Part shown: piece by piece, positions 1 to 64,000 of the stretch | How positions within the stretch are numbered: the stretch's first letter is position 1 | Layout of the letters: every line of letters starts with the position of its first letter | Notes under the pieces: model-generated | Told to the model about the DNA's origin: nothing | The model's input: only the letters and a program-made list of their open reading frames with translations | Database searches by the model: none | Program-made: the position numbers and the translations under genes | DNA from: a virus | Taxonomy: Duplodnaviria > Caudoviricetes | Strand: one strand, 5' to 3' | Length of the DNA: 64,000 bases | Virus record (IMG/VR): IMGVR_UViG_3300036820_000017 | Location: 1,491-65,490 of that record

Positions 1-89
1 ACAGACTCGTTCGCGCGGCTGGCGGGAACAGTTGGGCCGACGCTGGCCCGACCAAGCGGAACGCAGGGATTCGACTCGGGGCGTATGCC

Positions 90-398
90 ATGACTTCGGG
101 CAGTAGCGATACTCCGATGCAGCCAGACCTAAGCACGTATGACCGATTGGACTGTGCTGTCAGCGGCTACTTGGCCCAGTACGGCGATAGGTCCATCGGC
201 GAGCAACATCCCGATCTGCCCAGCGGCTGCATCGGTCGCGTCGAGAGCCTGGTCGACGCATCCATCGCCGCCGCTGGAGACGGTCGCAGGCTTCTGGCTG
301 CTGTCAAGTGGGTGCTCGCACTCCACGACGCAGGGAGTCACTCCGGCCTGGACGCGGCGTTACGGAGCTTGCGCATCCTCGTGGATGGTGATCGCTGA
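90..398 (+). CDS. hypothetical early protein
   Basis: ATG-started ORF coupled to the next gene (TGATG overlap). Confidence 0.55.
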   Translation: MTSGSSDTPMQPDLSTYDRLDCAVSGYLAQYGDRSIGEQHPDLPSGCIGRVESLVDASIAAAGDGRRLLAAVKWVLALHDAGSHSGLDAALRSLRILVDGDR

Positions 399-595
399 TG
401 TCCAGCCAAAGCAGCGAGTCGACGCCCTACACCCAGCGCGTCGAGGTCGGCGCGTACTACACCGACGGGGCCGATCTATGGCGCGTCGTGACCGTGAGCG
501 AACTCGGCTGTGTCGACCTGATCAACGAGTCGACCGGCCGGCAGCGCTTGCTCGGCATCGACAGCTTCCGACGCTTGATGTGGAGGGCTCGCTGA
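398..595 (+). CDS. hypothetical protein
   Basis: stop/start overlaps on both sides. Confidence 0.6.
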   Translation: MSSQSSESTPYTQRVEVGAYYTDGADLWRVVTVSELGCVDLINESTGRQRLLGIDSFRRLMWRAR

Positions 596-780
596 TGCCC
601 GAGCAAAGTAGCGAGTGGACGCCCGCGTGGTGTGGCTACTGCAAGTGCTACGTCCCGCTGGAGCGAGAGCCACACGTCTCTCCCCATAACCGCCTGCCGC
701 ATAACGCCAAGGACCAGCCGTGGAAGGGCCTCGGTAACGATGGTCCGCTCTTGCCCGAACCCGAGGAGACGCGCCCTTGA
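595..780 (+). CDS. hypothetical protein with CxxC motif
   Basis: ATG at 595 after GGAGG; WCGYCKC. Confidence 0.55.
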   Translation: MPEQSSEWTPAWCGYCKCYVPLEREPHVSPHNRLPHNAKDQPWKGLGNDGPLLPEPEETRP

Positions 781-989
781 GTCGAGACAGCGAAAAACAT
801 CGGCCCAGCCTCGCACGTCCGCGCCGGCTGACGCTGGAAGGTCACGTCCACACCGACGGCGACTGCATCTACGTCAACGGGATGATCCTCGCCAACGTGA
901 TCGGTGCCGCGTTGCCGGAAGACGACATGCCGGACGGCTGCAAGCGGGACTACGGTTACCTGTCGATCAGCGTGGAGCGGCGCCCATGA
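777..989 (+). CDS. hypothetical protein
   Basis: TTGA overlap, GAGGAG upstream. Confidence 0.55.
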   Translation: MSRDSEKHRPSLARPRRLTLEGHVHTDGDCIYVNGMILANVIGAALPEDDMPDGCKRDYGYLSISVERRP

Positions 990-1195
990 CCCCGCCTTCA
1001 CGCGACAGCAGCGGCATTCACATATGCGGGTGTGACGAGGGCTCATCCGGATGGTTCCGCTCACGATCCGATCCGGACTGGTGGTCTTGTGCCGACTGCG
1101 ACGGACGTACCCAGAAGCTCACCAAGGCCGAGAAGGCGGAGATGGCTCGTCGGCCTGGCGCTGGAAATGGACAGAAAGAGCGAGGTTCTGAGTGA
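986..1195 (+). CDS. small Cys-rich (zinc-finger-like) protein
   Basis: ATGA overlap; CGC...CADC. Confidence 0.5.
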   Translation: MTPPSRDSSGIHICGCDEGSSGWFRSRSDPDWWSCADCDGRTQKLTKAEKAEMARRPGAGNGQKERGSE

Positions 1196-1674
1196 CGAGC
1201 GCGGTCTTTGAGCCTCTGCGGATGCGCGGCTTCTGCGGGATCGGTATCGAGCGCAGCAAGACGGCGATCAACGTCGGAACGCTCTGGCGCTCGGCGGCGA
1301 TCCTCGGGGCCGACTTCATTTTCACCGTCGGCAAGCGCTATCCACAGCAGGCGTCGGACACCGTGAAGGCGTGGCGGCACATCCCGTATTGGGAGTTCGA
1401 GGATCTCGACGACCTGCGGACGCCGTACGACTGCCGGCTGATCGGGGTCGAGATGGATCCACGAGCGAAGATGGTCTCGGCCTTCACGCACCCCGACCGC
1501 GCCGTCTATTTGCTCGGCGCCGAGGACCACGGGCTCACCAGAGCCGCGCTGGACCGCTGCCACGCGCTGATCCAGCTACCCGGCGCGTACAGCCTCAACG
1601 TGGCTGTAGCGGGCTCCATAGTCCTCCACGACCGCGCCTCCAAGCTCAGAGCCTCCGAGGCGGTGGCGGCATGA
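1192..1674 (+). CDS. SpoU/TrmH-family (SPOUT) RNA 2'-O-methyltransferase
   Basis: motifs NVGTLWRSA, LLGAEDHGL, SLNVAVAGSIVL. Confidence 0.9.
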   Translation: MTSAVFEPLRMRGFCGIGIERSKTAINVGTLWRSAAILGADFIFTVGKRYPQQASDTVKAWRHIPYWEFEDLDDLRTPYDCRLIGVEMDPRAKMVSAFTHPDRAVYLLGAEDHGLTRAALDRCHALIQLPGAYSLNVAVAGSIVLHDRASKLRASEAVAA

Positions 1675-1829
1675 CGTGGTGCCAGAGCTGCGGCGCACAG
1701 TACACCGGCGCGACGCATAACTGCGGTTGGGCGACGATCACGAAGGACCGGCTGCGCGAGCTGATCGAGGCCGAGCGGAAGCTGAATTCCGATGCTCCTA
1801 GAGGGACGCAGGGCGGTTCTGAGGGCTGA
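1671..1829 (+). CDS. hypothetical protein
   Basis: ATGA overlap; CQSC...HNC. Confidence 0.5.
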   Translation: MTWCQSCGAQYTGATHNCGWATITKDRLRELIEAERKLNSDAPRGTQGGSEG

Positions 1830-2044
1830 TGAACGCGACCGTTCACGGGCTGCAGGTCCCCGCCGTCGAGCGGTACGTGTCGCGCGCCGAGCTGGCTGAA
1901 ATGATGGGCGTCAGCGTGAAGACGATCGACCGCCTCGTTGCCGCCGGGATGCCCTCCGAAACCTGGGGCCTGCGAACCCGGCGGTTCCTGGCCAGCCGAG
2001 CCCTCCAATGGGCCCGCGCGAGAGACGGAGGAGACGACCAGTGA
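1829..2044 (+). CDS. xis: excisionase-like winged-helix protein
   Basis: YVSRAELAEMMGVSVKTIDRLVAAGMP; directly upstream of the integrase. Confidence 0.8.
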   Translation: MNATVHGLQVPAVERYVSRAELAEMMGVSVKTIDRLVAAGMPSETWGLRTRRFLASRALQWARARDGGDDQ

Positions 2045-3156
2045 CCATCGCCAAGCTGCCATCCGGCCGCTACCGCGTCCGCGTCTGGCATAACGGCCGC
2101 GACGTCGCCGCAGCTCCCATCCTCGGACTCCCCGACGGCTACTCGTGGGAGCGAAAGCGCGGCGCTGGCGGCGCGCTCGAGGCCGAGGCCAAGGCCCGCG
2201 AGATCCTCCGCGGCAACGCCGCCCAGGCCGTCACCGTCGCCGACTTCCACCGCCGGTGGACGACCGACCCGCTGTTCCTGCGTCCCAAGCAGTCCACCAA
2301 CATCCACAACGAGGAGCGCACCCGCGCGTTTGTCGCGCGGTACGGCAGCCTCCTGATGCGTCAGGTCAGCGACCAGATCGTCGCCGAATGGGTCGCCGGC
2401 GGCCAGCGCAACAGCACCGTGCCTGCGCTGCGCGCGATGTTCAACGACGCCGCGAGCGCCAAGGCTGGCCGCCTGGTGCTGATCAACCCGTTCGCCGACC
2501 TCGGGATCCGCAAGACGAAGGGCAACAAGGCCAAGCGACCCCCGTCGCTCGAGCAGATGGAGAACATGGTGCTCACCGCCCGGCAGATCACCCCTCCGAG
2601 CTTCGCCGCCTACCTCGAGTTCGCGTGCCTCACCGCTGGCCGGCCGAGCGAGCTTGACGCGTTGCGGTGGGCCGCCGTCCGGTTTGACGACGGCGAGGTT
2701 GATCTCGTCGAGCAGTGGAACGCCAAGGTCCGCGACTTCACCGAGCCCAAGTACGGCCCCTACACGGTCGCGCTCGTCGACCGTGCCCGGAGGCTGCTTC
2801 AGGGAATGAAGCGTGCCGCTGGCGCCGGCGAGTTCGTGTTTAGCACCGACCGCGGCACCCACTACACCCCGAGCGCGCGACACCATCACTGGGATCGCGT
2901 GCGGTGCTCGATCGGGACGCCCGACCTGACCCTCTACCTTGCCTCCCGCCACTTCTTCGCGAGCTACTCGCTCAATGTTCTGGATCTCCCGCCGCACGTC
3001 ATCGCGGAGCAGCTGGGGCATAAGGATGGCGGCAAGCTGATCGTCCAGCTCTACGGTCATCCCGACGCGAAGATTGCGCGACGGCAGATCCGCGACGCGT
3101 GGGATACCGCTGCGACGGTGCGGCATCTGCGGTCCGTGAAGGATGACTTGGCGTGA
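2041..3156 (+). CDS. int: tyrosine integrase
   Basis: GTG at 2041; N-terminal arm-binding domain; AGRPSE, ASRH, LGH, LYGH catalytic boxes; attP follows. Confidence 0.92.
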   Translation: MTIAKLPSGRYRVRVWHNGRDVAAAPILGLPDGYSWERKRGAGGALEAEAKAREILRGNAAQAVTVADFHRRWTTDPLFLRPKQSTNIHNEERTRAFVARYGSLLMRQVSDQIVAEWVAGGQRNSTVPALRAMFNDAASAKAGRLVLINPFADLGIRKTKGNKAKRPPSLEQMENMVLTARQITPPSFAAYLEFACLTAGRPSELDALRWAAVRFDDGEVDLVEQWNAKVRDFTEPKYGPYTVALVDRARRLLQGMKRAAGAGEFVFSTDRGTHYTPSARHHHWDRVRCSIGTPDLTLYLASRHFFASYSLNVLDLPPHVIAEQLGHKDGGKLIVQLYGHPDAKIARRQIRDAWDTAATVRHLRSVKDDLA

Positions 3157-3160
3157 CGAA

Positions 3161-3392
3161 CTCGCCACATCCTCGCCACGAGTGCCCGATTTGCAGGGCA
3201 GATATCCTGTCTCCCCGACTACGACCCGTATGGGGACGCTCCGGGACCCGAGGGGTCTCGGAGCCCGCGAATCCGCAGCGGCACCGGGCGATCCGAGTCG
3301 ATGATGCCCGTGATTGTTGGGGGCGCCCCCGAAGGGTTTCTCGGCGGAACTCGCCACGGACTCGCCACGCGCCGGCGCCGCTGACTCACCAC
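3161..3392. mobile_element. attP: attP region with arm-type sites and tRNA-Pro-like core
   Basis: CTCGCCAC at 3161, 3172, 3350, 3361 (pairs 11 bp apart) and CTCACCAC at 3385; core ATCCTGTCTCCCCGAC at 3204-3219 resembles the 3' end of tRNA-Pro; hairpin 3238-3264. Confidence 0.8.
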
Positions 3393-3470
3393 GCGCTCGA
3401 GGGCGTCTGATGTCCAGCCAACGAGCGGAGGAGCGCTATGAGTGAAGGCGCACATAAGGAGGTACTGACC

Positions 3471-3668
3471 ATGGCTACGATCGAGATCAAGATCGCTGAC
3501 TACGATCCCGTCCGGCTCATTCTTTCGGCGGCGGCGGAGTTGGTGGCAGCCGTTGCCGACCATCTGGAGCTTGTCGGTGTCGATCCGCGCGATCCCGACG
3601 CGCCAGAGTCCGAGCGCGGTCTTTGTGACGCGCTGATGGTGTTCAAGGCGACGGTGGAGGGGTCGTGA
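3471..3668 (+). CDS. hypothetical protein
   Basis: strong SD TAAGGAGGT before ATG 3471. Confidence 0.7.
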   Translation: MATIEIKIADYDPVRLILSAAAELVAAVADHLELVGVDPRDPDAPESERGLCDALMVFKATVEGS

Positions 3669-3991
3669 GCCAGCGCACGGAGTTTCGCGTGGTCTGGACT
3701 CGCGAGGGCCGGCGACAGTCGACCCGGATCTACCAGGGCTGGTCCTCTGCGTGCCGCAAGGCGCAGGGAATCCTTGCGCTGGAGGCCGTGAAGGCCGAGA
3801 CGAGATTCGAGACGATGCCTGATCTCGTCGAGCCTCCGGTCATTCAGCAGCGCACCGTCGGTGACTGGGAGCAGAACCCGTACTACGAGCCGAGCGAGCC
3901 GAGCGAGGGCACGAAGAAGGAGATGCTCTACATCTACGGCGACGGTGACGCGCCGACGGAGCCGAAGGAGGCCGCCGATGTCCCGTTCTGA
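3665..3991 (+). CDS. hypothetical protein
   Basis: GTGA overlap with GGAGG SD. Confidence 0.7.
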   Translation: MSQRTEFRVVWTREGRRQSTRIYQGWSSACRKAQGILALEAVKAETRFETMPDLVEPPVIQQRTVGDWEQNPYYEPSEPSEGTKKEMLYIYGDGDAPTEPKEAADVPF

Positions 3992-4108
3992 TTCAAATTG
4001 TGGAGTCGTGACCGGTCTGGTCTGCAGTCTCGGGAACGCGATCGTCGGCGTGGCGCTGTGGGCCGCGGCGTGCGTGCAGGTGGCATGGGATCAGCTATGG
4101 GGTGACGG

Positions 4109-4384
4109 ATGACCGCGTCCTTCATCCGCCGCGAGCGTCGCAAGCGGCCATGCCCGTGCGGGTGCGGCACCGTCGGGTTCTGCCCCGATCACGCCGAGTT
4201 GATCGCTGGCATCCGCGACGACTTCAAAGCGAAACGCGCCGCGAAGTCCCGTGATGGTCTGCGAGCCCGATCGACCCGACGTCCGCAATGCTGCCGACCC
4301 GGGTGCAGCCATGATCGGACACCACCCGCAGCGTTCTGCGATCAGTGCACCGAGGACGGCTGGGAAGACGGGGTCGGGGAGTGA
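4109..4384 (+). CDS. Cys-rich hypothetical protein
   Basis: CPCGC...CPDH and CCRPGC...FCDQC. Confidence 0.6.
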   Translation: MTASFIRRERRKRPCPCGCGTVGFCPDHAELIAGIRDDFKAKRAAKSRDGLRARSTRRPQCCRPGCSHDRTPPAAFCDQCTEDGWEDGVGE

Positions 4385-4474
4385 ACGGAACGTGCCCGAG
4401 TCCCGCTGAATAGACATACCGAAACGCTCCGACCCCGTCGCGACTCCCGCGATGACCCCACATTCGGTGCGAAG

Positions 4475-4539
4475 TGTGGTGCCATCGCGCCACGTTTCCA
4501 GGCGTCCCCGCGTCCGTCAAACTGTGATGCCATCGCGCC
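4475..4539. repeat. 17-bp direct repeat pair upstream of recombinase
   Basis: TGTGGTGCCATCGCGCC 4475-4491 and TGTGATGCCATCGCGCC 4523-4539. Confidence 0.8.
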
Positions 4540-4556
4540 GCGCCGATATACGGGAG
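4540..4556 (+). promoter_or_regulatory. GCGCCGATA box (sigma-28-like -10 element), copy 1
   Basis: GCGCCGATATACGGGAG; GCCGATAT ends 8 nt before GTG 4558. Confidence 0.6.
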
Positions 4557-4557
4557 A

Positions 4558-5145
4558 GTGCCGCCCCGCAAGCTCCCCAAGACGCTGACCGCTGACGAGG
4601 CCACCGCGCTGCTCGGGCGCCCGAACATCGACTGCCCGACCGGCCTGCGGAACAGGGCCATGTTGGAGTTGATGCTCGGCAACGGATTGCGCGTCAGCGA
4701 GTGCTGCGGGGTGCATCTGCGCGATGTCGACTGGAAGACCCGACGGCTGCGGCTCCGGTCCGAGGTAGCCAAAGGTGGACGCGAGGCCGTGCTCCCGCTC
4801 GCCCCCGATGTCATCGACTGGTTGGACAGGTGGAAGCCCGTCCGGCGCGAATATGCCGCCGGCGCTCCGTGGATGTTCGTCACCCTTCGCGGCGGCAAGG
4901 TCGATCGGCACTACGTATGGGAGATGGTCAGCCGCTACGCCCGCAAGGCCGGGATCGAGTGGCCCGTTCATCCTCACGTTCTCCGCCACACCTTCGGAAC
5001 CGACCTGCTGCGCAGCGGCGAGTTCGATATCCGCGAGGTCCAGGAGATGCTCCGTCACGCCGACGTGCGGACGACGATGGTCTACACCCACGTCGCGCCG
5101 GAGCGACTGGCGGAGAAGATGAACCGCCGCCGCCGCGCCGCCTGA
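4558..5145 (+). CDS. XerC/D-like tyrosine recombinase, catalytic domain only
   Basis: GLRVSE, KGGRE, HVLRH, LRH, VYTH; 195 aa with no core-binding domain. Confidence 0.9.
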   Translation: MPPRKLPKTLTADEATALLGRPNIDCPTGLRNRAMLELMLGNGLRVSECCGVHLRDVDWKTRRLRLRSEVAKGGREAVLPLAPDVIDWLDRWKPVRREYAAGAPWMFVTLRGGKVDRHYVWEMVSRYARKAGIEWPVHPHVLRHTFGTDLLRSGEFDIREVQEMLRHADVRTTMVYTHVAPERLAEKMNRRRRAA

Positions 5146-5148
5146 CCG

Positions 5149-5442
5149 GTGACGACGGTACGGCCGAGTACCATGTGCGGCGGGACTGGTGCAGGGATCG
5201 GGAGGGCAATGGACGCCGCACACGGGATAGAGGCAAGCTTCTCGCTGGTGGGGCACCAACTGCGGAAGCTGATGCAGGAGCGCGCCGACCGGACGGTCAT
5301 CAACGCGCTCGGCGTCGCGCTATGCCTCGAAGCGGGATTCTCACCCACCGAGATCGAGACGCGGCTGACGCTCACCAAGGATGAGTACCGCGAGGCGCAT
5401 ATCTGGGCCCGATGGGCGATCGCGGATCTGGCGCGCTCCTAG
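5149..5442 (+). CDS. hypothetical protein, possible C-terminal HTH
   Basis: GFSPTEIETRL; start uncertain (5149 or 5209). Confidence 0.55.
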   Translation: MTTVRPSTMCGGTGAGIGRAMDAAHGIEASFSLVGHQLRKLMQERADRTVINALGVALCLEAGFSPTEIETRLTLTKDEYREAHIWARWAIADLARS

Positions 5443-5455
5443 CCTGCGGGCTGTT

Positions 5456-5472
5456 GCGCCGATATACGGGAG
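5456..5472 (+). promoter_or_regulatory. GCGCCGATA box, copy 2
   Basis: exact 17-bp copy of 4540-4556, just before ATG 5476. Confidence 0.6.
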
Positions 5473-5475
5473 CGG

Positions 5476-5901
5476 ATGCCTCTCGGGGTGACAGTCGAGC
5501 TCCACGATGTCCGCGATGTCGACGGCTTCGTCAACGCGGCGATCAACCGGCTGGGGTTGCGGTTGTCGCGGGATGCGCGGGAGGAGATGGAGCTCGATGG
5601 GTTCGAGATCATGTGCGAGCTGGCGTCTCGGTTCACGCCGACGCATGCCCGTCGCGGGTCGTTCAGCGGGTACGCCGGCGAGTTTCTGCCACGCAGGCTG
5701 TTGACGGCGTGGCATAAGGCGAACCGCGGGAGTCATGTCCGGACGCGGAACGGTGAGGGGAAATGCGTGTGGGAGTATCGCCCGGCTGCGGCGAGCTTGG
5801 ATCAGCTGGTTTCGACGCCGGGGTTCACCGAGCGTGGCGTCGCGACGATCACGCGGTTTCAGAAGCCACCGCGGGTGACCGCGGCTCAAGCTGCTGCCTG
5901 A
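5476..5901 (+). CDS. truncated sigma-70-family protein (region 2-like, no region 4)
   Basis: EEMELDGFEIMCELASRFTP...GSFSGYA parallels DDLISDGYHGLSRAARTYDP...GGFQTFA in the full sigma; SLD motif. Confidence 0.55.
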   Translation: MPLGVTVELHDVRDVDGFVNAAINRLGLRLSRDAREEMELDGFEIMCELASRFTPTHARRGSFSGYAGEFLPRRLLTAWHKANRGSHVRTRNGEGKCVWEYRPAAASLDQLVSTPGFTERGVATITRFQKPPRVTAAQAAA

Positions 5902-6037
5902 GCCCGGCGATGTGCCGTCGCATGCACGGGATCGCGGCTTCCCAGTCGGCGAGCTGATTCTCGATCTGGTTTAGCTCCCGGCACAGGCTGTCGTCGGTGA
6001 TGAAGGGAATCGGTATCGGCTGGTGGTCGTCGGCCAA
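5849..6037 (-). CDS. small coiled-coil protein
   Basis: TTG at 6037 preceded by SD GAGGAGG on the minus strand. Confidence 0.6.
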   Translation of the reverse strand: MADDHQPIPIPFITDDSLCRELNQIENQLADWEAAIPCMRRHIAGLRQQLEPRSPAVASETA

Positions 6038-6095
6038 CGTGATGCCTCCTCGGATCGCGAGTCGCCTTGAAATGGTAGGGGTCACCCCCGATGTG

Positions 6096-6115
6096 ACGCA
6101 ACCTGAGGGTTGCGT
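6096..6115. promoter_or_regulatory. operator-like palindrome between divergent genes
   Basis: ACGCAACC-TGAG-GGTTGCGT. Confidence 0.5.
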
Positions 6116-6123
6116 GGAGGGGT

Positions 6124-6140
6124 GCGCCGATAGACGAGGG
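6124..6140 (+). promoter_or_regulatory. GCGCCGATA box, copy 3
   Basis: GCGCCGATAGACGAGGG; GCCGATAG ends 8 nt before GTG 6142. Confidence 0.6.
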
Positions 6141-6141
6141 C

Positions 6142-6831
6142 GTGGACGACGATCTGGTCATCCGGCATGTCCGGCTGTGCGAGTGCGGGAAACGCGCCGG
6201 GCACGACAGCATCTGCCGACCCGGCCGCGCACCAGCCGGCCTTGACCCCGACCCCGAAGTCCAGCCCGTCGACCCCGAGGTCGAGAAGGAGTTCGCGCGC
6301 CGCAGCGAAGGCCGGTTCGAGCGGCGCCGCCAAACGTTCGACGCGGAACGCCGCGAACGCAGAGCGACCACCGACACGTTCGAGCTGCACCGCCACGCGA
6401 GAGAGCGCGCGCTCGTGCTCAGCACCGTCGGCGGCAGCGCAATCAGCCGCGGCGCGCCGAACAGCGAAAGCCAGCGGATCGGCCCGGGGCGCCAACAGCA
6501 ACTCGACGACGACCCACGGTGGCGCGAACACTGGGATGTCATCCGGTCGCGGCTCGGCCGGGTGCTCGACCTGCTCGACGAATACGAGGGGCACGGCACC
6601 GTCGCCGGCACCACACAGCTGCTCGGCGTCGAGAAGAAAAAGCGGGTGATCCGCGACGGCGCGGGCCTGTCACCGCTCGCCGTCGTGGAGAAGCTCGGGC
6701 GTGACATCACCGGCAGTCCGCGGACGGTGGCGCTCGACCGCGAGGAAGCGGGCGTCTGCGTCCGCGACGGCACCCACCCGCACGAAGGGTGCCGCTGCAA
6801 GATCTGCCGCCAACACGAGCCCGGCATTTAG
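6142..6831 (+). CDS. hypothetical protein with terminal Cys/His clusters
   Basis: 229-aa ORF; CECG...H...C and C...H...CRCKIC. Confidence 0.7.
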   Translation: MDDDLVIRHVRLCECGKRAGHDSICRPGRAPAGLDPDPEVQPVDPEVEKEFARRSEGRFERRRQTFDAERRERRATTDTFELHRHARERALVLSTVGGSAISRGAPNSESQRIGPGRQQQLDDDPRWREHWDVIRSRLGRVLDLLDEYEGHGTVAGTTQLLGVEKKKRVIRDGAGLSPLAVVEKLGRDITGSPRTVALDREEAGVCVRDGTHPHEGCRCKICRQHEPGI

Positions 6832-6908
6832 GACTAGGCATTTTCGGTGCGCCCGTACCCTGTTCTGTCGCTGGGCAAACTTCGCCCGCAGCCTCGCCGG
6901 CAAGCCGC

Positions 6909-7328
6909 ATGACCGCCCCCGCTTCCGGCTCACGCTACCCGCAGCTGCGCGACCTCGCCTGGTGGCGTCAGCACGGCAGCCTGAGCAACATCGCCATTTC
7001 GGAGATGCTCGGCGCTGGCCGCGAGACCGTCCGTCTCGCGCGCCGCGACATCGGCATCGCCGCACTCCCTCGCGGTCGCGCCCGCGGCGCAACGATCCGC
7101 GCAGCCACCACGCACACCCTGGAGTCCATCGAGGACATCCTGGTGGCTCGCATCAGCCGAGAGCGACGCAAGCTCTCAGCCACCGAGGATCTCCTCGTCG
7201 CTCGCCTCCGCGCGGCGCACGAAGCGCGCGCCGCGGGCGACGACCCCGCTTACGACGACGCGCTACTCGGCGTCAGCAGCGCCGCCGCGCTGATCGTCGA
7301 CCACCGCCGCAAGCTCAGGGCCGCGTGA
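6909..7328 (+). CDS. HTH DNA-binding protein
   Basis: SNIAISEMLGAGRETVRLARRDIGI. Confidence 0.65.
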   Translation: MTAPASGSRYPQLRDLAWWRQHGSLSNIAISEMLGAGRETVRLARRDIGIAALPRGRARGATIRAATTHTLESIEDILVARISRERRKLSATEDLLVARLRAAHEARAAGDDPAYDDALLGVSSAAALIVDHRRKLRAA

Positions 7329-7331
7329 CCC

Positions 7332-7547
7332 GTGGGCCTCACGTTCCCGACCGGCCACCGCGGCTACCTCGCGCCGCCCGGCATGCCAGACCGAGCGAGC
7401 CACTGCCAGTGCGAACGCGGACCGATGCTCCTCCGCGGCCACGACGCGTGCCTGAACTGCGGCCGCTACCCCAAGGACACGATCGCCGAGACATGGACAC
7501 AGCGAGCCCAAGAGATCGCCGCCGGCCGCGCGAAACGCAAACGCTGA
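7332..7547 (+). CDS. small zinc-finger-like protein
   Basis: CQC...CLNCG. Confidence 0.6.
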   Translation: MGLTFPTGHRGYLAPPGMPDRASHCQCERGPMLLRGHDACLNCGRYPKDTIAETWTQRAQEIAAGRAKRKR

Positions 7548-8266
7548 CCGCCGCCGACCGCGACCAGCTTGTCGTCGACCACCGGTATCTCGCCGAAACG
7601 CTCGCGTGGCGCTACGTCCAGCGGGTCCGCGGCGGAATCGACGTCGACGACCTGATCTCCGACGGATACCACGGCCTGTCACGCGCCGCCCGCACCTACG
7701 ACCCGTCGCTCGGAGGCTTCCAGACGTTCGCGTGGCCCTGCATCAAAGGCGCAATCCTCGATGGTGTCCGCCGCCGCGACCACGCCAGCCGCGGCCTGCG
7801 AAGCGCGGACCTACGGATGCAGCGCGCGCGCTACCGGTTCGCGTCGCGTGAGCACCGATTCCCGACCGACCGCGAGCTCGCCGACGAACTCGGGTGGACA
7901 GCCACGCAGGTTCACAAGTGGCGCACCCGACTACTCGCCGCCGACCCACTGTCGATCCACGCGCCGGCACCCAGCGAGGATCCGGACGGCATCCCGATCG
8001 AGGACGGCGACGCGATCCGCGACCCGTCCGCCGACACCGAAGCCGACGCGCTCGCAGCGATCGCTGCCGGGGAGGCCAGCGAACTCGCGCGGCTCGTGCA
8101 ACTACTTCCCGGCCGCCAGCAGCAGGTGCTGCGCCTGTACTTCTGGGGTGAGATGACGCTCAGCGAGATCGGCGACCTGCTCGGCGTGCATGAGTCGCGG
8201 GTCTGTCAGTTGAAGACTCTCGCGTTGAGCCGCCTGCGGGTCCTGATCGAGCCGCTGGCGGCGTGA
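7544..8266 (+). CDS. FliA/WhiG (sigma-28) family RNA polymerase sigma factor
   Basis: DDLISDG, YDPSLG-FQTFA-IKGAILD, region 3 PTDRELADELG, region 4 TLSEIGDLLGVHESRVCQL; start is CTG 7544 (CTGA overlap) or ATG 7493. Confidence 0.9.
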   Translation: MTAADRDQLVVDHRYLAETLAWRYVQRVRGGIDVDDLISDGYHGLSRAARTYDPSLGGFQTFAWPCIKGAILDGVRRRDHASRGLRSADLRMQRARYRFASREHRFPTDRELADELGWTATQVHKWRTRLLAADPLSIHAPAPSEDPDGIPIEDGDAIRDPSADTEADALAAIAAGEASELARLVQLLPGRQQQVLRLYFWGEMTLSEIGDLLGVHESRVCQLKTLALSRLRVLIEPLAA

Positions 8267-8276
8267 AGGACTAGCA

Positions 8277-8969
8277 GTGGCCGTCTTTGACCCCGACAAG
8301 CACTGCGGTGCTCAGCGACCCAACCAGCCCGTCGGGACGCTCTGCACCCGCCCGAAAGGGTGGGGGACGCCGCATCCCGGTGTCGGGCACTGCAAGCGGC
8401 ACGGCGGATCGACTGCGGCGCAGTCCAAGGCGGCCGAGGTGGAGATCGCGCGGCGCGAGTGTGACCGGCTCGGCATCCCCGTCGAGATCGACCCCGGCGA
8501 AGCGCTGATGCAGGAGTTGTGGGAGACGGCCGGCAATGTGGCGTTCTACCGCGCGCTCGTGCAGCAACTCCCCACGCATCCCGAGCCTGACGTGTTCGTC
8601 ACCGGCGGCGCCGACGATGCTGGCGACTACACGCTCGCGCACTGGGAGCGAGGCGCGCCGGGCGTGTACGGCCGCATGTACCACGAGAGCGGACTGCCGA
8701 CCGGCGAAGCTAGGCCGCACGTGCTGGTCACGCTGTACAACGCTGAGCGCAAGCATCTGACCGACGTCGCGACCGCTGCGCTGCGCGCTGGCGTGGAGGA
8801 ACGCCGCGTGCGGATGGCTGAGGCTGACGCAGCGCGGATCTTCGGCGCGCAGGTCGCCGCGCTGGCAGCGATCGGCATGGGGGACCGCCTTGATGACTTC
8901 CGCCGAGCTTTCGCCGACGCCCTCCGCCGCAGAGAGCCCCCTGCTCTCGGCGCTGCTGGCGCAGGCTGA
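8277..8969 (+). CDS. terS: terminase small subunit
   Basis: CGA...C...HPG.G.CKRHGGST motif; directly upstream of terL. Confidence 0.75.
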   Translation: MAVFDPDKHCGAQRPNQPVGTLCTRPKGWGTPHPGVGHCKRHGGSTAAQSKAAEVEIARRECDRLGIPVEIDPGEALMQELWETAGNVAFYRALVQQLPTHPEPDVFVTGGADDAGDYTLAHWERGAPGVYGRMYHESGLPTGEARPHVLVTLYNAERKHLTDVATAALRAGVEERRVRMAEADAARIFGAQVAALAAIGMGDRLDDFRRAFADALRRREPPALGAAGAG

Positions 8970-9720
8970 ACCCGCGTCGCAGGAGTGGGCGTGGCTCGAG
9001 CACGCCCGTCCGGAGCAGCTTGCGCCTGCGGGCGACTGGTTTGTGTGGCTGATCATGGCCGGCCGCGGGTTCGGGAAGACCCGAACCGGCGCCGAGTGGC
9101 TCGCGCGGCAGGCGACCGTCAACGGCGGCCTGCACTGGGCGGTTGTCGCGAGGTCGACGCAGGACTGCCGCGAGGTGTGCGTCGAAGGGCCATCCGGACT
9201 GCTGAAAGCGCTCGGGTTGACGCTCGACTCGCCGGGCTATAACCGCACGACGGGTGAGATCCGGCTGCCGGGCGGCAGCGTGATCCACTCGTACAGCGCG
9301 GAGAAGCCCGATCGGATGCGCGGCCCGAACCTTGCTGGCGCGTGGTGCGACGAGATCGGCACGTGGCGGTATGTGGAGGCGTGGACCGAGGGTCTCGTGC
9401 CCGCACTGCGGATCGGTGATCCGCGCGTCGTGGTGACCACGACGCCGCGGCGGACGCCGCTGATCAAGGATCTACTCAGCCGCGATGACGGCAGCGTGAA
9501 CCTGACGCGCGGGTCGACGTTCCACAACGCGGCCAACCTCTCGGCGTCAGCGCTGGCGGAGCTGAAACGCCGGTACGAAGGCACCCGGCTGGGTCGCCAG
9601 GAGCTGTACGGCGAGATGGTCGACGATGTCGAGGGCGCGTTGTGGACCCGCGACATGCTCGAATCGCGCGCGCGGTTTGAGATCGAACTCGTCCCGGGTG
9701 CCTTCAGGATGGGGTCATAG
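8890..9720 (+). CDS. terL: terminase large subunit, N-terminal ATPase half
   Basis: Walker A AGRGFGKT, Walker B WCDE, TTTPR, GRQELYGE; start uncertain. Confidence 0.92.
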   Translation: MMTSAELSPTPSAAESPLLSALLAQAEPASQEWAWLEHARPEQLAPAGDWFVWLIMAGRGFGKTRTGAEWLARQATVNGGLHWAVVARSTQDCREVCVEGPSGLLKALGLTLDSPGYNRTTGEIRLPGGSVIHSYSAEKPDRMRGPNLAGAWCDEIGTWRYVEAWTEGLVPALRIGDPRVVVTTTPRRTPLIKDLLSRDDGSVNLTRGSTFHNAANLSASALAELKRRYEGTRLGRQELYGEMVDDVEGALWTRDMLESRARFEIELVPGAFRMGS

Positions 9721-9742
9721 GCGTATCGTCCGACCCAGGCCC

Positions 9743-9748
9743 TACAGT
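9743..9748 (+). promoter_or_regulatory. leaderless -10 element for the HNH gene
   Basis: TACAGT-6 nt-ATG. Confidence 0.5.
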
Positions 9749-9754
9749 GTGGGG

Positions 9755-10345
9755 ATGGCGCCTCCGAAGAAACTACCAACGAAGTGCCGTATCAGCTGGT
9801 GCGACCAGCAGGCCGCCATCGGACGCAAGGGCTGGTGCAGCCTCCACTACCAGAAATGGCGCAGGCACGGCGACCCCGAGCGCGTCGTCATCATCCGCCA
9901 GCACCCCGACGTCTGCACGCTCGAAGGATGCGACGAGCCCTACTACGCCCGGCACTACTGCAAGACGCACTACCGGCGCTGGAAGGCCCACGGCGACCCG
10001 CACATCGTGCTCGCGAGCCATCCCGGTGCGTCTTGGATCAGCACAGAGGGCTATCGCTTCCTGTATCGGCCCGAGCATCCGAACGCCAGCAGGAAGGGCA
10101 CCATCGCCGAACACCGGCTGGTCATGGCCGAAAAGCTCGGCCGCCCTCTGCTGCTGGGCGAAACGGTGCATCACTGCAACGGCGACAAGCTGGACAATCG
10201 GCCGGAGAACGTCGCCCTCCGCGTTGGCCGCCATGGCAAGGGCGCGGACGTGGATGCGCTCGTCGAGTGGGCCCGGGAGGTGCTTCGTCGCTATGACTCG
10301 GACGATTCACCCGTGGGACCTCGGCCGCATATGCGTGGCGGTTGA
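9755..10345 (+). CDS. HNH homing endonuclease inserted in terL
   Basis: EHRLVM...VHHCNGDKLDNRPEN; two N-terminal C..C...C..HY..W..HGDP repeats. Confidence 0.9.
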   Translation: MAPPKKLPTKCRISWCDQQAAIGRKGWCSLHYQKWRRHGDPERVVIIRQHPDVCTLEGCDEPYYARHYCKTHYRRWKAHGDPHIVLASHPGASWISTEGYRFLYRPEHPNASRKGTIAEHRLVMAEKLGRPLLLGETVHHCNGDKLDNRPENVALRVGRHGKGADVDALVEWAREVLRRYDSDDSPVGPRPHMRGG

Positions 10346-10853
10346 TCCGGCGACGACGTCCGGTGAGTCGGCGGACGACACCGGGATCATCGTCGCTGGC
10401 CTCGGCCGTGACGGCGACGGGTACGTCCTCGACGACCTCACGTGCCACCTCTCGCCGGATGGGTGGGCGAAACGCGTCAAGTTCGGCTACGACAAATGGC
10501 AGGCCGACCGTGTGATCGCGGAGGCCAACAACGGCGGCGAGCTCGTCCGCACCGTCCTGATGACCCAGGACGAGAACATGCCGCTCACGCTCGTGCATGC
10601 ATCCCGGGGGAAGCTGACCCGCGCTGAGCCGGTCGCTGCGTTGTATGAGCAGGGCCGGGTGCATCACGTCGGGATGTTCCCCGAGCTTGAGGATCAGTTG
10701 TGCGAGTGGGTGCCGGGCGATTCGGATTCGCCGGACCGGTTGGATGCGTTGGTGTGGGCGTTGACGGAGTTGATGGTGCGTCCGTCGATGTCGATGCCGG
10801 AGGACGCGTCGTTCTGGTCTGAGCCGCCCACGCCGTCGCGCTGGGCGAGCTAG
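10293..10853 (+). CDS. terL: terminase large subunit, C-terminal nuclease half
   Basis: VAVDPA, DDTGI, AEANNGG, SPDRLDALVWA; own SD GGGAGGTG before ATG 10293. Confidence 0.9.
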   Translation: MTRTIHPWDLGRICVAVDPATTSGESADDTGIIVAGLGRDGDGYVLDDLTCHLSPDGWAKRVKFGYDKWQADRVIAEANNGGELVRTVLMTQDENMPLTLVHASRGKLTRAEPVAALYEQGRVHHVGMFPELEDQLCEWVPGDSDSPDRLDALVWALTELMVRPSMSMPEDASFWSEPPTPSRWAS

Positions 10854-10854
10854 G

Positions 10855-10974
10855 CGGCTCCGGCAAGGGCCTCACCCTTGCGACCTCCGAGCCACTCGGC
10901 GCTCTTCTGCTCCCCGTCGGCCTCTTGCGCAGTCGGCCGGCGGATCACTGCGAGACGGGCTGAGCTACGGAGCC
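10855..10974 (-). ncRNA. tRNA-like RNA with expanded D-loop and collapsed anticodon loop
   Basis: GGCTCCG/CGGAGCC acceptor, TAGCTCAG, GAGC D-stem, CCGAG-TGG-CTCGG, AGGTC, GCAAGG-GTGAGGC-CCTTGC. Confidence 0.6.
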
Positions 10975-11027
10975 GACCCCGTGAAGTATCTCACCCACCA
11001 CGGCGCCACCGGCGCGAAGGAGGACAC

Positions 11028-11606
11028 ATGTTCCAACGCAAGCGCACCCCGCGCGACCCGCACACCGTCGCCGTCGAACTCCGACTGCACCACACCGGGG
11101 CGCCCAACTACCTGTCTCACCCGATGCTTCTGTTCGCGCCCGACGCTCCTGCGGCAGACCGGACGCTCGCGATGGAGTGGCTCAAGGCTTGGACTGCGGC
11201 GCAGTCCAAGCCGGACGCTCCCAAGCCCAAGACGGAGACGATCGGCCACGTCACGCTGGAGATCGAGCCGGTGCTCACCAGCACGTCGGAGCGGGCCATC
11301 CGCAAGCTCGTCCGCGACGAGATCCGCGCTGCCAAGCGCGAGACCGGCGAGTGCATCGGCGAGGCCACGCTCGAACTCAAGGCCGACACCGGCCGACTCG
11401 ACGCCGACCTTGCCGCGGCCGAGGAGAAGGTCGCCGCCTCGATCGAGCGCATGCGGAAGATGCTGCAGTCCGTCGGCGCGCCCGGCAGCGAGGACAACCC
11501 TGTCGTCGTCAGGCTCGAGCGCGACGTCCGGTACCAGCAGGTCGGCGGCAACTTCGCGTACGGCGGCATCGTCCCGGCCGGCGCAACGCCGTCCGCCAGC
11601 GACTGA
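11028..11606 (+). CDS. protein carrying tape-measure-like motifs
   Basis: SD AAGGAGG; segments similar to the N-terminus and internal motifs of the TMP at 36794. Confidence 0.8.
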   Translation: MFQRKRTPRDPHTVAVELRLHHTGAPNYLSHPMLLFAPDAPAADRTLAMEWLKAWTAAQSKPDAPKPKTETIGHVTLEIEPVLTSTSERAIRKLVRDEIRAAKRETGECIGEATLELKADTGRLDADLAAAEEKVAASIERMRKMLQSVGAPGSEDNPVVVRLERDVRYQQVGGNFAYGGIVPAGATPSASD

Positions 11607-11620
11607 GCCGGGAGGGCCCG

Positions 11621-14065
11621 TTGCCACAAGCACGCCGCAACACCAGCAGCCAAAGCAAAGGGCCCAAACCGCCGACCGAGATCGCGTCGAACGCCGGCTT
11701 CCTCGCACCCGCACCCCGCCGCCTCGCCCGCACCGGCGGCCCGATCGGCGACGCGTTCAGCGAAATCGGCACCAGCGGCCTGCGGCAATACGGCGGCTAC
11801 GTCCTCGAGGAATGGCTCAACAAGCTCCAAGGGCGCCGTGCCGCATGGGTGTGGCGCGAAATGCTGGACAACGATCCGACGGTCGGCGCGGTCATTTTCG
11901 CGATCAAATGGCTCGCCCGCGGCGTCGAATGGCGCGTCGAAGAGGGCAACCAGCCCGAGGCCGCCGAGTTCGTCGAAGAGTGCATGCATGACATGTCGCA
12001 CACGTGGGGCGACTTCGTGAGCGAGGTGCTGTCGTTCCTGCCGTACGGGTGGAGCTTCCACGAGCTGGTGTACAAGCGCCGGCAGGGCGCCGGGCCCGCG
12101 AAGCCGATGACCCCGCCGGACGAGTTCGCGGGGCAGGGCGCCGAGACCGAGGAGGACGACAGCAACCCCGCGAGCAGCGCGTACACGGACGGGAAGATCG
12201 GCTGGCGGAAAATCCCGGTCCGCGCCCAGGAAACACTGCTGCACTGGGAATTTTCAGGCTACAGCGGAATTTCAGGGATGAACCAGATTGACTATCACGG
12301 CGGGAAGCACATCATCCCGATCGAGAAAGCCGTCCTGTTCCGCACGCAGACCACCCGGAACAACCCCGAGGGCAGGTCCGTCCTCCGCAACGCGTTCACG
12401 AGCTACGACCTCCTGAAGGGCATCAAGCAGATCGAGGCGATCGGCATCGAACGCGATCTCGCGGGCATCCCGATGGTCAAGGCGCCCGACGGCGTCGACA
12501 TTTTCAGTCCGACCCAGAGCGCGCTGTTCAGCAAGATCAAGCAGATGGTCACGGGGATCCGCCGTGACGAGTATGAGGGGCTGATCTTCCCGTTCGGCTG
12601 GGAGTTCGAGCTCGTGTCCAGCGGCGGGTCGCGGCAGATTGATACGGACGCGATCATCCGCCGGTACCGGCAGGACATCGCCACGAGCATGCTCGCGGAC
12701 TTCGTGCTGATCGGCCAGGATGCTGTCGGCAGCTTCGCGATGGTCGACGTGAAATCGGACCTGTTTGGTGTCGCGATCGACGGGGTGCTGGACCTGGTGT
12801 GCGAGGTGATGAACCGGTACGCGATCCCGCGGCTGCTCGCGATGAACGGGATGGACGTGACCGAGCCGCCGGAGATCCATCACGGGTCAGCCGGCCGGAT
12901 TGATCTGGAGAAGGTCGGCGGGTTCCTGTTCCAGCTGGCCGGCAGTGGCGCGCCGATCCCGTGGTCGGTGCCGTTGCTGGAGTCGCTGTTTAGCGAGGCG
13001 GGGTTGCCGACGAACTTTGAGGAGGCGACCGAGGATCCGATCCCGAAGGCGCCGAAGCCGGAGCCTGATCCGAACGATCCCGCGACACAGCCGGTCGGGC
13101 CGCCGAAGCTGACGCCGGGTGAGGAGCCGTTCGCGCGTGAGGCGCATCTCGGCACGGCAGCGCCACCGCCGCCCGCGCCCGCGGCTGCCAAGCCGCCCGC
13201 AGCCGACCCGAAAGCGAAGGCCAAGCCGCCGGTGCAGAAGGCCGACACCGACAACGACCACGTGTGGGACACCAGTCTCGGCCGCGCGATCAACGTCGCC
13301 CCGAAACTCCAAGAGCGTCACGCCATCCTGTCCGCCCAACTCGAGCAGGAGATCACCGCCGCGCTCGGACAACTCGGCGAGCAAGCCGCATCCAGCTTCC
13401 GCGGGATCGCGCACAAGTCAGCGGGCGGCAGCATGCTGCACCGCCTCGTCGGCCGTGTCGTCCGCAGCCTGAACCTGCCCTTGTGGATCAACCTGCATCT
13501 CAAGCCGATCCTTGCCAACCACGCCGGCCGGGTTGCCGCTGACACGCTGCGGACCCTCCAGGCCGAGGTCGGGTTGGAAATGCAGGTGGGTGAGCAGGAC
13601 GCGCAGAAGCTCGCCGACACAGCCGGGACCGGGCTCGGGATGCGGGACATCGAGCCGCAGGTCCGCCAGTCGATCATGCAAGCGATCCGCGACGGCCTGA
13701 ACGCGGGCGAGAACCCCGTCAAGACGGCTGACCGGATTCGCGCGCAGGTGCCGGCTGGCCGGTTCGTGAACGCCGGCGCGAAATACCGGTCACGTTTGAT
13801 CGCGCGCGACGCGACCGCGAACCTGCAACGCACGGCCGCGATCGCGGCGTACCGCTCTAACGATCACATCACCGGCGTGCAATTGGTCGACGGGATCTAC
13901 GGGCCACCCCGCTCGGATGCGGCGTGCATGAGCCGCAGCGGGCAGACACTCCCGATCGACGAAGCCGACGACGCGCAGCCGAACCACCCTTTGTGCACGC
14001 TGGCGGTCAACCCGATCGTGTCGGGGTCGCTCAGCAGCGACCGCGAGCCCGCGCTCGCCGCCTAA
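11621..14065 (+). CDS. portal protein fused to a head morphogenesis (F-like) domain
   Basis: TTG after GGAGG; EIGTSGL, GWSFHELVYK, NNPEGRSVLR, EAIGIERDLAGIP; Pro-rich linker; C-terminal SRLIAR...C...HPLC. Confidence 0.88.
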   Translation: MPQARRNTSSQSKGPKPPTEIASNAGFLAPAPRRLARTGGPIGDAFSEIGTSGLRQYGGYVLEEWLNKLQGRRAAWVWREMLDNDPTVGAVIFAIKWLARGVEWRVEEGNQPEAAEFVEECMHDMSHTWGDFVSEVLSFLPYGWSFHELVYKRRQGAGPAKPMTPPDEFAGQGAETEEDDSNPASSAYTDGKIGWRKIPVRAQETLLHWEFSGYSGISGMNQIDYHGGKHIIPIEKAVLFRTQTTRNNPEGRSVLRNAFTSYDLLKGIKQIEAIGIERDLAGIPMVKAPDGVDIFSPTQSALFSKIKQMVTGIRRDEYEGLIFPFGWEFELVSSGGSRQIDTDAIIRRYRQDIATSMLADFVLIGQDAVGSFAMVDVKSDLFGVAIDGVLDLVCEVMNRYAIPRLLAMNGMDVTEPPEIHHGSAGRIDLEKVGGFLFQLAGSGAPIPWSVPLLESLFSEAGLPTNFEEATEDPIPKAPKPEPDPNDPATQPVGPPKLTPGEEPFAREAHLGTAAPPPPAPAAAKPPAADPKAKAKPPVQKADTDNDHVWDTSLGRAINVAPKLQERHAILSAQLEQEITAALGQLGEQAASSFRGIAHKSAGGSMLHRLVGRVVRSLNLPLWINLHLKPILANHAGRVAADTLRTLQAEVGLEMQVGEQDAQKLADTAGTGLGMRDIEPQVRQSIMQAIRDGLNAGENPVKTADRIRAQVPAGRFVNAGAKYRSRLIARDATANLQRTAAIAAYRSNDHITGVQLVDGIYGPPRSDAACMSRSGQTLPIDEADDAQPNHPLCTLAVNPIVSGSLSSDREPALAA

Positions 14066-14103
14066 CCCAGCTTCGACAACCAGCCCTGACCGGGAGGTCA
14101 CCC

Positions 14104-14343
14104 ATGGCAATCCGCGCCGACCAGGAAGGCTCCGTCCTCCTGCACGACCAGAACGACCTCGTCGTCCGCAAGGACGGCACCAAGCTGTCAACCAGCGCGC
14201 ACGGCGTCACCACCGGGTTTACCGCCGCGACCGGCACCACCGTCGTGTCCGGTTCGACGTTCACCGGGAACATCGGCTCGACCGCGTACACGCTCAGCGA
14301 CATTGTTGCGGCGCTGAAGACCCTCGGCGCGCTCGCACCCTGA
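14104..14343 (+). CDS. head-fibre-like small protein
   Basis: SD GGGAGGT; C-terminal IVAALKTLGAL. Confidence 0.6.
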   Translation: MAIRADQEGSVLLHDQNDLVVRKDGTKLSTSAHGVTTGFTAATGTTVVSGSTFTGNIGSTAYTLSDIVAALKTLGALAP

Positions 14344-14349
14344 CCGCGG

Positions 14350-14937
14350 ATGGCTGAGATCACGATCAGCGTGCCGGTCGGGACGCTCAGCGGCGACCCG
14401 CAACGCGGCGGCGAGGTCGCTGCCGCCCCCGGCTTCGGGATCAACACCAGCGGCAAGGCGTACTTCAGTCCGAGCGGCGCGACCGCTGGGCAGGCCGCGT
14501 GGCTGCGCATGTCCCCCGAGGGGCATTTAAAGCTCGTGCAGAGCACCACCACCTCGATGGACTACAGCCTCGTGGAGGGTGACGTCCGCCCGCTCGAGCT
14601 GCCGGACTCGGTGACCGTGGAGATCCGCGAGAAGGCGGGGAACAGTCCCGCGCCGCCGGCCTATCGGATGGTTGCGGTTCTCCCGTGCGATGGACGGCCC
14701 GTCGATGTCGCTGACTTGCAGACGGTGGCGTTGCGTCACGGCCGCCCACTCGAACTGCCCGATGCGGTGTTGCCTCCGGTGCGGGTGAAGGTCGGCGGGA
14801 CTGTCGCCCGCGTGCCCGCGGCGGTCATCTCACCGCAGATCCATGAAGGACGGCCGCTGGAGCTCCCGGGCGCGGTCACCGGCCCGGTCCGGTCAGGCCG
14901 CCCGAGCGAAACGAACCAGATCGGCATCGGATCATGA
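14350..14937 (+). CDS. putative structural protein with RPLELP repeats
   Basis: VRPLELPDSV, GRPVDVADL, GRPLELPDAV, GRPLELPGAV. Confidence 0.6.
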   Translation: MAEITISVPVGTLSGDPQRGGEVAAAPGFGINTSGKAYFSPSGATAGQAAWLRMSPEGHLKLVQSTTTSMDYSLVEGDVRPLELPDSVTVEIREKAGNSPAPPAYRMVAVLPCDGRPVDVADLQTVALRHGRPLELPDAVLPPVRVKVGGTVARVPAAVISPQIHEGRPLELPGAVTGPVRSGRPSETNQIGIGS

Positions 14938-15824
14938 CCCAGATCGGCATCGTCACCACCGGCCAAGGCGAAACGTCCGGGCAGTCACCCGTCGCCGACG
15001 GCGCCGGCGGATTCACGTGGGCGACCCCCAGCGGTGGTGGAGGCTCGGCCGTCACGACCCGCAACGCGTCAGGCGCGACCGCGATCACCGTCGCATCATC
15101 CGGCGGCGCGTTCATCGACACGCTCACCGGCAACACCACCTACAGCGCCCCGACCGGCGCCGTAGGTGGCACCGAATGCTCGATCGACATGCAGATCACC
15201 CAGGACGGCGTCGGTGGCCGCACCCTGACCTGGACAGGCATCACGTGGCTCTCCGGGATCGCTCCAACGATGCCAACGGCGCCCGGGTCGATCCTGTACG
15301 TCTCGCTGTTCTCGCTCAACGGCGGCAGCGCCTGGTATGGAACCTACGGGCCGTTCACGCCCGCGCCGTGGCCTAACTCGACGTTCGGCTTCCCGGCGCT
15401 CGGCTCGTCAAACACGGCGTTCACCGCGAACGAGATCGCCGTCGCGGAGGTCGCGATCCCCGGTGCCGCGACCCTGACCGGCGTCTGCGCGCAGAACGGC
15501 GCGACCGGCACCGGCACCATCATCCCAGTGCTGTACAGCGCGACGGGAACGCTACTGGCTAGCGCCGCGTCAGGTATCGCGCAGGTCGGAGGCAGCGGCC
15601 TGCAGCTGTTCGCATTCTCAGCGCCCTATGCGGCCGCGGCGGGCGCGTACTTCATCGGCCTGATGTTCCTCAGCGCCAGCACCAAGGTGTACTGCTGCTA
15701 CGCGTGCAGCATCTCCGGGCAGGTCGCCGGTGGCGGAACCACCCCGCCGTCGACGATCACCCCGCCGACGCTGCCGGGCGGCAACCCGACCGGCTATCTC
15801 GTCCCGGTCATGTCGACGTACTGA
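14934..15824 (+). CDS. fibre/appendage-like virion protein
   Basis: G/T/A-rich; ITQDGVGGRTLTW motif; N-terminus shared with 17301. Confidence 0.7.
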   Translation: MTQIGIVTTGQGETSGQSPVADGAGGFTWATPSGGGGSAVTTRNASGATAITVASSGGAFIDTLTGNTTYSAPTGAVGGTECSIDMQITQDGVGGRTLTWTGITWLSGIAPTMPTAPGSILYVSLFSLNGGSAWYGTYGPFTPAPWPNSTFGFPALGSSNTAFTANEIAVAEVAIPGAATLTGVCAQNGATGTGTIIPVLYSATGTLLASAASGIAQVGGSGLQLFAFSAPYAAAAGAYFIGLMFLSASTKVYCCYACSISGQVAGGGTTPPSTITPPTLPGGNPTGYLVPVMSTY

Positions 15825-17263
15825 TGCGCGGAGCTCTACGCCGCAGCGGCACCTACCCCGCGTCGAGCCGATGGACAACCCAGAGCCCCTGGGATCTCCT
15901 GCCGAACGGGCATAAAGCCAAGGGCGTCACCATCTTTGACCGCAACTGGTACGGCGTCGCACCCGAAACGTATGTGCCGACGCATCTCGCGGACTTCTGG
16001 AACACCTGGGAGTGGTCCGCCGCGGGCGCGTTCGGCGCGGCCGGGAACTGGATCAAACCCCAGATCGACCTGGCGATCAGCATCGGCTGCAACTTCATCC
16101 GATTCTGCGGGACCGTCATCGGCCGCGACGCCAACGCCGGCTACACCAGCGGGTCGGGCGGCGGGATCATCCCCGACGCCCAGTATTTCCCGCAGTGGGC
16201 GCAGGTGCTGCAGTACTGCCGGTCGAACGGGATCTACTGCCAGCCGACGTTCGAGATCGATACCAGCCCATCCACATCGGGTCGCGCGTCCTATTCGACC
16301 ACGAACGCGTGGCGGGTCCCGGAATGGAAGCGGCTGCTGCAACTGTTCCAGGCGTATCTCGACGTGGTGATGTGCGTCGACCTGCTGAACGAAGGGTATG
16401 GCTGGTGCTCGTCGACGAGCGATACGAGCTACGGCAATCCGGGCGGGAACACGTACAACTCGGTGATCATCTACGACGCGTTGAAGCCGACCGCGGGCGT
16501 GATCCCGTTGACGGTCTCGACGTATTTCAAGGCGACCCCGAACCTGTCGAATCCGTGGGTGTCCAATAGCGGCGGGCAGCGACTCCCGACCAGCGGCGTG
16601 TTCGACTACTACGACACGCACCTGTACTACGACCCCGTCAGCCCAGCCGAATATGACGGCCTGTTTCAGTCGGGGCTGCCGGTGCTGATGGGCGAGTTTG
16701 GGCAGAACATGTCGGTCGGGACACCAGACCGGCAGCTGCGGTACAACAGCGCGCTCGCGATGGCTGAGCGGTCATCGAACGTTCCACCGCCCGCGTATCT
16801 CACGACGGCCGCGACGGGCGGGACGGTTCTGGCCGGCACCTATCAGGTCGAGATCACCTATGTCACCGCCGCGGGCGAGACGGTCGGATCGTTCGCGCAG
16901 AGCATCGTCACGACCGGGAGCACGTCGACGATTGTGATCCAGTCCCCGCCGGCGGTGTCGGGCGCGACGGGCTGGTACGCGTATGTGACGCAGGCGGCCG
17001 GTTCGACGTTCACGCGGCAGCAGACGGCTGGCAGCCCAACGGCGATCAGCACGAACCTGACGGTGACCGCTCCACCGTCATCGTCGGGCGCGAACCCTCC
17101 CGGATCGGACACGAGCGGACTCGCGGCGCGGCACATGGCCGGCGCGAGCGCGTGGTGCATGGTCGACCACGACACGCAGACCAACGACGAGTGGGGGATC
17201 GCTGACGCCAGCGGAAACCTGCGGTCAGACGTGACCAGCATTTTCGAGAGCCTCCCGTCATGA
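15824..17263 (+). CDS. clan GH-A (GH5-like) glycoside hydrolase with inserted beta-sandwich
   Basis: DLLNEG acid/base, DTHLY, VLMGEFG nucleophile, GASAW. Confidence 0.75.
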   Translation: MRGALRRSGTYPASSRWTTQSPWDLLPNGHKAKGVTIFDRNWYGVAPETYVPTHLADFWNTWEWSAAGAFGAAGNWIKPQIDLAISIGCNFIRFCGTVIGRDANAGYTSGSGGGIIPDAQYFPQWAQVLQYCRSNGIYCQPTFEIDTSPSTSGRASYSTTNAWRVPEWKRLLQLFQAYLDVVMCVDLLNEGYGWCSSTSDTSYGNPGGNTYNSVIIYDALKPTAGVIPLTVSTYFKATPNLSNPWVSNSGGQRLPTSGVFDYYDTHLYYDPVSPAEYDGLFQSGLPVLMGEFGQNMSVGTPDRQLRYNSALAMAERSSNVPPPAYLTTAATGGTVLAGTYQVEITYVTAAGETVGSFAQSIVTTGSTSTIVIQSPPAVSGATGWYAYVTQAAGSTFTRQQTAGSPTAISTNLTVTAPPSSSGANPPGSDTSGLAARHMAGASAWCMVDHDTQTNDEWGIADASGNLRSDVTSIFESLPS

Positions 17264-17300
17264 GCCGTCAACGCATGGATCGCAGATCAAGGGGGCACCG

Positions 17301-19163
17301 ATGACGCAGATCACGCTCGTCACAACGGGGCAGGGCGAATCGGCGAGCCAAGTCCCGATCGCGGACGGGCTCGGCGGGTTTACGTGGGGTGCCGGCGGCG
17401 GCGGGAGTTTCACCCCGACTGGCGACCTCGGAGGCACCAGCGGCAACACGGTCGTCGAAACGGTTCTCGGCGGCAGCAAGCCGACCGTCGTCGGCTCCAA
17501 AGAGGTCTACGCGCCAGTCGCGACAGGGACCGCTGCGACGGACTCAGCGAACCTCACGGCTGCGATCTCTGTAACTCCCGCTGGTGGCACGCTCTGGCTT
17601 GATGGGCATTACAAGGTCAATGTGGTCCCGACGTTCCCGACGTCGATCACCGTGCTCGGCCGTCAGAAGATCACCTACTCCGGACTCAGTGCACTGCCCT
17701 CTGGACCGAACTCGCTGAGCGACATCAGCGCCACAATCATTGAGCAGACCGTTGCCGGCAATGACGGCATCGATGTGACGATTACCGGCGGCACGTTCCA
17801 TATGCATGACATCTGCGTCGCCTTCTCCACGGGCCTTGCATCCACCGGCCACGGGATCAACATGGCGCCAACGACCAACGTGGTGGGAGTCTACGGAGGC
17901 TCGATCGATGGCTGCATGGTCTACGGCCACGACGGCAATCACTATGCGCTCGTGCTCAACAATGAGCTTGAGGTCACGACCCGTAACTTCCGTTGGTCGG
18001 GCGGCGGTGGCATGCTAACCATCTGCCAGGCGAGTCTTGGGTTCAACACCGGCAACAACGTCCACATTCACCCGTACGGCGTCCTCAGCGCGTCAGGCAC
18101 CGCGCACGGGTACGCGCACTCGTCGGCGGCGAACAGCGGCGCGAGCGGCATCCTGAACCTCATCACCTACGTCCGGCCGCAGGTGAACATCACCGGCGCG
18201 GCCGGGACGGCCGGGACGCAGAAGCTGTGGACCGACAGTGCGGGCGCATCCAACCCGCTGTACATCAACGTGATCGGCGCCGACCTCGAAGCGTCCGGCT
18301 ACGCGAACACGCTCGACTATGGGCCGTCGACGAACTTCATCGGCGGCACGTACGTCGCGAGCACCGCGACGATCAACCTGCTCAACTCGGTCAACACTGC
18401 GCTCGGCCCCCAGGCGCTGGCATTGGCGGGGCAGAACGCTGGGACGCAGCAGAAGACCGTCGCGATCGGCCAGGGCGCGTGCGCGGCGCAGACAACCGCG
18501 ACCGCGACCGTCGGTGTCGGCTACTTCGCGTTGAACGCGGCAACGGGAGCTCAGAACACAGCGCTTGGCTACGAGGCTGGCGGTGCGGTGGTGGCTGGTG
18601 CTGCTGGCGTGTTTATCGGTAATGCCGCTGGATACAAGGGCGCGGGCACCTCGGGGAACGCGACGGTCGCGTCGAACTATGCGACAGCGATCGGCTATCA
18701 GGCGGGTCCGGGCAGCACTGGCGATCCCGCCAGCTACGTCGCGATCGGAAAGAACGCGACGGTCGGCAGCGCCTCGAGCGGAACGCAGGTCGGCACCTAC
18801 GGCATCGCGATCGGTGCTGGCACTGCCGCACAGTACAACGGGTCTGTCGCTATCGGCGTGAACCACAGCGGCGTAGCGGCGACCGCGACGGCGCAGGACA
18901 TGATCGCGCTCGGCGGCCTCACCCACACCACCGTGTTCGGCGCCGGCTCGGGCACGTTCTCCGGCGGCGTGGTCCTCAACGGCTCAGGCTCGGCGCTGGC
19001 GACCAACGCCACGAGCGGGTTCACCTACGTCCCAACGTGCGCCGGCGCACCGACCGGAACGCCGACCCTGTATACGGGGACTGTCCCGCTCGTGTTCGAC
19101 ACCACCGATGCGCGCCTGTACGTCTACAACTCGGGAGCGTGGACTGATGCCTTCACCGCCTAG
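17301..19163 (+). CDS. fibre/spike protein: beta-helix plus YadA-head-like repeats
   Basis: DSANLTAAI...GGTLWL start of beta-helix; NTALG, TVAIG, ATAIG, YVAIG, SVAIG repeats. Confidence 0.75.
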   Translation: MTQITLVTTGQGESASQVPIADGLGGFTWGAGGGGSFTPTGDLGGTSGNTVVETVLGGSKPTVVGSKEVYAPVATGTAATDSANLTAAISVTPAGGTLWLDGHYKVNVVPTFPTSITVLGRQKITYSGLSALPSGPNSLSDISATIIEQTVAGNDGIDVTITGGTFHMHDICVAFSTGLASTGHGINMAPTTNVVGVYGGSIDGCMVYGHDGNHYALVLNNELEVTTRNFRWSGGGGMLTICQASLGFNTGNNVHIHPYGVLSASGTAHGYAHSSAANSGASGILNLITYVRPQVNITGAAGTAGTQKLWTDSAGASNPLYINVIGADLEASGYANTLDYGPSTNFIGGTYVASTATINLLNSVNTALGPQALALAGQNAGTQQKTVAIGQGACAAQTTATATVGVGYFALNAATGAQNTALGYEAGGAVVAGAAGVFIGNAAGYKGAGTSGNATVASNYATAIGYQAGPGSTGDPASYVAIGKNATVGSASSGTQVGTYGIAIGAGTAAQYNGSVAIGVNHSGVAATATAQDMIALGGLTHTTVFGAGSGTFSGGVVLNGSGSALATNATSGFTYVPTCAGAPTGTPTLYTGTVPLVFDTTDARLYVYNSGAWTDAFTA

Positions 19164-19323
19164 CCCGGTCAGCGTCTCGACCGCCAAGATCGCGCTCGCG
19201 GCGATGGGCAACCTGACGCTCACCGTCGGCGCCCCAGACTTCGATCAGGCGCTCGCTGACGTGCTCCGCGCCCGCCAGGAACTCCAGGCGATCATCGACA
19301 GCGCAGGACCACCAGCCAGCTAG
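19147..19323 (+). CDS. small hypothetical protein (possible fibre chaperone)
   Basis: ATG after GGGAG; follows the fibre gene. Confidence 0.45.
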   Translation: MPSPPSPVSVSTAKIALAAMGNLTLTVGAPDFDQALADVLRARQELQAIIDSAGPPAS

Positions 19324-19390
19324 CGGCTGAGAGCGCGGACTGCAATCCGCGCCCCCAGCCTGTCGCAGCCCCCGTGAAGGGAGGGCCACG

Positions 19391-20308
19391 ATGCGGACCA
19401 GACTTGCCCGATGGACGCTCCTTGCCGCCAGCGCGGGAGCTTTTGCAACGGTTCTCCTGATCAAACCTGCCGCGACCCCCGACCCGTGGAACCGCGGGAT
19501 CGGCCCAATCCGGCCAGCCAGCAGCGTGACCGCCAGCGCGTGGGATCGGCCAGCGATGACCAGCCCGATAACAGTCGTGTTATCAGACAGCAACCGGAAT
19601 CTGAAGCTCAGCCAAACCCAGGACTACATCCTGCAGTGCGTCAACCCCGAAACGGTCACGTGGGGACTCGTCGTCTGGGGCGGCCACAACATCGAACTCC
19701 AAGACTGCGACTGGGACAACAGCGCCGCCAGCTACGGCGCGCAATTCAAAGATCAGACCGGCACGCTGTACCTCCACGACGACCACTTCGCCGGCCCAGC
19801 ACTAGCCGAGGGCATCGACCTGCAAGAGCCCGGGAACGTCACCGTCGTGATGCGCGACATCCTGATCGACACCGTCCACGGATCGCAGTCCACCAACCAC
19901 GCCGACTGCCTCCAACTCTGGTCCGGGCCGCAACGACTCCTCGTCGACGGGTTCACGTGCACCACCACATATCAGGGGTTCTTCCTGCTGCCGAACAACC
20001 AGGACGCCAGCACGATCGAGAGTATCTACGACTTCCGGAACGTCAACATTCACGCCACCGGCGCGTACCCATGGACGCTCGCGGACGTCGGCCCGAGCTA
20101 CCTCGGCACCGTTGACCTGTGGACGCAGAACATCTGGGTCGACGGCGCCGGCGAACCGCGCATGTACCCGGGCGATGACGGGTTCGAGGACGTGCAGACC
20201 GGGACGCCACCGTACGGCGATTTCGTGACCGCCGCGTCAACCGGTGCGACCGGTGTCGACGAGCCAGCGAACGGGATCGATCCCGCGCCGCTACTCGGCG
20301 AGCAGTAG
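19391..20308 (+). CDS. secreted/anchored pectin-lyase-fold protein
   Basis: N-terminal hydrophobic signal; HADCLQ beta-helix motif. Confidence 0.7.
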   Translation: MRTRLARWTLLAASAGAFATVLLIKPAATPDPWNRGIGPIRPASSVTASAWDRPAMTSPITVVLSDSNRNLKLSQTQDYILQCVNPETVTWGLVVWGGHNIELQDCDWDNSAASYGAQFKDQTGTLYLHDDHFAGPALAEGIDLQEPGNVTVVMRDILIDTVHGSQSTNHADCLQLWSGPQRLLVDGFTCTTTYQGFFLLPNNQDASTIESIYDFRNVNIHATGAYPWTLADVGPSYLGTVDLWTQNIWVDGAGEPRMYPGDDGFEDVQTGTPPYGDFVTAASTGATGVDEPANGIDPAPLLGEQ

Positions 20309-20328
20309 CACCGATCACAGGGGGAGCG

Positions 20329-20613
20329 ATGCTGACGATTCTCGCCGCGTGCTTCTCGATGTTCGTCCGTGACGGGCTCGGGACGATGCTGACCGTCGCC
20401 GAGGCGCGCGGCCAGGCCATCCTGGCGGGCGCGATGGACGCGTTCGGTGACATCGCGAGCATCGCCGTCACCTACTTCGGTCTGGACGCGCTGCTCACCC
20501 ACGGCCTGGACGCGCACACGATCCTGCTGCTCGCCTGCATTTTCCTGACGTCGTTCGCAGGGACGACGATGTGGACGAAGGTCAGCCGCCGGATCCCCGA
20601 GGTCGGGCTATGA
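20329..20613 (+). CDS. small membrane protein
   Basis: about three hydrophobic segments. Confidence 0.7.
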   Translation: MLTILAACFSMFVRDGLGTMLTVAEARGQAILAGAMDAFGDIASIAVTYFGLDALLTHGLDAHTILLLACIFLTSFAGTTMWTKVSRRIPEVGL

Positions 20614-21020
20614 CCGCCCGGCGCAGCATCGCCCGCGAACTGATGCTCGGCGCCGCGATCGCCGCGCTCGGGACGCTCCTGATCGTCGCCGCGATCGTGC
20701 TGTGGCACTGGCTGCGGAGCATCGGCTGGCTGTGGCATCCCCTCGGCGAATGCGTCGGCACGCCAGCCGCCGTCGTGCGATGCCGCTCATATAACTGGTG
20801 GAGTGGCCTGTCGGGCTCGGACATCACCGTCCCGTTCAGCACGATCTTCGCGGTGACCGTCTGGTACCTGCACCACCAGTGCGAAGAGCCCGGCTGCCTA
20901 CGGATGGGCCACCCGCACAACGAGCACGGACGCCCAGTCTGCCGCTCGCACTACCTCACCCATCAGCCACCTCAGGCCGGAGACCCCGCCATGCCGACAA
21001 CTGCACACGATGAGCGATGA
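20610..21020 (+). CDS. membrane protein with C-terminal Cys/His cluster
   Basis: TM segments; C..PGC.R.GHP...VC..H. Confidence 0.65.
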   Translation: MTARRSIARELMLGAAIAALGTLLIVAAIVLWHWLRSIGWLWHPLGECVGTPAAVVRCRSYNWWSGLSGSDITVPFSTIFAVTVWYLHHQCEEPGCLRMGHPHNEHGRPVCRSHYLTHQPPQAGDPAMPTTAHDER

Positions 21021-21321
21021 TGTGGAAACCCGGCTCGCGAGGGTGGAACAGCGTGTCTCCGACATCGACGCGCGGCTGATTGCGATGGTCCCGGTCACCG
21101 CGAGCGTCATCCAGCTCACCGAACGCGTCGAGGTGCTCCGCCGCGACTTGCGCGGATACGCGTCGCAGGTCTCCAAGCTTGACGACGAGATCGAGCAGCG
21201 CGAACGCGAAACGCGGCAGGAACGCCGGCAGGCCCGCGCGGCGATGTGGGGGCTGACCGCAACGATCGTCGCTGCGCTGATCGTCGCTGCCGTGACGATC
21301 CTCACCTCCGGAGTGCACTGA
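21010..21321 (+). CDS. coiled-coil protein with C-terminal TM (lysis accessory-like)
   Basis: RLARVEQRV heptads; C-terminal TM. Confidence 0.7.
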   Translation: MSDDVETRLARVEQRVSDIDARLIAMVPVTASVIQLTERVEVLRRDLRGYASQVSKLDDEIEQRERETRQERRQARAAMWGLTATIVAALIVAAVTILTSGVH

Positions 21322-21632
21322 TGCATGAGCCGACATCAAACCGGATGCTGCTCTTGGGGTTTATCGCGCTTGCGCTCGCGCTGCTCGCAGTGATCGTCGG
21401 CGGCACGCTCTTGTTCATCCGCATCCAGAACCAGTCGGCCAGCCAAACCCAGTTGCAGCGCGTTCAGGCCGATAGCTGCCACGTCTTCCAGTTCGTGGAT
21501 CAGCGATTCCTCGCGCCGACGAAGACCGAGACCGCCGCGCAAAAGCAGGTCACCGCCGAGTTCGCAGGCCAGTTGCATCAGGCGGTCGCGGACTGCGTGC
21601 GGGCCGGCTATTCCGTGTTGCCGCCGCGCTGA
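21321..21632 (+). CDS. N-terminally anchored membrane protein
   Basis: TM helix followed by domain with two Cys. Confidence 0.65.
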   Translation: MHEPTSNRMLLLGFIALALALLAVIVGGTLLFIRIQNQSASQTQLQRVQADSCHVFQFVDQRFLAPTKTETAAQKQVTAEFAGQLHQAVADCVRAGYSVLPPR

Positions 21633-21664
21633 AGCTCCACAAGCCCTAGCCGGAAAGGACCCCC

Positions 21665-22246
21665 ATGGCCAAGCTGTCCACTGCCGATCGTAAGGCGCTG
21701 CCCGCCAGCGACTTCGTTTTCCCCGACACCCGCGCGTACCCGATCAATGATGAGGGTCACGCCCGTGACGCGCTCGCTCGCTCCAGCGGCAAGCCGGAGG
21801 AGGCGAAGGTCCGCGCCGCGGTGAAGCGCCGCTATCCCGGGATGGACGTCGCGAAATGGGAGATCCCGCTGTGGAAGGACGACAGCAAGCGGATCGTGTA
21901 CGGCGTCGTCCTGAACCCCGGGATGCCCGACAGCCAGGGCGACATCGTCGAGCCGGAGGACATCGAGACGGCCGCTCACCGGTGGCTGACCCGGTACCGC
22001 AAGCACGACGTCCAGCACGGCGAGATCACCACCAACTTCGACGGGCAGCCGATCGCGGAGGTCGTCGAGTCCTACATCGCGCCGGCTGACATGGAGATCG
22101 CCGGCGAGCAGGTCCTCAAGGGCGCATGGGTGCTCGCAGCGAAGGTGCATGACGCGGTGACGTGGGAGGGGATCCAGAAGGGCGAGCTGACCGGCTGGAG
22201 CGTCGGTGGGTCGGGGATTCGCGAGCCGGTCGCGGCCGCCGCTTAG
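21665..22246 (+). CDS. XkdF-like prohead serine protease domain with extra N-terminal domain
   Basis: KRIVYGVVL.P..PDSQGD...IETAAH...DVQH...VVESYIAP...KGELTGWSVGG. Confidence 0.85.
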   Translation: MAKLSTADRKALPASDFVFPDTRAYPINDEGHARDALARSSGKPEEAKVRAAVKRRYPGMDVAKWEIPLWKDDSKRIVYGVVLNPGMPDSQGDIVEPEDIETAAHRWLTRYRKHDVQHGEITTNFDGQPIAEVVESYIAPADMEIAGEQVLKGAWVLAAKVHDAVTWEGIQKGELTGWSVGGSGIREPVAAAA

Positions 22247-22251
22247 CGGTT

Positions 22252-22268
22252 GCGCCGATAGACGGGAG
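22252..22268 (+). promoter_or_regulatory. GCGCCGATA box, copy 4
   Basis: GCGCCGATAGACGGGAG; GCCGATAG ends 8 nt before ATG 22270, heading the glycosylation cassette. Confidence 0.6.
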
Positions 22269-22269
22269 C

Positions 22270-22650
22270 ATGACCCCACAACGGTTTCAGAACGGCGGCG
22301 ATCCTCTCGGTCGCGCGCTCGAGCAGGCGAAGGCTCAGCAGCGGGCGCAGGAGCAGATGCAGCAGGTGATGCTGAACGCGCTGAACGCGCCGCACACCCT
22401 TGAGGTGACGCAGATCAGCTTGGCGGTTCTCGCGCCGGGCGAGCCGGGGCAGGCGCGCGTGTTGATGGTCGCGACCCCGGACGGGAAGCGCCGCGACATC
22501 GTGCTGAGCCCGCAGGCGCTCGCCGCGATCGCTCAGGCCGCCAGCGAGCAGGCCGCGGTCCAGGCGCAGGAGCAGACGGCCGCGGTCGATGAGGCTGTCG
22601 CCGCTGCCGTCCCGGATGAGTCTCAGGCCGACGCGGGGCTCGCCGCGTGA
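22270..22650 (+). CDS. hypothetical Gln/Ala-rich protein
   Basis: ATG 22270; GTGA overlap with next gene. Confidence 0.7.
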   Translation: MTPQRFQNGGDPLGRALEQAKAQQRAQEQMQQVMLNALNAPHTLEVTQISLAVLAPGEPGQARVLMVATPDGKRRDIVLSPQALAAIAQAASEQAAVQAQEQTAAVDEAVAAAVPDESQADAGLAA

Positions 22651-23690
22651 AAGTTCGCGTCCACCCCGGCGACCAGCGGGGAGTGGGCTTTTGCCGCATG
22701 ACGTGGCCGGCGCAGGCCGCGCAACGCGAAGGCATCGACATTGAGATCGCCGACGGCGTGCCGATCCTCCGGCGCCCCAGCCCGCGAGGCGACCTCATCA
22801 AAGCCGCGCCACTCGACGCGGACGTGCTCGTGTTCCAGCGGATCAGCGACCCCGAGGTTCTCGCGATCATCCCCGACCTTCAGGCTCGCGGGCACGCGAT
22901 CGTGGTCGACGTCGACGACGACCTGCATAGCGTCCCGAAGACGAACGCCGCCTATGGGTTTGAGCGGCCGCGGAACGTGCTGAAGGCGTGCGCGCTCGCG
23001 GATCTCGTGACCGTCACCACCCCGGCATTGGCTCGCCGGTATGCGCCGCATGGCCGCGTCGCGATCCTCCCGAACTGCGTCCCCGAAGCGGTCCTGTACC
23101 TGCCCAGGGATAGCGACGGGCGGACGGTCGGATGGGGCGGCTGGGCTGGCTCGCATCCCGGCGACCTGGAGATCACGCGCGGTGGTGTCGCCGACGCGGT
23201 CGACCGCGCCGACGCGAGGTTTCATGTCGTCGGTCCTGCTGACTATGTCGCGGAGCGTCTCGGGCTGAGCTGCGAGCCGACCGCGACCGGCCCGTTGATG
23301 AACGTCGCTGGCTACGAGTTCGAGCGGGCGCTCGGCGCGCTGGATGTCGGGATCGTCCCGTTGGCGGACACGACGTTCAACCAGGCGAAAAGCACGCTGA
23401 AGGGCTTGCAGTACGCCGCGCGGGGTGTCGCGTTCGTCGCATCGCCGGTCGCGGAGTATCAGCGGCTCGCCGGCGACGGGATCGGCGTGACAGCGGGATG
23501 GCGGTCGCGTAGCTGGCGCGGCCGGATCCTGGAGTTGCTGACCGACGATCACCGCCGCAACGAGCTCGCCGCCCAAGCGAAGGCGCTCGTCGCTGAGCGT
23601 CACACCTACGAGGGGAACGCATGGCGATGGGCTGAGGCGTGGTCAGAGGCGCTTGCTCGTCGCCGGTCGCTCGGGAGGGCCGCAGCGTGA
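22647..23690 (+). CDS. GT-B fold glycosyltransferase
   Basis: VVDVDDDL, LVTVTTPALA, DVGIVPL...FN.AKS.LK.LQY. Confidence 0.85.
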   Translation: MKVRVHPGDQRGVGFCRMTWPAQAAQREGIDIEIADGVPILRRPSPRGDLIKAAPLDADVLVFQRISDPEVLAIIPDLQARGHAIVVDVDDDLHSVPKTNAAYGFERPRNVLKACALADLVTVTTPALARRYAPHGRVAILPNCVPEAVLYLPRDSDGRTVGWGGWAGSHPGDLEITRGGVADAVDRADARFHVVGPADYVAERLGLSCEPTATGPLMNVAGYEFERALGALDVGIVPLADTTFNQAKSTLKGLQYAARGVAFVASPVAEYQRLAGDGIGVTAGWRSRSWRGRILELLTDDHRRNELAAQAKALVAERHTYEGNAWRWAEAWSEALARRRSLGRAAA

Positions 23691-24181
23691 AGATCGTCGT
23701 CCCGTACACGAAGCTGAGTGTCGAGACCGAGGAGGCGCTCGCCGGACTCAGGGTCGAGTACGTCGACGTCAGCGCCGAGCTCACCAGCTACTTCGATCTG
23801 CTCAACGAGTTGTGGCTCGCGTGCGAGGACCTGATCATCGTCGAGCAGGACATCGTGATCAACGGCGGCACGATCCCCGGGTTCATTCGCTGCAACAGCC
23901 TGTGGTGCGCCGCCCCGTACCCGTACCTGGGTGCTGGCGTATACGCCGGTCTGGGGTGCGTGCGGTTCCGCAAGGCGCTGATGGAAGCGCACCCCGACCT
24001 GATGGCCGATGTCGCGACCCACGACTACCCGGGTCACAGTCCGATGCACTGGTGCACGCTCGACGCCGCGATCCAACGGGAGTTGTGGGCGCGCCGCCGG
24101 CATGCGTGCTGTAACCATCGGCCCGTCGGGCATCTGCATGACTGGCCGACTCACGGCTGTGTGGAGGGCGCGCCCGCATGA
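23687..24181 (+). CDS. GT-A-like glycosyltransferase
   Basis: IIVEQDI; GLGCVRF. Confidence 0.65.
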   Translation: MKIVVPYTKLSVETEEALAGLRVEYVDVSAELTSYFDLLNELWLACEDLIIVEQDIVINGGTIPGFIRCNSLWCAAPYPYLGAGVYAGLGCVRFRKALMEAHPDLMADVATHDYPGHSPMHWCTLDAAIQRELWARRRHACCNHRPVGHLHDWPTHGCVEGAPA

Positions 24182-24257
24182 GTCGCGCTCGACCGGGTCA
24201 CCGGCACCGGTGGCAGACGTCGCGATCCCACTGCAACTCCCGCGATAGGAGCCGTCC

Positions 24258-24470
24258 ATGACCGACTGGGCAGTGATCACCACCAGCCCGTATGGCGGAC
24301 GCCCGGCCTACGCCTACTACGCGTTTGACGAGTCAGCCGACGATCAGGCCGGTAAGCCGTTCGACGAGCAGACCGCCCGGCAGCTGGCGGCCAACATCAA
24401 CCAGTTTCATCAGACGCGCGGGTGGGCGTACGCGCTGCCGCTCCAACAGACCCTCCAGCCGGGGGTGTGA
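24258..24470 (+). CDS. hypothetical protein
   Basis: SD AGGAG. Confidence 0.6.
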   Translation: MTDWAVITTSPYGGRPAYAYYAFDESADDQAGKPFDEQTARQLAANINQFHQTRGWAYALPLQQTLQPGV

Positions 24471-24664
24471 CCGTGGCGTCCAGCGAAGCTAAGCAGCTTG
24501 CCGAGGACGCGCTGAAGTGCGCGCAGGCCGCCAACGGGGCGATGAACGAGATCGACCAGGCGGCGTTGCCGAAGGGCGTCTGGGATGTCCTGTACCAGCA
24601 GAACGAGGCGATCAGCCAACTGGCGATCGGGCTGCTGTTCCTAGCGAGCGAGCGGAACGGATGA
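24467..24664 (+). CDS. hypothetical protein
   Basis: GTGA overlap. Confidence 0.55.
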   Translation: MTVASSEAKQLAEDALKCAQAANGAMNEIDQAALPKGVWDVLYQQNEAISQLAIGLLFLASERNG

Positions 24665-24903
24665 AATCGCTTCGCGGCTGCGCTCGCTGTGGCGGCGCGC
24701 ACGTCGACACGATCGAGTGGCGCCTACTCACGCGGCCGATCATCGACGGCGACGGCACGACATGGACGCACTGGTGCCCGTGCCCGACCAACGGCGAGCC
24801 GATCCTCATGCGGAAGGCCCCAACGGTCACAGGCTCGACTCCGGGCACGCCCGCGAACCCGATCATCGTAAACATGACCATTCGGCCGCCGGAGAACACA
24901 TGA
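24661..24903 (+). CDS. zinc-binding-like hypothetical protein
   Basis: CARCG...H, CPCPTNGEPIL; C-terminal GTPANPIIV. Confidence 0.6.
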   Translation: MKSLRGCARCGGAHVDTIEWRLLTRPIIDGDGTTWTHWCPCPTNGEPILMRKAPTVTGSTPGTPANPIIVNMTIRPPENT

Positions 24904-25559
24904 GCATCGCGGTTCTCACCCCGTCTCGCAGCCGCCCCGCCCAACTCGTCGAGATGGTCGAGGCGATCCACCGCACCGCGTGGGAACCAGTCGCCATCTA
25001 CGTCGGCCTCGACGACGACGACGCCGAGAACTACACGCTGCCGGTCGGCGTGACATGTCTCATCCGGCCGCGGATGCAGCTGGCACCATGGACGAACCTG
25101 CTCGCCGATCAGGCGCTCGCTGACGGCCACGAGATCCTCGCGTCGTTCGGGGATGACCACCGTCCCCGCACCTCCGGGTGGGACGCGATCGTCCAGACGA
25201 CGTTCGAGGTGATGGGCCCCGGGCTGGTGTACACCCGCGACGGCCTCCAAGACGAACGGCTACCCACCGCACCGTTCTGGTCCGCCGACATCATCCGCGC
25301 GCTCGGCTGGTACTTCCCGCCCGGCCAAAAGCACCTGTACGCCGACGACTTCTGGCTCGCGTTCGCCCGCGCGCTCGACCGCCGCCGGTACCTCCCGAAC
25401 GTCCTCATCGAGCACCTGCACCCGAGCGCCGGGAAGGCCGAGGCGGACGCGATCAACGCCGACAACGACTCGCACTACGACGCCGACCGCCAAGCATTCG
25501 AGGCGTACCTCGCCGACGGGTTCGCTGCCGATGTCGAGCGCGTCAAGGCGGCGCTCTAG
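24900..25559 (+). CDS. GT2-like glycosyltransferase
   Basis: VLTPSRSRP, GDDH, HLYADD, IEHLHP. Confidence 0.8.
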   Translation: MSIAVLTPSRSRPAQLVEMVEAIHRTAWEPVAIYVGLDDDDAENYTLPVGVTCLIRPRMQLAPWTNLLADQALADGHEILASFGDDHRPRTSGWDAIVQTTFEVMGPGLVYTRDGLQDERLPTAPFWSADIIRALGWYFPPGQKHLYADDFWLAFARALDRRRYLPNVLIEHLHPSAGKAEADAINADNDSHYDADRQAFEAYLADGFAADVERVKAAL

Positions 25560-26131
25560 TGGAGGTCCAGTTCTTCGAGCCCGGCACCGTCCCGGAGTGG
25601 ACGACCCCGGAGTGGTATGCACAGCGGGAACGCGCGCCGCACCTCGAGCAGGACGGCCACCGCGACCGACTGTTCCTCGCCGCCGACTTCGTGAACAGCT
25701 TCGAGATGGACCCCGCCGCGTACACGGTCTCTGACATGGGCTGCGGAGATGGCGGCCTGCTGTCGCTGCTGACCGAGTGCTTCTACTGCTGGGGGTATGA
25801 CCTTCAGCCGTCCAACGTGGAGGGCGCCCGAGAGCGCGGCGTCGATGTCCGTCTCGGGAACGCGCTCACCGACGATGTGGAGTGGGGCGACGTCGCGGTC
25901 TGCACCGAAGTGCTCGAACACCTGATCGACCCGCACGCGTTCGTCCGCAACATCCCGTCGCGCGTCCTCATCGCCTCGTCGCCAGACGGCGAAACACTCG
26001 ACCAGCGCTACGAATTCCACACCTTCGGCTGGGACATGGACGGGTATCGCGCGCTGATCGAACAGGGCGGCTACCGCGTCGTCAGACACGAGTCGATCGG
26101 CTTCCAAGTCCTGATGGGAGTACGCGAATGA
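25559..26131 (+). CDS. class I SAM-dependent methyltransferase
   Basis: DMGCGDG; CTEVLEHL.DP. Confidence 0.85.
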   Translation: MEVQFFEPGTVPEWTTPEWYAQRERAPHLEQDGHRDRLFLAADFVNSFEMDPAAYTVSDMGCGDGGLLSLLTECFYCWGYDLQPSNVEGARERGVDVRLGNALTDDVEWGDVAVCTEVLEHLIDPHAFVRNIPSRVLIASSPDGETLDQRYEFHTFGWDMDGYRALIEQGGYRVVRHESIGFQVLMGVRE

Positions 26132-27030
26132 ACGTGCTGATCACCGGCCACCGCGGGTTCATCGGCCGGCACCTCCACGCCGCGCTCGCCGCCCAGCATC
26201 ATCACGTCGTCGGCCTTGACCTCGTTGACGGCCGCGACTGCCGCGACGAGTTCCGGTACGGCCGCACCCCATACGACCTCGTGTTCCACTGCGCCGCGAC
26301 CGTCGGCGGCCGCGAAGGGATCGACTACAACGCGGCGCTGCTCGGCGCCAGCAACCTCCAACTCGACGGCGGCCTGTTCGACTGGGCGCTGCGCACCCGC
26401 CCCAGCCGAATCGTGTACTTCAGCAGCGCAGCGTCCTACCCGGTCAGCCTGCAAAACGGCACGTACGCCAGCACCGGCTACCGGCTGCACGAGCGCGACA
26501 TCGACCTGCGCAACCGGATCGGGATGCCCGACAACACGTACGGGTGGGCGAAAGTCACCGGCGAGATCCTCGCCGAGCACGTCCGCAAAGCCGGCGTCCC
26601 GGTCACCGTCGTCCGACCGTTCTCCAGCTACGACTGGGATCAGGATCCGGCGTATCCGTGGCATCAGTTCGCACTCCGCGCGCACCGCCAGGACGATCCG
26701 TTCATCGTGTGGGGCGACGGAACACAGGTCCGCGACTTCATCCACATCGACGACATCGTCGGTGCCGTCCTCACGCTCGTCGACAAGCGTATCGACGGGC
26801 CCGTGAACCTCGGGACCGGAGTTGGAATGAGCATGGACGATCTCGCCCGACTGTTCATGGCCGCAGCTGGCTACCAAGCGCCAATCCGGCACCTGGAGGA
26901 TAAGCCGATGGGCGTTATGCATCGGGTTTGCGACAACACGCTGCTGCGCCGCTACTACCAGCCGAAATTCAGCGTCGAAGAGGGCATCCGCCGGTCGCTC
27001 GCAGCGTTGGCTCAGCCGCCTGTCGTGTAG
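26128..27030 (+). CDS. NAD-dependent nucleotide-sugar epimerase/dehydratase
   Basis: ITGHRGFIG, SSAA, YGWAK, GDGTQVRDFIHIDD. Confidence 0.92.
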   Translation: MNVLITGHRGFIGRHLHAALAAQHHHVVGLDLVDGRDCRDEFRYGRTPYDLVFHCAATVGGREGIDYNAALLGASNLQLDGGLFDWALRTRPSRIVYFSSAASYPVSLQNGTYASTGYRLHERDIDLRNRIGMPDNTYGWAKVTGEILAEHVRKAGVPVTVVRPFSSYDWDQDPAYPWHQFALRAHRQDDPFIVWGDGTQVRDFIHIDDIVGAVLTLVDKRIDGPVNLGTGVGMSMDDLARLFMAAAGYQAPIRHLEDKPMGVMHRVCDNTLLRRYYQPKFSVEEGIRRSLAALAQPPVV

Positions 27031-27098
27031 CTAAAATGCGTGGACCGGGCGGCGCGTGAACGCCCCCGGTCCCGGCCAAACCTAGCGAGAGGTTCGAC

Positions 27099-27839
27099 AT
27101 GGCGCAGGATATCTGCTCGGTCGTTGAGAACGACCAGCGGTGCAGCACCGTTGTGTACGCGCGCGAGATGTGCGAGAGGCACTACGCCCGCTGGAGGAGG
27201 CACGGCGATCCGCTCCTCGGATCGCGCAAGCCCAGCACGCGGACGTGTTCAGTTGTCGAGCGCCAGACGAGATGTCACGCGCCGCACTACGCACGGGGTA
27301 TGTGCGAGAAGCACTACAAGCGCTGGAAGACCGCGGGCGACCCGCTTATCGTCAAGTGCCCGAAGGGCGTCCCTGTGGCGGATCGCTTCTGGGCCAAGGT
27401 TGACAAGGACGGTCCCGTGCCGGTCCATCGTCCGGATCTGGGCCCGTGTTGGGTTTGGACGGCGGGACGATTCGACTCCGGTTACGGCGCGTTTGGCATC
27501 GGCGGTGGAAAGCTGCTCAGGGCCCACCGCTATGCCTATGAGCAGGTCGTCGGTCCGATCCCCGCGGGACTCGTACTCGATCACCTCTGCCGCAATCACC
27601 CTTGCGTCAATCCTGCGCATCTTGAGCCGGTCACAGACCAGGAGAACCTCCTGCGGGGAACGGGCGCACCAGCTCGCAATGCCCGCAAGACGCACTGCAA
27701 GCACGGCCACGAGTTCACGCCGGAGAACACGCATCTCGACAAGGACGGGTACCGAGCATGTCGCGCTTGCTGGGCTATAAGGGCAGTGGCGAAGCGTGAG
27801 CGCGCGGTTCGACCCCCCGATCTTCCTCAATTGTCGTGA
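27099..27839 (+). CDS. HNH homing endonuclease
   Basis: AHRYAYE...LDHLCRN..CVNPAHLEPVT; C-terminal THCKHGH. Confidence 0.9.
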   Translation: MAQDICSVVENDQRCSTVVYAREMCERHYARWRRHGDPLLGSRKPSTRTCSVVERQTRCHAPHYARGMCEKHYKRWKTAGDPLIVKCPKGVPVADRFWAKVDKDGPVPVHRPDLGPCWVWTAGRFDSGYGAFGIGGGKLLRAHRYAYEQVVGPIPAGLVLDHLCRNHPCVNPAHLEPVTDQENLLRGTGAPARNARKTHCKHGHEFTPENTHLDKDGYRACRACWAIRAVAKRERAVRPPDLPQLS

Positions 27840-28473
27840 CCGACTAAGCCCGCTGCGGGCGCTCGTCGACTGGCTCGAACGCGCCGGCCACCAACGCATC
27901 GTCCTCGTCGACAACGCCAGCACATACGAGCCGCTGCTCGCGTACCTCGCCGACACCGCGCATGACGTCATCCGTCTCGCTCACAATGCGGGCGCCCGCA
28001 GCATCTGGGAGTTCGGCATGGTCCCCCAAAACGACTGGTTCGCGTACTCCGACCCTGACATCGTCCCGACCGACGAGTGCCCACTCGACGCCGTCCAGTA
28101 TCTCCACGGCCTCCTGGACCGCCACGCCGAGTACACGAAAGCCGGTCTTGGGCTGTACCTCGACGACGTTCCCCCGAGCATGCCGTCGCTGGGATGGGAG
28201 CGCGGCCCGGAGATCAACGGGTCCGCGATCGAACCGGGTGCGCGCCGGTCGCTGATCGACACCACCTTCGCGTTGCATCGCCCCGGCACCCAGTTCCTGC
28301 TCGAGGCGATCCGAACCACCAGCCCGTATCTCGCGCGGCATGTCAGCCCGTCGTGGTATTGCCTCGACGCCCCGAACGTCGAGGATGCGTACTACCTCGC
28401 GCACGCGAAGTCGGGCCCGCGGTTCTCCAGCTGGAAAGGCCCCGACCCCGAAGACGAAGCCGAGGCCGCGTGA
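27796..28473 (+). CDS. GT2-like glycosyltransferase
   Basis: VLVDNAS, SDPDIV, IDTTFALHR. Confidence 0.8.
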   Translation: MSARFDPPIFLNCRDRLSPLRALVDWLERAGHQRIVLVDNASTYEPLLAYLADTAHDVIRLAHNAGARSIWEFGMVPQNDWFAYSDPDIVPTDECPLDAVQYLHGLLDRHAEYTKAGLGLYLDDVPPSMPSLGWERGPEINGSAIEPGARRSLIDTTFALHRPGTQFLLEAIRTTSPYLARHVSPSWYCLDAPNVEDAYYLAHAKSGPRFSSWKGPDPEDEAEAA

Positions 28474-29111
28474 CCGTCGCTCACTGGTTTCACTGCTACG
28501 CCGCCGGGGAGTGGGAAGAGCCCGTCGCCGAGCACATGAGCGCCCTCGACGCCTCCGGGTTCGACGGACCGTTCCACGTCGGGATCGTCGGCACAGAGGA
28601 ACAGCGCACCGAAGCGCTCTACCAGCTGATGACCCTCCGCCCGATCGACAGCATCCACGCCGCCGACACCGGCTGGGAGCAAGTCACCCTCCGCCCCCTC
28701 CGCCGGTACGCACTCAAGCACGACGACGCGATCCTGTACGCGCACACCAAAGGCGCGCACGACCCCTCCACGATCAACATCGCGTGGCGGCGCAGCATGT
28801 CGTGGCACTTGGTGCGCGGGTGGCAGGCTGCCGCCGAGGCGCTCGACCACGGGTATGACGCCGTCGGCTGCCACTGGCTGACCCACGAGCAGTTCGGCCA
28901 TCCCGACGGGGTGCCGTTGCCGTGCTTCGGCGGGAACTATTGGATGGCGACCGCCGCCTATTTGCGGCGCCTGCCGTGCTGTCCGGTCACATCGCGGCAT
29001 GACGCCGAGGGATGGGTCGGCGGTGCTGACCCGCGGGTGCTGGATCTGATGCCGGGCTGGCCGGGGAACTTCGGGCCGGTCAAGTACGGCCGGCTGTTCG
29101 CTGGCCGATAG
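28470..29111 (+). CDS. putative glycosyltransferase-like protein
   Basis: LYAHTKG...WR..M...FGGNYW; in glycan cassette. Confidence 0.6.
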   Translation: MTVAHWFHCYAAGEWEEPVAEHMSALDASGFDGPFHVGIVGTEEQRTEALYQLMTLRPIDSIHAADTGWEQVTLRPLRRYALKHDDAILYAHTKGAHDPSTINIAWRRSMSWHLVRGWQAAAEALDHGYDAVGCHWLTHEQFGHPDGVPLPCFGGNYWMATAAYLRRLPCCPVTSRHDAEGWVGGADPRVLDLMPGWPGNFGPVKYGRLFAGR

Positions 29112-29180
29112 CGCAGGCCGGACTCGAACCGACGTCTCGGGCTTATGAGGCCCGTGTGCTGGCCGCTGCACCACCGCGCA
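29109..29180 (-). tRNA. tRNA with CAU anticodon (Met, fMet or Ile2)
   Basis: cloverleaf TGCGCGG-TG-GTGC-AGCGGCCA-GCAC-A-CGGGC-CTCATAA-GCCCG-AGAC-GTCGG-TTCGAGT-CCGGC-CTGCGCT-A; no encoded CCA. Confidence 0.88.
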
Positions 29181-29215
29181 GCGACGAAGTTTCGCACCTC
29201 AAGGAGACACACCTC

Positions 29216-30049
29216 ATGCCAGAGCAGCACAACCTGCGGAGCCTCGACGTCGAGTTCGTCAGCTTCGTCAACCGGGCCGCCGTGCGCGACCCCCAGAACC
29301 CCACCGAGCCCCAACGATTCCTTGTGTGGAAATCGGAGCGCGGCAGCGGTGACGACCCCACCCCCGATCCCAATGGAGGGACGATGACCGAAGCAGAGAT
29401 GGTCGCCGCCGTCGAGAAGGCGGAGCAGGAGCGCGACGACGCCAACACCAAGCTCGCGAAGGCCGAAACCGACCACGCCGCACTCGCCGAGAAGGTCGAC
29501 GCGCTCGAGAAGGCCGCGAAGTCCGACGACGAGCCGGCCGAGGTCAACAAGGCCGACCTGTCGCCCGAGGTCCGCGCGCTCGTCGAGAAGGCCGAGAAGG
29601 CAGAGCAGGCCGCCGCTGAGCGGATCGCCAAGGCCGAGAAGGACGCGCAGGAAGCCTCAGACATCGCCAAGGCCGAGCGTGACCAGCGGATCACCCGCGA
29701 GTTCGTCGCGAAGGCCGAAGAGTTCCGTTCGCTGTCCGTCGAGCCCGCCAAGTTCGGTCCCATCCTGAAGTCCGTCAGCGAGAAGCTGACCAAGGAAGAG
29801 GTCGACGAGCTCGATCGCGTCCTGAAGGCCGCGGACGAGCAGCTGCGTCAGAGCGGCATCTTCAAGGAAGCCGGCGTCAGCGGCGACCCGCGGACCGGCG
29901 GCACCAGCGAGGAGCAGGTCTCCGAGCTTCAGCGCAAGGCCGAGGAGATCCGCAAGACCGACCCGTCCGTGTCGCAGTGGCAGGCGATGGAGCAGGCGCG
30001 CCTCGCTGACCGCCAGGCGCAGGACGCCTACCTCGCCAGCGTCCGCTGA
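29216..30049 (+). CDS. scaffolding protein with N-terminal XkdF-type protease strand
   Basis: LRSLDVEFVSFVNRAA...FLVWKSE then KA-rich coiled coil; SD AAGGAG. Confidence 0.8.
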   Translation: MPEQHNLRSLDVEFVSFVNRAAVRDPQNPTEPQRFLVWKSERGSGDDPTPDPNGGTMTEAEMVAAVEKAEQERDDANTKLAKAETDHAALAEKVDALEKAAKSDDEPAEVNKADLSPEVRALVEKAEKAEQAAAERIAKAEKDAQEASDIAKAERDQRITREFVAKAEEFRSLSVEPAKFGPILKSVSEKLTKEEVDELDRVLKAADEQLRQSGIFKEAGVSGDPRTGGTSEEQVSELQRKAEEIRKTDPSVSQWQAMEQARLADRQAQDAYLASVR

Positions 30050-30087
30050 CCAAACGACCCACCAGGAAAGGAAGGTGAGCTGACCAG

Positions 30088-30519
30088 ATGAGCCAGCTTC
30101 CCGCTGTTTCACTAGTCCCCGCACACGGCCGGTGGGCGTTTCCTGCCGGTGCCACGAGCCTCGCGCAGTTCCAGTTCGTGGAGATCAACTCGTCCGGCGA
30201 ACTGATCACGCCTGCCTCTGCGGGGATCTTCGCTGTCGTGCTCGACGACGCGCCGCAGCTTTCCGGCGCGACGCTCGGAACCGGCGGCGAGTACTCCGGC
30301 GGCTACACCGTCGGCGTGCCCTACGGCGTCGTGTTCCAAGGCGTCCAGAAGGTCATCACGGGCGCGAACCTCACGCCCGGCACCGCGGTCAAGACCGACA
30401 CGAGCGGCCACGCGGTCGCTGCCAGCTCGGCCGGTGACGTGATCCTCGGCTGGACGCTGTTCGCGTCCAACTCCGGCGACCTCGCGCCGATCCTGCTGGA
30501 CCGTTCGCTGCACAACTAG
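30088..30519 (+). CDS. capsid cement/decoration protein
   Basis: between scaffold and MCP; G/A-rich beta protein. Confidence 0.7.
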   Translation: MSQLPAVSLVPAHGRWAFPAGATSLAQFQFVEINSSGELITPASAGIFAVVLDDAPQLSGATLGTGGEYSGGYTVGVPYGVVFQGVQKVITGANLTPGTAVKTDTSGHAVAASSAGDVILGWTLFASNSGDLAPILLDRSLHN

Positions 30520-30663
30520 CCGTCGCAGCACCTCCGGCGCACGCCAACCGCGTGCGTCGTCTCTGAGCGCAGTCCCTTTCTGGACACGGCTCGTCCGACC
30601 TGAATCAGCCGCTACCCGCCCGGTCGACGGAGCCGCGTAGCACCAGAAAGGATGTGATGGCTT

Positions 30664-31698
30664 ACGCCTCAGCCCAGTGCTAACCAGCTACACGTCGACA
30701 CGTATCTGACGGATGTCGCCGTTGCGTGGTCGCAGTCGGAGATGAGCTTCATCGCCGACAAGGTCTTCCCGACCGTGCCGGTGCTCAAAGAATCGGACCT
30801 GGTCGCGATCTACGACCGGGAGTTTTTCTTCCGATTCGGGACTATGCAGGCCCGCGGTCTCGGCGCACGGCCCGCCGCGACCGGGTACGAGATCAAGCAG
30901 GCCCGCTACCAGATCACCGAGTGGGCCGAGGAGCACCTGATCGACGATCGGGTGCGCCAGAACGCCGACCAGCCGCTTGACCCGGATCTCGCCGGGATGC
31001 GGCTGCTGACCACCCACGCGCTGATTCACCGCGACACGCTCTGGACCCAGCAGTTCTTCAACACCGGGATCTGGGGCACCGACTGGACTGGCGTCGCATC
31101 CGGCCCGACCGGCAACCAGTTCACGCAGTGGGACCAGTCGAACTCCGACCCGATCCAGTTCGTCCGCAACCGCATCAACGATGTCGGCGGGAAGACCGGC
31201 TACCGGCCGAACGTTGGGGTCATGGGCCCCACCGCGTTTGAGGCCGCCCTAAATCACCCGGATATTGTTGACAGGCTGAAATACACCCAGGGTCCCGCCG
31301 GATATCCCGGCTCGGGAGCGGACGCTGCGAAGAACGTGCTCGCGGCACTGTTCGGCCTGGATCGCATCGAGGTGCCTTACTCGGTGTCGAACACGGCACA
31401 CGAGGGGCAGGCGGAGAGCACGGCGTACATCGTCACCCCGACGTCGATGCTGCTCGCCTATGCGGCTGCGGCACCGTCGATCACCGAGCCGTCCGCTGGC
31501 TACACGTTCGCGTATACCGGCCTGTTGCCGGGTGTGACGAACGCGTTCGGTGGCGTGATCGAGCGTGGCCGCGAGGAGCTGGCGCACAGCGATGTGCTGC
31601 AGATCCGTGCCGCGTACGACATGTTGCAGGTCGCGACCGAGCTGGGTGAGTTCTTCCAGACGGTCGTGTCGTCGTCCTATGGCGAGGCGACGTTCTAG
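30664..31698 (+). CDS. major capsid protein (apparent ACG start)
   Basis: PQPS...HVD.YLT.VAVA...FIADKVFP.VPV.K.S N-terminus; YRPN; PSAGYTF; first in-frame ATG (30742) lies inside the conserved region. Confidence 0.88.
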   Translation, partial: TPQPSANQLHVDTYLTDVAVAWSQSEMSFIADKVFPTVPVLKESDLVAIYDREFFFRFGTMQARGLGARPAATGYEIKQARYQITEWAEEHLIDDRVRQNADQPLDPDLAGMRLLTTHALIHRDTLWTQQFFNTGIWGTDWTGVASGPTGNQFTQWDQSNSDPIQFVRNRINDVGGKTGYRPNVGVMGPTAFEAALNHPDIVDRLKYTQGPAGYPGSGADAAKNVLAALFGLDRIEVPYSVSNTAHEGQAESTAYIVTPTSMLLAYAAAAPSITEPSAGYTFAYTGLLPGVTNAFGGVIERGREELAHSDVLQIRAAYDMLQVATELGEFFQTVVSSSYGEATF

Positions 31699-31720
31699 GC
31701 ACACAGCGTAGGAGTGAAGT

Positions 31721-31754
31721 CGTTGGGCGAAACCCTCCGGGGTTTCGCCCAACG
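31721..31754. terminator. perfect 15-bp hairpin after the capsid gene
   Basis: CGTTGGGCGAAACCC-TCCG-GGGTTTCGCCCAACG; no U-tract. Confidence 0.6.
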
Positions 31755-31786
31755 CGTGTCCGCTTGAGTCTCAATAAGCGCGGGAG

Positions 31787-32284
31787 GTGAGCGCACTGAC
31801 TTGGTCATATGCCGGTGATCCGTCCGCGAGCGATGTTGCCGCGGTCCGGTTCGAGATCCAGGACACCAACGTGGCCGCCCAACTCCTCCAGGACGGCGAG
31901 ATCAGCTACGCGATCGTGCAGGAGACCGGGCTGACGCCGTCTGACGACAGCGTCACGCAGGGCACCGCGCAGCTGTACTCCAGCGCCGCGAGGTGCTGCG
32001 AGGTGCTGGCCCGCAACTTCGCGATGCAGGCCGACACCGAGGTCGGGCAGATGAAGGTCACGTACAGCCGCACAGCGCAGAACTACGCGGCGCAGGCGAC
32101 CGCGCTGCGCACCCGAGCGGCTGGCTACAACGCGCCGTACTCGGGCGGCCAGTCGATCGGCGAGAAGGAAGGCTGGCGGCAGGACACCGATCTGCCCCGC
32201 CCGAAGTTCACGCGCGATCAGTTCGATTCACCTTATGTCGTCCGTGGGGACGACAACGGCGCGTTGCCGCCGATGCCGAACTGA
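31787..32284 (+). CDS. head-tail connector/adaptor
   Basis: WSYAGDP...AVRFEIQDT...LLQDGEI; position. Confidence 0.75.
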   Translation: MSALTWSYAGDPSASDVAAVRFEIQDTNVAAQLLQDGEISYAIVQETGLTPSDDSVTQGTAQLYSSAARCCEVLARNFAMQADTEVGQMKVTYSRTAQNYAAQATALRTRAAGYNAPYSGGQSIGEKEGWRQDTDLPRPKFTRDQFDSPYVVRGDDNGALPPMPN

Positions 32285-32436
32285 CGAATGATGCGACGGC
32301 TCGCGGTCGCGCTCTTCGCGGTGCAGTTCACGTCGCTCGCGTGGCCGCTGCTTGGCATCGCCCGGCTCTGGCATGACCGGCACACGCTCCCTGCGCAACG
32401 CCACGCCGTGCACGCCGCGCTGACCCAGGAGACAAC

Positions 32437-32826
32437 GTGACCAGCATCCTGGACTACACGCTCGCGAAATCGATGACCCAGCAGGCTGTGATCATCCGCA
32501 GCATCAGCGGCGAAGACGACTACGGCGCGCAACGCACGCCCGTCTGGCAGGCGCACGTCACCGTCCCATGCGCATTCTGGTGGGACAAGGCGACCGGCAC
32601 CCGCTCAGCGAACCGCCGGTACGTCAACGTGTCCCGCGACGTGCCCGTGTCCGCCGGCGGGATGGTCATCCCGTCCGGGACCGACGTCACCGAGCAGGAT
32701 CAGATCAAGCGGATCCTGAACCTTGACGACAGCGTGTGGGTGGAGGGGATCTTCACGATCGTGGCGGTCCTTGACGAGTTCACGCACATGGAGCTCGACA
32801 TCGAACGCACCGCGCTGGGAGGCTGA
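32437..32826 (+). CDS. head closure (stopper) protein
   Basis: D.YG, TDVTEQDQI, THME; position. Confidence 0.65.
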   Translation: MTSILDYTLAKSMTQQAVIIRSISGEDDYGAQRTPVWQAHVTVPCAFWWDKATGTRSANRRYVNVSRDVPVSAGGMVIPSGTDVTEQDQIKRILNLDDSVWVEGIFTIVAVLDEFTHMELDIERTALGG

Positions 32827-32828
32827 CG

Positions 32829-33305
32829 ATGGCCCGGATCGTGTGGAACGGCGGCGCCATCAAAGCGCGCGTCAGCGACGCGGCGGCGCTCGGGATCGAC
32901 AAGACGATGAGCGACTGTGTCGCGGACGCCCGCGGCGGCCACGAGGCGTACCCGCCCGCATCAGAGCCAGGGGAGCGGTACGCCAACCGCACCAACTTCG
33001 CGGTCGCCGCGACCGACATCATGGAGCCCGCCTCCCCCGTCGGCGACGGGCATGTGAAAGGCCGGTGGGGGTCACGGGATGAGACCGCCCTGTTCGTCGA
33101 GATCGGCACCAGCCGCAAGGACTCAGGGTTCCCGCGCGCGCAGGCGCGCGAGGCCGCAGCCGACGGCGACATGAACGCCATTCCGCCGCCGTCTGACCCG
33201 GCGCTGATGGAGCCGCGTCCCACCTTGCGTCCCGCCGCGGACGCGCACTACCCCGGCCTGTCGGGCTACATCGGCGCTGCGTACCGCGGAGAGAGTCTCG
33301 AATAG
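32829..33305 (+). CDS. HK97 gp10-like tail completion protein
   Basis: ALFVEIGTS...MEPRPTLRPA. Confidence 0.7.
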   Translation: MARIVWNGGAIKARVSDAAALGIDKTMSDCVADARGGHEAYPPASEPGERYANRTNFAVAATDIMEPASPVGDGHVKGRWGSRDETALFVEIGTSRKDSGFPRAQAREAAADGDMNAIPPPSDPALMEPRPTLRPAADAHYPGLSGYIGAAYRGESLE

Positions 33306-33316
33306 GAGGACCGCCC

Positions 33317-33733
33317 ATGGCGCGCACCGACGTGATGCGCTGGTCAGACTGGCGCCGCGACGCAGCCACCCCGTTGCGGCCCGTTCGTGACTGCGCCTGC
33401 GGATCGGTCTTTATCCCCTTCGTCCCGCACCAAGACCGATGCGTCGTCTGCGCCCATGGAACCGCGCTCGCCGAAAAGATCGCACTCCGAGAGCCCGACC
33501 AGCGAGAAGCGGACGCGGTCACGAGACGACTGGACCGATACCGCCGCGCGGCCGGCAACCGGGAGGCCGAGCACATGGAAGTTTGGTGCGAGCACCTGAA
33601 GCACGAACTCCGGGTGGCGCGCCAGCAGCATCGTCCCGCTACCGAGCGCAACCACATCCGAGTCGCCCTGCGCAAACTTCGCGCGGCGCAAGAGCGACTG
33701 CTTGACATTCCCGACCGCGGAGAGAAGCTGTGA
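33317..33733 (+). CDS. inserted hypothetical protein (Cys motif, basic)
   Basis: SD AGGAGG; CACG...RCVVC. Confidence 0.6.
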   Translation: MARTDVMRWSDWRRDAATPLRPVRDCACGSVFIPFVPHQDRCVVCAHGTALAEKIALREPDQREADAVTRRLDRYRRAAGNREAEHMEVWCEHLKHELRVARQQHRPATERNHIRVALRKLRAAQERLLDIPDRGEKL

Positions 33734-34182
33734 CCACCATCACGACCGCCGACCCGCTCCGCGCCGTCGCCGCCTACCTCAAGGCCAGTCCCGTCGCGCC
33801 GATGCTCGAACCCGGCCCGCACGGCGCCTCCGTGTACCGGCCGACACTCCCCGAAACCATCCAGGACGACATGCCGTTCGCGTGCATCGTCGTCCGTCCC
33901 GCCGGCGGCTACACCCTGTTCGGCACCGGCCTACTCCCCGTCGCGGACCCCCGCATCGACTTCACGTGCTACGCCGGCACCCCCCAAGAGTCCTACGAGA
34001 TCGCGGTCGCGACCGCCCGCACGCTGAAGCAACTACAGATGAGCGTGTGGGAGAACACCAAGCTGTACTGGGCTCGCGTCGCAGGCGGACCGATCCCGCT
34101 GCCCGACACCGACACTCTGTGGCCGGCGACGTGGCTGTCGGCGCAGGTGATGTACGCCGAGATCGCGACCGCTGGAAACTAG
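33730..34182 (+). CDS. tail terminator
   Basis: position before the tail tube; typical size. Confidence 0.65.
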   Translation: MTTITTADPLRAVAAYLKASPVAPMLEPGPHGASVYRPTLPETIQDDMPFACIVVRPAGGYTLFGTGLLPVADPRIDFTCYAGTPQESYEIAVATARTLKQLQMSVWENTKLYWARVAGGPIPLPDTDTLWPATWLSAQVMYAEIATAGN

Positions 34183-34190
34183 GAGGCCTG

Positions 34191-34520
34191 ATGTCGATCC
34201 TCGCCACCCAGACCGTCACGCAGGCCGGGCTGATTCCCGCGATGACTTCGTGCTCAAGCTCAGGCGACCAGTTTCAGCCGGCGTCGACCACGATCCTGCT
34301 GTTCGTCAACGACGGCGGGACCGCGGAGGACGTGACCGTCGCCGTGACCGCGACCGCGTACGGGCAGCCGGTCTCCGATGTGGAGGTCGTCGTCCCTGCG
34401 GGCGGCCAGGCGGTCTGTGGCCCGTATGACCCGGGTGAGGTCGCCGCGGCCCAGACGGGACTCGCGTCGATCAGCTACAGCAACGCGACGCCGCTAACCG
34501 TCGCGGTCCTCAGCATCTGA
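34191..34520 (+). CDS. small structural protein
   Basis: SD AGGAGG; beta-rich. Confidence 0.6.
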   Translation: MSILATQTVTQAGLIPAMTSCSSSGDQFQPASTTILLFVNDGGTAEDVTVAVTATAYGQPVSDVEVVVPAGGQAVCGPYDPGEVAAAQTGLASISYSNATPLTVAVLSI

Positions 34521-34769
34521 CGTCGCCACGGCGGCCTCGGCGCGCGCCTGCTCCGATTGCAGCCTGCCGGTCTGGACGTGGACGCCACCATCCCTGGCCG
34601 CGTAGGCCAACTGTATCTCGACGCCGCCGCAGTTCTGGGCATACATCAGGAGGTCCCGGAGCATCGAATGCAGCCAGCGCGGGTCATCGGCATAGCCAGC
34701 CTTCTCCGCGCGAGCTAGTCGCGCCTGCGCCTCGATCAGCGCCACCGGCTCGAACTTCGTCCAGGTCAT
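34494..34769 (-). CDS. moron hypothetical protein
   Basis: SD AAAGGAG before ATG 34769. Confidence 0.6.
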   Translation of the reverse strand: MTWTKFEPVALIEAQARLARAEKAGYADDPRWLHSMLRDLLMYAQNCGGVEIQLAYAARDGGVHVQTGRLQSEQARAEAAVATSDAEDRDG

Positions 34770-34785
34770 CGCTTCTCCTTTGACC

Positions 34786-34992
34786 TCAGTCTTGCACTGA
34801 CCCGGGATCCTCCGGGAGCGCATCCGGGACGGCTGGATGCATCAGGATCCACGGGCCGTCCGGGTCGCACATCTCCGCAGTCGTAGCGGGATCCGGCGTC
34901 CCTAACGGCGCGCCGAACACAGTCGCTTCCTGCCAGCCATCGCCAACGTCGCGTCCCAACGCGAACTTGACTCGCTGACCGAACCGCAGCAT
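34786..34992 (-). CDS. moron hypothetical protein (leaderless)
   Basis: TAGGCT-6 nt-ATG on the minus strand. Confidence 0.5.
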   Translation of the reverse strand: MLRFGQRVKFALGRDVGDGWQEATVFGAPLGTPDPATTAEMCDPDGPWILMHPAVPDALPEDPGSVQD

Positions 34993-35122
34993 CCGGGCAG
35001 CCTACCGCGCCCACCACCCGTCTTTCTCGCGGCCACTTCGGGGCCGCCTCACAAAGCACCGCCCGCGGCCCATCAGGGCGAGGGGCAAGCCACCACACCT
35101 GAACCAAGGAGGCAAGCCCCTC

Positions 35123-35734
35123 ATGTCATTGCAGACGAGCACCCCTCAGGAGATCATCGCCACTCCGCTCCAATTGTTTATCGGTCCGCTCGCGACGGCG
35201 TACCCGGCGATCGACGCGACCCCCACCCAGATCGTCAGCGACGGTTGGACGCTCGTCGGCGCGAACGGCAACGTCGATCAGGACCAGGCGGGCTGCACGA
35301 TCACCCACAACGCGACGTACGCCACGTGGACGAGTGTCGGTAGTACCGCGCCGATCAAGGCATGGCGCACCGCCGAGCAGTTGGAGATCGCGATCACCCT
35401 CGCGGACATCAGCCCGACGACGTACGCGCTCGCGCTGAACGACGTCGCCGTGACGACCATCAACGCGACGACCGGCGTCGCGGGCGAGCAGGACGTTCCG
35501 ATGCTGCAGGGCGTCAACGTCGCCGCGTACGCGCTGTGCGCCGTCGGCGTCAGCGCGCTGAACAACAGCCTGCAGGCGATGTACTGCGTCCCGTGCGTGT
35601 ACCAGTCCGCGAACGTCGCGCCGGTGTACAAGCTCGGCGCTCCCGCGGAGCTGGCGGTCACGTTCGCGACGCTGCTTGACCCCAACGGCGGCGGGTTCGG
35701 CTCGTTCCGTCAGCAGACCGCAGCGAAGCTCTAA
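35123..35734 (+). CDS. major tail tube protein
   Basis: SD AAGGAGG; WTLVG.NG; position before chaperones and TMP. Confidence 0.8.
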   Translation: MSLQTSTPQEIIATPLQLFIGPLATAYPAIDATPTQIVSDGWTLVGANGNVDQDQAGCTITHNATYATWTSVGSTAPIKAWRTAEQLEIAITLADISPTTYALALNDVAVTTINATTGVAGEQDVPMLQGVNVAAYALCAVGVSALNNSLQAMYCVPCVYQSANVAPVYKLGAPAELAVTFATLLDPNGGGFGSFRQQTAAKL

Positions 35735-35770
35735 CCCGGCCTTCGGGCCCAACGCAGGGCAGGAGGTCGC

Positions 35771-35968
35771 ATGTCCGATTCCGTCATGGCGCGCGCGCAG
35801 GCGGATCAGGCACTCGAACAGGCCGCGCAGGCTTTGAAACGCCATCAGGGAGCCGACCGCAAGGTGCTCCAGGCCATTCGTCAAGCCCAGGCGGTGCTGA
35901 AGGGTGTCCGAGTCGAAACCACAGCCGAAGGAGGCACAGATGGCAGCGAGAACGAAACCGAAGCCTGA
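35771..35968 (+). CDS. hypothetical protein
   Basis: SD AGGAGGT. Confidence 0.55.
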   Translation: MSDSVMARAQADQALEQAAQALKRHQGADRKVLQAIRQAQAVLKGVRVETTAEGGTDGSENETEA

Positions 35969-36425
35969 CCCCGTCGACGTAGAACAGCCCGTGCTCGCGC
36001 AGACCGCCGAGCAGGCGGCCGCGCCGCCCGCGAAGAAGATCGAGCCGCTGATCGACCTCGACGACATCGCGCCGGAGCGTCCCACGATCCGGTTCAAAGG
36101 CGCCCTGGTCGAGATGCGCGACATCGACGACTTCGGGATCGAGGATCACCAGCGGCTCAACCGCGACGGCGCGGAGTTCTTCGAGCTGTACTCCAGCACG
36201 AAGGAACTGTCCAAGGTGGAGTCGCAGCGTCTGCGGATGCTGCTCGAGCGCCTGTACGCGAAGGTGTGTCCTGACGAGCTGGCCGACGCGGGCTTGTCGG
36301 ATGCTCAGAAGGCGCAGGTGATCTTGGGTTTCAGGCTGGCGCCACTCGCTCGTCGGATGGCGCAGGACGAACAGGCACAGACGGACCAGGAGCCGCGGAT
36401 CGACGCCCCGACTACGGGGAGTTGA
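35940..36425 (+). CDS. tail assembly chaperone (G-like)
   Basis: SD AAGGAGG; position. Confidence 0.7.
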   Translation: MAARTKPKPDPVDVEQPVLAQTAEQAAAPPAKKIEPLIDLDDIAPERPTIRFKGALVEMRDIDDFGIEDHQRLNRDGAEFFELYSSTKELSKVESQRLRMLLERLYAKVCPDELADAGLSDAQKAQVILGFRLAPLARRMAQDEQAQTDQEPRIDAPTTGS

Positions 36426-36772
36426 TTCCGCGGCTTTTGCGGTTCTACGGCCGCGCGCCCGGCCCCGCAGGGGACTGGTTGAAGGTGCCCGCGAAATGGT
36501 TTTGGGCGCACGTGCAGATGATGGGCCGCCTGGATGCCGAGGAGGCGCTGGGGCAGCTCAGCCGGATCGCTGCTGGGAACGGGCTGATGGAGGAACGCGA
36601 CCAGCGTCAGTATCGCCGTGATCTGGCGCGTGCGGCGTCGGGTGGCCGGCAGGTCGGGGTGGAGAAGGCGAACGCGGCGTCGTTGTCGATGCTCGGGATC
36701 AAGGTTGTCGACGAGCCAATGTCGGGCGGCGGCGTGGTTTTGCCGCCGGGCGTGGACGTGTCAAACAAGTAG
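36422..36772 (+). CDS. tail assembly chaperone (T-like; -1 frame of the preceding gene)
   Basis: LIPRLLRFYG...WL...LDAEE; overlap in the -1 frame. Confidence 0.65.
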   Translation: MIPRLLRFYGRAPGPAGDWLKVPAKWFWAHVQMMGRLDAEEALGQLSRIAAGNGLMEERDQRQYRRDLARAASGGRQVGVEKANAASLSMLGIKVVDEPMSGGGVVLPPGVDVSNK

Positions 36773-36793
36773 CGGGGCCGGGGAGGTGAGGGC

Positions 36794-39700
36794 GTGAGCG
36801 GAGAACTTCTCGGCAGCGCAACGCTCGAGCTCGATACCGATCAGGCGCCGCTTGACTCGGGCCTAGACAAAGCCGAGGCGAGGGTCGCGGCGAAGGTCGC
36901 GGCGATGCAGTCGATCGCTGACTCGTTGCACCTTGACATCAAGGTCAATCTCGACACCAGCGAGGCCGAGGCGAAGCTCGCCGCGTTGCAGGGCGGCAGC
37001 GCGGCTGTCGGTAGCGGCGGCGGGGCGACGGCCCCGAACATCAACCGTAGCGGCGGCGGCACGGGCTTGTGGGGTGTCCGCGGGCCCGAGCAGGCCGGGT
37101 CGCGGCAGAACCCGGTGGTCATGGTCATGGAGGCGGCGAAGTACACGCCGCTGGGGACGATGGCCGCCGCGGTCGGCGAGACCGACCAGGCCGATGAGAC
37201 GCGCACGTCAGGGTCGGCGCTGTCAGACGCGTCGAACTACAACGCGTTGCGCGGTCAGCTTGACCGGATCGCGCAGAGCATGTCGCCGACGGCGCGGCTG
37301 GCGGCGGAGGGTCAGAACGGGCTTGGCGTGCCGCAGATGCCGGCAGCTGCCGCCGCGACGTCGAACAGCACCGGGGATGTGGCGTCGATCGCGGCGTTGC
37401 AGCAGGCCGCGGACGCGCTGTCGAAGATCAACGGGCGGCTGACGGCGGCGGAGCAGCGCGCGGTCGCGGCGCCGGTGCCGTCTGAGACGCGCACGTCGAC
37501 CAGCAACAACCGCACCATCATCTATGACTACGCCGGGTCCGGCACGAACGCGTACGGCGGGTCTGGGGCAGCTTCTCGCAGCGGTGGGGGTCCGGCGACG
37601 GCGGCCGGCGGTAGCGCTGGCGGCTCGGGCGGCGGCGGGCAGGGCGGTCCTCCATTCGCGTTTGACGCCGGCAGCGGCGGCGGCGGCGGCGGGAACCGGC
37701 GCGTCGACATCTACCACCACTCCTCGGGCGAAGGCGGCGGTGGCGGCGGCGGGTCGCGGTTTCAGTGGAACCCATTCAGCGGCTCGCGGTCTAACGCGGA
37801 CTCGGATGCCGCGAGCGCGTTCTCGTTCGCGAACCTGTTTAAGGGCGACGGCGGCCGCGGCGGCGCGTTCGGGCTCCCCGGGTTCGGCTCCATCGGCTCG
37901 CTCGCGGGGCTCGGGCTGGAGCACTGGATCCTGTCGGGGCTCGGCGTCGGCGCGTCAGCGACCGCCGGCGTCGCTGGCGCCGGGCTGCTCGGCACCGCCG
38001 GGCTGACCCAGATGCTCGTCGGGTCCGGCTCCAACGCGCTGGTCAACAAGGCGACCGAGAGTCAGATCCAGGCAACGACCCAGGACTACTACGCGCTGCA
38101 GTCCGCGGTCGCGGAGTACGGCAAGGGATCGAAGCAGGCCGTCGAGGCGCAGAACCTCCTGAACTATTCGATCGCGCAGATGGGCGGCGGTCCGGCGCAG
38201 GCCGCTGAGATGCAGGTGTACGCCAACGTCAAGGCGCTCAAGGCGATGTTCGACACCGAGTCCAACGGTGCGCGTGCCATGTCGGCTGACGTGATGGACC
38301 AGGTCGTGAAGCTCGCGACGAGCTACACGCCGCTGGTGGTCGCCGCGGCGCAGAAGAACCTCGGGATTATCAACAGTGGCCTCAAGCCGCTGTTCGCGTG
38401 GCTGCAGGGCCCCGAAGGGAAGGGCATCTTCGAGACGCTCGAGAACGCGTTCTCCCGCGATCTGCCCGTCTCGATCCACGCGTTCGATATGGGCCTCGAG
38501 GATTTCCTGCGGCTCATGGCTGTCGCGTCGCAGTACACCGGCGGTCTCGCCCGGTCCCTCGACAACCTGTTCACCGAGAAGAACGGCGAGTCGACGGTTC
38601 AGTACGAGGCGGAGGTGCACAAGCTCGTCGGCGACTTCGATGAGTGGAAGAGTCTGCTGGAGGTCCTCGGCGAGGATCTCGACCTGATCTTCAAGCAGGA
38701 CGCCGGGACCGCGAACAGCATCGTCGGGTCGTTGACGGACATGCTGGTCAAGCTGCACGCGTGGGAGGAGTCGACCACCGGGCAGACCGACCTGCAGAAC
38801 ATCTTCTACGTCCACAAGCAGGAGATCCTGGCGCTGCTGAAGCTGCTGCCGGATCTGATGAACGGGTACGGGTCGTTCTATCTGAAGGTCGCGCCACCGT
38901 TGGTTTCGGCGCTGACGAACATCGCCGGCGCGGTCGCTGACATCGCGAGCGCGGTGGAGAAGCTTCCGGGCGGTGCGGACCTGCTCGGGCTGCTGATCGT
39001 GATGCGGAAGCTCAGCATCCTCGGCCCTGGGCTCAAGCTCGCGGCTGGTGCGCTCGGCTTGTTCGCCAAGAGCGAGGATGCCGTCGGGGCTGCCAGTGGC
39101 GCTGCGGCGGCCGGGGAGACGGCGGCTGGAGGAGCAGCGGCAGCGGGTGGAGCTGGCGGCGTCGTCGGGATGCTCGGCGGTCTTGGCGCGGCTGGCGCGA
39201 GCGATGTCGGCGCCGGACTTACCGCTGCGGGGATCGCAGCCGCCGCGGCGGCTGCGCTGCCGATCGTGCTCGGAAGCGCAGCGGCCATCGGGGCGGTCGA
39301 TGTCGTCTTCGGACACCTTCTCAACGACACCACGACCGCGACCTGGAGCCAGGGACACATCTCGGGGCTTCCGCATGCCCCGACCGTCCAGCAGGGCGCG
39401 ACCAGCGGCGGCGGCCGCTTCGGCGGCATCAATGCGCCCGCTCCGGCGAGCGGCCTCGGTGCGCTCAGCGGAGGCACTCTCAACATCAAAAAGGTCGGTG
39501 ACTTCGCCAACGACTCCGCTGCTGAGCTGCGCGGCCTGATCTCCACGCTCAAGGACGTCAACAACGTCAACCTCAAGGTCAACGGGCTCGGCGAGACGAA
39601 GACTGAGGTGCTCGGGCTCGCGGACGCAGCGCTCAAGGCGAAGCTGTCGTGGGACAGCAACTTCAGCGAGGCGTGGAAGGCCGTCGACACGTTCACGCGC

Positions 39701-42700
39701 GACAGCGGCCGCAGCCTCGGGGATCTCAAGGACGACTTCGCGTCGAACTTCCGGCTGATCGAACAGACCGTCGGGACCGGGTCGGCCGCCGGCCAGCATC
39801 TCATGGCCGAGAACGTCAGCAAGATGGTGTTCGACGTCACCAATGGGATGCTCGCCGGGCAGATCAGCGTCAAGTCCGGGATGGCCGCGATCAACAGCGC
39901 GCTGAAGCAGGGCTTGCAGACCGGCGCGATCAGCTGGACGCAGGACTGGACGTCGATGTTCTCGACCGTCACCGCCCTGTACAACCAGCACAAGATCGAC
40001 ACCAAGCAGTATCAGGCGGACCTGCGGTCGATCATGAGCCAGGGCGACCAGCGGATCAAATCCGACACGGAGTCGACCTACCAGGGGATCGTCCAGACCC
40101 TCAAGACGCAGCTGAACGCGGGGGAGATCACCCACCAGCAGTTCGTGTCCAAGGTCCATCAGGCCGACGTGCAGATGGGCTCGCAAGCCAAGAGCGACAT
40201 GGCGGATTTCGCTGCGCAGGTCGTCGGCGGGTTCGCGACGGTGACCGCGGGTGGCGCGAGGGGCTTGCAGGATCTCATCGCCAGCGTCAACAGCGCGCTG
40301 AAGCTCCTCGGTCAGAAGCAGCTGACGGGCTTGCAGGTGTCGGTCATGTCGTCCAACTACGGGCAGACGACCGGGACGGGCGCGTCGAACCTGAACAAGT
40401 CCGCGGCGGCCGGCGGCGGCCAGCTGCATGCCGGCGGCGGCCTGGTGCAGATCGGCAAGCCCGGACAGGCGGGCCGCGACACGGTCCCCCTCACTGTGAA
40501 CGGCGTCGCGACCGCTACTGTCGCGCCGGGCGAGAAACTGGCGGTGATCAATCGTCACCAGTCGCCGCTGCTTGACTACGCCGTCGCGAACACGTTTGGC
40601 GTCTCGGGCCTCGACGGGTTCTTCGCGAAGAACAAGACGCCGAACTTCATGGCGTCCGGCGGGATGGTCCCCGGGTTCGCTGGCGGCGGCACCCTGTCCT
40701 ACAGCCAGCTGGAGGGCCTGTGGGATCAGGCGGGCGGCCCGTCGAACATGGCCGCGCTGATGGCCGCGATCGCGCTCGCGGAGTCCGGCGGTGACCCCAC
40801 GATCGTCAACAGCATCGGCGCGTCCGGACTGTGGCAGATCCATCCCGGCGAACCCGGCGACCTCAACCCGCTGACGAACGCCCGCGACGCCGTCGCGAAA
40901 TACACGTCGCAGGGCCTCGACGCGTGGACGACGTACACGTCCGGGGCGTACAAGCAGTTCCTGAACGGCAGCGTCCCCGCGTCCGCGGGCGCGGCGATCG
41001 CGCAGATCCTCGCGCCGCACGTCAAGGGCGGCGGGACGCTCGGGTCGATGACGCAGGCCGCGTTGGACGAGGTCACCAAAGCCACCAACCAGTATCTCGC
41101 CAGCAAAGCCCCCGCCGGCGGCGCCGGCGCAGCGGGCGGCACCCCCAACTTCCCCGTGTCCAAAGGCCCGGTCCCCGCCGCGGTGCAGGTCGCGCTGGAG
41201 GCCGCGAAGTCGCTGCTCGGCCGCCCGTACCTCGACGACGGCAGCCCGGGCGGCTACGGGTTCGGTGCCGCGGGCCTTGACTGCTCCGGGTTCGTGTCGA
41301 CGGTCCTGAACGCCGCGGGCTTGGTTCCCGGCCACCAGCTGTCGGGCTACTACGAAACGTACGGCGACCCGGGGCCCGGCAAGTACATCACCACCGGCGC
41401 GCTCGGCCCCTACTCAGGGCCGCTCGGGCACGTGATGATGGAGATCGACGGGACCTACTTCGAGTCGGGCGGCCCGACCGGCCAAGGCCCCCACATCGAC
41501 CAGGGGTGGTCCAGCCCATTCACGTACTACCGTCACCCGCACGGGTACGGCGCCGGCGGGACCGTCGGCAGCCCGCAGCATCAGTTGACGCTCGCGGAGC
41601 TCGCGCGGATCGCGGCGGGGCAGCCGACCACGAACGCGCAGAAGATGTTTCTCGCGAGCGCGGCGACCAAGCCGAAGAAGAAGGCGGCCGCTCCGAAGAA
41701 GCCGAAGGCGCTGACCGGGACCGCGACGCTGACGATGGGGTCCGGGTCGACGCTCGGCGCGGACGGACCGCTGCCGTTCTTCACCGGTGATCTCTCCCCG
41801 ATCAACGAGATGCTGTCGGTGATCCTCGGCATCGACGGCGGCAGCGGCTCGTCGCCCAGCTCGGGGGCCGCCGGAGGGGGGGCGTTCGGTCTCGGGGTCG
41901 GGAACAGCAGCAACGCCAACACGCTCGGGAACCTCATGCAGTGGTACACCAACCTTTGGGGATCCGGACTGAACCCTCCGCCGACACTCCCCGGCGGCTC
42001 GGACATCTTCCCCGGCTGGAACTCCCCTGGCGACTTCGTGATCAGCGCCGACGCGCTCGGGAACACCATCAGCCCGTACCTGTCGCCGAACTTGGACACG
42101 GTCGTGGGGCAGCTATCGCAGATGCTCGGCTGGCAGGGCGGCATCGTCGGCGATCTCGGGTCCGCGCTGACCGGCTCCCAGAACCTGGTCAAGCCGCTGC
42201 AGGCCGCCATCAAACGCCGCGTCGATCAGGTCGCCGCGATCCGCAAGCGCGTGCTGGCGAACGTCGCGAAGATCAAGGCGCTGCGCGCGAAGAAGACCGC
42301 CGAGAACAAGAAGAACCCGCCATACGCCAAGCCGAAGACGAGCGCTCAGCGCGCTGCGAACACCTCGTTTGACAACGCGCGCAAGACGAAGATCGCCGGA
42401 TGGAACAAAGAGATCGCGTCGCTGCAGGCCGAGAATCAGCAGTTGGCCGGCAACGAGGATTCCGTCGGCTCCGGCGGCGAACTCCATGCGATCAGCAACC
42501 AGCTCGGGACGAGTGCTGGCACCGGCGCGCTCGGCACCGTCGAAGGATCGAACAACAACAGCAGCGGCCTGTACTCGGTGCTTGACCAGGTGCAGGGCTG
42601 GGAGACGCTGCTTGGCGGGACCGGCGGCGCGATCAGCGGCCAGCAGCTGCAATACCAGCTCTACCAGCAGGGGCTCGCCGGACTCGCGCCCGGCGCGAGC

Positions 42701-43186
42701 ACTGCGCTGGCGGCGGCGGTTGCGAGCGCTGCGACAGCGTCGGCTACGAGCCAGAACACCAATCCGCTGACGGGGACCGTCGGGTTCGCGTTCCAGGGTC
42801 AGAACTATGCGGCGACGCTGCTCGCTCCGCTGGTGCAGGCGGTCGGGGCGGCGCTCCCGCCATTCGGCGGCACGTTCCATCAGGGCGGCGTGGTGCCGGG
42901 GCCTGTCGGCGCGGAGCGGATGATCCTCGCGCAGGGCGGCGAGGTGGTCTCGCCCCTCGGCGGGCGCGCCGGAGCGGGAGCTAACGAGTCGATCGACCGT
43001 CTCGTGTCCGCGCTCGGGGACCATCAGAAGAGTGTCGCCGCGCTGACTCAGGCGACATGTGCGAACACTTCAGCGATCAGCTCGACCGGCGGTCACAACG
43101 GCGCGAGATACAGCTACGGGCGCGCGTCGGCGTACGACCCGTCGTCGTCGTCGGATGATTTGACGCTACTGGGGGTGGGCTCGTGA
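36794..43186 (+). CDS. tape measure protein with lytic transglycosylase and NlpC/P60 domains
   Basis: 2130 aa; MAAIALAESGG...GLWQI; GLDCSGFVS...GHV. Confidence 0.9.
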   Translation: MSGELLGSATLELDTDQAPLDSGLDKAEARVAAKVAAMQSIADSLHLDIKVNLDTSEAEAKLAALQGGSAAVGSGGGATAPNINRSGGGTGLWGVRGPEQAGSRQNPVVMVMEAAKYTPLGTMAAAVGETDQADETRTSGSALSDASNYNALRGQLDRIAQSMSPTARLAAEGQNGLGVPQMPAAAAATSNSTGDVASIAALQQAADALSKINGRLTAAEQRAVAAPVPSETRTSTSNNRTIIYDYAGSGTNAYGGSGAASRSGGGPATAAGGSAGGSGGGGQGGPPFAFDAGSGGGGGGNRRVDIYHHSSGEGGGGGGGSRFQWNPFSGSRSNADSDAASAFSFANLFKGDGGRGGAFGLPGFGSIGSLAGLGLEHWILSGLGVGASATAGVAGAGLLGTAGLTQMLVGSGSNALVNKATESQIQATTQDYYALQSAVAEYGKGSKQAVEAQNLLNYSIAQMGGGPAQAAEMQVYANVKALKAMFDTESNGARAMSADVMDQVVKLATSYTPLVVAAAQKNLGIINSGLKPLFAWLQGPEGKGIFETLENAFSRDLPVSIHAFDMGLEDFLRLMAVASQYTGGLARSLDNLFTEKNGESTVQYEAEVHKLVGDFDEWKSLLEVLGEDLDLIFKQDAGTANSIVGSLTDMLVKLHAWEESTTGQTDLQNIFYVHKQEILALLKLLPDLMNGYGSFYLKVAPPLVSALTNIAGAVADIASAVEKLPGGADLLGLLIVMRKLSILGPGLKLAAGALGLFAKSEDAVGAASGAAAAGETAAGGAAAAGGAGGVVGMLGGLGAAGASDVGAGLTAAGIAAAAAAALPIVLGSAAAIGAVDVVFGHLLNDTTTATWSQGHISGLPHAPTVQQGATSGGGRFGGINAPAPASGLGALSGGTLNIKKVGDFANDSAAELRGLISTLKDVNNVNLKVNGLGETKTEVLGLADAALKAKLSWDSNFSEAWKAVDTFTRDSGRSLGDLKDDFASNFRLIEQTVGTGSAAGQHLMAENVSKMVFDVTNGMLAGQISVKSGMAAINSALKQGLQTGAISWTQDWTSMFSTVTALYNQHKIDTKQYQADLRSIMSQGDQRIKSDTESTYQGIVQTLKTQLNAGEITHQQFVSKVHQADVQMGSQAKSDMADFAAQVVGGFATVTAGGARGLQDLIASVNSALKLLGQKQLTGLQVSVMSSNYGQTTGTGASNLNKSAAAGGGQLHAGGGLVQIGKPGQAGRDTVPLTVNGVATATVAPGEKLAVINRHQSPLLDYAVANTFGVSGLDGFFAKNKTPNFMASGGMVPGFAGGGTLSYSQLEGLWDQAGGPSNMAALMAAIALAESGGDPTIVNSIGASGLWQIHPGEPGDLNPLTNARDAVAKYTSQGLDAWTTYTSGAYKQFLNGSVPASAGAAIAQILAPHVKGGGTLGSMTQAALDEVTKATNQYLASKAPAGGAGAAGGTPNFPVSKGPVPAAVQVALEAAKSLLGRPYLDDGSPGGYGFGAAGLDCSGFVSTVLNAAGLVPGHQLSGYYETYGDPGPGKYITTGALGPYSGPLGHVMMEIDGTYFESGGPTGQGPHIDQGWSSPFTYYRHPHGYGAGGTVGSPQHQLTLAELARIAAGQPTTNAQKMFLASAATKPKKKAAAPKKPKALTGTATLTMGSGSTLGADGPLPFFTGDLSPINEMLSVILGIDGGSGSSPSSGAAGGGAFGLGVGNSSNANTLGNLMQWYTNLWGSGLNPPPTLPGGSDIFPGWNSPGDFVISADALGNTISPYLSPNLDTVVGQLSQMLGWQGGIVGDLGSALTGSQNLVKPLQAAIKRRVDQVAAIRKRVLANVAKIKALRAKKTAENKKNPPYAKPKTSAQRAANTSFDNARKTKIAGWNKEIASLQAENQQLAGNEDSVGSGGELHAISNQLGTSAGTGALGTVEGSNNNSSGLYSVLDQVQGWETLLGGTGGAISGQQLQYQLYQQGLAGLAPGASTALAAAVASAATASATSQNTNPLTGTVGFAFQGQNYAATLLAPLVQAVGAALPPFGGTFHQGGVVPGPVGAERMILAQGGEVVSPLGGRAGAGANESIDRLVSALGDHQKSVAALTQATCANTSAISSTGGHNGARYSYGRASAYDPSSSSDDLTLLGVGS

Positions 43187-44946
43187 CGACGCTACAGATC
43201 GGGCGTGTGACGCTCGGCGGCCCAGGCGCCGCGATCAGCGAGCAGGTCGGCGACCCCGTCGCGACCCTCGGCGGCGCGGTCGTGTCCGCACCCCGGGTCG
43301 CGTTGCAAGCGCAGATTCAGCTCGCGACCCTCGCCGGTGCCAGCACGACGCTCGCCCAGGCGCAGGCGCTGCGCCGCCGGATGCGGTCGATGCTTGGCAA
43401 CACCCCGTTGAAACTCGGCGCGTTCCTGTACGTCGTCTACTCCGACGACCTTGAGATGGATGGCTGGTATGTGCCCGATCAGACCAGTCTCGCAAGCTAT
43501 GACACCGCCTCGTGGCTGGCCGTCGGTTTGTGGGTGACGCAGGCGAGCACTTGGTATGCCGCTGGACATCGACGCACGCACCGCGAGGGCAGACAGATCT
43601 GGCTGAAGGACCTCGCGACCGGCCTGTACGCCCGCGACGCGCTCGGCTGGATCCTCTCCACCGACTTCAGCGCGCTGCCGCAGCTGCCGCTCAACGTGCT
43701 CGCGAACGGCGCAACCTCGATCCAGGACACCGTGACCGCGAACGTCGTGTCCGGCGCGCCGCTGCCGAGCGGCCGCGACGGCGGCCAATGCCAAGTCGTC
43801 GAAGGCCTCACCGACCTCACCGTCCTCTCCTACGAGCGGGCCGAGAGCGCGCTGAACCTGTCCGACGTGATCGTCTATGACCGCCGCGGCGCCGGCGATG
43901 ACCCGACCACCGGCCCCGGCTCGACCTGGGAAGAGGTCTACGGGCCCGACTACCCATGGAACTGGCAGACCAGCGGCCAGCCCGCCGACAGCCCCGTCCT
44001 GGATAACGGCCTCGTCCGCGTCCGCTACGACGGCGCCACCGGCAAGCCCGGATTCCGCGTCGATGTGTGGAACGGCTCCGCCTACGTCGAGCAGGGCAAG
44101 ATGACCGTTGAGCGCGTCGGCGACAGCACCGGGTTCGACAACACGTTCGTGTCCGCCAGCCTGGTCGAATGGACGCCCGAGCGGGCCGTGATGCAGGTCA
44201 TCCTCGCCAACAGCGCCGACGCCTACAGCCGCGAGCGAATCTTCGTCACGATGCAACGCGGCGAGGTCGGCGTTGCCTTCGAGTGCTATCCCGCACCGAA
44301 GGCCGCCGGCACGATCGCCGACGCCTACCTCGTCTGGACCCCCGACGGACCCGACTCCAACGACAGCCTGGTGTTCGAGCCGAGCGTCAGCCAGCCGCCG
44401 GCGATCCACACCGACAGCATCTGGTCGACCGCGTCGAGCACCTGGACCAGCGCGTCGGGCACGTTCTCCGGGACGACCGCGAACTTCCTGTCGATCCTGC
44501 GGTGCATCGGAGGCGCGAGCACCGTCGGGCCCTACCAGACCAACCTCGTCGTCGTCCAACAGAGCGTCCAGTTCACCGGCGTCAACGACAGCAACGCCTA
44601 CGGCGGGACCGCCCAGCCAGCTGTCTACCTGAAGGGCACCGGCGGGATGGGCTACCTCCAGGCGCAGGTCAGCTTCACCGCAACGCAATCCGATCAGGTC
44701 AAGGGGTCCGGCAGCTTCACCTCAACGCAGGCGAGCCAATACCGCGTGTTCGGCCTCGTGACCACCACTTGGACCGACTATGGCGAGTACACCGGCACGT
44801 CGGTCTCGACGGGCAGCAGCACCCGAGTCGAGGCGCACCTCACGCAGGACCGGACGCGCAATGGCGCGATCTACTCCGGCTGCCGCGACGCCGGGCAGTG
44901 CGCCCTATACGACTCGAGGCAACTCGGCTGCCTCGTCACCAGGTGA
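43183..44946 (+). CDS. minor tail protein
   Basis: follows the TMP by GTGA overlap. Confidence 0.7.
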   Translation: MTTLQIGRVTLGGPGAAISEQVGDPVATLGGAVVSAPRVALQAQIQLATLAGASTTLAQAQALRRRMRSMLGNTPLKLGAFLYVVYSDDLEMDGWYVPDQTSLASYDTASWLAVGLWVTQASTWYAAGHRRTHREGRQIWLKDLATGLYARDALGWILSTDFSALPQLPLNVLANGATSIQDTVTANVVSGAPLPSGRDGGQCQVVEGLTDLTVLSYERAESALNLSDVIVYDRRGAGDDPTTGPGSTWEEVYGPDYPWNWQTSGQPADSPVLDNGLVRVRYDGATGKPGFRVDVWNGSAYVEQGKMTVERVGDSTGFDNTFVSASLVEWTPERAVMQVILANSADAYSRERIFVTMQRGEVGVAFECYPAPKAAGTIADAYLVWTPDGPDSNDSLVFEPSVSQPPAIHTDSIWSTASSTWTSASGTFSGTTANFLSILRCIGGASTVGPYQTNLVVVQQSVQFTGVNDSNAYGGTAQPAVYLKGTGGMGYLQAQVSFTATQSDQVKGSGSFTSTQASQYRVFGLVTTTWTDYGEYTGTSVSTGSSTRVEAHLTQDRTRNGAIYSGCRDAGQCALYDSRQLGCLVTR

Positions 44947-45214
44947 GCCACTTGATCTCCCAGACCGTCTCCTTGCGGCGCGGTCGCTGCATGCCGGCGC
45001 AGATCACCTGGCCGTCCTGAAACTCCTCGACGTAGGTCGGTCGGGTGACCCCGATTGCCGGGCACGCCGGCAGCACCGTCACCGGTCGGCCTTGCGCCTG
45101 CGGAGGCGCCTGCGGCCCCGGCTGCCCATGAGCGGCCGCGGGCAATGCGCTGGCGCCGATGACCAGCAGCGAAACGACTAGTCCGAACATCCTTGCCCCT
45201 ATACGCTTCCGCAT
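44936..45214 (-). CDS. moron: small secreted protein
   Basis: signal-peptide-like N-terminus; SD GGGAGGT. Confidence 0.55.
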   Translation of the reverse strand: MRKRIGARMFGLVVSLLVIGASALPAAAHGQPGPQAPPQAQGRPVTVLPACPAIGVTRPTYVEEFQDGQVICAGMQRPRRKETVWEIKWLTW

Positions 45215-45361
45215 TGTTCTACCTCCCTAGTTAGGTAGAGCCATGCCCCGGGGCGGTGTCAGCCGTCGCCGGGGCGCTTACTTCGGCCCCGTTATGTAGC
45301 GCGTTGATCTTCCCACCGCGCTCAGTCGAAGTCAACGCAGTACCGGCCGAGAGGAGGTCGC

Positions 45362-48121
45362 GTGCCCAATCTCGAGCCCGTGGTCCTCCAGCAGGACCAG
45401 GTCAAGATCCGGCTGATCGGTCCGAAGGCGTCGGTCTGGCCGGCGCCGCCGGCGGACGTGCAGACCTTCAGCGTGCTGGGCTGCGACACGATGGTCGCGC
45501 GGCCGTTGCCCGTATCGAACGTGCCGGCGAGCCCCGACTTCGTGTCGGGCTACTGGACCGGCCGGCTCGACGATGCCGGCGAGGCGCAGCTCGTGTTCCC
45601 CAATGCGACCAGCAGCGACGGGACGCCGTGGCGACAGCGGTTCGACCCGACCGGGCACCTGCAGTGGATCGAGATCTACTTCAACGGCTACCTCGATTTC
45701 TGCGGCGTGATCGACCAGGTCACCCCTGATCAGCAGTCGGTGACCGTCCACGCCTACGACCCGTTCTGGGTGCTCAAGAAGGCCTACGTCCGCGACTGGA
45801 TTGTCACGCAGGCGCCGCGGGACGTGATCGAACGCGGGACGAAGCTGTGGGTGCCGACCGCTGTCGACAACTTCCCCGCGGGTTCGATCAGTTCGCAGTG
45901 GACGGTGTCGACCTCGGGTGGTGGCACGGCTGCGATTGGACCGAACGGCGGCTTGAACCTCGCGATCCCGGCATCAACGGGGCAGGTCATCGTCGAAAGC
46001 GCGGCCGTGGCGTGCGACTCGACTTCGGTCTGGTCGGCGAGCTGCACCCTCCAGAACGCCAACATCGGCATCAACTTCATGACCTGGATGGTCAAGGAGT
46101 CCAGCGGCCACGAGTACATGCTGCAGATGTTCAGCGGCATCATGACCTTTGATGCCAGCGGCCTGAGCTTCGTGACTCAGATGCCGTTCCCGGCGGCTCC
46201 CAGCTATGAGTTCCTGATCGAATCCGACGGCGAATGGGTATCGGGGTATGTGAACGGCCAACTGGTGGGCTGTATCCGCCGTTTGGATGCGGCGGCTACC
46301 TCACTCCAGGCTGAGATCAACTTCTTCAGCGACGGGGGTGGCGCCGCCAATCTAACCGTCACGGGCGTCCTTGCGGAGACCCTCCAGCCATTCCTGATGG
46401 TGGGCTCAGACAAGGGCGACTATGTCCTCGCAGGAGACGCCAGCACCTACCCGAGCGGCGGCCTGACCGCTCGATATTTCAACGATCTCGACCTCGTGGC
46501 CGACTCGAACGCTCTCTACAAGGTCCTATCTCCGCCGCGCACCCAGGCATATGGCGGCTCATCGCCAGCCGAGTATCAGGACCAGCAGGACGCCACGATC
46601 GCCAATCAGGACAACCCCACGCCCGGCGCGGCCACCTCCAACTGGTCGGTTAAATGGTTCGGCGCGATCTACCTCAAGCTCAGCGCCGGCAACTACAGCT
46701 TCGAGATTGAAAACCCCGCGACCTCCGGATGCGCCGTCCGCGTGTGGGTCGGCAAGACCCAGTTCGGGACGCAACTCGTGGACGAATGGACGTTCGGTAC
46801 GCAGGCGCAGATCTTTGGGTTCACGGTGAGCGCCACCACGCTGGCGGGCACCAACTCCGACGGGTCGACATCCGCGAAGGATGGCTGGTATCCGATCGTC
46901 ATCGAGTACGCGGTCGGGTCGACCGCGCTGCAGGCACCCTTGCTGGCCCTCCTCAGCAGCCCGGCGGCCTACACCGATCCCGGGGGCACCGCGATCGCCG
47001 CCGGCTCGCAGAACATCGTCGTCCCGTCAACATCGCTCTCGCCGCTCGGCTGCATCGACCAGCGCTACCAAGGCGTCGCGCACTTCGACCTCGTCCAGCA
47101 AACCCTCCAGGCCGTCAACGCGTCCAGCAGCACCCATCCCCAGCAACTCGAAGCCAGCACCATCGCGTTCCCTGGGGTGCTCGCCCCGCGGATCCGAGAG
47201 GGGCAGGACACCGACGTCGTCCTGCAACCCGACCTCGGGGCGCGCCAGGACGCCGAAGGGCTGCTCAACTACTCGTCGACCCTGGACTCCAGCGACTTCG
47301 CGACCTCGATGCAGGGCAACGGTGCCGGCACGCAGACCGGAACCACCGGACAGCTGCAGGCGATGGTCTACGACGCGCCCACGATGCAGGCAGCGCTGTT
47401 CGATGCGCAGCAATGGCAGGACTTCTCCGATGCGTCATTTGTGCAGCTTCTGCAGGCTCTGCTCAACGCGCAACTCGGCCTGTCGCTCACCCCCTGGCAG
47501 CTGTTGTCTGCCGACCCGAACGGCCGACCGCGGAAGGCGTATGCGTGGCCGATCACCGGCGCGACCCTGCAGATGCGTTGGCGTCCCGGCTTCGGCCTGC
47601 GCGTCCAGGCGCCACTGATCAACGTCTATGACACCAGTCCGCGGCAGCTACTGGTCATCACGCGGAACGTCGGCCCCTTCGGGTACGTCAGCACGCAGGG
47701 CACGTTCGCGGACCGCCCGAAGAACCCAGCGCGCACCCTCAAACGGCAGCTCTACACCGTGACGCGCCTGCAGCGCAACTATCAACGCGGGGCGCTGCGG
47801 CTCACGGGCAACAGCCAGTTCTCGTCGATCGCCGCCTCGACCCTGGACTCCGGGCTCACGATCGTCCCGCTCTCCCCAGGCGACAAGATCATCGGAGCCA
47901 CCCTCTATATCGCCGTCAACACCGGCAACGTCCACGTCTATATCAACGGCAGCGATGAGACGACTGCGCTCAACGGCCCATGGACCGGAGAGCCCGTTGT
48001 GATTCCAATCGGCCCTGTAGCAGTCCCGGGTGTCGGCAACACCCTCTTCGCCCAGCTTTACAACGCCAGCGGCTCTGCGATCACCGTCCGCTACCAACTC
48101 GTCGCTGACGTTCTCCGCTAG
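45362..48121 (+). CDS. minor tail/host-recognition protein with PA14-like domain
   Basis: GLTARYFND...NWSVKWFG...VRVWV...WYPIVIEY. Confidence 0.75.
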   Translation: MPNLEPVVLQQDQVKIRLIGPKASVWPAPPADVQTFSVLGCDTMVARPLPVSNVPASPDFVSGYWTGRLDDAGEAQLVFPNATSSDGTPWRQRFDPTGHLQWIEIYFNGYLDFCGVIDQVTPDQQSVTVHAYDPFWVLKKAYVRDWIVTQAPRDVIERGTKLWVPTAVDNFPAGSISSQWTVSTSGGGTAAIGPNGGLNLAIPASTGQVIVESAAVACDSTSVWSASCTLQNANIGINFMTWMVKESSGHEYMLQMFSGIMTFDASGLSFVTQMPFPAAPSYEFLIESDGEWVSGYVNGQLVGCIRRLDAAATSLQAEINFFSDGGGAANLTVTGVLAETLQPFLMVGSDKGDYVLAGDASTYPSGGLTARYFNDLDLVADSNALYKVLSPPRTQAYGGSSPAEYQDQQDATIANQDNPTPGAATSNWSVKWFGAIYLKLSAGNYSFEIENPATSGCAVRVWVGKTQFGTQLVDEWTFGTQAQIFGFTVSATTLAGTNSDGSTSAKDGWYPIVIEYAVGSTALQAPLLALLSSPAAYTDPGGTAIAAGSQNIVVPSTSLSPLGCIDQRYQGVAHFDLVQQTLQAVNASSSTHPQQLEASTIAFPGVLAPRIREGQDTDVVLQPDLGARQDAEGLLNYSSTLDSSDFATSMQGNGAGTQTGTTGQLQAMVYDAPTMQAALFDAQQWQDFSDASFVQLLQALLNAQLGLSLTPWQLLSADPNGRPRKAYAWPITGATLQMRWRPGFGLRVQAPLINVYDTSPRQLLVITRNVGPFGYVSTQGTFADRPKNPARTLKRQLYTVTRLQRNYQRGALRLTGNSQFSSIAASTLDSGLTIVPLSPGDKIIGATLYIAVNTGNVHVYINGSDETTALNGPWTGEPVVIPIGPVAVPGVGNTLFAQLYNASGSAITVRYQLVADVLR

Positions 48122-48170
48122 CTCCCTGACCGTTCTGCGGTCCTAGCCCGAACCCCGGACCGGAGGTCCC

Positions 48171-49256
48171 ATGCATCCCAAGCGCCTTCTCGGCGTCGCT
48201 GCCGCCTGCGCGCTCGCGCTCGCCGCGACCGCCAGCGCCGCCACGCCCCCATCGTGCACCCCCGGCAACTACTACATGCAGTGCGCCGCCAACGCGCCCG
48301 GCCAGACCCCCCCGACACAGCTTGGCGCAACCGCCGGAACGTTCGGCGTTGACAGCTACGGCGCCGCGAACCCAGGGATCGCCGCGACCTTCGACTGCAC
48401 GTACCTATCCGGCTCGCCCGGAGGTAAGGACTGGACCGCCAGCGGACGTGCCGCCTGGGTCGCGCGCGGAAAGAAAACCTGCGTCGTCTGGGAGACCTAC
48501 GCCAACCGGGCCGAGTTCGGGTACGGCGCCGGCCAAGACGACGCGCGCGCCGCGCGCGCCGAAGCGGCCGCTGTCGGCTTCCCGACCTACGTCCCGATCC
48601 GCTTCGCCGTCGACACCGACACGTCAGCCGCGAACGTCGCCGCGTACTTCGAGGGTGTCAAGTCGATCCTCGGCGACCGGACCGGCGCGTACGGCTCCTA
48701 CACCATCGTGACCGGCCTCGAGGCACGCGGGATCACGACGCCACGAAACGACTGGCAAACCATCGCGTGGTCGTACGGGAACCGCAGCCGGGCGTGCCTG
48801 TACCAGTCGTCGATCAACGACACGCTCGACGGCGAGAGCGTCGACTACGACACCGCGTCGTGCGCCGACTTCGGCCAGGACCCCTACGCGCAGACCCCCA
48901 AGACGGTCTGCTTCGGCAAGCACGCTCAGGGGTCGAAGGCGTGCCAGGCAATCCATGCCGACGTGCGGAAGTGGCAGGCCGCGGTCAAGTCCAGCAACGG
49001 CGCCTATGACGCCCGCGGGTGCGTGGCGCTGACCAAGACCCGCAACACGCTCAACGCGCGATGGGACTGGTTCTGGACCCAGCTGCGAGAGCACCCGAAG
49101 GTCAAGACCGCGTATCGCAAGGCCGCGCTCGCGTCGACCGGCCGGGCGGTCAACAGCGTCCGGCGTGTCATCACCGGCCGCGCGTGCCTCACGTTCTCCG
49201 GCCGCGTCTCCTATTTCACGGCCCTCATCCAAGCCACGGAGCGCAAGTACACATGA
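48171..49256 (+). CDS. endolysin-like glycoside hydrolase (DUF1906/GH25-like) with signal peptide
   Basis: GVDS, VVWET, IRFAVDTD, TGAYG, WQTIAWS, VDYD. Confidence 0.8.
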   Translation: MHPKRLLGVAAACALALAATASAATPPSCTPGNYYMQCAANAPGQTPPTQLGATAGTFGVDSYGAANPGIAATFDCTYLSGSPGGKDWTASGRAAWVARGKKTCVVWETYANRAEFGYGAGQDDARAARAEAAAVGFPTYVPIRFAVDTDTSAANVAAYFEGVKSILGDRTGAYGSYTIVTGLEARGITTPRNDWQTIAWSYGNRSRACLYQSSINDTLDGESVDYDTASCADFGQDPYAQTPKTVCFGKHAQGSKACQAIHADVRKWQAAVKSSNGAYDARGCVALTKTRNTLNARWDWFWTQLREHPKVKTAYRKAALASTGRAVNSVRRVITGRACLTFSGRVSYFTALIQATERKYT

Positions 49257-49768
49257 CTCTCACCACACCGCAACGCGACGCGATCGTCCAGGTCGCCGAC
49301 CTGTTCATCGCCAACGCCAGCCCGATCACCTACCCGGCGCCCGACCAGGTGATCCGCCCGCACGTCTACCGGACGGTCGACTGGCTGCAGGGCTACTGGA
49401 AGACCGGACATCACAGCGTGTGGGACTGCTCGATCGCGGTCCAGCAGGTCCTGTACTGCGCGGGGAACAACGGGCAGACGATCGCTGACCCGTCCGGCTT
49501 TGAGTACGAGGGGTGGGGCGACACGCAGTCGTGGCAGGACGCGCTGCCGCACTACACCAGCCCGGTCGATGCGCACGCGGGCGCGCTGGTGGTGTTCAAC
49601 GCCGGCGGCCCGGTCGAGGAGCAGCACGGCTGCATCGTGATCACGCCCGGCTCTGATCCGGTCCTGTTCTCGCACGGCAGCGCTGCGGGGCCGCTGCGGA
49701 TCAGCTTGTCAGAGGAGCAGACGGCGCACACCGGAAGCACCGTGTTCCTGGACGTCAGTTCGCTCTGA
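49253..49768 (+). CDS. NlpC/P60-like peptidase
   Basis: WDCS...GALVVF...H...SHGS. Confidence 0.7.
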   Translation: MTLTTPQRDAIVQVADLFIANASPITYPAPDQVIRPHVYRTVDWLQGYWKTGHHSVWDCSIAVQQVLYCAGNNGQTIADPSGFEYEGWGDTQSWQDALPHYTSPVDAHAGALVVFNAGGPVEEQHGCIVITPGSDPVLFSHGSAAGPLRISLSEEQTAHTGSTVFLDVSSL

Positions 49769-49995
49769 TGACGCACCGGTACATCCGGGCGATGCTCCGC
49801 TCCGCGACCGCGGAGAAGTACCTGCACGGCTGGCAGGGCCCGCACGCGCCGTATCGCAGCTACACGATGACCCCGCAAGCAGCGCCGTGCGTCGAAACGT
49901 CGCTCGCCGAAACCGTCGGGTACGTCCACGCGCTCGAGAGCGCTGGCGTGCAGCCGCTGTACCGCGACAGCGAACCCATCGGGATCTACGAATGA
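49768..49995 (+). CDS. hypothetical protein
   Basis: coupled ORF. Confidence 0.5.
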   Translation: MTHRYIRAMLRSATAEKYLHGWQGPHAPYRSYTMTPQAAPCVETSLAETVGYVHALESAGVQPLYRDSEPIGIYE

Positions 49996-50177
49996 GCCCG
50001 GACATCGCCGCTGAGATCGAAGCGTACGCCGCGAAGCTCAACGGCCGCCCGCGCGCCGCCGACCAACTCCGCCACGAAGAACTCGAGCTCTACGACGCCG
50101 ACCTCGCGAAGGCCCGCGCCCGGATGGAGCAGGCGTACCTGGAGAACCAACCCACCCGAGAGGACCGCACCGCATGA
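49992..50177 (+). CDS. hypothetical protein
   Basis: coupled ORF. Confidence 0.5.
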   Translation: MSPDIAAEIEAYAAKLNGRPRAADQLRHEELELYDADLAKARARMEQAYLENQPTREDRTA

Positions 50178-50968
50178 CGCTCTACACCGGCAAGCTGCCC
50201 GCCACCCCCGACAGCCGCGACCTGATGTTCGACCAGTACATCGACGCGAGCGTCATCAACCTCAACGAGGCGCCGCCCGTCAAGACGCCCGGGCACGCCT
50301 CCAAGATGCCCGCGCCGCGGCTGATGCTCGGCAACGGGCCCGACAACAGCGTCCGGCCCGGCTTCCAGGGCGCCGGCAACTGCGTGTTCGCCGGGCTGAC
50401 GAACTATCAGCGGCTCGCATGGGCGATCAGCGGGAAGGGCCTGTTCCCCGCGACCGGCCTGACCGCGATCCAGAACTACAGCGAGGTCACCGGCTACGTC
50501 ATCGGCGACCCGTCCACCGACCAGGGCACCAACATGCGGACCGCGATGAACTGGATGGTCAAGACGGGCTACAAGGACGCGAAGGGCGCGCGCCACCGGT
50601 TCGGCGCGTACGCCGCGGTCCAGTTCTCCAACGTCAACCACCTGCTGTGGGCGCTGTATCTCAGCGACGAGGGGATCCTCACCGGCATCCGGTTCGGGAA
50701 CGGGAACATGGTCCAGTTCGACGAGAACAAGCCGTGGGCGCCCGTCGCCGACGCGGACGACGGCCACTGCATCCTGCTCGACTACTGGATCCGGGCGGAG
50801 TCATGGGCGCGCGACGAGCCGTGCACCGAGCCGTTCGTGCTCGGCCCCCGCTCCCAAGTCGACGAGGCCTTCTTCTCTATTGATGAAGAAGGACTTGTCA
50901 ATGGCAAATCGGTTGAAGGCTTCGATTCCCAACAGCTCCTGTCTGATGCCAAGGCTCTCGCGGCGTAA
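50174..50968 (+). CDS. papain-like cysteine peptidase
   Basis: GNCVFA, DQGT.M, GHCI, ESW. Confidence 0.7.
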   Translation: MTLYTGKLPATPDSRDLMFDQYIDASVINLNEAPPVKTPGHASKMPAPRLMLGNGPDNSVRPGFQGAGNCVFAGLTNYQRLAWAISGKGLFPATGLTAIQNYSEVTGYVIGDPSTDQGTNMRTAMNWMVKTGYKDAKGARHRFGAYAAVQFSNVNHLLWALYLSDEGILTGIRFGNGNMVQFDENKPWAPVADADDGHCILLDYWIRAESWARDEPCTEPFVLGPRSQVDEAFFSIDEEGLVNGKSVEGFDSQQLLSDAKALAA

Positions 50969-51041
50969 ACTGTGGGGAAACGCAAAAGCGGGCCGGCGAC
51001 GCTGTGAACGTCCCGGCCCTGGACACCCGGAGGTAGCCCGG

Positions 51042-51581
51042 ATGCCGAGCAGCACGATACCCGTGGGGTTCTGTCAGTGTGGATGCGGCGGCCGTACGCC
51101 GATCGCCAAGAAGAACGACGCCTCGAAGGGCTATGTGCGTGGCCAGCCCGTTCGGTTCCTGCCACAGCACGGTGCGAGGGTGCCGAAGCCGCTTGTGCAG
51201 CGGCTCGAAGCACACGTCAATCGCACCGACGATGGCTGCTGGATCTGGACCGGTTCGATCCGTCCCAACGGATATGGGCAGATCGCGGTGGATGTGGATG
51301 GGCGCCGACTTCCGCGTCAGGTGCATCGCGTCGCATACGAACTATTCGTCGGGCCGATCCCGGATGGTCTTGACCTAGATCATCTCTGCCGCAACCGCGC
51401 CTGCTTCAACCCGGCGCATCTCGAGCCGGTAACCCGGCGTGAGAACGCCCGTCGCGGCATCAAGGGGATCTTGACGACGCATTGTCCCAAGGGGCATCCA
51501 TACGACGAGGCGAACACGTACGTCAGGCCCAATGGTCACCGGGGTTGTCGCGCATGTCGTGCGCAGAAGGGACCCAGCTGA
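51042..51581 (+). CDS. HNH homing endonuclease
   Basis: CQCGCG N-terminus; LDHLCRNRACFNPAHLEPVT. Confidence 0.9.
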   Translation: MPSSTIPVGFCQCGCGGRTPIAKKNDASKGYVRGQPVRFLPQHGARVPKPLVQRLEAHVNRTDDGCWIWTGSIRPNGYGQIAVDVDGRRLPRQVHRVAYELFVGPIPDGLDLDHLCRNRACFNPAHLEPVTRRENARRGIKGILTTHCPKGHPYDEANTYVRPNGHRGCRACRAQKGPS

Positions 51582-51583
51582 CC

Positions 51584-51805
51584 ATGGCTGACCAGGAACT
51601 TCGCGCAGAGCTTCACGACTGCCAGCGCCGCCTCGGTGCCGTCGAGCATGACGTGACCGTGCTGCAAACCCAGGCGTCCGATCAGGCTGGCGCGCAGGCC
51701 GCGTCGACCAGCGGCCGGGACTTCTGGATCACGACGGCGCTCGCGGTCGTGTCGACCGTCGCGTTCGTGCTCGCGCTGCTGCCCGCCTTCGGCATCCGGC
51801 TCTAA
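51584..51805 (+). CDS. coiled-coil plus TM lysis accessory protein
   Basis: RRLGAVEH; C-terminal TM. Confidence 0.6.
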   Translation: MADQELRAELHDCQRRLGAVEHDVTVLQTQASDQAGAQAASTSGRDFWITTALAVVSTVAFVLALLPAFGIRL

Positions 51806-51855
51806 CCCTCAACTCTCAACCCGTCTGACCCTCTACCTGAGAAGGAGACTTACCC

Positions 51856-52242
51856 ATGGTTTTCACCAACAAGCTCGCTGTCCTGCTCGGCGTCGCCCTC
51901 GCGGTCGTCGCAGCCATCATCTCGTTCCTGGACCTCTCCGGCGTCTGGACCGCCGGCCTGCAGGGAGCCGTCATCATCCTCGGCGCGTTCGGCGTGCAGA
52001 TGCTGTCGCCGTCGCAGATCGCCGCGAAGATCCCCGCGCACGTCGCCGCGATCGTGTCCGCCGTCCTGACCGCCGCCAACCTGTTCCTGCAGGCCGACGT
52101 TTCGATGCCGACGCTCGCTCACGCGCTGATCGGTGCCGCGTTCGCGATCGCTGCCGCGCTCGGGATCACCGTCACCGGCATCGCGATGTCTAACGCCGTG
52201 AAGGCGCTGCAGCCCGCGAAGACCGCCCGGAAGCGCTCGTGA
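51856..52242 (+). CDS. holin
   Basis: four TM segments, basic C-terminus, SD AAGGAG. Confidence 0.75.
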   Translation: MVFTNKLAVLLGVALAVVAAIISFLDLSGVWTAGLQGAVIILGAFGVQMLSPSQIAAKIPAHVAAIVSAVLTAANLFLQADVSMPTLAHALIGAAFAIAAALGITVTGIAMSNAVKALQPAKTARKRS

Positions 52243-53243
52243 CCGACGACCTGATCCTCGACCGGATCGCCGCGCAGCCTGAGTCCGTCGAGCTGGGGAG
52301 CATTCCCTGGCCCGACGGGCTCAAGCCCGTCCCGTCGCGGCCGCCGAAGACGATCAGCGGGGCGCTGCCGTCGGTCGATGTGGTGGTGCTGACGTACACG
52401 CAGGCGGAGCGCGAGGCCGCGGCGGACGTGCTCACCCCGGGCGTGCATCACACCGACTGGGCGGACTACACGCACAAGTGGGCTAGCTATGAGAGTCAGC
52501 TGACCGGCCGGTCCCCAGCACGCGATGAGCGGTGCATGGCGAGCGTGTGCGTCACCCAGATCGGCTCCCAGTCGGTGCTTGTCGCCGGCTCGAACCTGCA
52601 TCTCAGCACGGATGGGCCGTCGATGCCGGTGCGGCAGCTCGTGGAGCAGATCGCGCAGGAGACGGGCTGCCGTCTGTTCATTACGACCGGGACCGCTGGC
52701 GGTGTCGGCGCTGGCGAGGTGCTCGGCGATGTGATCGTCGGGGAGGCCGTGAAGTTCAACCTGGCGAAGAGCCAGTGGGCGAACGAGCCGTACGCGCAGG
52801 AACGGTTCCCGTCGACCGGGCAGCTCGGCTATGAGCAGCGCGGCGAGCTCGATATCACGTTCGAGACGCTGATCCCCGCGGCGATCGGCGATCACCTGAA
52901 GTCGTCGGGGTATGCGCCGCGGGCGCCGCAGCTGGTGCTCGGGAAGGACATCGAGACGGTCGGGTATTTCGCTTTTGCGGACACGGCCGACAGCTATGGG
53001 GTCGTGAAGAACGACCCGAATGTCGGCGTCGAGGAGATGGACGACGCCGCGGTCGCGATGGCGCTCCGCGATCTTTACCAGGCTCCGGCGTGGCTGGCGG
53101 TGAGGAACGCGTCGGACCCGCAGATGGGTTCCGGCCCGCTGGCCAAGCAGAAGGCCCAGGCCGAGCGGCTCTACGAGCGGTTCGGCTACTACACGACGGT
53201 CTGCTCAGCGCTGGCGTGCTGGGCGATCATCGCCGGCAACTGA
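52239..53243 (+). CDS. nucleoside phosphorylase/MTAN-fold protein
   Basis: TGTAGGV...LGDVIV; EEMD; VRNASD. Confidence 0.75.
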   Translation: MTDDLILDRIAAQPESVELGSIPWPDGLKPVPSRPPKTISGALPSVDVVVLTYTQAEREAAADVLTPGVHHTDWADYTHKWASYESQLTGRSPARDERCMASVCVTQIGSQSVLVAGSNLHLSTDGPSMPVRQLVEQIAQETGCRLFITTGTAGGVGAGEVLGDVIVGEAVKFNLAKSQWANEPYAQERFPSTGQLGYEQRGELDITFETLIPAAIGDHLKSSGYAPRAPQLVLGKDIETVGYFAFADTADSYGVVKNDPNVGVEEMDDAAVAMALRDLYQAPAWLAVRNASDPQMGSGPLAKQKAQAERLYERFGYYTTVCSALACWAIIAGN

Positions 53244-53358
53244 CCTTCCCGCCCAGTGCGGGAACCGCGGGCGCTGGAAGTCGAGGGCCAGCGCCCGCAA
53301 TCCTTTCTGTCGGCCGGGCGCGGTAGCGTCCCTGACGGTCGAACTCATGCGCAAGTCA

Positions 53359-53392
53359 GGGCCGTCCGGCATCGTGCCGGGCGGCCCTTTTT
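53359..53392 (+). terminator. intrinsic terminator ending the late operon
   Basis: GGGCCGTCCGGCA-TCG-TGCCGGGCGGCCC-TTTTT. Confidence 0.85.
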
Positions 53393-53407
53393 GCTGTCTT
53401 GGGACGG

Positions 53408-53884
53408 TCAGGCCGACGAGATCAACCAACGCGACTTCTGCTCGCTCAGCGTCATGACCTCGGGGCTTGCATTGAACGCGACCGTCGCCTGTCTTCCGAT
53501 GACGACCACCTTCGAGATCGTCAGACTCGTGAACTTCGACAGTGCTCCCTTGATCTGCTGGTAGGTGGCGCAGGCTTGGCCAGCCTGGCTGTTCCCGGCG
53601 CCCTGGCATTCGGTAGCGGTCGGACCGCCGGTCAGCGCCGTGCACGTGCTTCCGAGCTTGCCGGTTGTCAGCTGGCAGGCTTGGCGAATCTGGTTCTGCC
53701 CGAGTTCGACGGTGAAGTCGTTCACGACGGTGCGCACTTGCTGGCTGGGGTTTGGCTTGGAGTTCGAGCTCGACCCGCCGCAGCCGGCGACGCCGAGCGC
53801 GACCAGCACGACGGCGATCGGGACGCCTCTCGTGCCCCGTCTGGACGCTGACTGGACGATTGCTGCAGGACTAGGGACGTTCAA
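53408..53884 (-). CDS. lipoprotein (possible superinfection exclusion)
   Basis: lipobox VAGC; downstream of the repressor; start uncertain. Confidence 0.7.
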   Translation of the reverse strand: MNVPSPAAIVQSASRRGTRGVPIAVVLVALGVAGCGGSSSNSKPNPSQQVRTVVNDFTVELGQNQIRQACQLTTGKLGSTCTALTGGPTATECQGAGNSQAGQACATYQQIKGALSKFTSLTISKVVVIGRQATVAFNASPEVMTLSEQKSRWLISSA

Positions 53885-54104
53885 GTGACCCGAATCCCGT
53901 GCATAAGCTCCCGGTCCGATTTCCGGTGTCTTATGTCTCGTTGGGGGCGCCTACTCGGGGGTATCCTGCCCGAAAGGCGGGTGCAGAGGGACAGCCCGTA
54001 GAGCCATTGGGGCGTAGGAGAGTGACGGCGCATGGGCGTTGATCTTGAAGTGCTGCCTGGACATAGAGACCGAGAAACCGTGGAGGCCGAACTGGAAGGG
54101 CTGC

Positions 54105-54518
54105 TCATGGAGTTCGCCGCCTTTTTGCCGGTCGACGAGCCGCTGTACCAGCCGGTTGTTGGACTCGCGGCGGCGCTTGACCTCCGGCTGTCGCGAGCAG
54201 CGCTTCGAGCCTTCGTCCCAGTATCTCTCGGTCCGTTGCTGCTGCCCTGACGGCGGTCTCGAGCGCCGCGACCCGGGTCTCGAAGGTCGCCGCGGTGAAA
54301 AAGCCGTTGAGGGCGAAATCCGGTGGCACGCCCGAGGCGTCGGCGAGCGCAAGCAGTTCATCCAGCGTTGCTTCGTCAGGGTTGCTGCGGGCCAGGATCG
54401 CACGCAGCCGGGTGTAGCTGACGCCGGAATCGGTGGCCAGCGTCTCCTGGTCCTTGAGTGTGTAGCCCCATATCGCGCGTGCGATCCGCGCTCTTTCTAG
54501 GGCTCCGTTGATCGCCAT
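54105..54518 (-). CDS. immunity repressor (XRE HTH)
   Basis: QETLATDSGVSYTRL; leaderless TATCGT-7 nt-ATG; divergent from cro. Confidence 0.8.
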   Translation of the reverse strand: MAINGALERARIARAIWGYTLKDQETLATDSGVSYTRLRAILARSNPDEATLDELLALADASGVPPDFALNGFFTAATFETRVAALETAVRAAATDREILGRRLEALLATAGGQAPPRVQQPAGTAARRPAKRRRTP

Positions 54519-54561
54519 GGCGGCGACGATACGCGCGTTTTTGCGCCCTGAGAAGCAAAAC

Positions 54562-54591
54562 TTGACACGCCCAGCGCATTTGCGCTACTGT
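54562..54591 (+). promoter_or_regulatory. early lytic promoter (leaderless)
   Basis: TTGACA-18-TACTGT-7-ATG; GCGCATTTGCGC palindrome in the spacer. Confidence 0.8.
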
Positions 54592-54598
54592 CCGCAAT

Positions 54599-54844
54599 AT
54601 GTCGTTGACAGACGCAAATACACGGGAGGCGCAACGGTCGCCTCTCACCCCCCCCGAGATCAAGGCCGAGCGGCTGAACCGCGGCTACAGCCTCCGGGAC
54701 CTCGCCCAGGAGATCCACGTCCCCGAAAAGTCGATCCGTCGACTTGAGAACGGACTGGGCGTCAACCCGTCGAACGCGAAGAAGATCGCCGACTTCTACG
54801 GCGTCAAGGTCACCGACCTCATGCCAGTCGAGGCGGCCGCGTAA
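54599..54844 (+). CDS. Cro-like HTH regulator
   Basis: RGYSLRDLAQEI...IRRLENG...KIADFYG. Confidence 0.85.
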   Translation: MSLTDANTREAQRSPLTPPEIKAERLNRGYSLRDLAQEIHVPEKSIRRLENGLGVNPSNAKKIADFYGVKVTDLMPVEAAA

Positions 54845-55056
54845 TGCCCGCCGCCCGCAAGCCGCAGCTGCGTCACGTCCCGGTTCGGCTGCGCGTCAGC
54901 GTGGACCCGGACCAGTGGCGCGCGAGCTACGGCCGCGGCGATGAGATGCTCGCGGAGGTCGACGAAGACGTCCGCGTCTATGTGCTCGGGCAGGTGCAGG
55001 AGAGCGCGGCCTTTCATGAGGGCGCGATCGTCTCCGCGCGAAGGGACGGGACATGA
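54844..55056 (+). CDS. hypothetical protein
   Basis: coupled ORF. Confidence 0.6.
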   Translation: MPAARKPQLRHVPVRLRVSVDPDQWRASYGRGDEMLAEVDEDVRVYVLGQVQESAAFHEGAIVSARRDGT

Positions 55057-55349
55057 GCCCGACGACGGAACTCATCCGGCGGCAGCTTCCGAGCCTGCTG
55101 CGCAAGGGCATGTATGACGACGCGCGGCTTGCGGGGATGATCGTCCTGGCTGAGCCTGAGCGCATCGGCGACGAGGCCGTCGGCGACTTCCTCATGCGGA
55201 CGATCGTCGAGATCGACCGCGACACCGTGGCCGGGTGGCTCGCGGTGGCGGCCATCAACCCGTGGCGGCGAGGCCGGAATCTAACCGGCGATCAGCGCGA
55301 TCGGCTCGGGCGCGAGTTGATCGCGTTCTGGAAGGCCGGCCAGTCGTGA
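55053..55349 (+). CDS. divergent mIHF-like (H2TH) protein
   Basis: PE...VGDFL...I...TV...L..AAINP.RRGRNLTGDQRDRL resembles the mIHF C-terminal half. Confidence 0.5.
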   Translation: MSPTTELIRRQLPSLLRKGMYDDARLAGMIVLAEPERIGDEAVGDFLMRTIVEIDRDTVAGWLAVAAINPWRRGRNLTGDQRDRLGRELIAFWKAGQS

Positions 55350-55630
55350 GCGCCCATCTGCACCTGGTCGGCGTCGAGGAGGCTCGTGGTGGCCTCTCCT
55401 CCTACCTCACTGCCACGAGCCTTCTGGGCGCCGCCGATGTGCCCCCACAGGCCTCCCGAGCCCAGCGCCCCTTGGCTCGGGAGGCCGCCCCTCTTTGCGA
55501 CCGCTGCGGCGTGGTGTTCGCCGTCGACGGGGCGCTGTGCGAATGCTGCCGCGACCGATGGCTTGACGCGCGTGCTGAGCATGCGGCGCTGGTCAACACT
55601 GAGCAGGACGGAGACCCGCAATGGCTGTGA
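55346..55630 (+). CDS. zinc-finger-like hypothetical protein
   Basis: CDRCG...LCECC. Confidence 0.55.
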   Translation: MSAHLHLVGVEEARGGLSSYLTATSLLGAADVPPQASRAQRPLAREAAPLCDRCGVVFAVDGALCECCRDRWLDARAEHAALVNTEQDGDPQWL

Positions 55631-55806
55631 CGACGAGTGCTGTTGTCGCGCTCGCGGCCTGGGGCCTGTTCGCGCTGTTCGTGGTCCTGTCGCTGACGCG
55701 CGACCTGGTGCGGTGGTGGCGCGGCCGTCGGACCGCCCATCTTGACGCGGCGCTGAAGGCGTTCATGGCTGACGATCCGACGCCCGCGGGACGACGGCAC
55801 CGATGA
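55621..55806 (+). CDS. small membrane protein
   Basis: TM segment. Confidence 0.5.
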   Translation: MAVTTSAVVALAAWGLFALFVVLSLTRDLVRWWRGRRTAHLDAALKAFMADDPTPAGRRHR

Positions 55807-55962
55807 TCGCCCCGTGGATCGTCCCGGCCGCGCTCGCTGGCTACCTGCTGGTCGGCCTGACCGCCGCGCGGCTGCTCGGACTGACCGTGTCCTTGCCCCA
55901 TAAAGACGCGGGCGCGCCGCTCGACACGGCCGCCCGCATGTCCCATCCGAGAGGTGACTCGA

Positions 55963-56319
55963 ATGAGCACGCAGGATTTTGACGCACGCAGCGGCAGCCA
56001 GCCAGCGATCACGATCGGATTCGTGCTCGCGGCGCCTCCCGCGGGCCTGGCCGCGGCTGCGCGCGAGGCGCAGACCGCACTCAACAACGGGTGGGCTGAA
56101 GCCCGCTACGACAACGAGGCGCGCGAATACGACACCCCGCCGCCCAGGCTGACCAACAGCGAACTCGCGGACCTCGCGATGGAGCGCATCGCCCGCGATC
56201 GGGATCAGCCCGAACGGCGCGCACCCCGGATCCACTGCCATCGCTGCGGCGACAGCGGCGTCATCCGCGACCAGTACGGCTGGGATGCCTGCCCCGACTG
56301 CGAAGGAGACCGGCGATGA
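55963..56319 (+). CDS. hypothetical protein with CxxC pairs
   Basis: SD GAGGTGA; CHRCGDSG...CPDC. Confidence 0.6.
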   Translation: MSTQDFDARSGSQPAITIGFVLAAPPAGLAAAAREAQTALNNGWAEARYDNEAREYDTPPPRLTNSELADLAMERIARDRDQPERRAPRIHCHRCGDSGVIRDQYGWDACPDCEGDRR

Positions 56320-56579
56320 CGCTGCTCCCGTTCAACGAGGACCAGGTCCGGGCCCTCCACATCCTCGCCATCAAGGGCTACCGGCTGACGATCGTCCACA
56401 GGCACGCTGACGGCCAACAGCTGATCCTCGCTGGGCGTGACATCAGCGACGCCCGGCTGATCGGAGCTATGGACGCGCACGGCGGGTTCGGCGGCGAGCT
56501 CCCCGATCACAAGCCGATGAAGGTCGTCGTGGGTGCCCCTCCCGCCGAGCCGACGCTCCGGGAGGTCGCGCCATGGTGA
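56316..56579 (+). CDS. hypothetical protein
   Basis: coupled ORF. Confidence 0.6.
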   Translation: MTLLPFNEDQVRALHILAIKGYRLTIVHRHADGQQLILAGRDISDARLIGAMDAHGGFGGELPDHKPMKVVVGAPPAEPTLREVAPW

Positions 56580-56788
56580 CCACGACCCGTCCCCGGCTGC
56601 GCGACCACCTGCACATCGGCGCTCGCGTCTTCAACGTGCACCAGTTGCGCGTCTACCGGATCGCCGCGCTGTACGACGAAGATCGCACCGCGCAGATCAC
56701 CAGGGACCACGGCCGGTACACGGTCACCTACGGCGACCTGTACCGCCATTTCCGGATCGTCCAACCGTACGCCGGAAGTGTGCGATGA
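56573..56788 (+). CDS. hypothetical protein
   Basis: SD GGGAGGT. Confidence 0.55.
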   Translation: MVTTTRPRLRDHLHIGARVFNVHQLRVYRIAALYDEDRTAQITRDHGRYTVTYGDLYRHFRIVQPYAGSVR

Positions 56789-57672
56789 CTACCGCTCGGA
56801 CGAGCCAGCGCGGAACGGCCACGAACGGCCACCCGCCGGCGGCAGACGCGTTCCCGCTTGACACCTTCCGCGAGGCGGCGCTCCACCTGCGCCGCCCCTT
56901 CACCACCGAGGCGGTCAAGTTCAAGGTGCAGGCTACGTGGCCCAAGGACAACCCGACCGCCGGTCTGGTCGTCTGCTACATCGACGCGCGCCTAGTCGTC
57001 GAGCGGCTGAACCTGATCATCCCGGACCGGTGGGCCGATGCCTACGAGCCGGTCGGTAAGGACCTGCTCTGCCACCTGACGGTCGACGGGATTACCCGCA
57101 CCGACATCGGCCAAGGAACCGGGAAGGGCCTCTATTCCGACGCGCTCAAGCGCGCTGCGGTCAAGTTCGGCATCGGCGTCTCGCTCTACGCCACCCCGAA
57201 GATGATCGTCAAGGTCGACGCTGGCCAAGCCAAGCAGCGCCGCAACCGTGACGGGCTGACGCTGGAGGTCACGCCCAACGGCGAGAAGCACGTTCGAGAT
57301 CTCTACGCCGCGTGGCTTGACGTGCGCGGCCAGCAGGCGTTCGGGTTGCCGCTGGATCACGGCGACGTGGAGGGCGCGCAGGGCGACGCCGAAGTGGAAG
57401 ACGCGCCCGAACCCGAGCCGACGCACGCCACTCCGGTCGCGCCGCCTCCCGAGCCGCTTCCGGCGAGCGTGGTGGCCGAACTCCAGGCGGCGCGCAAGGA
57501 CGCGCAGGTCGACGAGGGATGGCTGCGGATGCAACTGATCGCCGTCGGTGTCGATGACGTGCCCGACCGGATCACGCTGCCGGTGATCACCCGGCTGACT
57601 CCGTCGCAGGCCAACGACTTGCTCGACGCGCTCAACCAGGTCATCGAGGCGAGGGCGACGGGCGAGTCATGA
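56785..57672 (+). CDS. Rad52/Sak-like single-strand annealing protein
   Basis: YIDARLVVERLN; KGLYSDALKRAAVKFGIG..LY. Confidence 0.88.
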   Translation: MTTARTSQRGTATNGHPPAADAFPLDTFREAALHLRRPFTTEAVKFKVQATWPKDNPTAGLVVCYIDARLVVERLNLIIPDRWADAYEPVGKDLLCHLTVDGITRTDIGQGTGKGLYSDALKRAAVKFGIGVSLYATPKMIVKVDAGQAKQRRNRDGLTLEVTPNGEKHVRDLYAAWLDVRGQQAFGLPLDHGDVEGAQGDAEVEDAPEPEPTHATPVAPPPEPLPASVVAELQAARKDAQVDEGWLRMQLIAVGVDDVPDRITLPVITRLTPSQANDLLDALNQVIEARATGES

Positions 57673-58580
57673 CCGAGAACGTCCAAACGCTCCCAGAGTT
57701 CACGCCCGGCGCGATGGGCATCATCAAGACGCGGCTGCTGCCCGGCGGCTACCAGGTCGACTTCGAGTTCGCGCCGGCTGGGTTCCTCAAGAAGGACGGC
57801 GAGCCGCGCCGCGCCGACTGGCGCGCCTACTACCTCAGCGTCCCCGCCACGCCGACCGAGAAGCGCGCCCGAGTCGAGTCGGTCACCACGATCTGCGACC
57901 GCATCCTGCCCAAGGACGGCCTGCCGCCCTGGTCAGAGCGGATGGGCATCACCGGCACGCTCGAAGCGTTCCGCCGCGGGCTGCTGACCGCGCACTCCAC
58001 GCCCGAGGAGGCGGTCCAGGTCGTGCGCTCCAACAAGCTCGGCGCCGACCGCGCCCGCGACGAAGCCGCCGACCGCGGGCTGAACGTCCACGCGATCCTC
58101 GAGGACTACATGGCCCACGGTCGGGCGCCGAACCCGGCCGACCACCCGGAGCCGCACCGGCCATTCATCCGCGGCCTCGTGAAGTGGCTGTTGTGGGCCG
58201 ACCCCGAGCCGGTCGCCGTTGAGATGCTCGTCGCCGACCCCGAGCGCGGGTACGCCGGCCGCCTGGACCTGCTGGCCAACACGCGCGCCGGCCTGACTCT
58301 GGTAGACCTCAAGACCCAGGAGAACGGCGCGATCTACGAGGCCGCGCACGTCCAGGCTCGGCTGTACCGCGACGCCGAGGAACGCTTCGGCGAGCACCGC
58401 ATCCAGCACGGCCTCGTCGTCGTTGTCGACGGCTACGGCGGCTTCCGCGAGATGGACCTCGCAGCCGACGCCGAGCTCTCGACGCACGCCCTGGACTTCT
58501 ACCGGCGCGTCAAACCGCTCAGCGCCGGCTGTGACTCCCAGAACCGCGCGATCCGTCAGGCCCTCAAGGCGGCGGCGTGA
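57669..58580 (+). CDS. PD-(D/E)XK exonuclease
   Basis: SVTT, RGLNVH, YAGRLDL, VDLKT, Q...Y. Confidence 0.85.
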   Translation: MTENVQTLPEFTPGAMGIIKTRLLPGGYQVDFEFAPAGFLKKDGEPRRADWRAYYLSVPATPTEKRARVESVTTICDRILPKDGLPPWSERMGITGTLEAFRRGLLTAHSTPEEAVQVVRSNKLGADRARDEAADRGLNVHAILEDYMAHGRAPNPADHPEPHRPFIRGLVKWLLWADPEPVAVEMLVADPERGYAGRLDLLANTRAGLTLVDLKTQENGAIYEAAHVQARLYRDAEERFGEHRIQHGLVVVVDGYGGFREMDLAADAELSTHALDFYRRVKPLSAGCDSQNRAIRQALKAAA

Positions 58581-58969
58581 ACCCCAACCAGGAGGCCCCG
58601 ATGGCAACCACCACCAATGAGACGACCGTCAGCATCGAATACGACGGCAAGAAGACCGAGCCCGTGACGCTCAGCGAGTTCGAGCGCCGCACCGACCAGG
58701 CCATCGATCGTCTCCGCGGCGAGCAACTCAGCTTCGACACCGGCGCTGGGTTCAAAGCCGCGCCCGACTTCGCGACCCTGAAGATCGCCGGCCAGTTCGG
58801 CGTCGAGCGAGACCTTCGCTACAAGGAGGCGGTCACGATCACGGTCACCGACGCGAACGGCGAGCTGCTCACGACGAGTCCGGCCACGATCGGCTGGCCC
58901 TCGTTCAAAGACAAGACCACCGGTGAACTCACGTTCACCGAGCGCGCGCACACCGCGACGATCGACTGA
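58577..58969 (+). CDS. hypothetical protein
   Basis: SD AGGAGG before ATG 58601. Confidence 0.65.
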   Translation: MNPNQEAPMATTTNETTVSIEYDGKKTEPVTLSEFERRTDQAIDRLRGEQLSFDTGAGFKAAPDFATLKIAGQFGVERDLRYKEAVTITVTDANGELLTTSPATIGWPSFKDKTTGELTFTERAHTATID

Positions 58970-58970
58970 C

Positions 58971-59570
58971 GTGGCTGTCGTCCCGCCAACGGCCGCACGG
59001 CCCTACAGCCGCTCACGGCGATGCTCTATTGACGGCTGCGGGCGCAAGCACTACGGCCAGGGCTACTGCCAAATGCATCTTGCGCGTCTCCGTCGGCACG
59101 GTGACCCAGTCAACGGTTTCGCGCCTAGGGCGCCCGTTGAGGAACGCTTTTGGGCCAAGGTAGAACGCTCGGGCCCAGTGCCGGAGCACGCACCGCATCT
59201 AGGGCCCTGCTGGCTTTGGACCGGAGCGCTAATCAGCACCGGCTACGGTCATCTGAGCCTCGGCGCCCGCCGCTTCTCGCTAGCGCATCGCTACTCCTAC
59301 GAGTTGCATGTCGGACCAATTCCGGAAGGGTTGACGATCGATCATCTCTGCCGAGCCATCCGCTGCGTCAACCCCGCTCATCTGGAGCCGGTCACCAATG
59401 CGGAGAACATCCGCCGGGCAGCGCTGGCTAATGCTCGGTCGCACTGTCCACACGGTCACGAGTACACGCCCGAGAACAGCTACTTCGACCCGAAGGGTGG
59501 ACGCCGCTGCCGCGAATGCCAGCGACTGGCGCAACGCGAGCGTTACCGGGAGAGGCTGGTGCTGCGGTGA
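58971..59570 (+). CDS. HNH homing endonuclease
   Basis: IDHLCRAIRCVNPAHLEPVT; SHCPHGH. Confidence 0.9.
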   Translation: MAVVPPTAARPYSRSRRCSIDGCGRKHYGQGYCQMHLARLRRHGDPVNGFAPRAPVEERFWAKVERSGPVPEHAPHLGPCWLWTGALISTGYGHLSLGARRFSLAHRYSYELHVGPIPEGLTIDHLCRAIRCVNPAHLEPVTNAENIRRAALANARSHCPHGHEYTPENSYFDPKGGRRCRECQRLAQRERYRERLVLR

Positions 59571-59941
59571 GCGTTCCACCCGCAGTGATTCATGTGTCGG
59601 AGGCGGCTCTCCAACGCGCGGTGGTTGACTTGGCTCGCACGCTGGGCTGGCGCTGTGCCCATTTCTCAGACTCCCGCAAGCAGGTGCGCGGTGGACGCCT
59701 AGTCGGCGATCGTGGCGCCGCGGGTGTGCCAGACCTGCTCTGCGTCCGAGGTAGCCGCCTCCTGTTCCTCGAACTCAAGACCGAGAAGGGGAAGCTACGC
59801 CCGGCGCAGGAGGACTGGCTGGCCGACCTGCAGGAGGTCGAGAGCGACGCCGCAGGACGCCTCGTCGTGCGCGTGCTCAGGCCCTCGGACTGGGACTCAG
59901 GCGTCATCGCCCGGCTGCTCGCACGGAGGGTCGAACGGTGA
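59567..59941 (+). CDS. VRR-NUC nuclease
   Basis: SEAALQ...GVPDL...FLELK...Q..W. Confidence 0.85.
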   Translation: MSVPPAVIHVSEAALQRAVVDLARTLGWRCAHFSDSRKQVRGGRLVGDRGAAGVPDLLCVRGSRLLFLELKTEKGKLRPAQEDWLADLQEVESDAAGRLVVRVLRPSDWDSGVIARLLARRVER

Positions 59942-60138
59942 CCGACCATGCGACATGTCCGGCGACCGGGAAGCGTCGCTACCTGACCATGGAGAGCGCC
60001 GAGCACATGCTCGCGCACCTCATCCTCCACACGCTCAGCCAGCGCCCCTGCCGCGCGTACGAGTGCCAATTCTGCGGCGGCTGGCATCTCACCAGCAAAC
60101 AGCGCCACAAGCCCTACGTCCCGAAGGTGACCGCATGA
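59938..60138 (+). CDS. zinc-finger protein
   Basis: CP.TGKRRY...RAYEC.FC.GWHLTS. Confidence 0.7.
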   Translation: MTDHATCPATGKRRYLTMESAEHMLAHLILHTLSQRPCRAYECQFCGGWHLTSKQRHKPYVPKVTA

Positions 60139-60154
60139 CGAGCCTCTCCGCATC

Positions 60155-60928
60155 GTGAGCACGATCGAGTTCGACAACCGCGCGCCCGAGAACATCAAGA
60201 TCGTCGTGGTCTCCGACCGCGCGTTCCGGCTGTGGTTCAACGCCTGCTGCTACTGCAACCGCAACCTGACCGACGGCCGCGTGCCCGCCGCGCTAATCCA
60301 AGGTCTTAGCGTCACCGCAACCAAGCGGACCGTCGGCGAACTACTCAACGCAAGCCTGCTCGAACGCCTCGACGGTGACACCTTTCTAGTGCACGACTAC
60401 CTCGACCACAACCCATCCCGAGCTGATGTCGAGGAGGAGCGCCGACGCAGCCGCGAGCGCACAGCGAAGTGGCGTTCGGGCCAGGATGTGACACGTCACC
60501 AACGCATCACGAACGGCATACGTGACGCACACGTAACAATCGCAGACAAAGAAGAGAGTCGTACTACAGAGATAGATAGAGCTACAGAAAAGACTCTCCT
60601 CGTCTGCGATTCGCTTGCGGCTCAGATCCTTGACCGTGACCCGCAGGCCAGTGTGGCGCCACGCAACGACCGGTGGCTGCGGGAAGCGCGGCTGTTGCTC
60701 GAACGCGATCAGCGTGACCCCGAGCTTGTCATGCAGGTGCTGGCGTGGTTGAAGACGGACACGTTCTGGTCGACGGTCATCCTGTCGACACCGAAGCTGC
60801 GTGAGAAATTCACTCAGCTTGTCGCGAAAATGCGCGCCGCTGAAGGCAACGGGACCGTCGGTCTTGGTGGACGCCGTGAGACGCCGAGCGATCTTCTGCG
60901 AGCGATGCGAGGGGACGCGGCGGCATGA
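60155..60928 (+). CDS. replication initiator-like protein
   Basis: YC..NLTDG, VHDYLDHN, FWSTVILS..KLREKF.QL. Confidence 0.75.
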   Translation: MSTIEFDNRAPENIKIVVVSDRAFRLWFNACCYCNRNLTDGRVPAALIQGLSVTATKRTVGELLNASLLERLDGDTFLVHDYLDHNPSRADVEEERRRSRERTAKWRSGQDVTRHQRITNGIRDAHVTIADKEESRTTEIDRATEKTLLVCDSLAAQILDRDPQASVAPRNDRWLREARLLLERDQRDPELVMQVLAWLKTDTFWSTVILSTPKLREKFTQLVAKMRAAEGNGTVGLGGRRETPSDLLRAMRGDAAA

Positions 60929-61572
60929 CTTGGACTCCGGAAGAGCAACGCGAGATAGGGACAGCGTTCCTGGGTTCGTGGCCGGGGACGATGACGGCGT
61001 GGGGCAAGGAGGCGATCGCTGCCTATATCGGCGAGCTTGAGGCGCGCGGCCTAGAAGCGCGGGAGGTGCTGGTCGCGGTTCGTACGTGGCCCGCGGGGAG
61101 CGACTTCCCTCCATCGGCACCGAACCTCGCGGCTGCTGCGCGACGCGATCCGAGCAAGCCGACGTTCGATGAGGCGATCGGTCTTATCCGCGCTGCGCTC
61201 CGGGCGTGGAACCGGCCGCTGACCGGCAACTTCGCGAACGAGGCTGAGATGCTCAAGGCCCGGGCGCAGCAGGTCACCAACCGCACCCGCGACGTGCACC
61301 CACTCGTCGCGGCGTTCATCCATCGCCGCGGGATTGAGCAACTGCAGAAGGACATCGCCGAGCTGGGTGACGACGAGTGGGGCGGCGCGCGCCGGGCGGA
61401 ACTGCGCAAGGCGTGGGAGGAGCACTGCGAGGCATTCGATGGCCGCGAGGCGGCGGCCCTGGTGGCAGGCCGGCGCGGCCAGTTGGGCCAGTTCGACCCG
61501 CTGGCCGTGTTGAACATCAAGCCGGAGCGGGCGCTTCCGTCCGGCGGACCTACTGAAGGAGTTCCAGCATGA
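60925..61572 (+). CDS. helicase loader-like protein
   Basis: follows the initiator; FPPS motif. Confidence 0.5.
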   Translation: MTWTPEEQREIGTAFLGSWPGTMTAWGKEAIAAYIGELEARGLEAREVLVAVRTWPAGSDFPPSAPNLAAAARRDPSKPTFDEAIGLIRAALRAWNRPLTGNFANEAEMLKARAQQVTNRTRDVHPLVAAFIHRRGIEQLQKDIAELGDDEWGGARRAELRKAWEEHCEAFDGREAAALVAGRRGQLGQFDPLAVLNIKPERALPSGGPTEGVPA

Positions 61573-61934
61573 GCGCGACGTTGACCCGTCCCCCCGATGA
61601 TCTTCGGACGCTGCCGCACGCGGCGCCGGAGCGTTCGCTTGAGCAGCGTCAGGCGGCGTTGGCGCATGCCAACGAGGTCCGCTGCCAGCGAGCGCGGCTC
61701 AAGCGTGACCTGAAGGCCGGGCGGCAGTGTGTTCTGGATCTGGTGTGCGATCCGCCGGAGTGGGCGGCGAACATGAAGCTGATCGATCTCCTGATCGCTG
61801 TCCCGAAGTTCGGTTCGGTCAAGGTTCACAACGTGCTGCGGCGCTGTCAGATCTCGCCGAGCAAGACGCTCGGTGGGATGAGTCAACGGCAGCGTGACGA
61901 GCTCGTCGGCCTGCTCATCTGGAGGCTCGGATGA
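61569..61934 (+). CDS. mihF: actinobacterial integration host factor
   Basis: QR..AL..AN.VR..RA.LK..LK.G...LL.AVP..G.VK...ISPS...GG...RQR. Confidence 0.88.
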   Translation: MSATLTRPPDDLRTLPHAAPERSLEQRQAALAHANEVRCQRARLKRDLKAGRQCVLDLVCDPPEWAANMKLIDLLIAVPKFGSVKVHNVLRRCQISPSKTLGGMSQRQRDELVGLLIWRLG

Positions 61935-62728
61935 CGCCAGGGCAGCTATCGCTGCTGCTCGGTCCGGCCGAGCTCGAGCCGGTGCCGTGGGGTCCGTCAC
62001 GCCGGTTGCCGCTGCTGCGGGTCGTCCCGTCGTGCGAGACGCACTCTCACGCTGTCGCGGAGCCGTCGGGCCGCCGCGTCTCCAGGGTCTGTCAGCCGGG
62101 CTACCACAAGGGCCGCAAGCCGGGGAACGCCGGCAACACCTATCCGCCCGAGCCGGTCACCGTCAAGGATGTGCAGCGGCTGCTCGCCGCCACCGGCCAC
62201 GGTTACGCCGGCACCCGCGACCGAGCGCTGTACACGTTCCTGTGGGGCACCGGCGCGCGGATCGCCGAGACGCTCGACCTGCTGCCGCCCGAGATCGACC
62301 TTGAGGAGCGGACGGTCACGATCCTGCGCGGGAAGGGCGGGAAGCGTCGCACCGTTGGCCTGAGCACGCAGACGATCGAGGAGCTTGAGCGGTGGTTTGA
62401 CCGCCGCGCCGATCTCGGGCTGACGGACGCGCACCCAGTCTTCCCGGTCATCAGCCAGCCGACGGTCGGCAAGCGCCTGTACGCGTCGTGTGTCCGGGAG
62501 CAGTTGCGGGACTGCGCCAAGCGCGCGGGCATCCGCAAGCGGATCACTCCGCACTGTTTTCGCCATGGCATGGCGGTCGACCTGGTCCGGCGTGGCATCC
62601 CGATCAACGTGATCTCGAAGTGCCTCGGTCACAGCAACAGCGCGATCACCGCCCGGTACATCGACCACGTCGACAACGAAGAGGCACTGGACGCGATGCG
62701 TGACCGAGTGTGGCTGGTGGCGGCATGA
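61931..62728 (+). CDS. tyrosine recombinase, catalytic-domain type
   Basis: GARIAE, GKGGK, HCFRH, LGH, TARY. Confidence 0.9.
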   Translation: MTPGQLSLLLGPAELEPVPWGPSRRLPLLRVVPSCETHSHAVAEPSGRRVSRVCQPGYHKGRKPGNAGNTYPPEPVTVKDVQRLLAATGHGYAGTRDRALYTFLWGTGARIAETLDLLPPEIDLEERTVTILRGKGGKRRTVGLSTQTIEELERWFDRRADLGLTDAHPVFPVISQPTVGKRLYASCVREQLRDCAKRAGIRKRITPHCFRHGMAVDLVRRGIPINVISKCLGHSNSAITARYIDHVDNEEALDAMRDRVWLVAA

Positions 62729-63123
62729 GGGGAACGACGGTGCGATCACCTTTGAAGGTCGCCGAGGCCGTGAGGCTGCGCGCGCAAGGCTTGACCTATC
62801 GTGCGATTGGCGAGCGCCTGAGCGTCAACTGCAGAACAGCCCACGAATGGGTCACCGACCCCGACGGAGCTAGGCGCGATCAGCGCAAGGCTTCTTACTG
62901 CGGCGAATGCATCGTCTGCGGAGGGCCGACCAATCCCTCCAACGTGCACCGACTGGCGGCACACGACTGGATCGTTGAGCAGCTGCAAGCGGGCGCATCT
63001 ACCCGTGAGATCGCCGACGCGCTCGGCATCACTCCGGGAGGTGTTCACGTCCGTATGCGCTACTGGGGGGCGCGAGTTGAAGAGGTGCGTGCTGGCGTCC
63101 ATCCGCGGAGACGTGCGGCATGA
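62725..63123 (+). CDS. double-HTH protein with central CxxC
   Basis: GLTYRAIGERL and GASTREIADALGIT. Confidence 0.7.
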   Translation: MRGTTVRSPLKVAEAVRLRAQGLTYRAIGERLSVNCRTAHEWVTDPDGARRDQRKASYCGECIVCGGPTNPSNVHRLAAHDWIVEQLQAGASTREIADALGITPGGVHVRMRYWGARVEEVRAGVHPRRRAA

Positions 63124-63154
63124 CTTCGATCCGTGTGGAGATTTGGAGCGAGAT

Positions 63155-63334
63155 ATGAGCGCTCAAAGCAGCGGAATCCAGCGCCAGAACGCCAAGGGCA
63201 AATGGGTGCCCGACACGCCCGTCCCGTTCTACGAGAAGCGGCCGTTCCGGAAGCCCCGCTACCTCTGTCAGTGCGGCGCAGCGTTCAAGAGCGAGCATCG
63301 CTACAACGAGCATTGGCAGGTCAACCACCGATGA
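63155..63334 (+). CDS. C2H2-like small protein
   Basis: CQCG..F.....Y..H...H. Confidence 0.5.
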   Translation: MSAQSSGIQRQNAKGKWVPDTPVPFYEKRPFRKPRYLCQCGAAFKSEHRYNEHWQVNHR

Positions 63335-63579
63335 GGTTCGCCTACGCCGACCCGGTGTACCTCGGTTGCTCTCGGCTCTATCCCGAGCACGCGGAGTCCT
63401 ACGTCTGGGACGACCCCGAGACGCATCGCGATCTCGTCACGCAGCTCGTAGCGGGGTACCCGGACGGCTGGGCGATGTCGCTGTCGATGCCGTCGCTGCG
63501 GACCATCCTGCCGATGTGCCCCGAAGACGCACGAGTCGGCTCATGGGTGAAGACGTTCTGCGATCGAAGGAGATACTGA
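63331..63579 (+). pseudogene. truncated DNA methyltransferase-like gene
   Basis: FAYADPVY (DPPY-like); stops after 82 aa with no SAM-binding motif. Confidence 0.55.
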
Positions 63580-63881
63580 TGGCTGTCTACATCGACAGTG
63601 CGTTCACCGAGGGCGACTGGGGCAAATGGAACGGCGGCGGTCACCTCCAAGCCGACACGACCGAGGAGCTGCACGAGTTCGCTGCCAAGCTCGGTCTCAA
63701 GCGCTCGTGGGCGCAGCTTCGCCCCAAGCGGCCGGAGATGGATCACTACGACTGCACCCGCTCCAAGCGTGAGCTGGCCCTCAAACTCGGCGCTGTCGAC
63801 GAGGACATGCGCGGGTCCGCTCGTCGGACGATCGCCCGGATGGAGCGACGGAAGGCTGAGGAGGCGAGCGTAGGTGCTTAG
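63579..63881 (+). CDS. DUF4031-like protein
   Basis: VYID...HL.ADT.EELH.FA.KLGLKRSW.Q...HYD...R..A...GA. Confidence 0.8.
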   Translation: MAVYIDSAFTEGDWGKWNGGGHLQADTTEELHEFAAKLGLKRSWAQLRPKRPEMDHYDCTRSKRELALKLGAVDEDMRGSARRTIARMERRKAEEASVGA

Positions 63882-64000
63882 GACCCAATCCACGGCTGAG
63901 GTCGTGCCCGGGATGAGTCAGGCGGCAATGGAGCATCTCGGGATGCTGACCCTACATCGGCCCGACCTCGACGAGCTCCGGGTTGTCATCACTCCGAACC

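Follow-up and report, generated by a model that had tools for sequence, protein, structure and literature searches.

A small phage protein encoded beside the portal gene carries the sequence element found at tape measure protein starts

P0001, a 192-residue protein encoded between the large terminase and portal genes of a soil phage, contains an internal element that is, by sequence comparison, homologous to the N-terminal start of tape measure proteins (TMPs). What appears to be new here is the occurrence of this known TMP docking element in a separate small protein. By analogy with phage necks of known structure, we consider it possible, with a probability of roughly 0.35, that P0001 docks via the TMP-like element at the head-proximal end of the tail.

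The P0001 gene

The window (the whole stretch of DNA analysed here, 64,000 nucleotides) comprises bases 1491–65490 of a linear metagenomic virus record 65.5 kb in length, and its GC content is 65–70% throughout. A preliminary description of this DNA had placed a 192-aa gene with a strong Shine-Dalgarno sequence between terminase and portal. We confirmed the ORF, the GAAGGAGG sequence 5' of it, and its position between the C-terminal terminase piece, which ends at 10853, and the portal gene at 11621 (Table 1). The distance of ~25 kb to the gene for the 2130-aa TMP (36794–43186) was likewise confirmed. Codon-position GC of the P0001 ORF is 0.70/0.50/0.91 (GC2 0.495, GC3 0.911), like that of the portal (0.66/0.48/0.88) and TMP (0.65/0.52/0.89) genes, and GC3 is 0.84–0.97 across all four sub-regions of P0001. 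The in-frame extension 5' of the ATG (10878–11027; 0.72/0.72/0.64) is without coding signal, and the ORFs that overlap P0001 in other frames are usual high-GC artefacts. P0001 is a real gene. Its stop codon lies 15 nt from the portal TTG, and a region scan of 10600–11800 found no promoter-like or terminator-like site. The coding signal, the tight spacing and the lack of such sites indicate that this gene is probably co-transcribed with portal, and that its product is probably a late-operon protein.

Table 1. Positions of P0001, its parts and the genes discussed in the text, numbered from the first base of the window.
Feature	Position	Strand	Basis or remark
Large terminase N-terminal domain (Terminase_6N)	8890–9720		E 9.5e-23
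HNH endonuclease gene	9626–10345		Other frame
Large terminase nuclease domain (Terminase_6C)	from about 10338; ORF ends 10853		E 1.5e-15
Shine-Dalgarno-like GAAGGAGG	11016–11023	+	4 nt 5' of P0001 ATG; read from sequence
P0001 gene, 192 aa	11028–11606 (stop included)	+	ORF translation
P0001 residues 1–69, basic N-terminal region	11028–11234	+	Net +4, pI 10; one predicted helix, 42–59
P0001 residues 70–105, degenerate first strand-helix unit (TETIGHVTLEIE + helix)	11235–11342	+	6/12 identities with second unit
P0001 residues 106–149, clear copy of TMP N-terminal strand-helix element	11343–11474	+	BLASTP, HMM
P0001 residues 150–170, PGSEDNPVVV strand motif	11475–11537	+	Common to P0003, P0004, P0005 and TMP residues 102–111
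P0001 residues 172–185, VGGNFAYGGIVPAG	11541–11582	+	Resembles first half of TMP C-terminal GG motif; not significant
Mu-type portal gene	11621–14065	+	Pfam Portal_Mu E 1.1e-25; TTG start after GGGAGGG
Glycosyltransferase and sugar-epimerase genes	22.6–27 kb		
Scaffold	30088–30519		
Major capsid protein	30742–31698		phrog_1005, E 3.5e-63
Neck genes, the last being the tail terminator	31787–34182		
Candidate tail completion protein	32829–33305	+	Position and HK97 gp10-like motif; two genes 5' of terminator
Tail terminator	33730–34182	+	phrog_123, E 6.6e-10
Likely tube protein	35123–35734		Position alone
Two chaperone-sized genes	35904–36772		Position alone
TMP gene, 2130 aa	36794–43186	+	SLT lysozyme-like domain
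TMP residues 1–125, N-terminal module homologous to small proteins	36794–37168	+	Alignments, AF2

P0001 matches the start of the tape measure protein

The preliminary description had counted by hand 18 identities in 37 residues between P0001 and the TMP N-terminus, a count that was exact on recount. BLASTP aligned P0001 residues 106–149 with TMP residues 2–45 (19 of 44 identical, 43%), and this pairwise match stays significant after composition adjustment (E 6e-7). A six-frame search of the 65.5-kb record recovered the same P0001/TMP pair with E 1.1e-5. The paired stretches of DNA are identical at 77 of 132 positions (0.58), as compared to an in-frame background of 0.33 ± 0.045 with a maximum of 0.485 in 2000 draws. 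Only 21 of the 44 third codon positions agree, indicating that the split between the P0001 and TMP copies is old.

Profile comparison also found P0001. When an HMM of 30 other TMP starts was run against the 904 six-frame ORFs of the window, it matched TMP (E 1.1e-9) and P0001 (E 1.1e-8) and no others, the next-best ORF having an E of about 1; the score is partly circular, because these same sequences had served to derive the pattern with which the starts were gathered. The placement of the pattern matches at TMP starts, described below, is not circular. P0001 retains all five columns that are invariant in the 30 aligned TMP starts (E, G, A, E, D). Its copy of the element begins at residue 106 and is therefore internal, whereas in each of the 37 TMP-like matches the distance from start codon to element is 1–6 residues. 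P0001 is otherwise without TMP hallmarks, being 192 aa long and encoded in the terminase/portal slot, 25 kb from the tail module. None of the TMP profiles PF10145, PF06791, PF20155, PF09718 and TIGR01760 matched P0001, and searches of Pfam, PHROG and NCBIfam gave no match at E up to 1.

The element is a signature of TMP starts across phages

We ran a degenerate DNA pattern for the conserved columns of the element on viral contigs, of which 39 matched. For 37 of these, the match lies in frame, 1–6 residues after the start codon of a TMP-like ORF; the other two (L014 and L022) have the motif inside the same 216-codon open frame. Thirty of the 37 ORFs are 475–1141 codons long (stop to stop), and seven run off the end of the locus. 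Among 25 distinct complete ORFs, TMP Pfam families were represented by PF10145 (five), PF06791 (five), PF20155 (three) and PF09718 (one), and in 17 a regular expression found, close to the C-terminus, the glycine motif with an E-x-G-P-E-like stretch after it. The genes 3' of one pattern-matched ORF (L007, 8010–10361) are, judged by eye, what we take to be typical of GTA-like tails.

The first ~25 residues of many TMPs that otherwise diverge strongly (loci L011–L049; mean column identity 15%) keep a near-fixed signature, in which E, G, A, E and D do not vary among 30 non-redundant aligned sequences. As judged from these alignments, the element is a generic TMP start signature, and the fixity of this signature implies a conserved partner. 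The siphophage and GTA-like TMPs (PF10145, PF06791, PF20155, PF09718) are 468–1138 aa long, are encoded in tail modules and have the signature first. P0001 has none of these properties, but resembles the starts of these proteins in keeping the five invariant columns and in its HMM match (E 1.1e-8). A TMP start of ~40 residues is thus recognisable across very different phages, and the signature could help to place TMP start codons in annotation.

Three metagenomic proteins share the element with P0001

An exhaustive phmmer search of 1.84 billion representatives at E up to 0.001 returned four proteins: P0001 itself, P0003 (241 aa), P0004 (223 aa) and P0005 (118 aa), the last three from assemblies of public metagenomic runs. 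P0001 residues 106–168 are common to P0003, P0004 and P0005, and consist of the element followed by P-G-S/T-x-x-N/D-P-V-V. Over 63 aa, P0001 is 47.6% identical to P0003 (E 3e-13) and 49.2% identical to P0004 (E 2e-14); it is 31% identical to P0005 over 112 aligned positions (E 5e-10). By alignment (A2, A4), these four proteins make up a small family in which the element and the P-G-S/T-x-x-N/D-P-V-V strand occur in a protein of <250 aa. The N-terminal regions of P0003, P0004 and P0005 are unrelated to that of P0001, of which residues 1–69 found no relative and align to none of these proteins, and the accessory helix motif comes in a different order. P0003 and P0004 diverge in the C-terminal half. 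By contrast with P0001, which carries the element internally, P0005 begins with the element as TMPs do, and ends in a glycine-rich tail.

P0005 aligns over its whole length to TMP residues 4–125 (E 3e-7), and G, P, V and V are invariant in the five-sequence alignment of the small proteins and TMP (A2), indicating that the first ~125 residues of TMP are one module. On this sequence evidence, the small proteins are free-standing versions of the TMP N-terminal module, and NPVV belongs to that module. P0003, which comes from unrelated DNA, is 54.5% identical to TMP residues 2–45 (E 1e-9), as compared to 43% for the phage's own P0001. The likeness of P0001 to its own TMP, as put forward in the preliminary description, is therefore unspecific: the element is generic, with 37 of 39 pattern matches at TMP starts, and P0003 is closer to this TMP than P0001 is.

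The statement that no described family resembles P0001 was borne out, with no match to Pfam, PHROG or NCBIfam families and no relative among PDB sequences. Among PADLOC defence families the best match of P0001 was LeoA (E 0.011, 12.8 bits), which is not a family match. A word-indexed search of 5.8 billion proteins with P0001 found P0001 alone, a protein search with TMP region 1–130 found only itself, and alignment A2 found no relative among longer proteins. At the DNA level, tblastn of P0001, TMP 1–130 and a middle part of TMP against 50,697 phage records gave no match; viral contigs searched with P0001, P0005, P0003 and the capsid protein yielded none; a pattern for the NPVV region matched seven loci in metagenome contigs, of which none was a relative; and 185,579 species genomes searched with alignment A4 and TMP 1–130 yielded none. 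P0001 is present in the ESM Atlas, where its own model has a pLDDT of 0.44, structure rows reach a TM of 0.37, and there is no usable feature match. We found no description of a stand-alone TMP-start protein in the literature.

Secondary motifs of P0001

P0001 had been described as a condensed copy of three motifs of its own TMP. Of the three, only the first element is significant. The second, GSEDNPVVV, matches GSRQNPVVM of TMP at six of nine positions, which was equalled by 136 of 300 shuffles against TMP residues 46–2130 and by 15 of 300 against residues 46–130. Its credibility comes solely from the invariant P-V-V of the five-sequence alignment and from P0005, which aligns across both motifs (TMP 4–125). 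GSEDNPVVV thus stands as part of the TMP N-terminal module and not as a second borrowed motif. The third, FAYGGIVP, is at chance level: its match at five of eight positions was equalled by 299 of 300 shuffles, and BLASTP of the VGGNFAYGGIVPAG region gave E 0.27. With an HMM of the TMP C-terminal GG motif, the P0001 site ranked first of the 904 window ORFs, yet with E 0.2, which is not significant. The second partial copy of the element that had been noted at IGHVTLEI is marginal. This copy, TETIGHVTLEIE, agrees with the second unit at 6 of 12 positions, a score equalled by 12 of 5000 shuffles, but its HMM E is 0.11.

Structural models and known necks

AF2 modelled the TMP start as extended over residues 1–17 and helical over residues 18–44 (pLDDT 81–94 over residues 1–50). 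TMP residues 46–67 contain a second, weaker strand-helix unit right after the first (model helix 56–67). For the P0001 monomer, AF2 predicted strand 75–79, helix 88–106, strand 113–117 and helix 122–148, with a low mean pLDDT of 47.8. Co-folding of two copies of TMP 1–130 with P0001 66–192 scored 0.01 as against a mark of 0.32, in one job without controls.

In the neck of Staphylococcus phage 80alpha, only residues 1–37 of the TMP gp56 could be modelled; they make a strand and a helix that dock on gp51, the tail completion protein (PMC11661146). There, each of three TMP copies adds one strand, making a five-stranded sheet with the hairpin of the monomeric completion protein, and the three TMP helices join two completion-protein helices in a five-membered superhelix just below the DNA end (PMC11661146). 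In this one solved structure, the TMP start grips the completion protein at the DNA end. In phage 812, a density of trimeric form that is assigned to the TMP N-termini is in direct contact with the end of the DNA; in T5, density assigned to the TMP N-terminus extends, unresolved, to the top of the terminator.

The start of the 80alpha TMP matches the TMP-start HMM with E 2e-6, as three weak tandem stretches within its N-terminal 120 residues (L057, 1729–5193). Sequence comparisons suggest that tandem strand-helix units are common at TMP starts. Like P0001, gp56 has a short strand followed by a long helix, and tandem weak copies, which also occur in the TMP of the phage studied here. By contrast, the element of 80alpha is the free N-terminus of a TMP of 1154 residues, whereas that of P0001 is internal to a protein of 192 aa whose gene lies beside portal. 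P0001 is linked to 80alpha by analogy and by a weak resemblance in sequence.

The tail completion proteins lambda gpZ, SPP1 gp16.1, 80alpha gp51 and HK97 gp10 are small proteins of the head-proximal tail lumen that pair strands and helices with TMP N-termini (PMC11661146). The two strands and two helices predicted for P0001 are the same inventory as the hairpin and two helices given there for gp51, but the topology differs, with strand-helix-strand-helix predicted for P0001 as against helix-hairpin-helix for gp51. P0001 is also unlike the completion proteins in that its gene is not next to the terminator gene (33730–34182) and in that no sequence, profile or PDB-sequence comparison links it to them.

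Possible docking at the head-proximal end of the tail

If P0001 docks at the tail, it would present the strand and helix of a TMP start, allowing strand addition and helix bundling in the head-proximal tail lumen. The docking partner could be the tail completion protein, or P0001 could take a place beside the TMP N-termini; it would thereby be a minor neck-lumen or tail-completion accessory protein. The strand-helix element of P0001 is acidic, as is the TMP start, and an acidic element combined with 69 basic N-terminal residues would suit a piece situated between DNA and TMP. We infer the binding mode, the partner and the presence of P0001 in the virion by analogy. P0001 may act as an adaptor, a regulator or a competitor, such that aid to assembly and competition are both possible.

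Docking is favoured by the coding signal and the spacing to portal, by the BLASTP match (E 6e-7), by the TMP-start HMM, and by the existence of relatives with the element and NPVV. It is also consistent with the AF2 models, which have a strand or extended stretch followed by a helix both in P0001, at low confidence, and at the TMP start, and with the position of the TMP N-termini at the DNA end in 80alpha and phage 812. Several observations argue against docking. Since the element is internal in P0001 and N-terminal in 37 of 37 TMP matches, a free N-terminal strand may be required, and would be missing in P0001. The P0001 gene belongs to the packaging/portal block and not to the neck or tail genes; AF2 modelled the monomer poorly (pLDDT 47.8); there are only three relatives among 1.84 billion representatives; the candidate tail completion protein is without family support; the HMM score is partly circular; and the connection with 80alpha is one of analogy and faint sequence similarity.

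Alternative explanations

A lesser possibility is that P0001 is a protein of the head or packaging side, with the element serving as an oligomerisation piece or as a contact to the portal or DNA end, and with no tail partner. P0001 would in that case act in the capsid, for example on the portal-fused protein or the DNA end, and be retained there or ejected with the DNA. The location of the gene between large terminase and portal, where 15 nt separate its stop from the start of portal, would fit such a protein, as would the basic N-terminal 69 residues; and a DNA-end role is conceivable given that the DNA end is contacted by TMP N-termini in phage 812, and via the completion protein in 80alpha. 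However, apart from this small family, TMP starts are the only place where the element was found (37 of 39 matches), and no portal, scaffold or head family matches P0001. Moreover, Arthrobacter phage Laroye, whose portal is 42% identical, has an unrelated gene in the P0001 slot 5' of portal.

The roles that the preliminary description had put forward for P0001 were those of a defence decoy, an inhibitor of rival tail assembly and a co-ejected protein. It is unlikely that P0001 is a competitive mimic or decoy, the TMP-start surface of which soaks up a host sensor or superinfection-exclusion protein aimed at TMP, or poisons the tail completion of co-infecting phages. A stand-alone copy of a conserved docking element is what such a mimic would look like, and an element this generic could cross-react with the partners of other phages. 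By contrast, P0001 matches no defence family (PADLOC best E 0.011, 12.8 bits); the literature yielded no TMP decoy, mimic or anti-defense protein of this kind; a late structural operon without promoter-like or terminator-like sites in 10600–11800 fits a structural role better than early counter-defence; and a poison subunit would strike the phage's own tails too. Should P0001 nevertheless be a competitor and not a part of the virion, it would represent a new kind of phage-phage or phage-defence interference.

We consider it distinctly improbable that P0001 is an evolutionary leftover, a 5' fragment of a TMP gene that was captured, became joined to unrelated sequence and has stayed open but functionless. 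The paucity of relatives (three in 1.84 billion representatives, and none found in phage genomes, viral contigs, metagenome contigs or 185,579 species genomes) is consistent with a leftover, as are the differing C-terminal halves of P0003 and P0004. By contrast, all four sub-regions have a GC3 of about 0.91, protein identity to TMP is kept while third codon positions are saturated (21 of 44), and three independent metagenomic relatives keep the element and NPVV (P0003 and P0004 at 47–49%).

A chance or compositional resemblance of alanine- and glutamate-rich helices is largely refuted and very improbable: two of the three extra motifs are at or near chance level, and TMP is absent from the four phmmer matches at E up to 0.001, such that the TMP match alone is not significant database-wide, but BLASTP with composition adjustment gives a pairwise E of 6e-7, the TMP-start HMM picks out just two of the 904 window ORFs (next E about 1), and a DNA identity of 0.58 was not reached in any of 2000 background draws.

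A free-standing element beside portal, if read as kept by selection, would be a handle on a step that is poorly understood, the joining and later release of tail lumen, completion protein and DNA end. In its widest form, which we think has only a small chance of being correct, the docking proposal would be that phages repeatedly evolve stand-alone mini-genes of the TMP docking end as interface mimics, with P0001 and its three metagenomic relatives as one family, and that these gate or time the joining of head and tail and the release of DNA in their own phage, or jam the conserved interface of rivals.

Genome setting

The cultured phages closest by portal are Arthrobacter phages of the Laroye group, with 41–42% identity, and the capsid protein is at most 37% identical to those of Roseobacter, Pseudomonas, Rhizobium and Arthrobacter siphophages. 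Four viral contigs carry a portal that is 41% identical; the one that was read (L004) has an unrelated gene 5' of portal. Megablast of window positions 8000–16000 gave no match.

The large terminase is encoded in two pieces that do not share a frame, with the HNH endonuclease ORF between them in the third frame. No Rfam intron family, and no Rfam family at all, matched in 8800–11700. Judged from the sequence, the two-piece terminase may reflect a split gene, an intron that escaped recognition or the insertion of a homing endonuclease. The portal ORF encodes 815 aa, and the Pfam portal match stops near residue 446, leaving ~370 C-terminal residues without a family. These residues may be MuF-like, which would make the protein a fusion of portal and minor head protein.

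The product of 32829–33305, the candidate tail completion protein, has what we presume to be an HK97 gp10-like motif, and gave no family match and no PDB-sequence match. Between this gene and the terminator, 33317–33733 encodes a 138-aa helical protein with cysteine pairs (zinc-ribbon-like), and the GC3 of this gene is lower, at 0.76. The glycine motif occurs twice in TMP, around residue 1284, beside the SLT domain, and around residue 2024. Two glycosyltransferase-like genes and a nucleotide-sugar epimerase-like gene (22647–27030) lie inside the structural block, between portal and the scaffold and capsid genes, and may glycosylate virion proteins.
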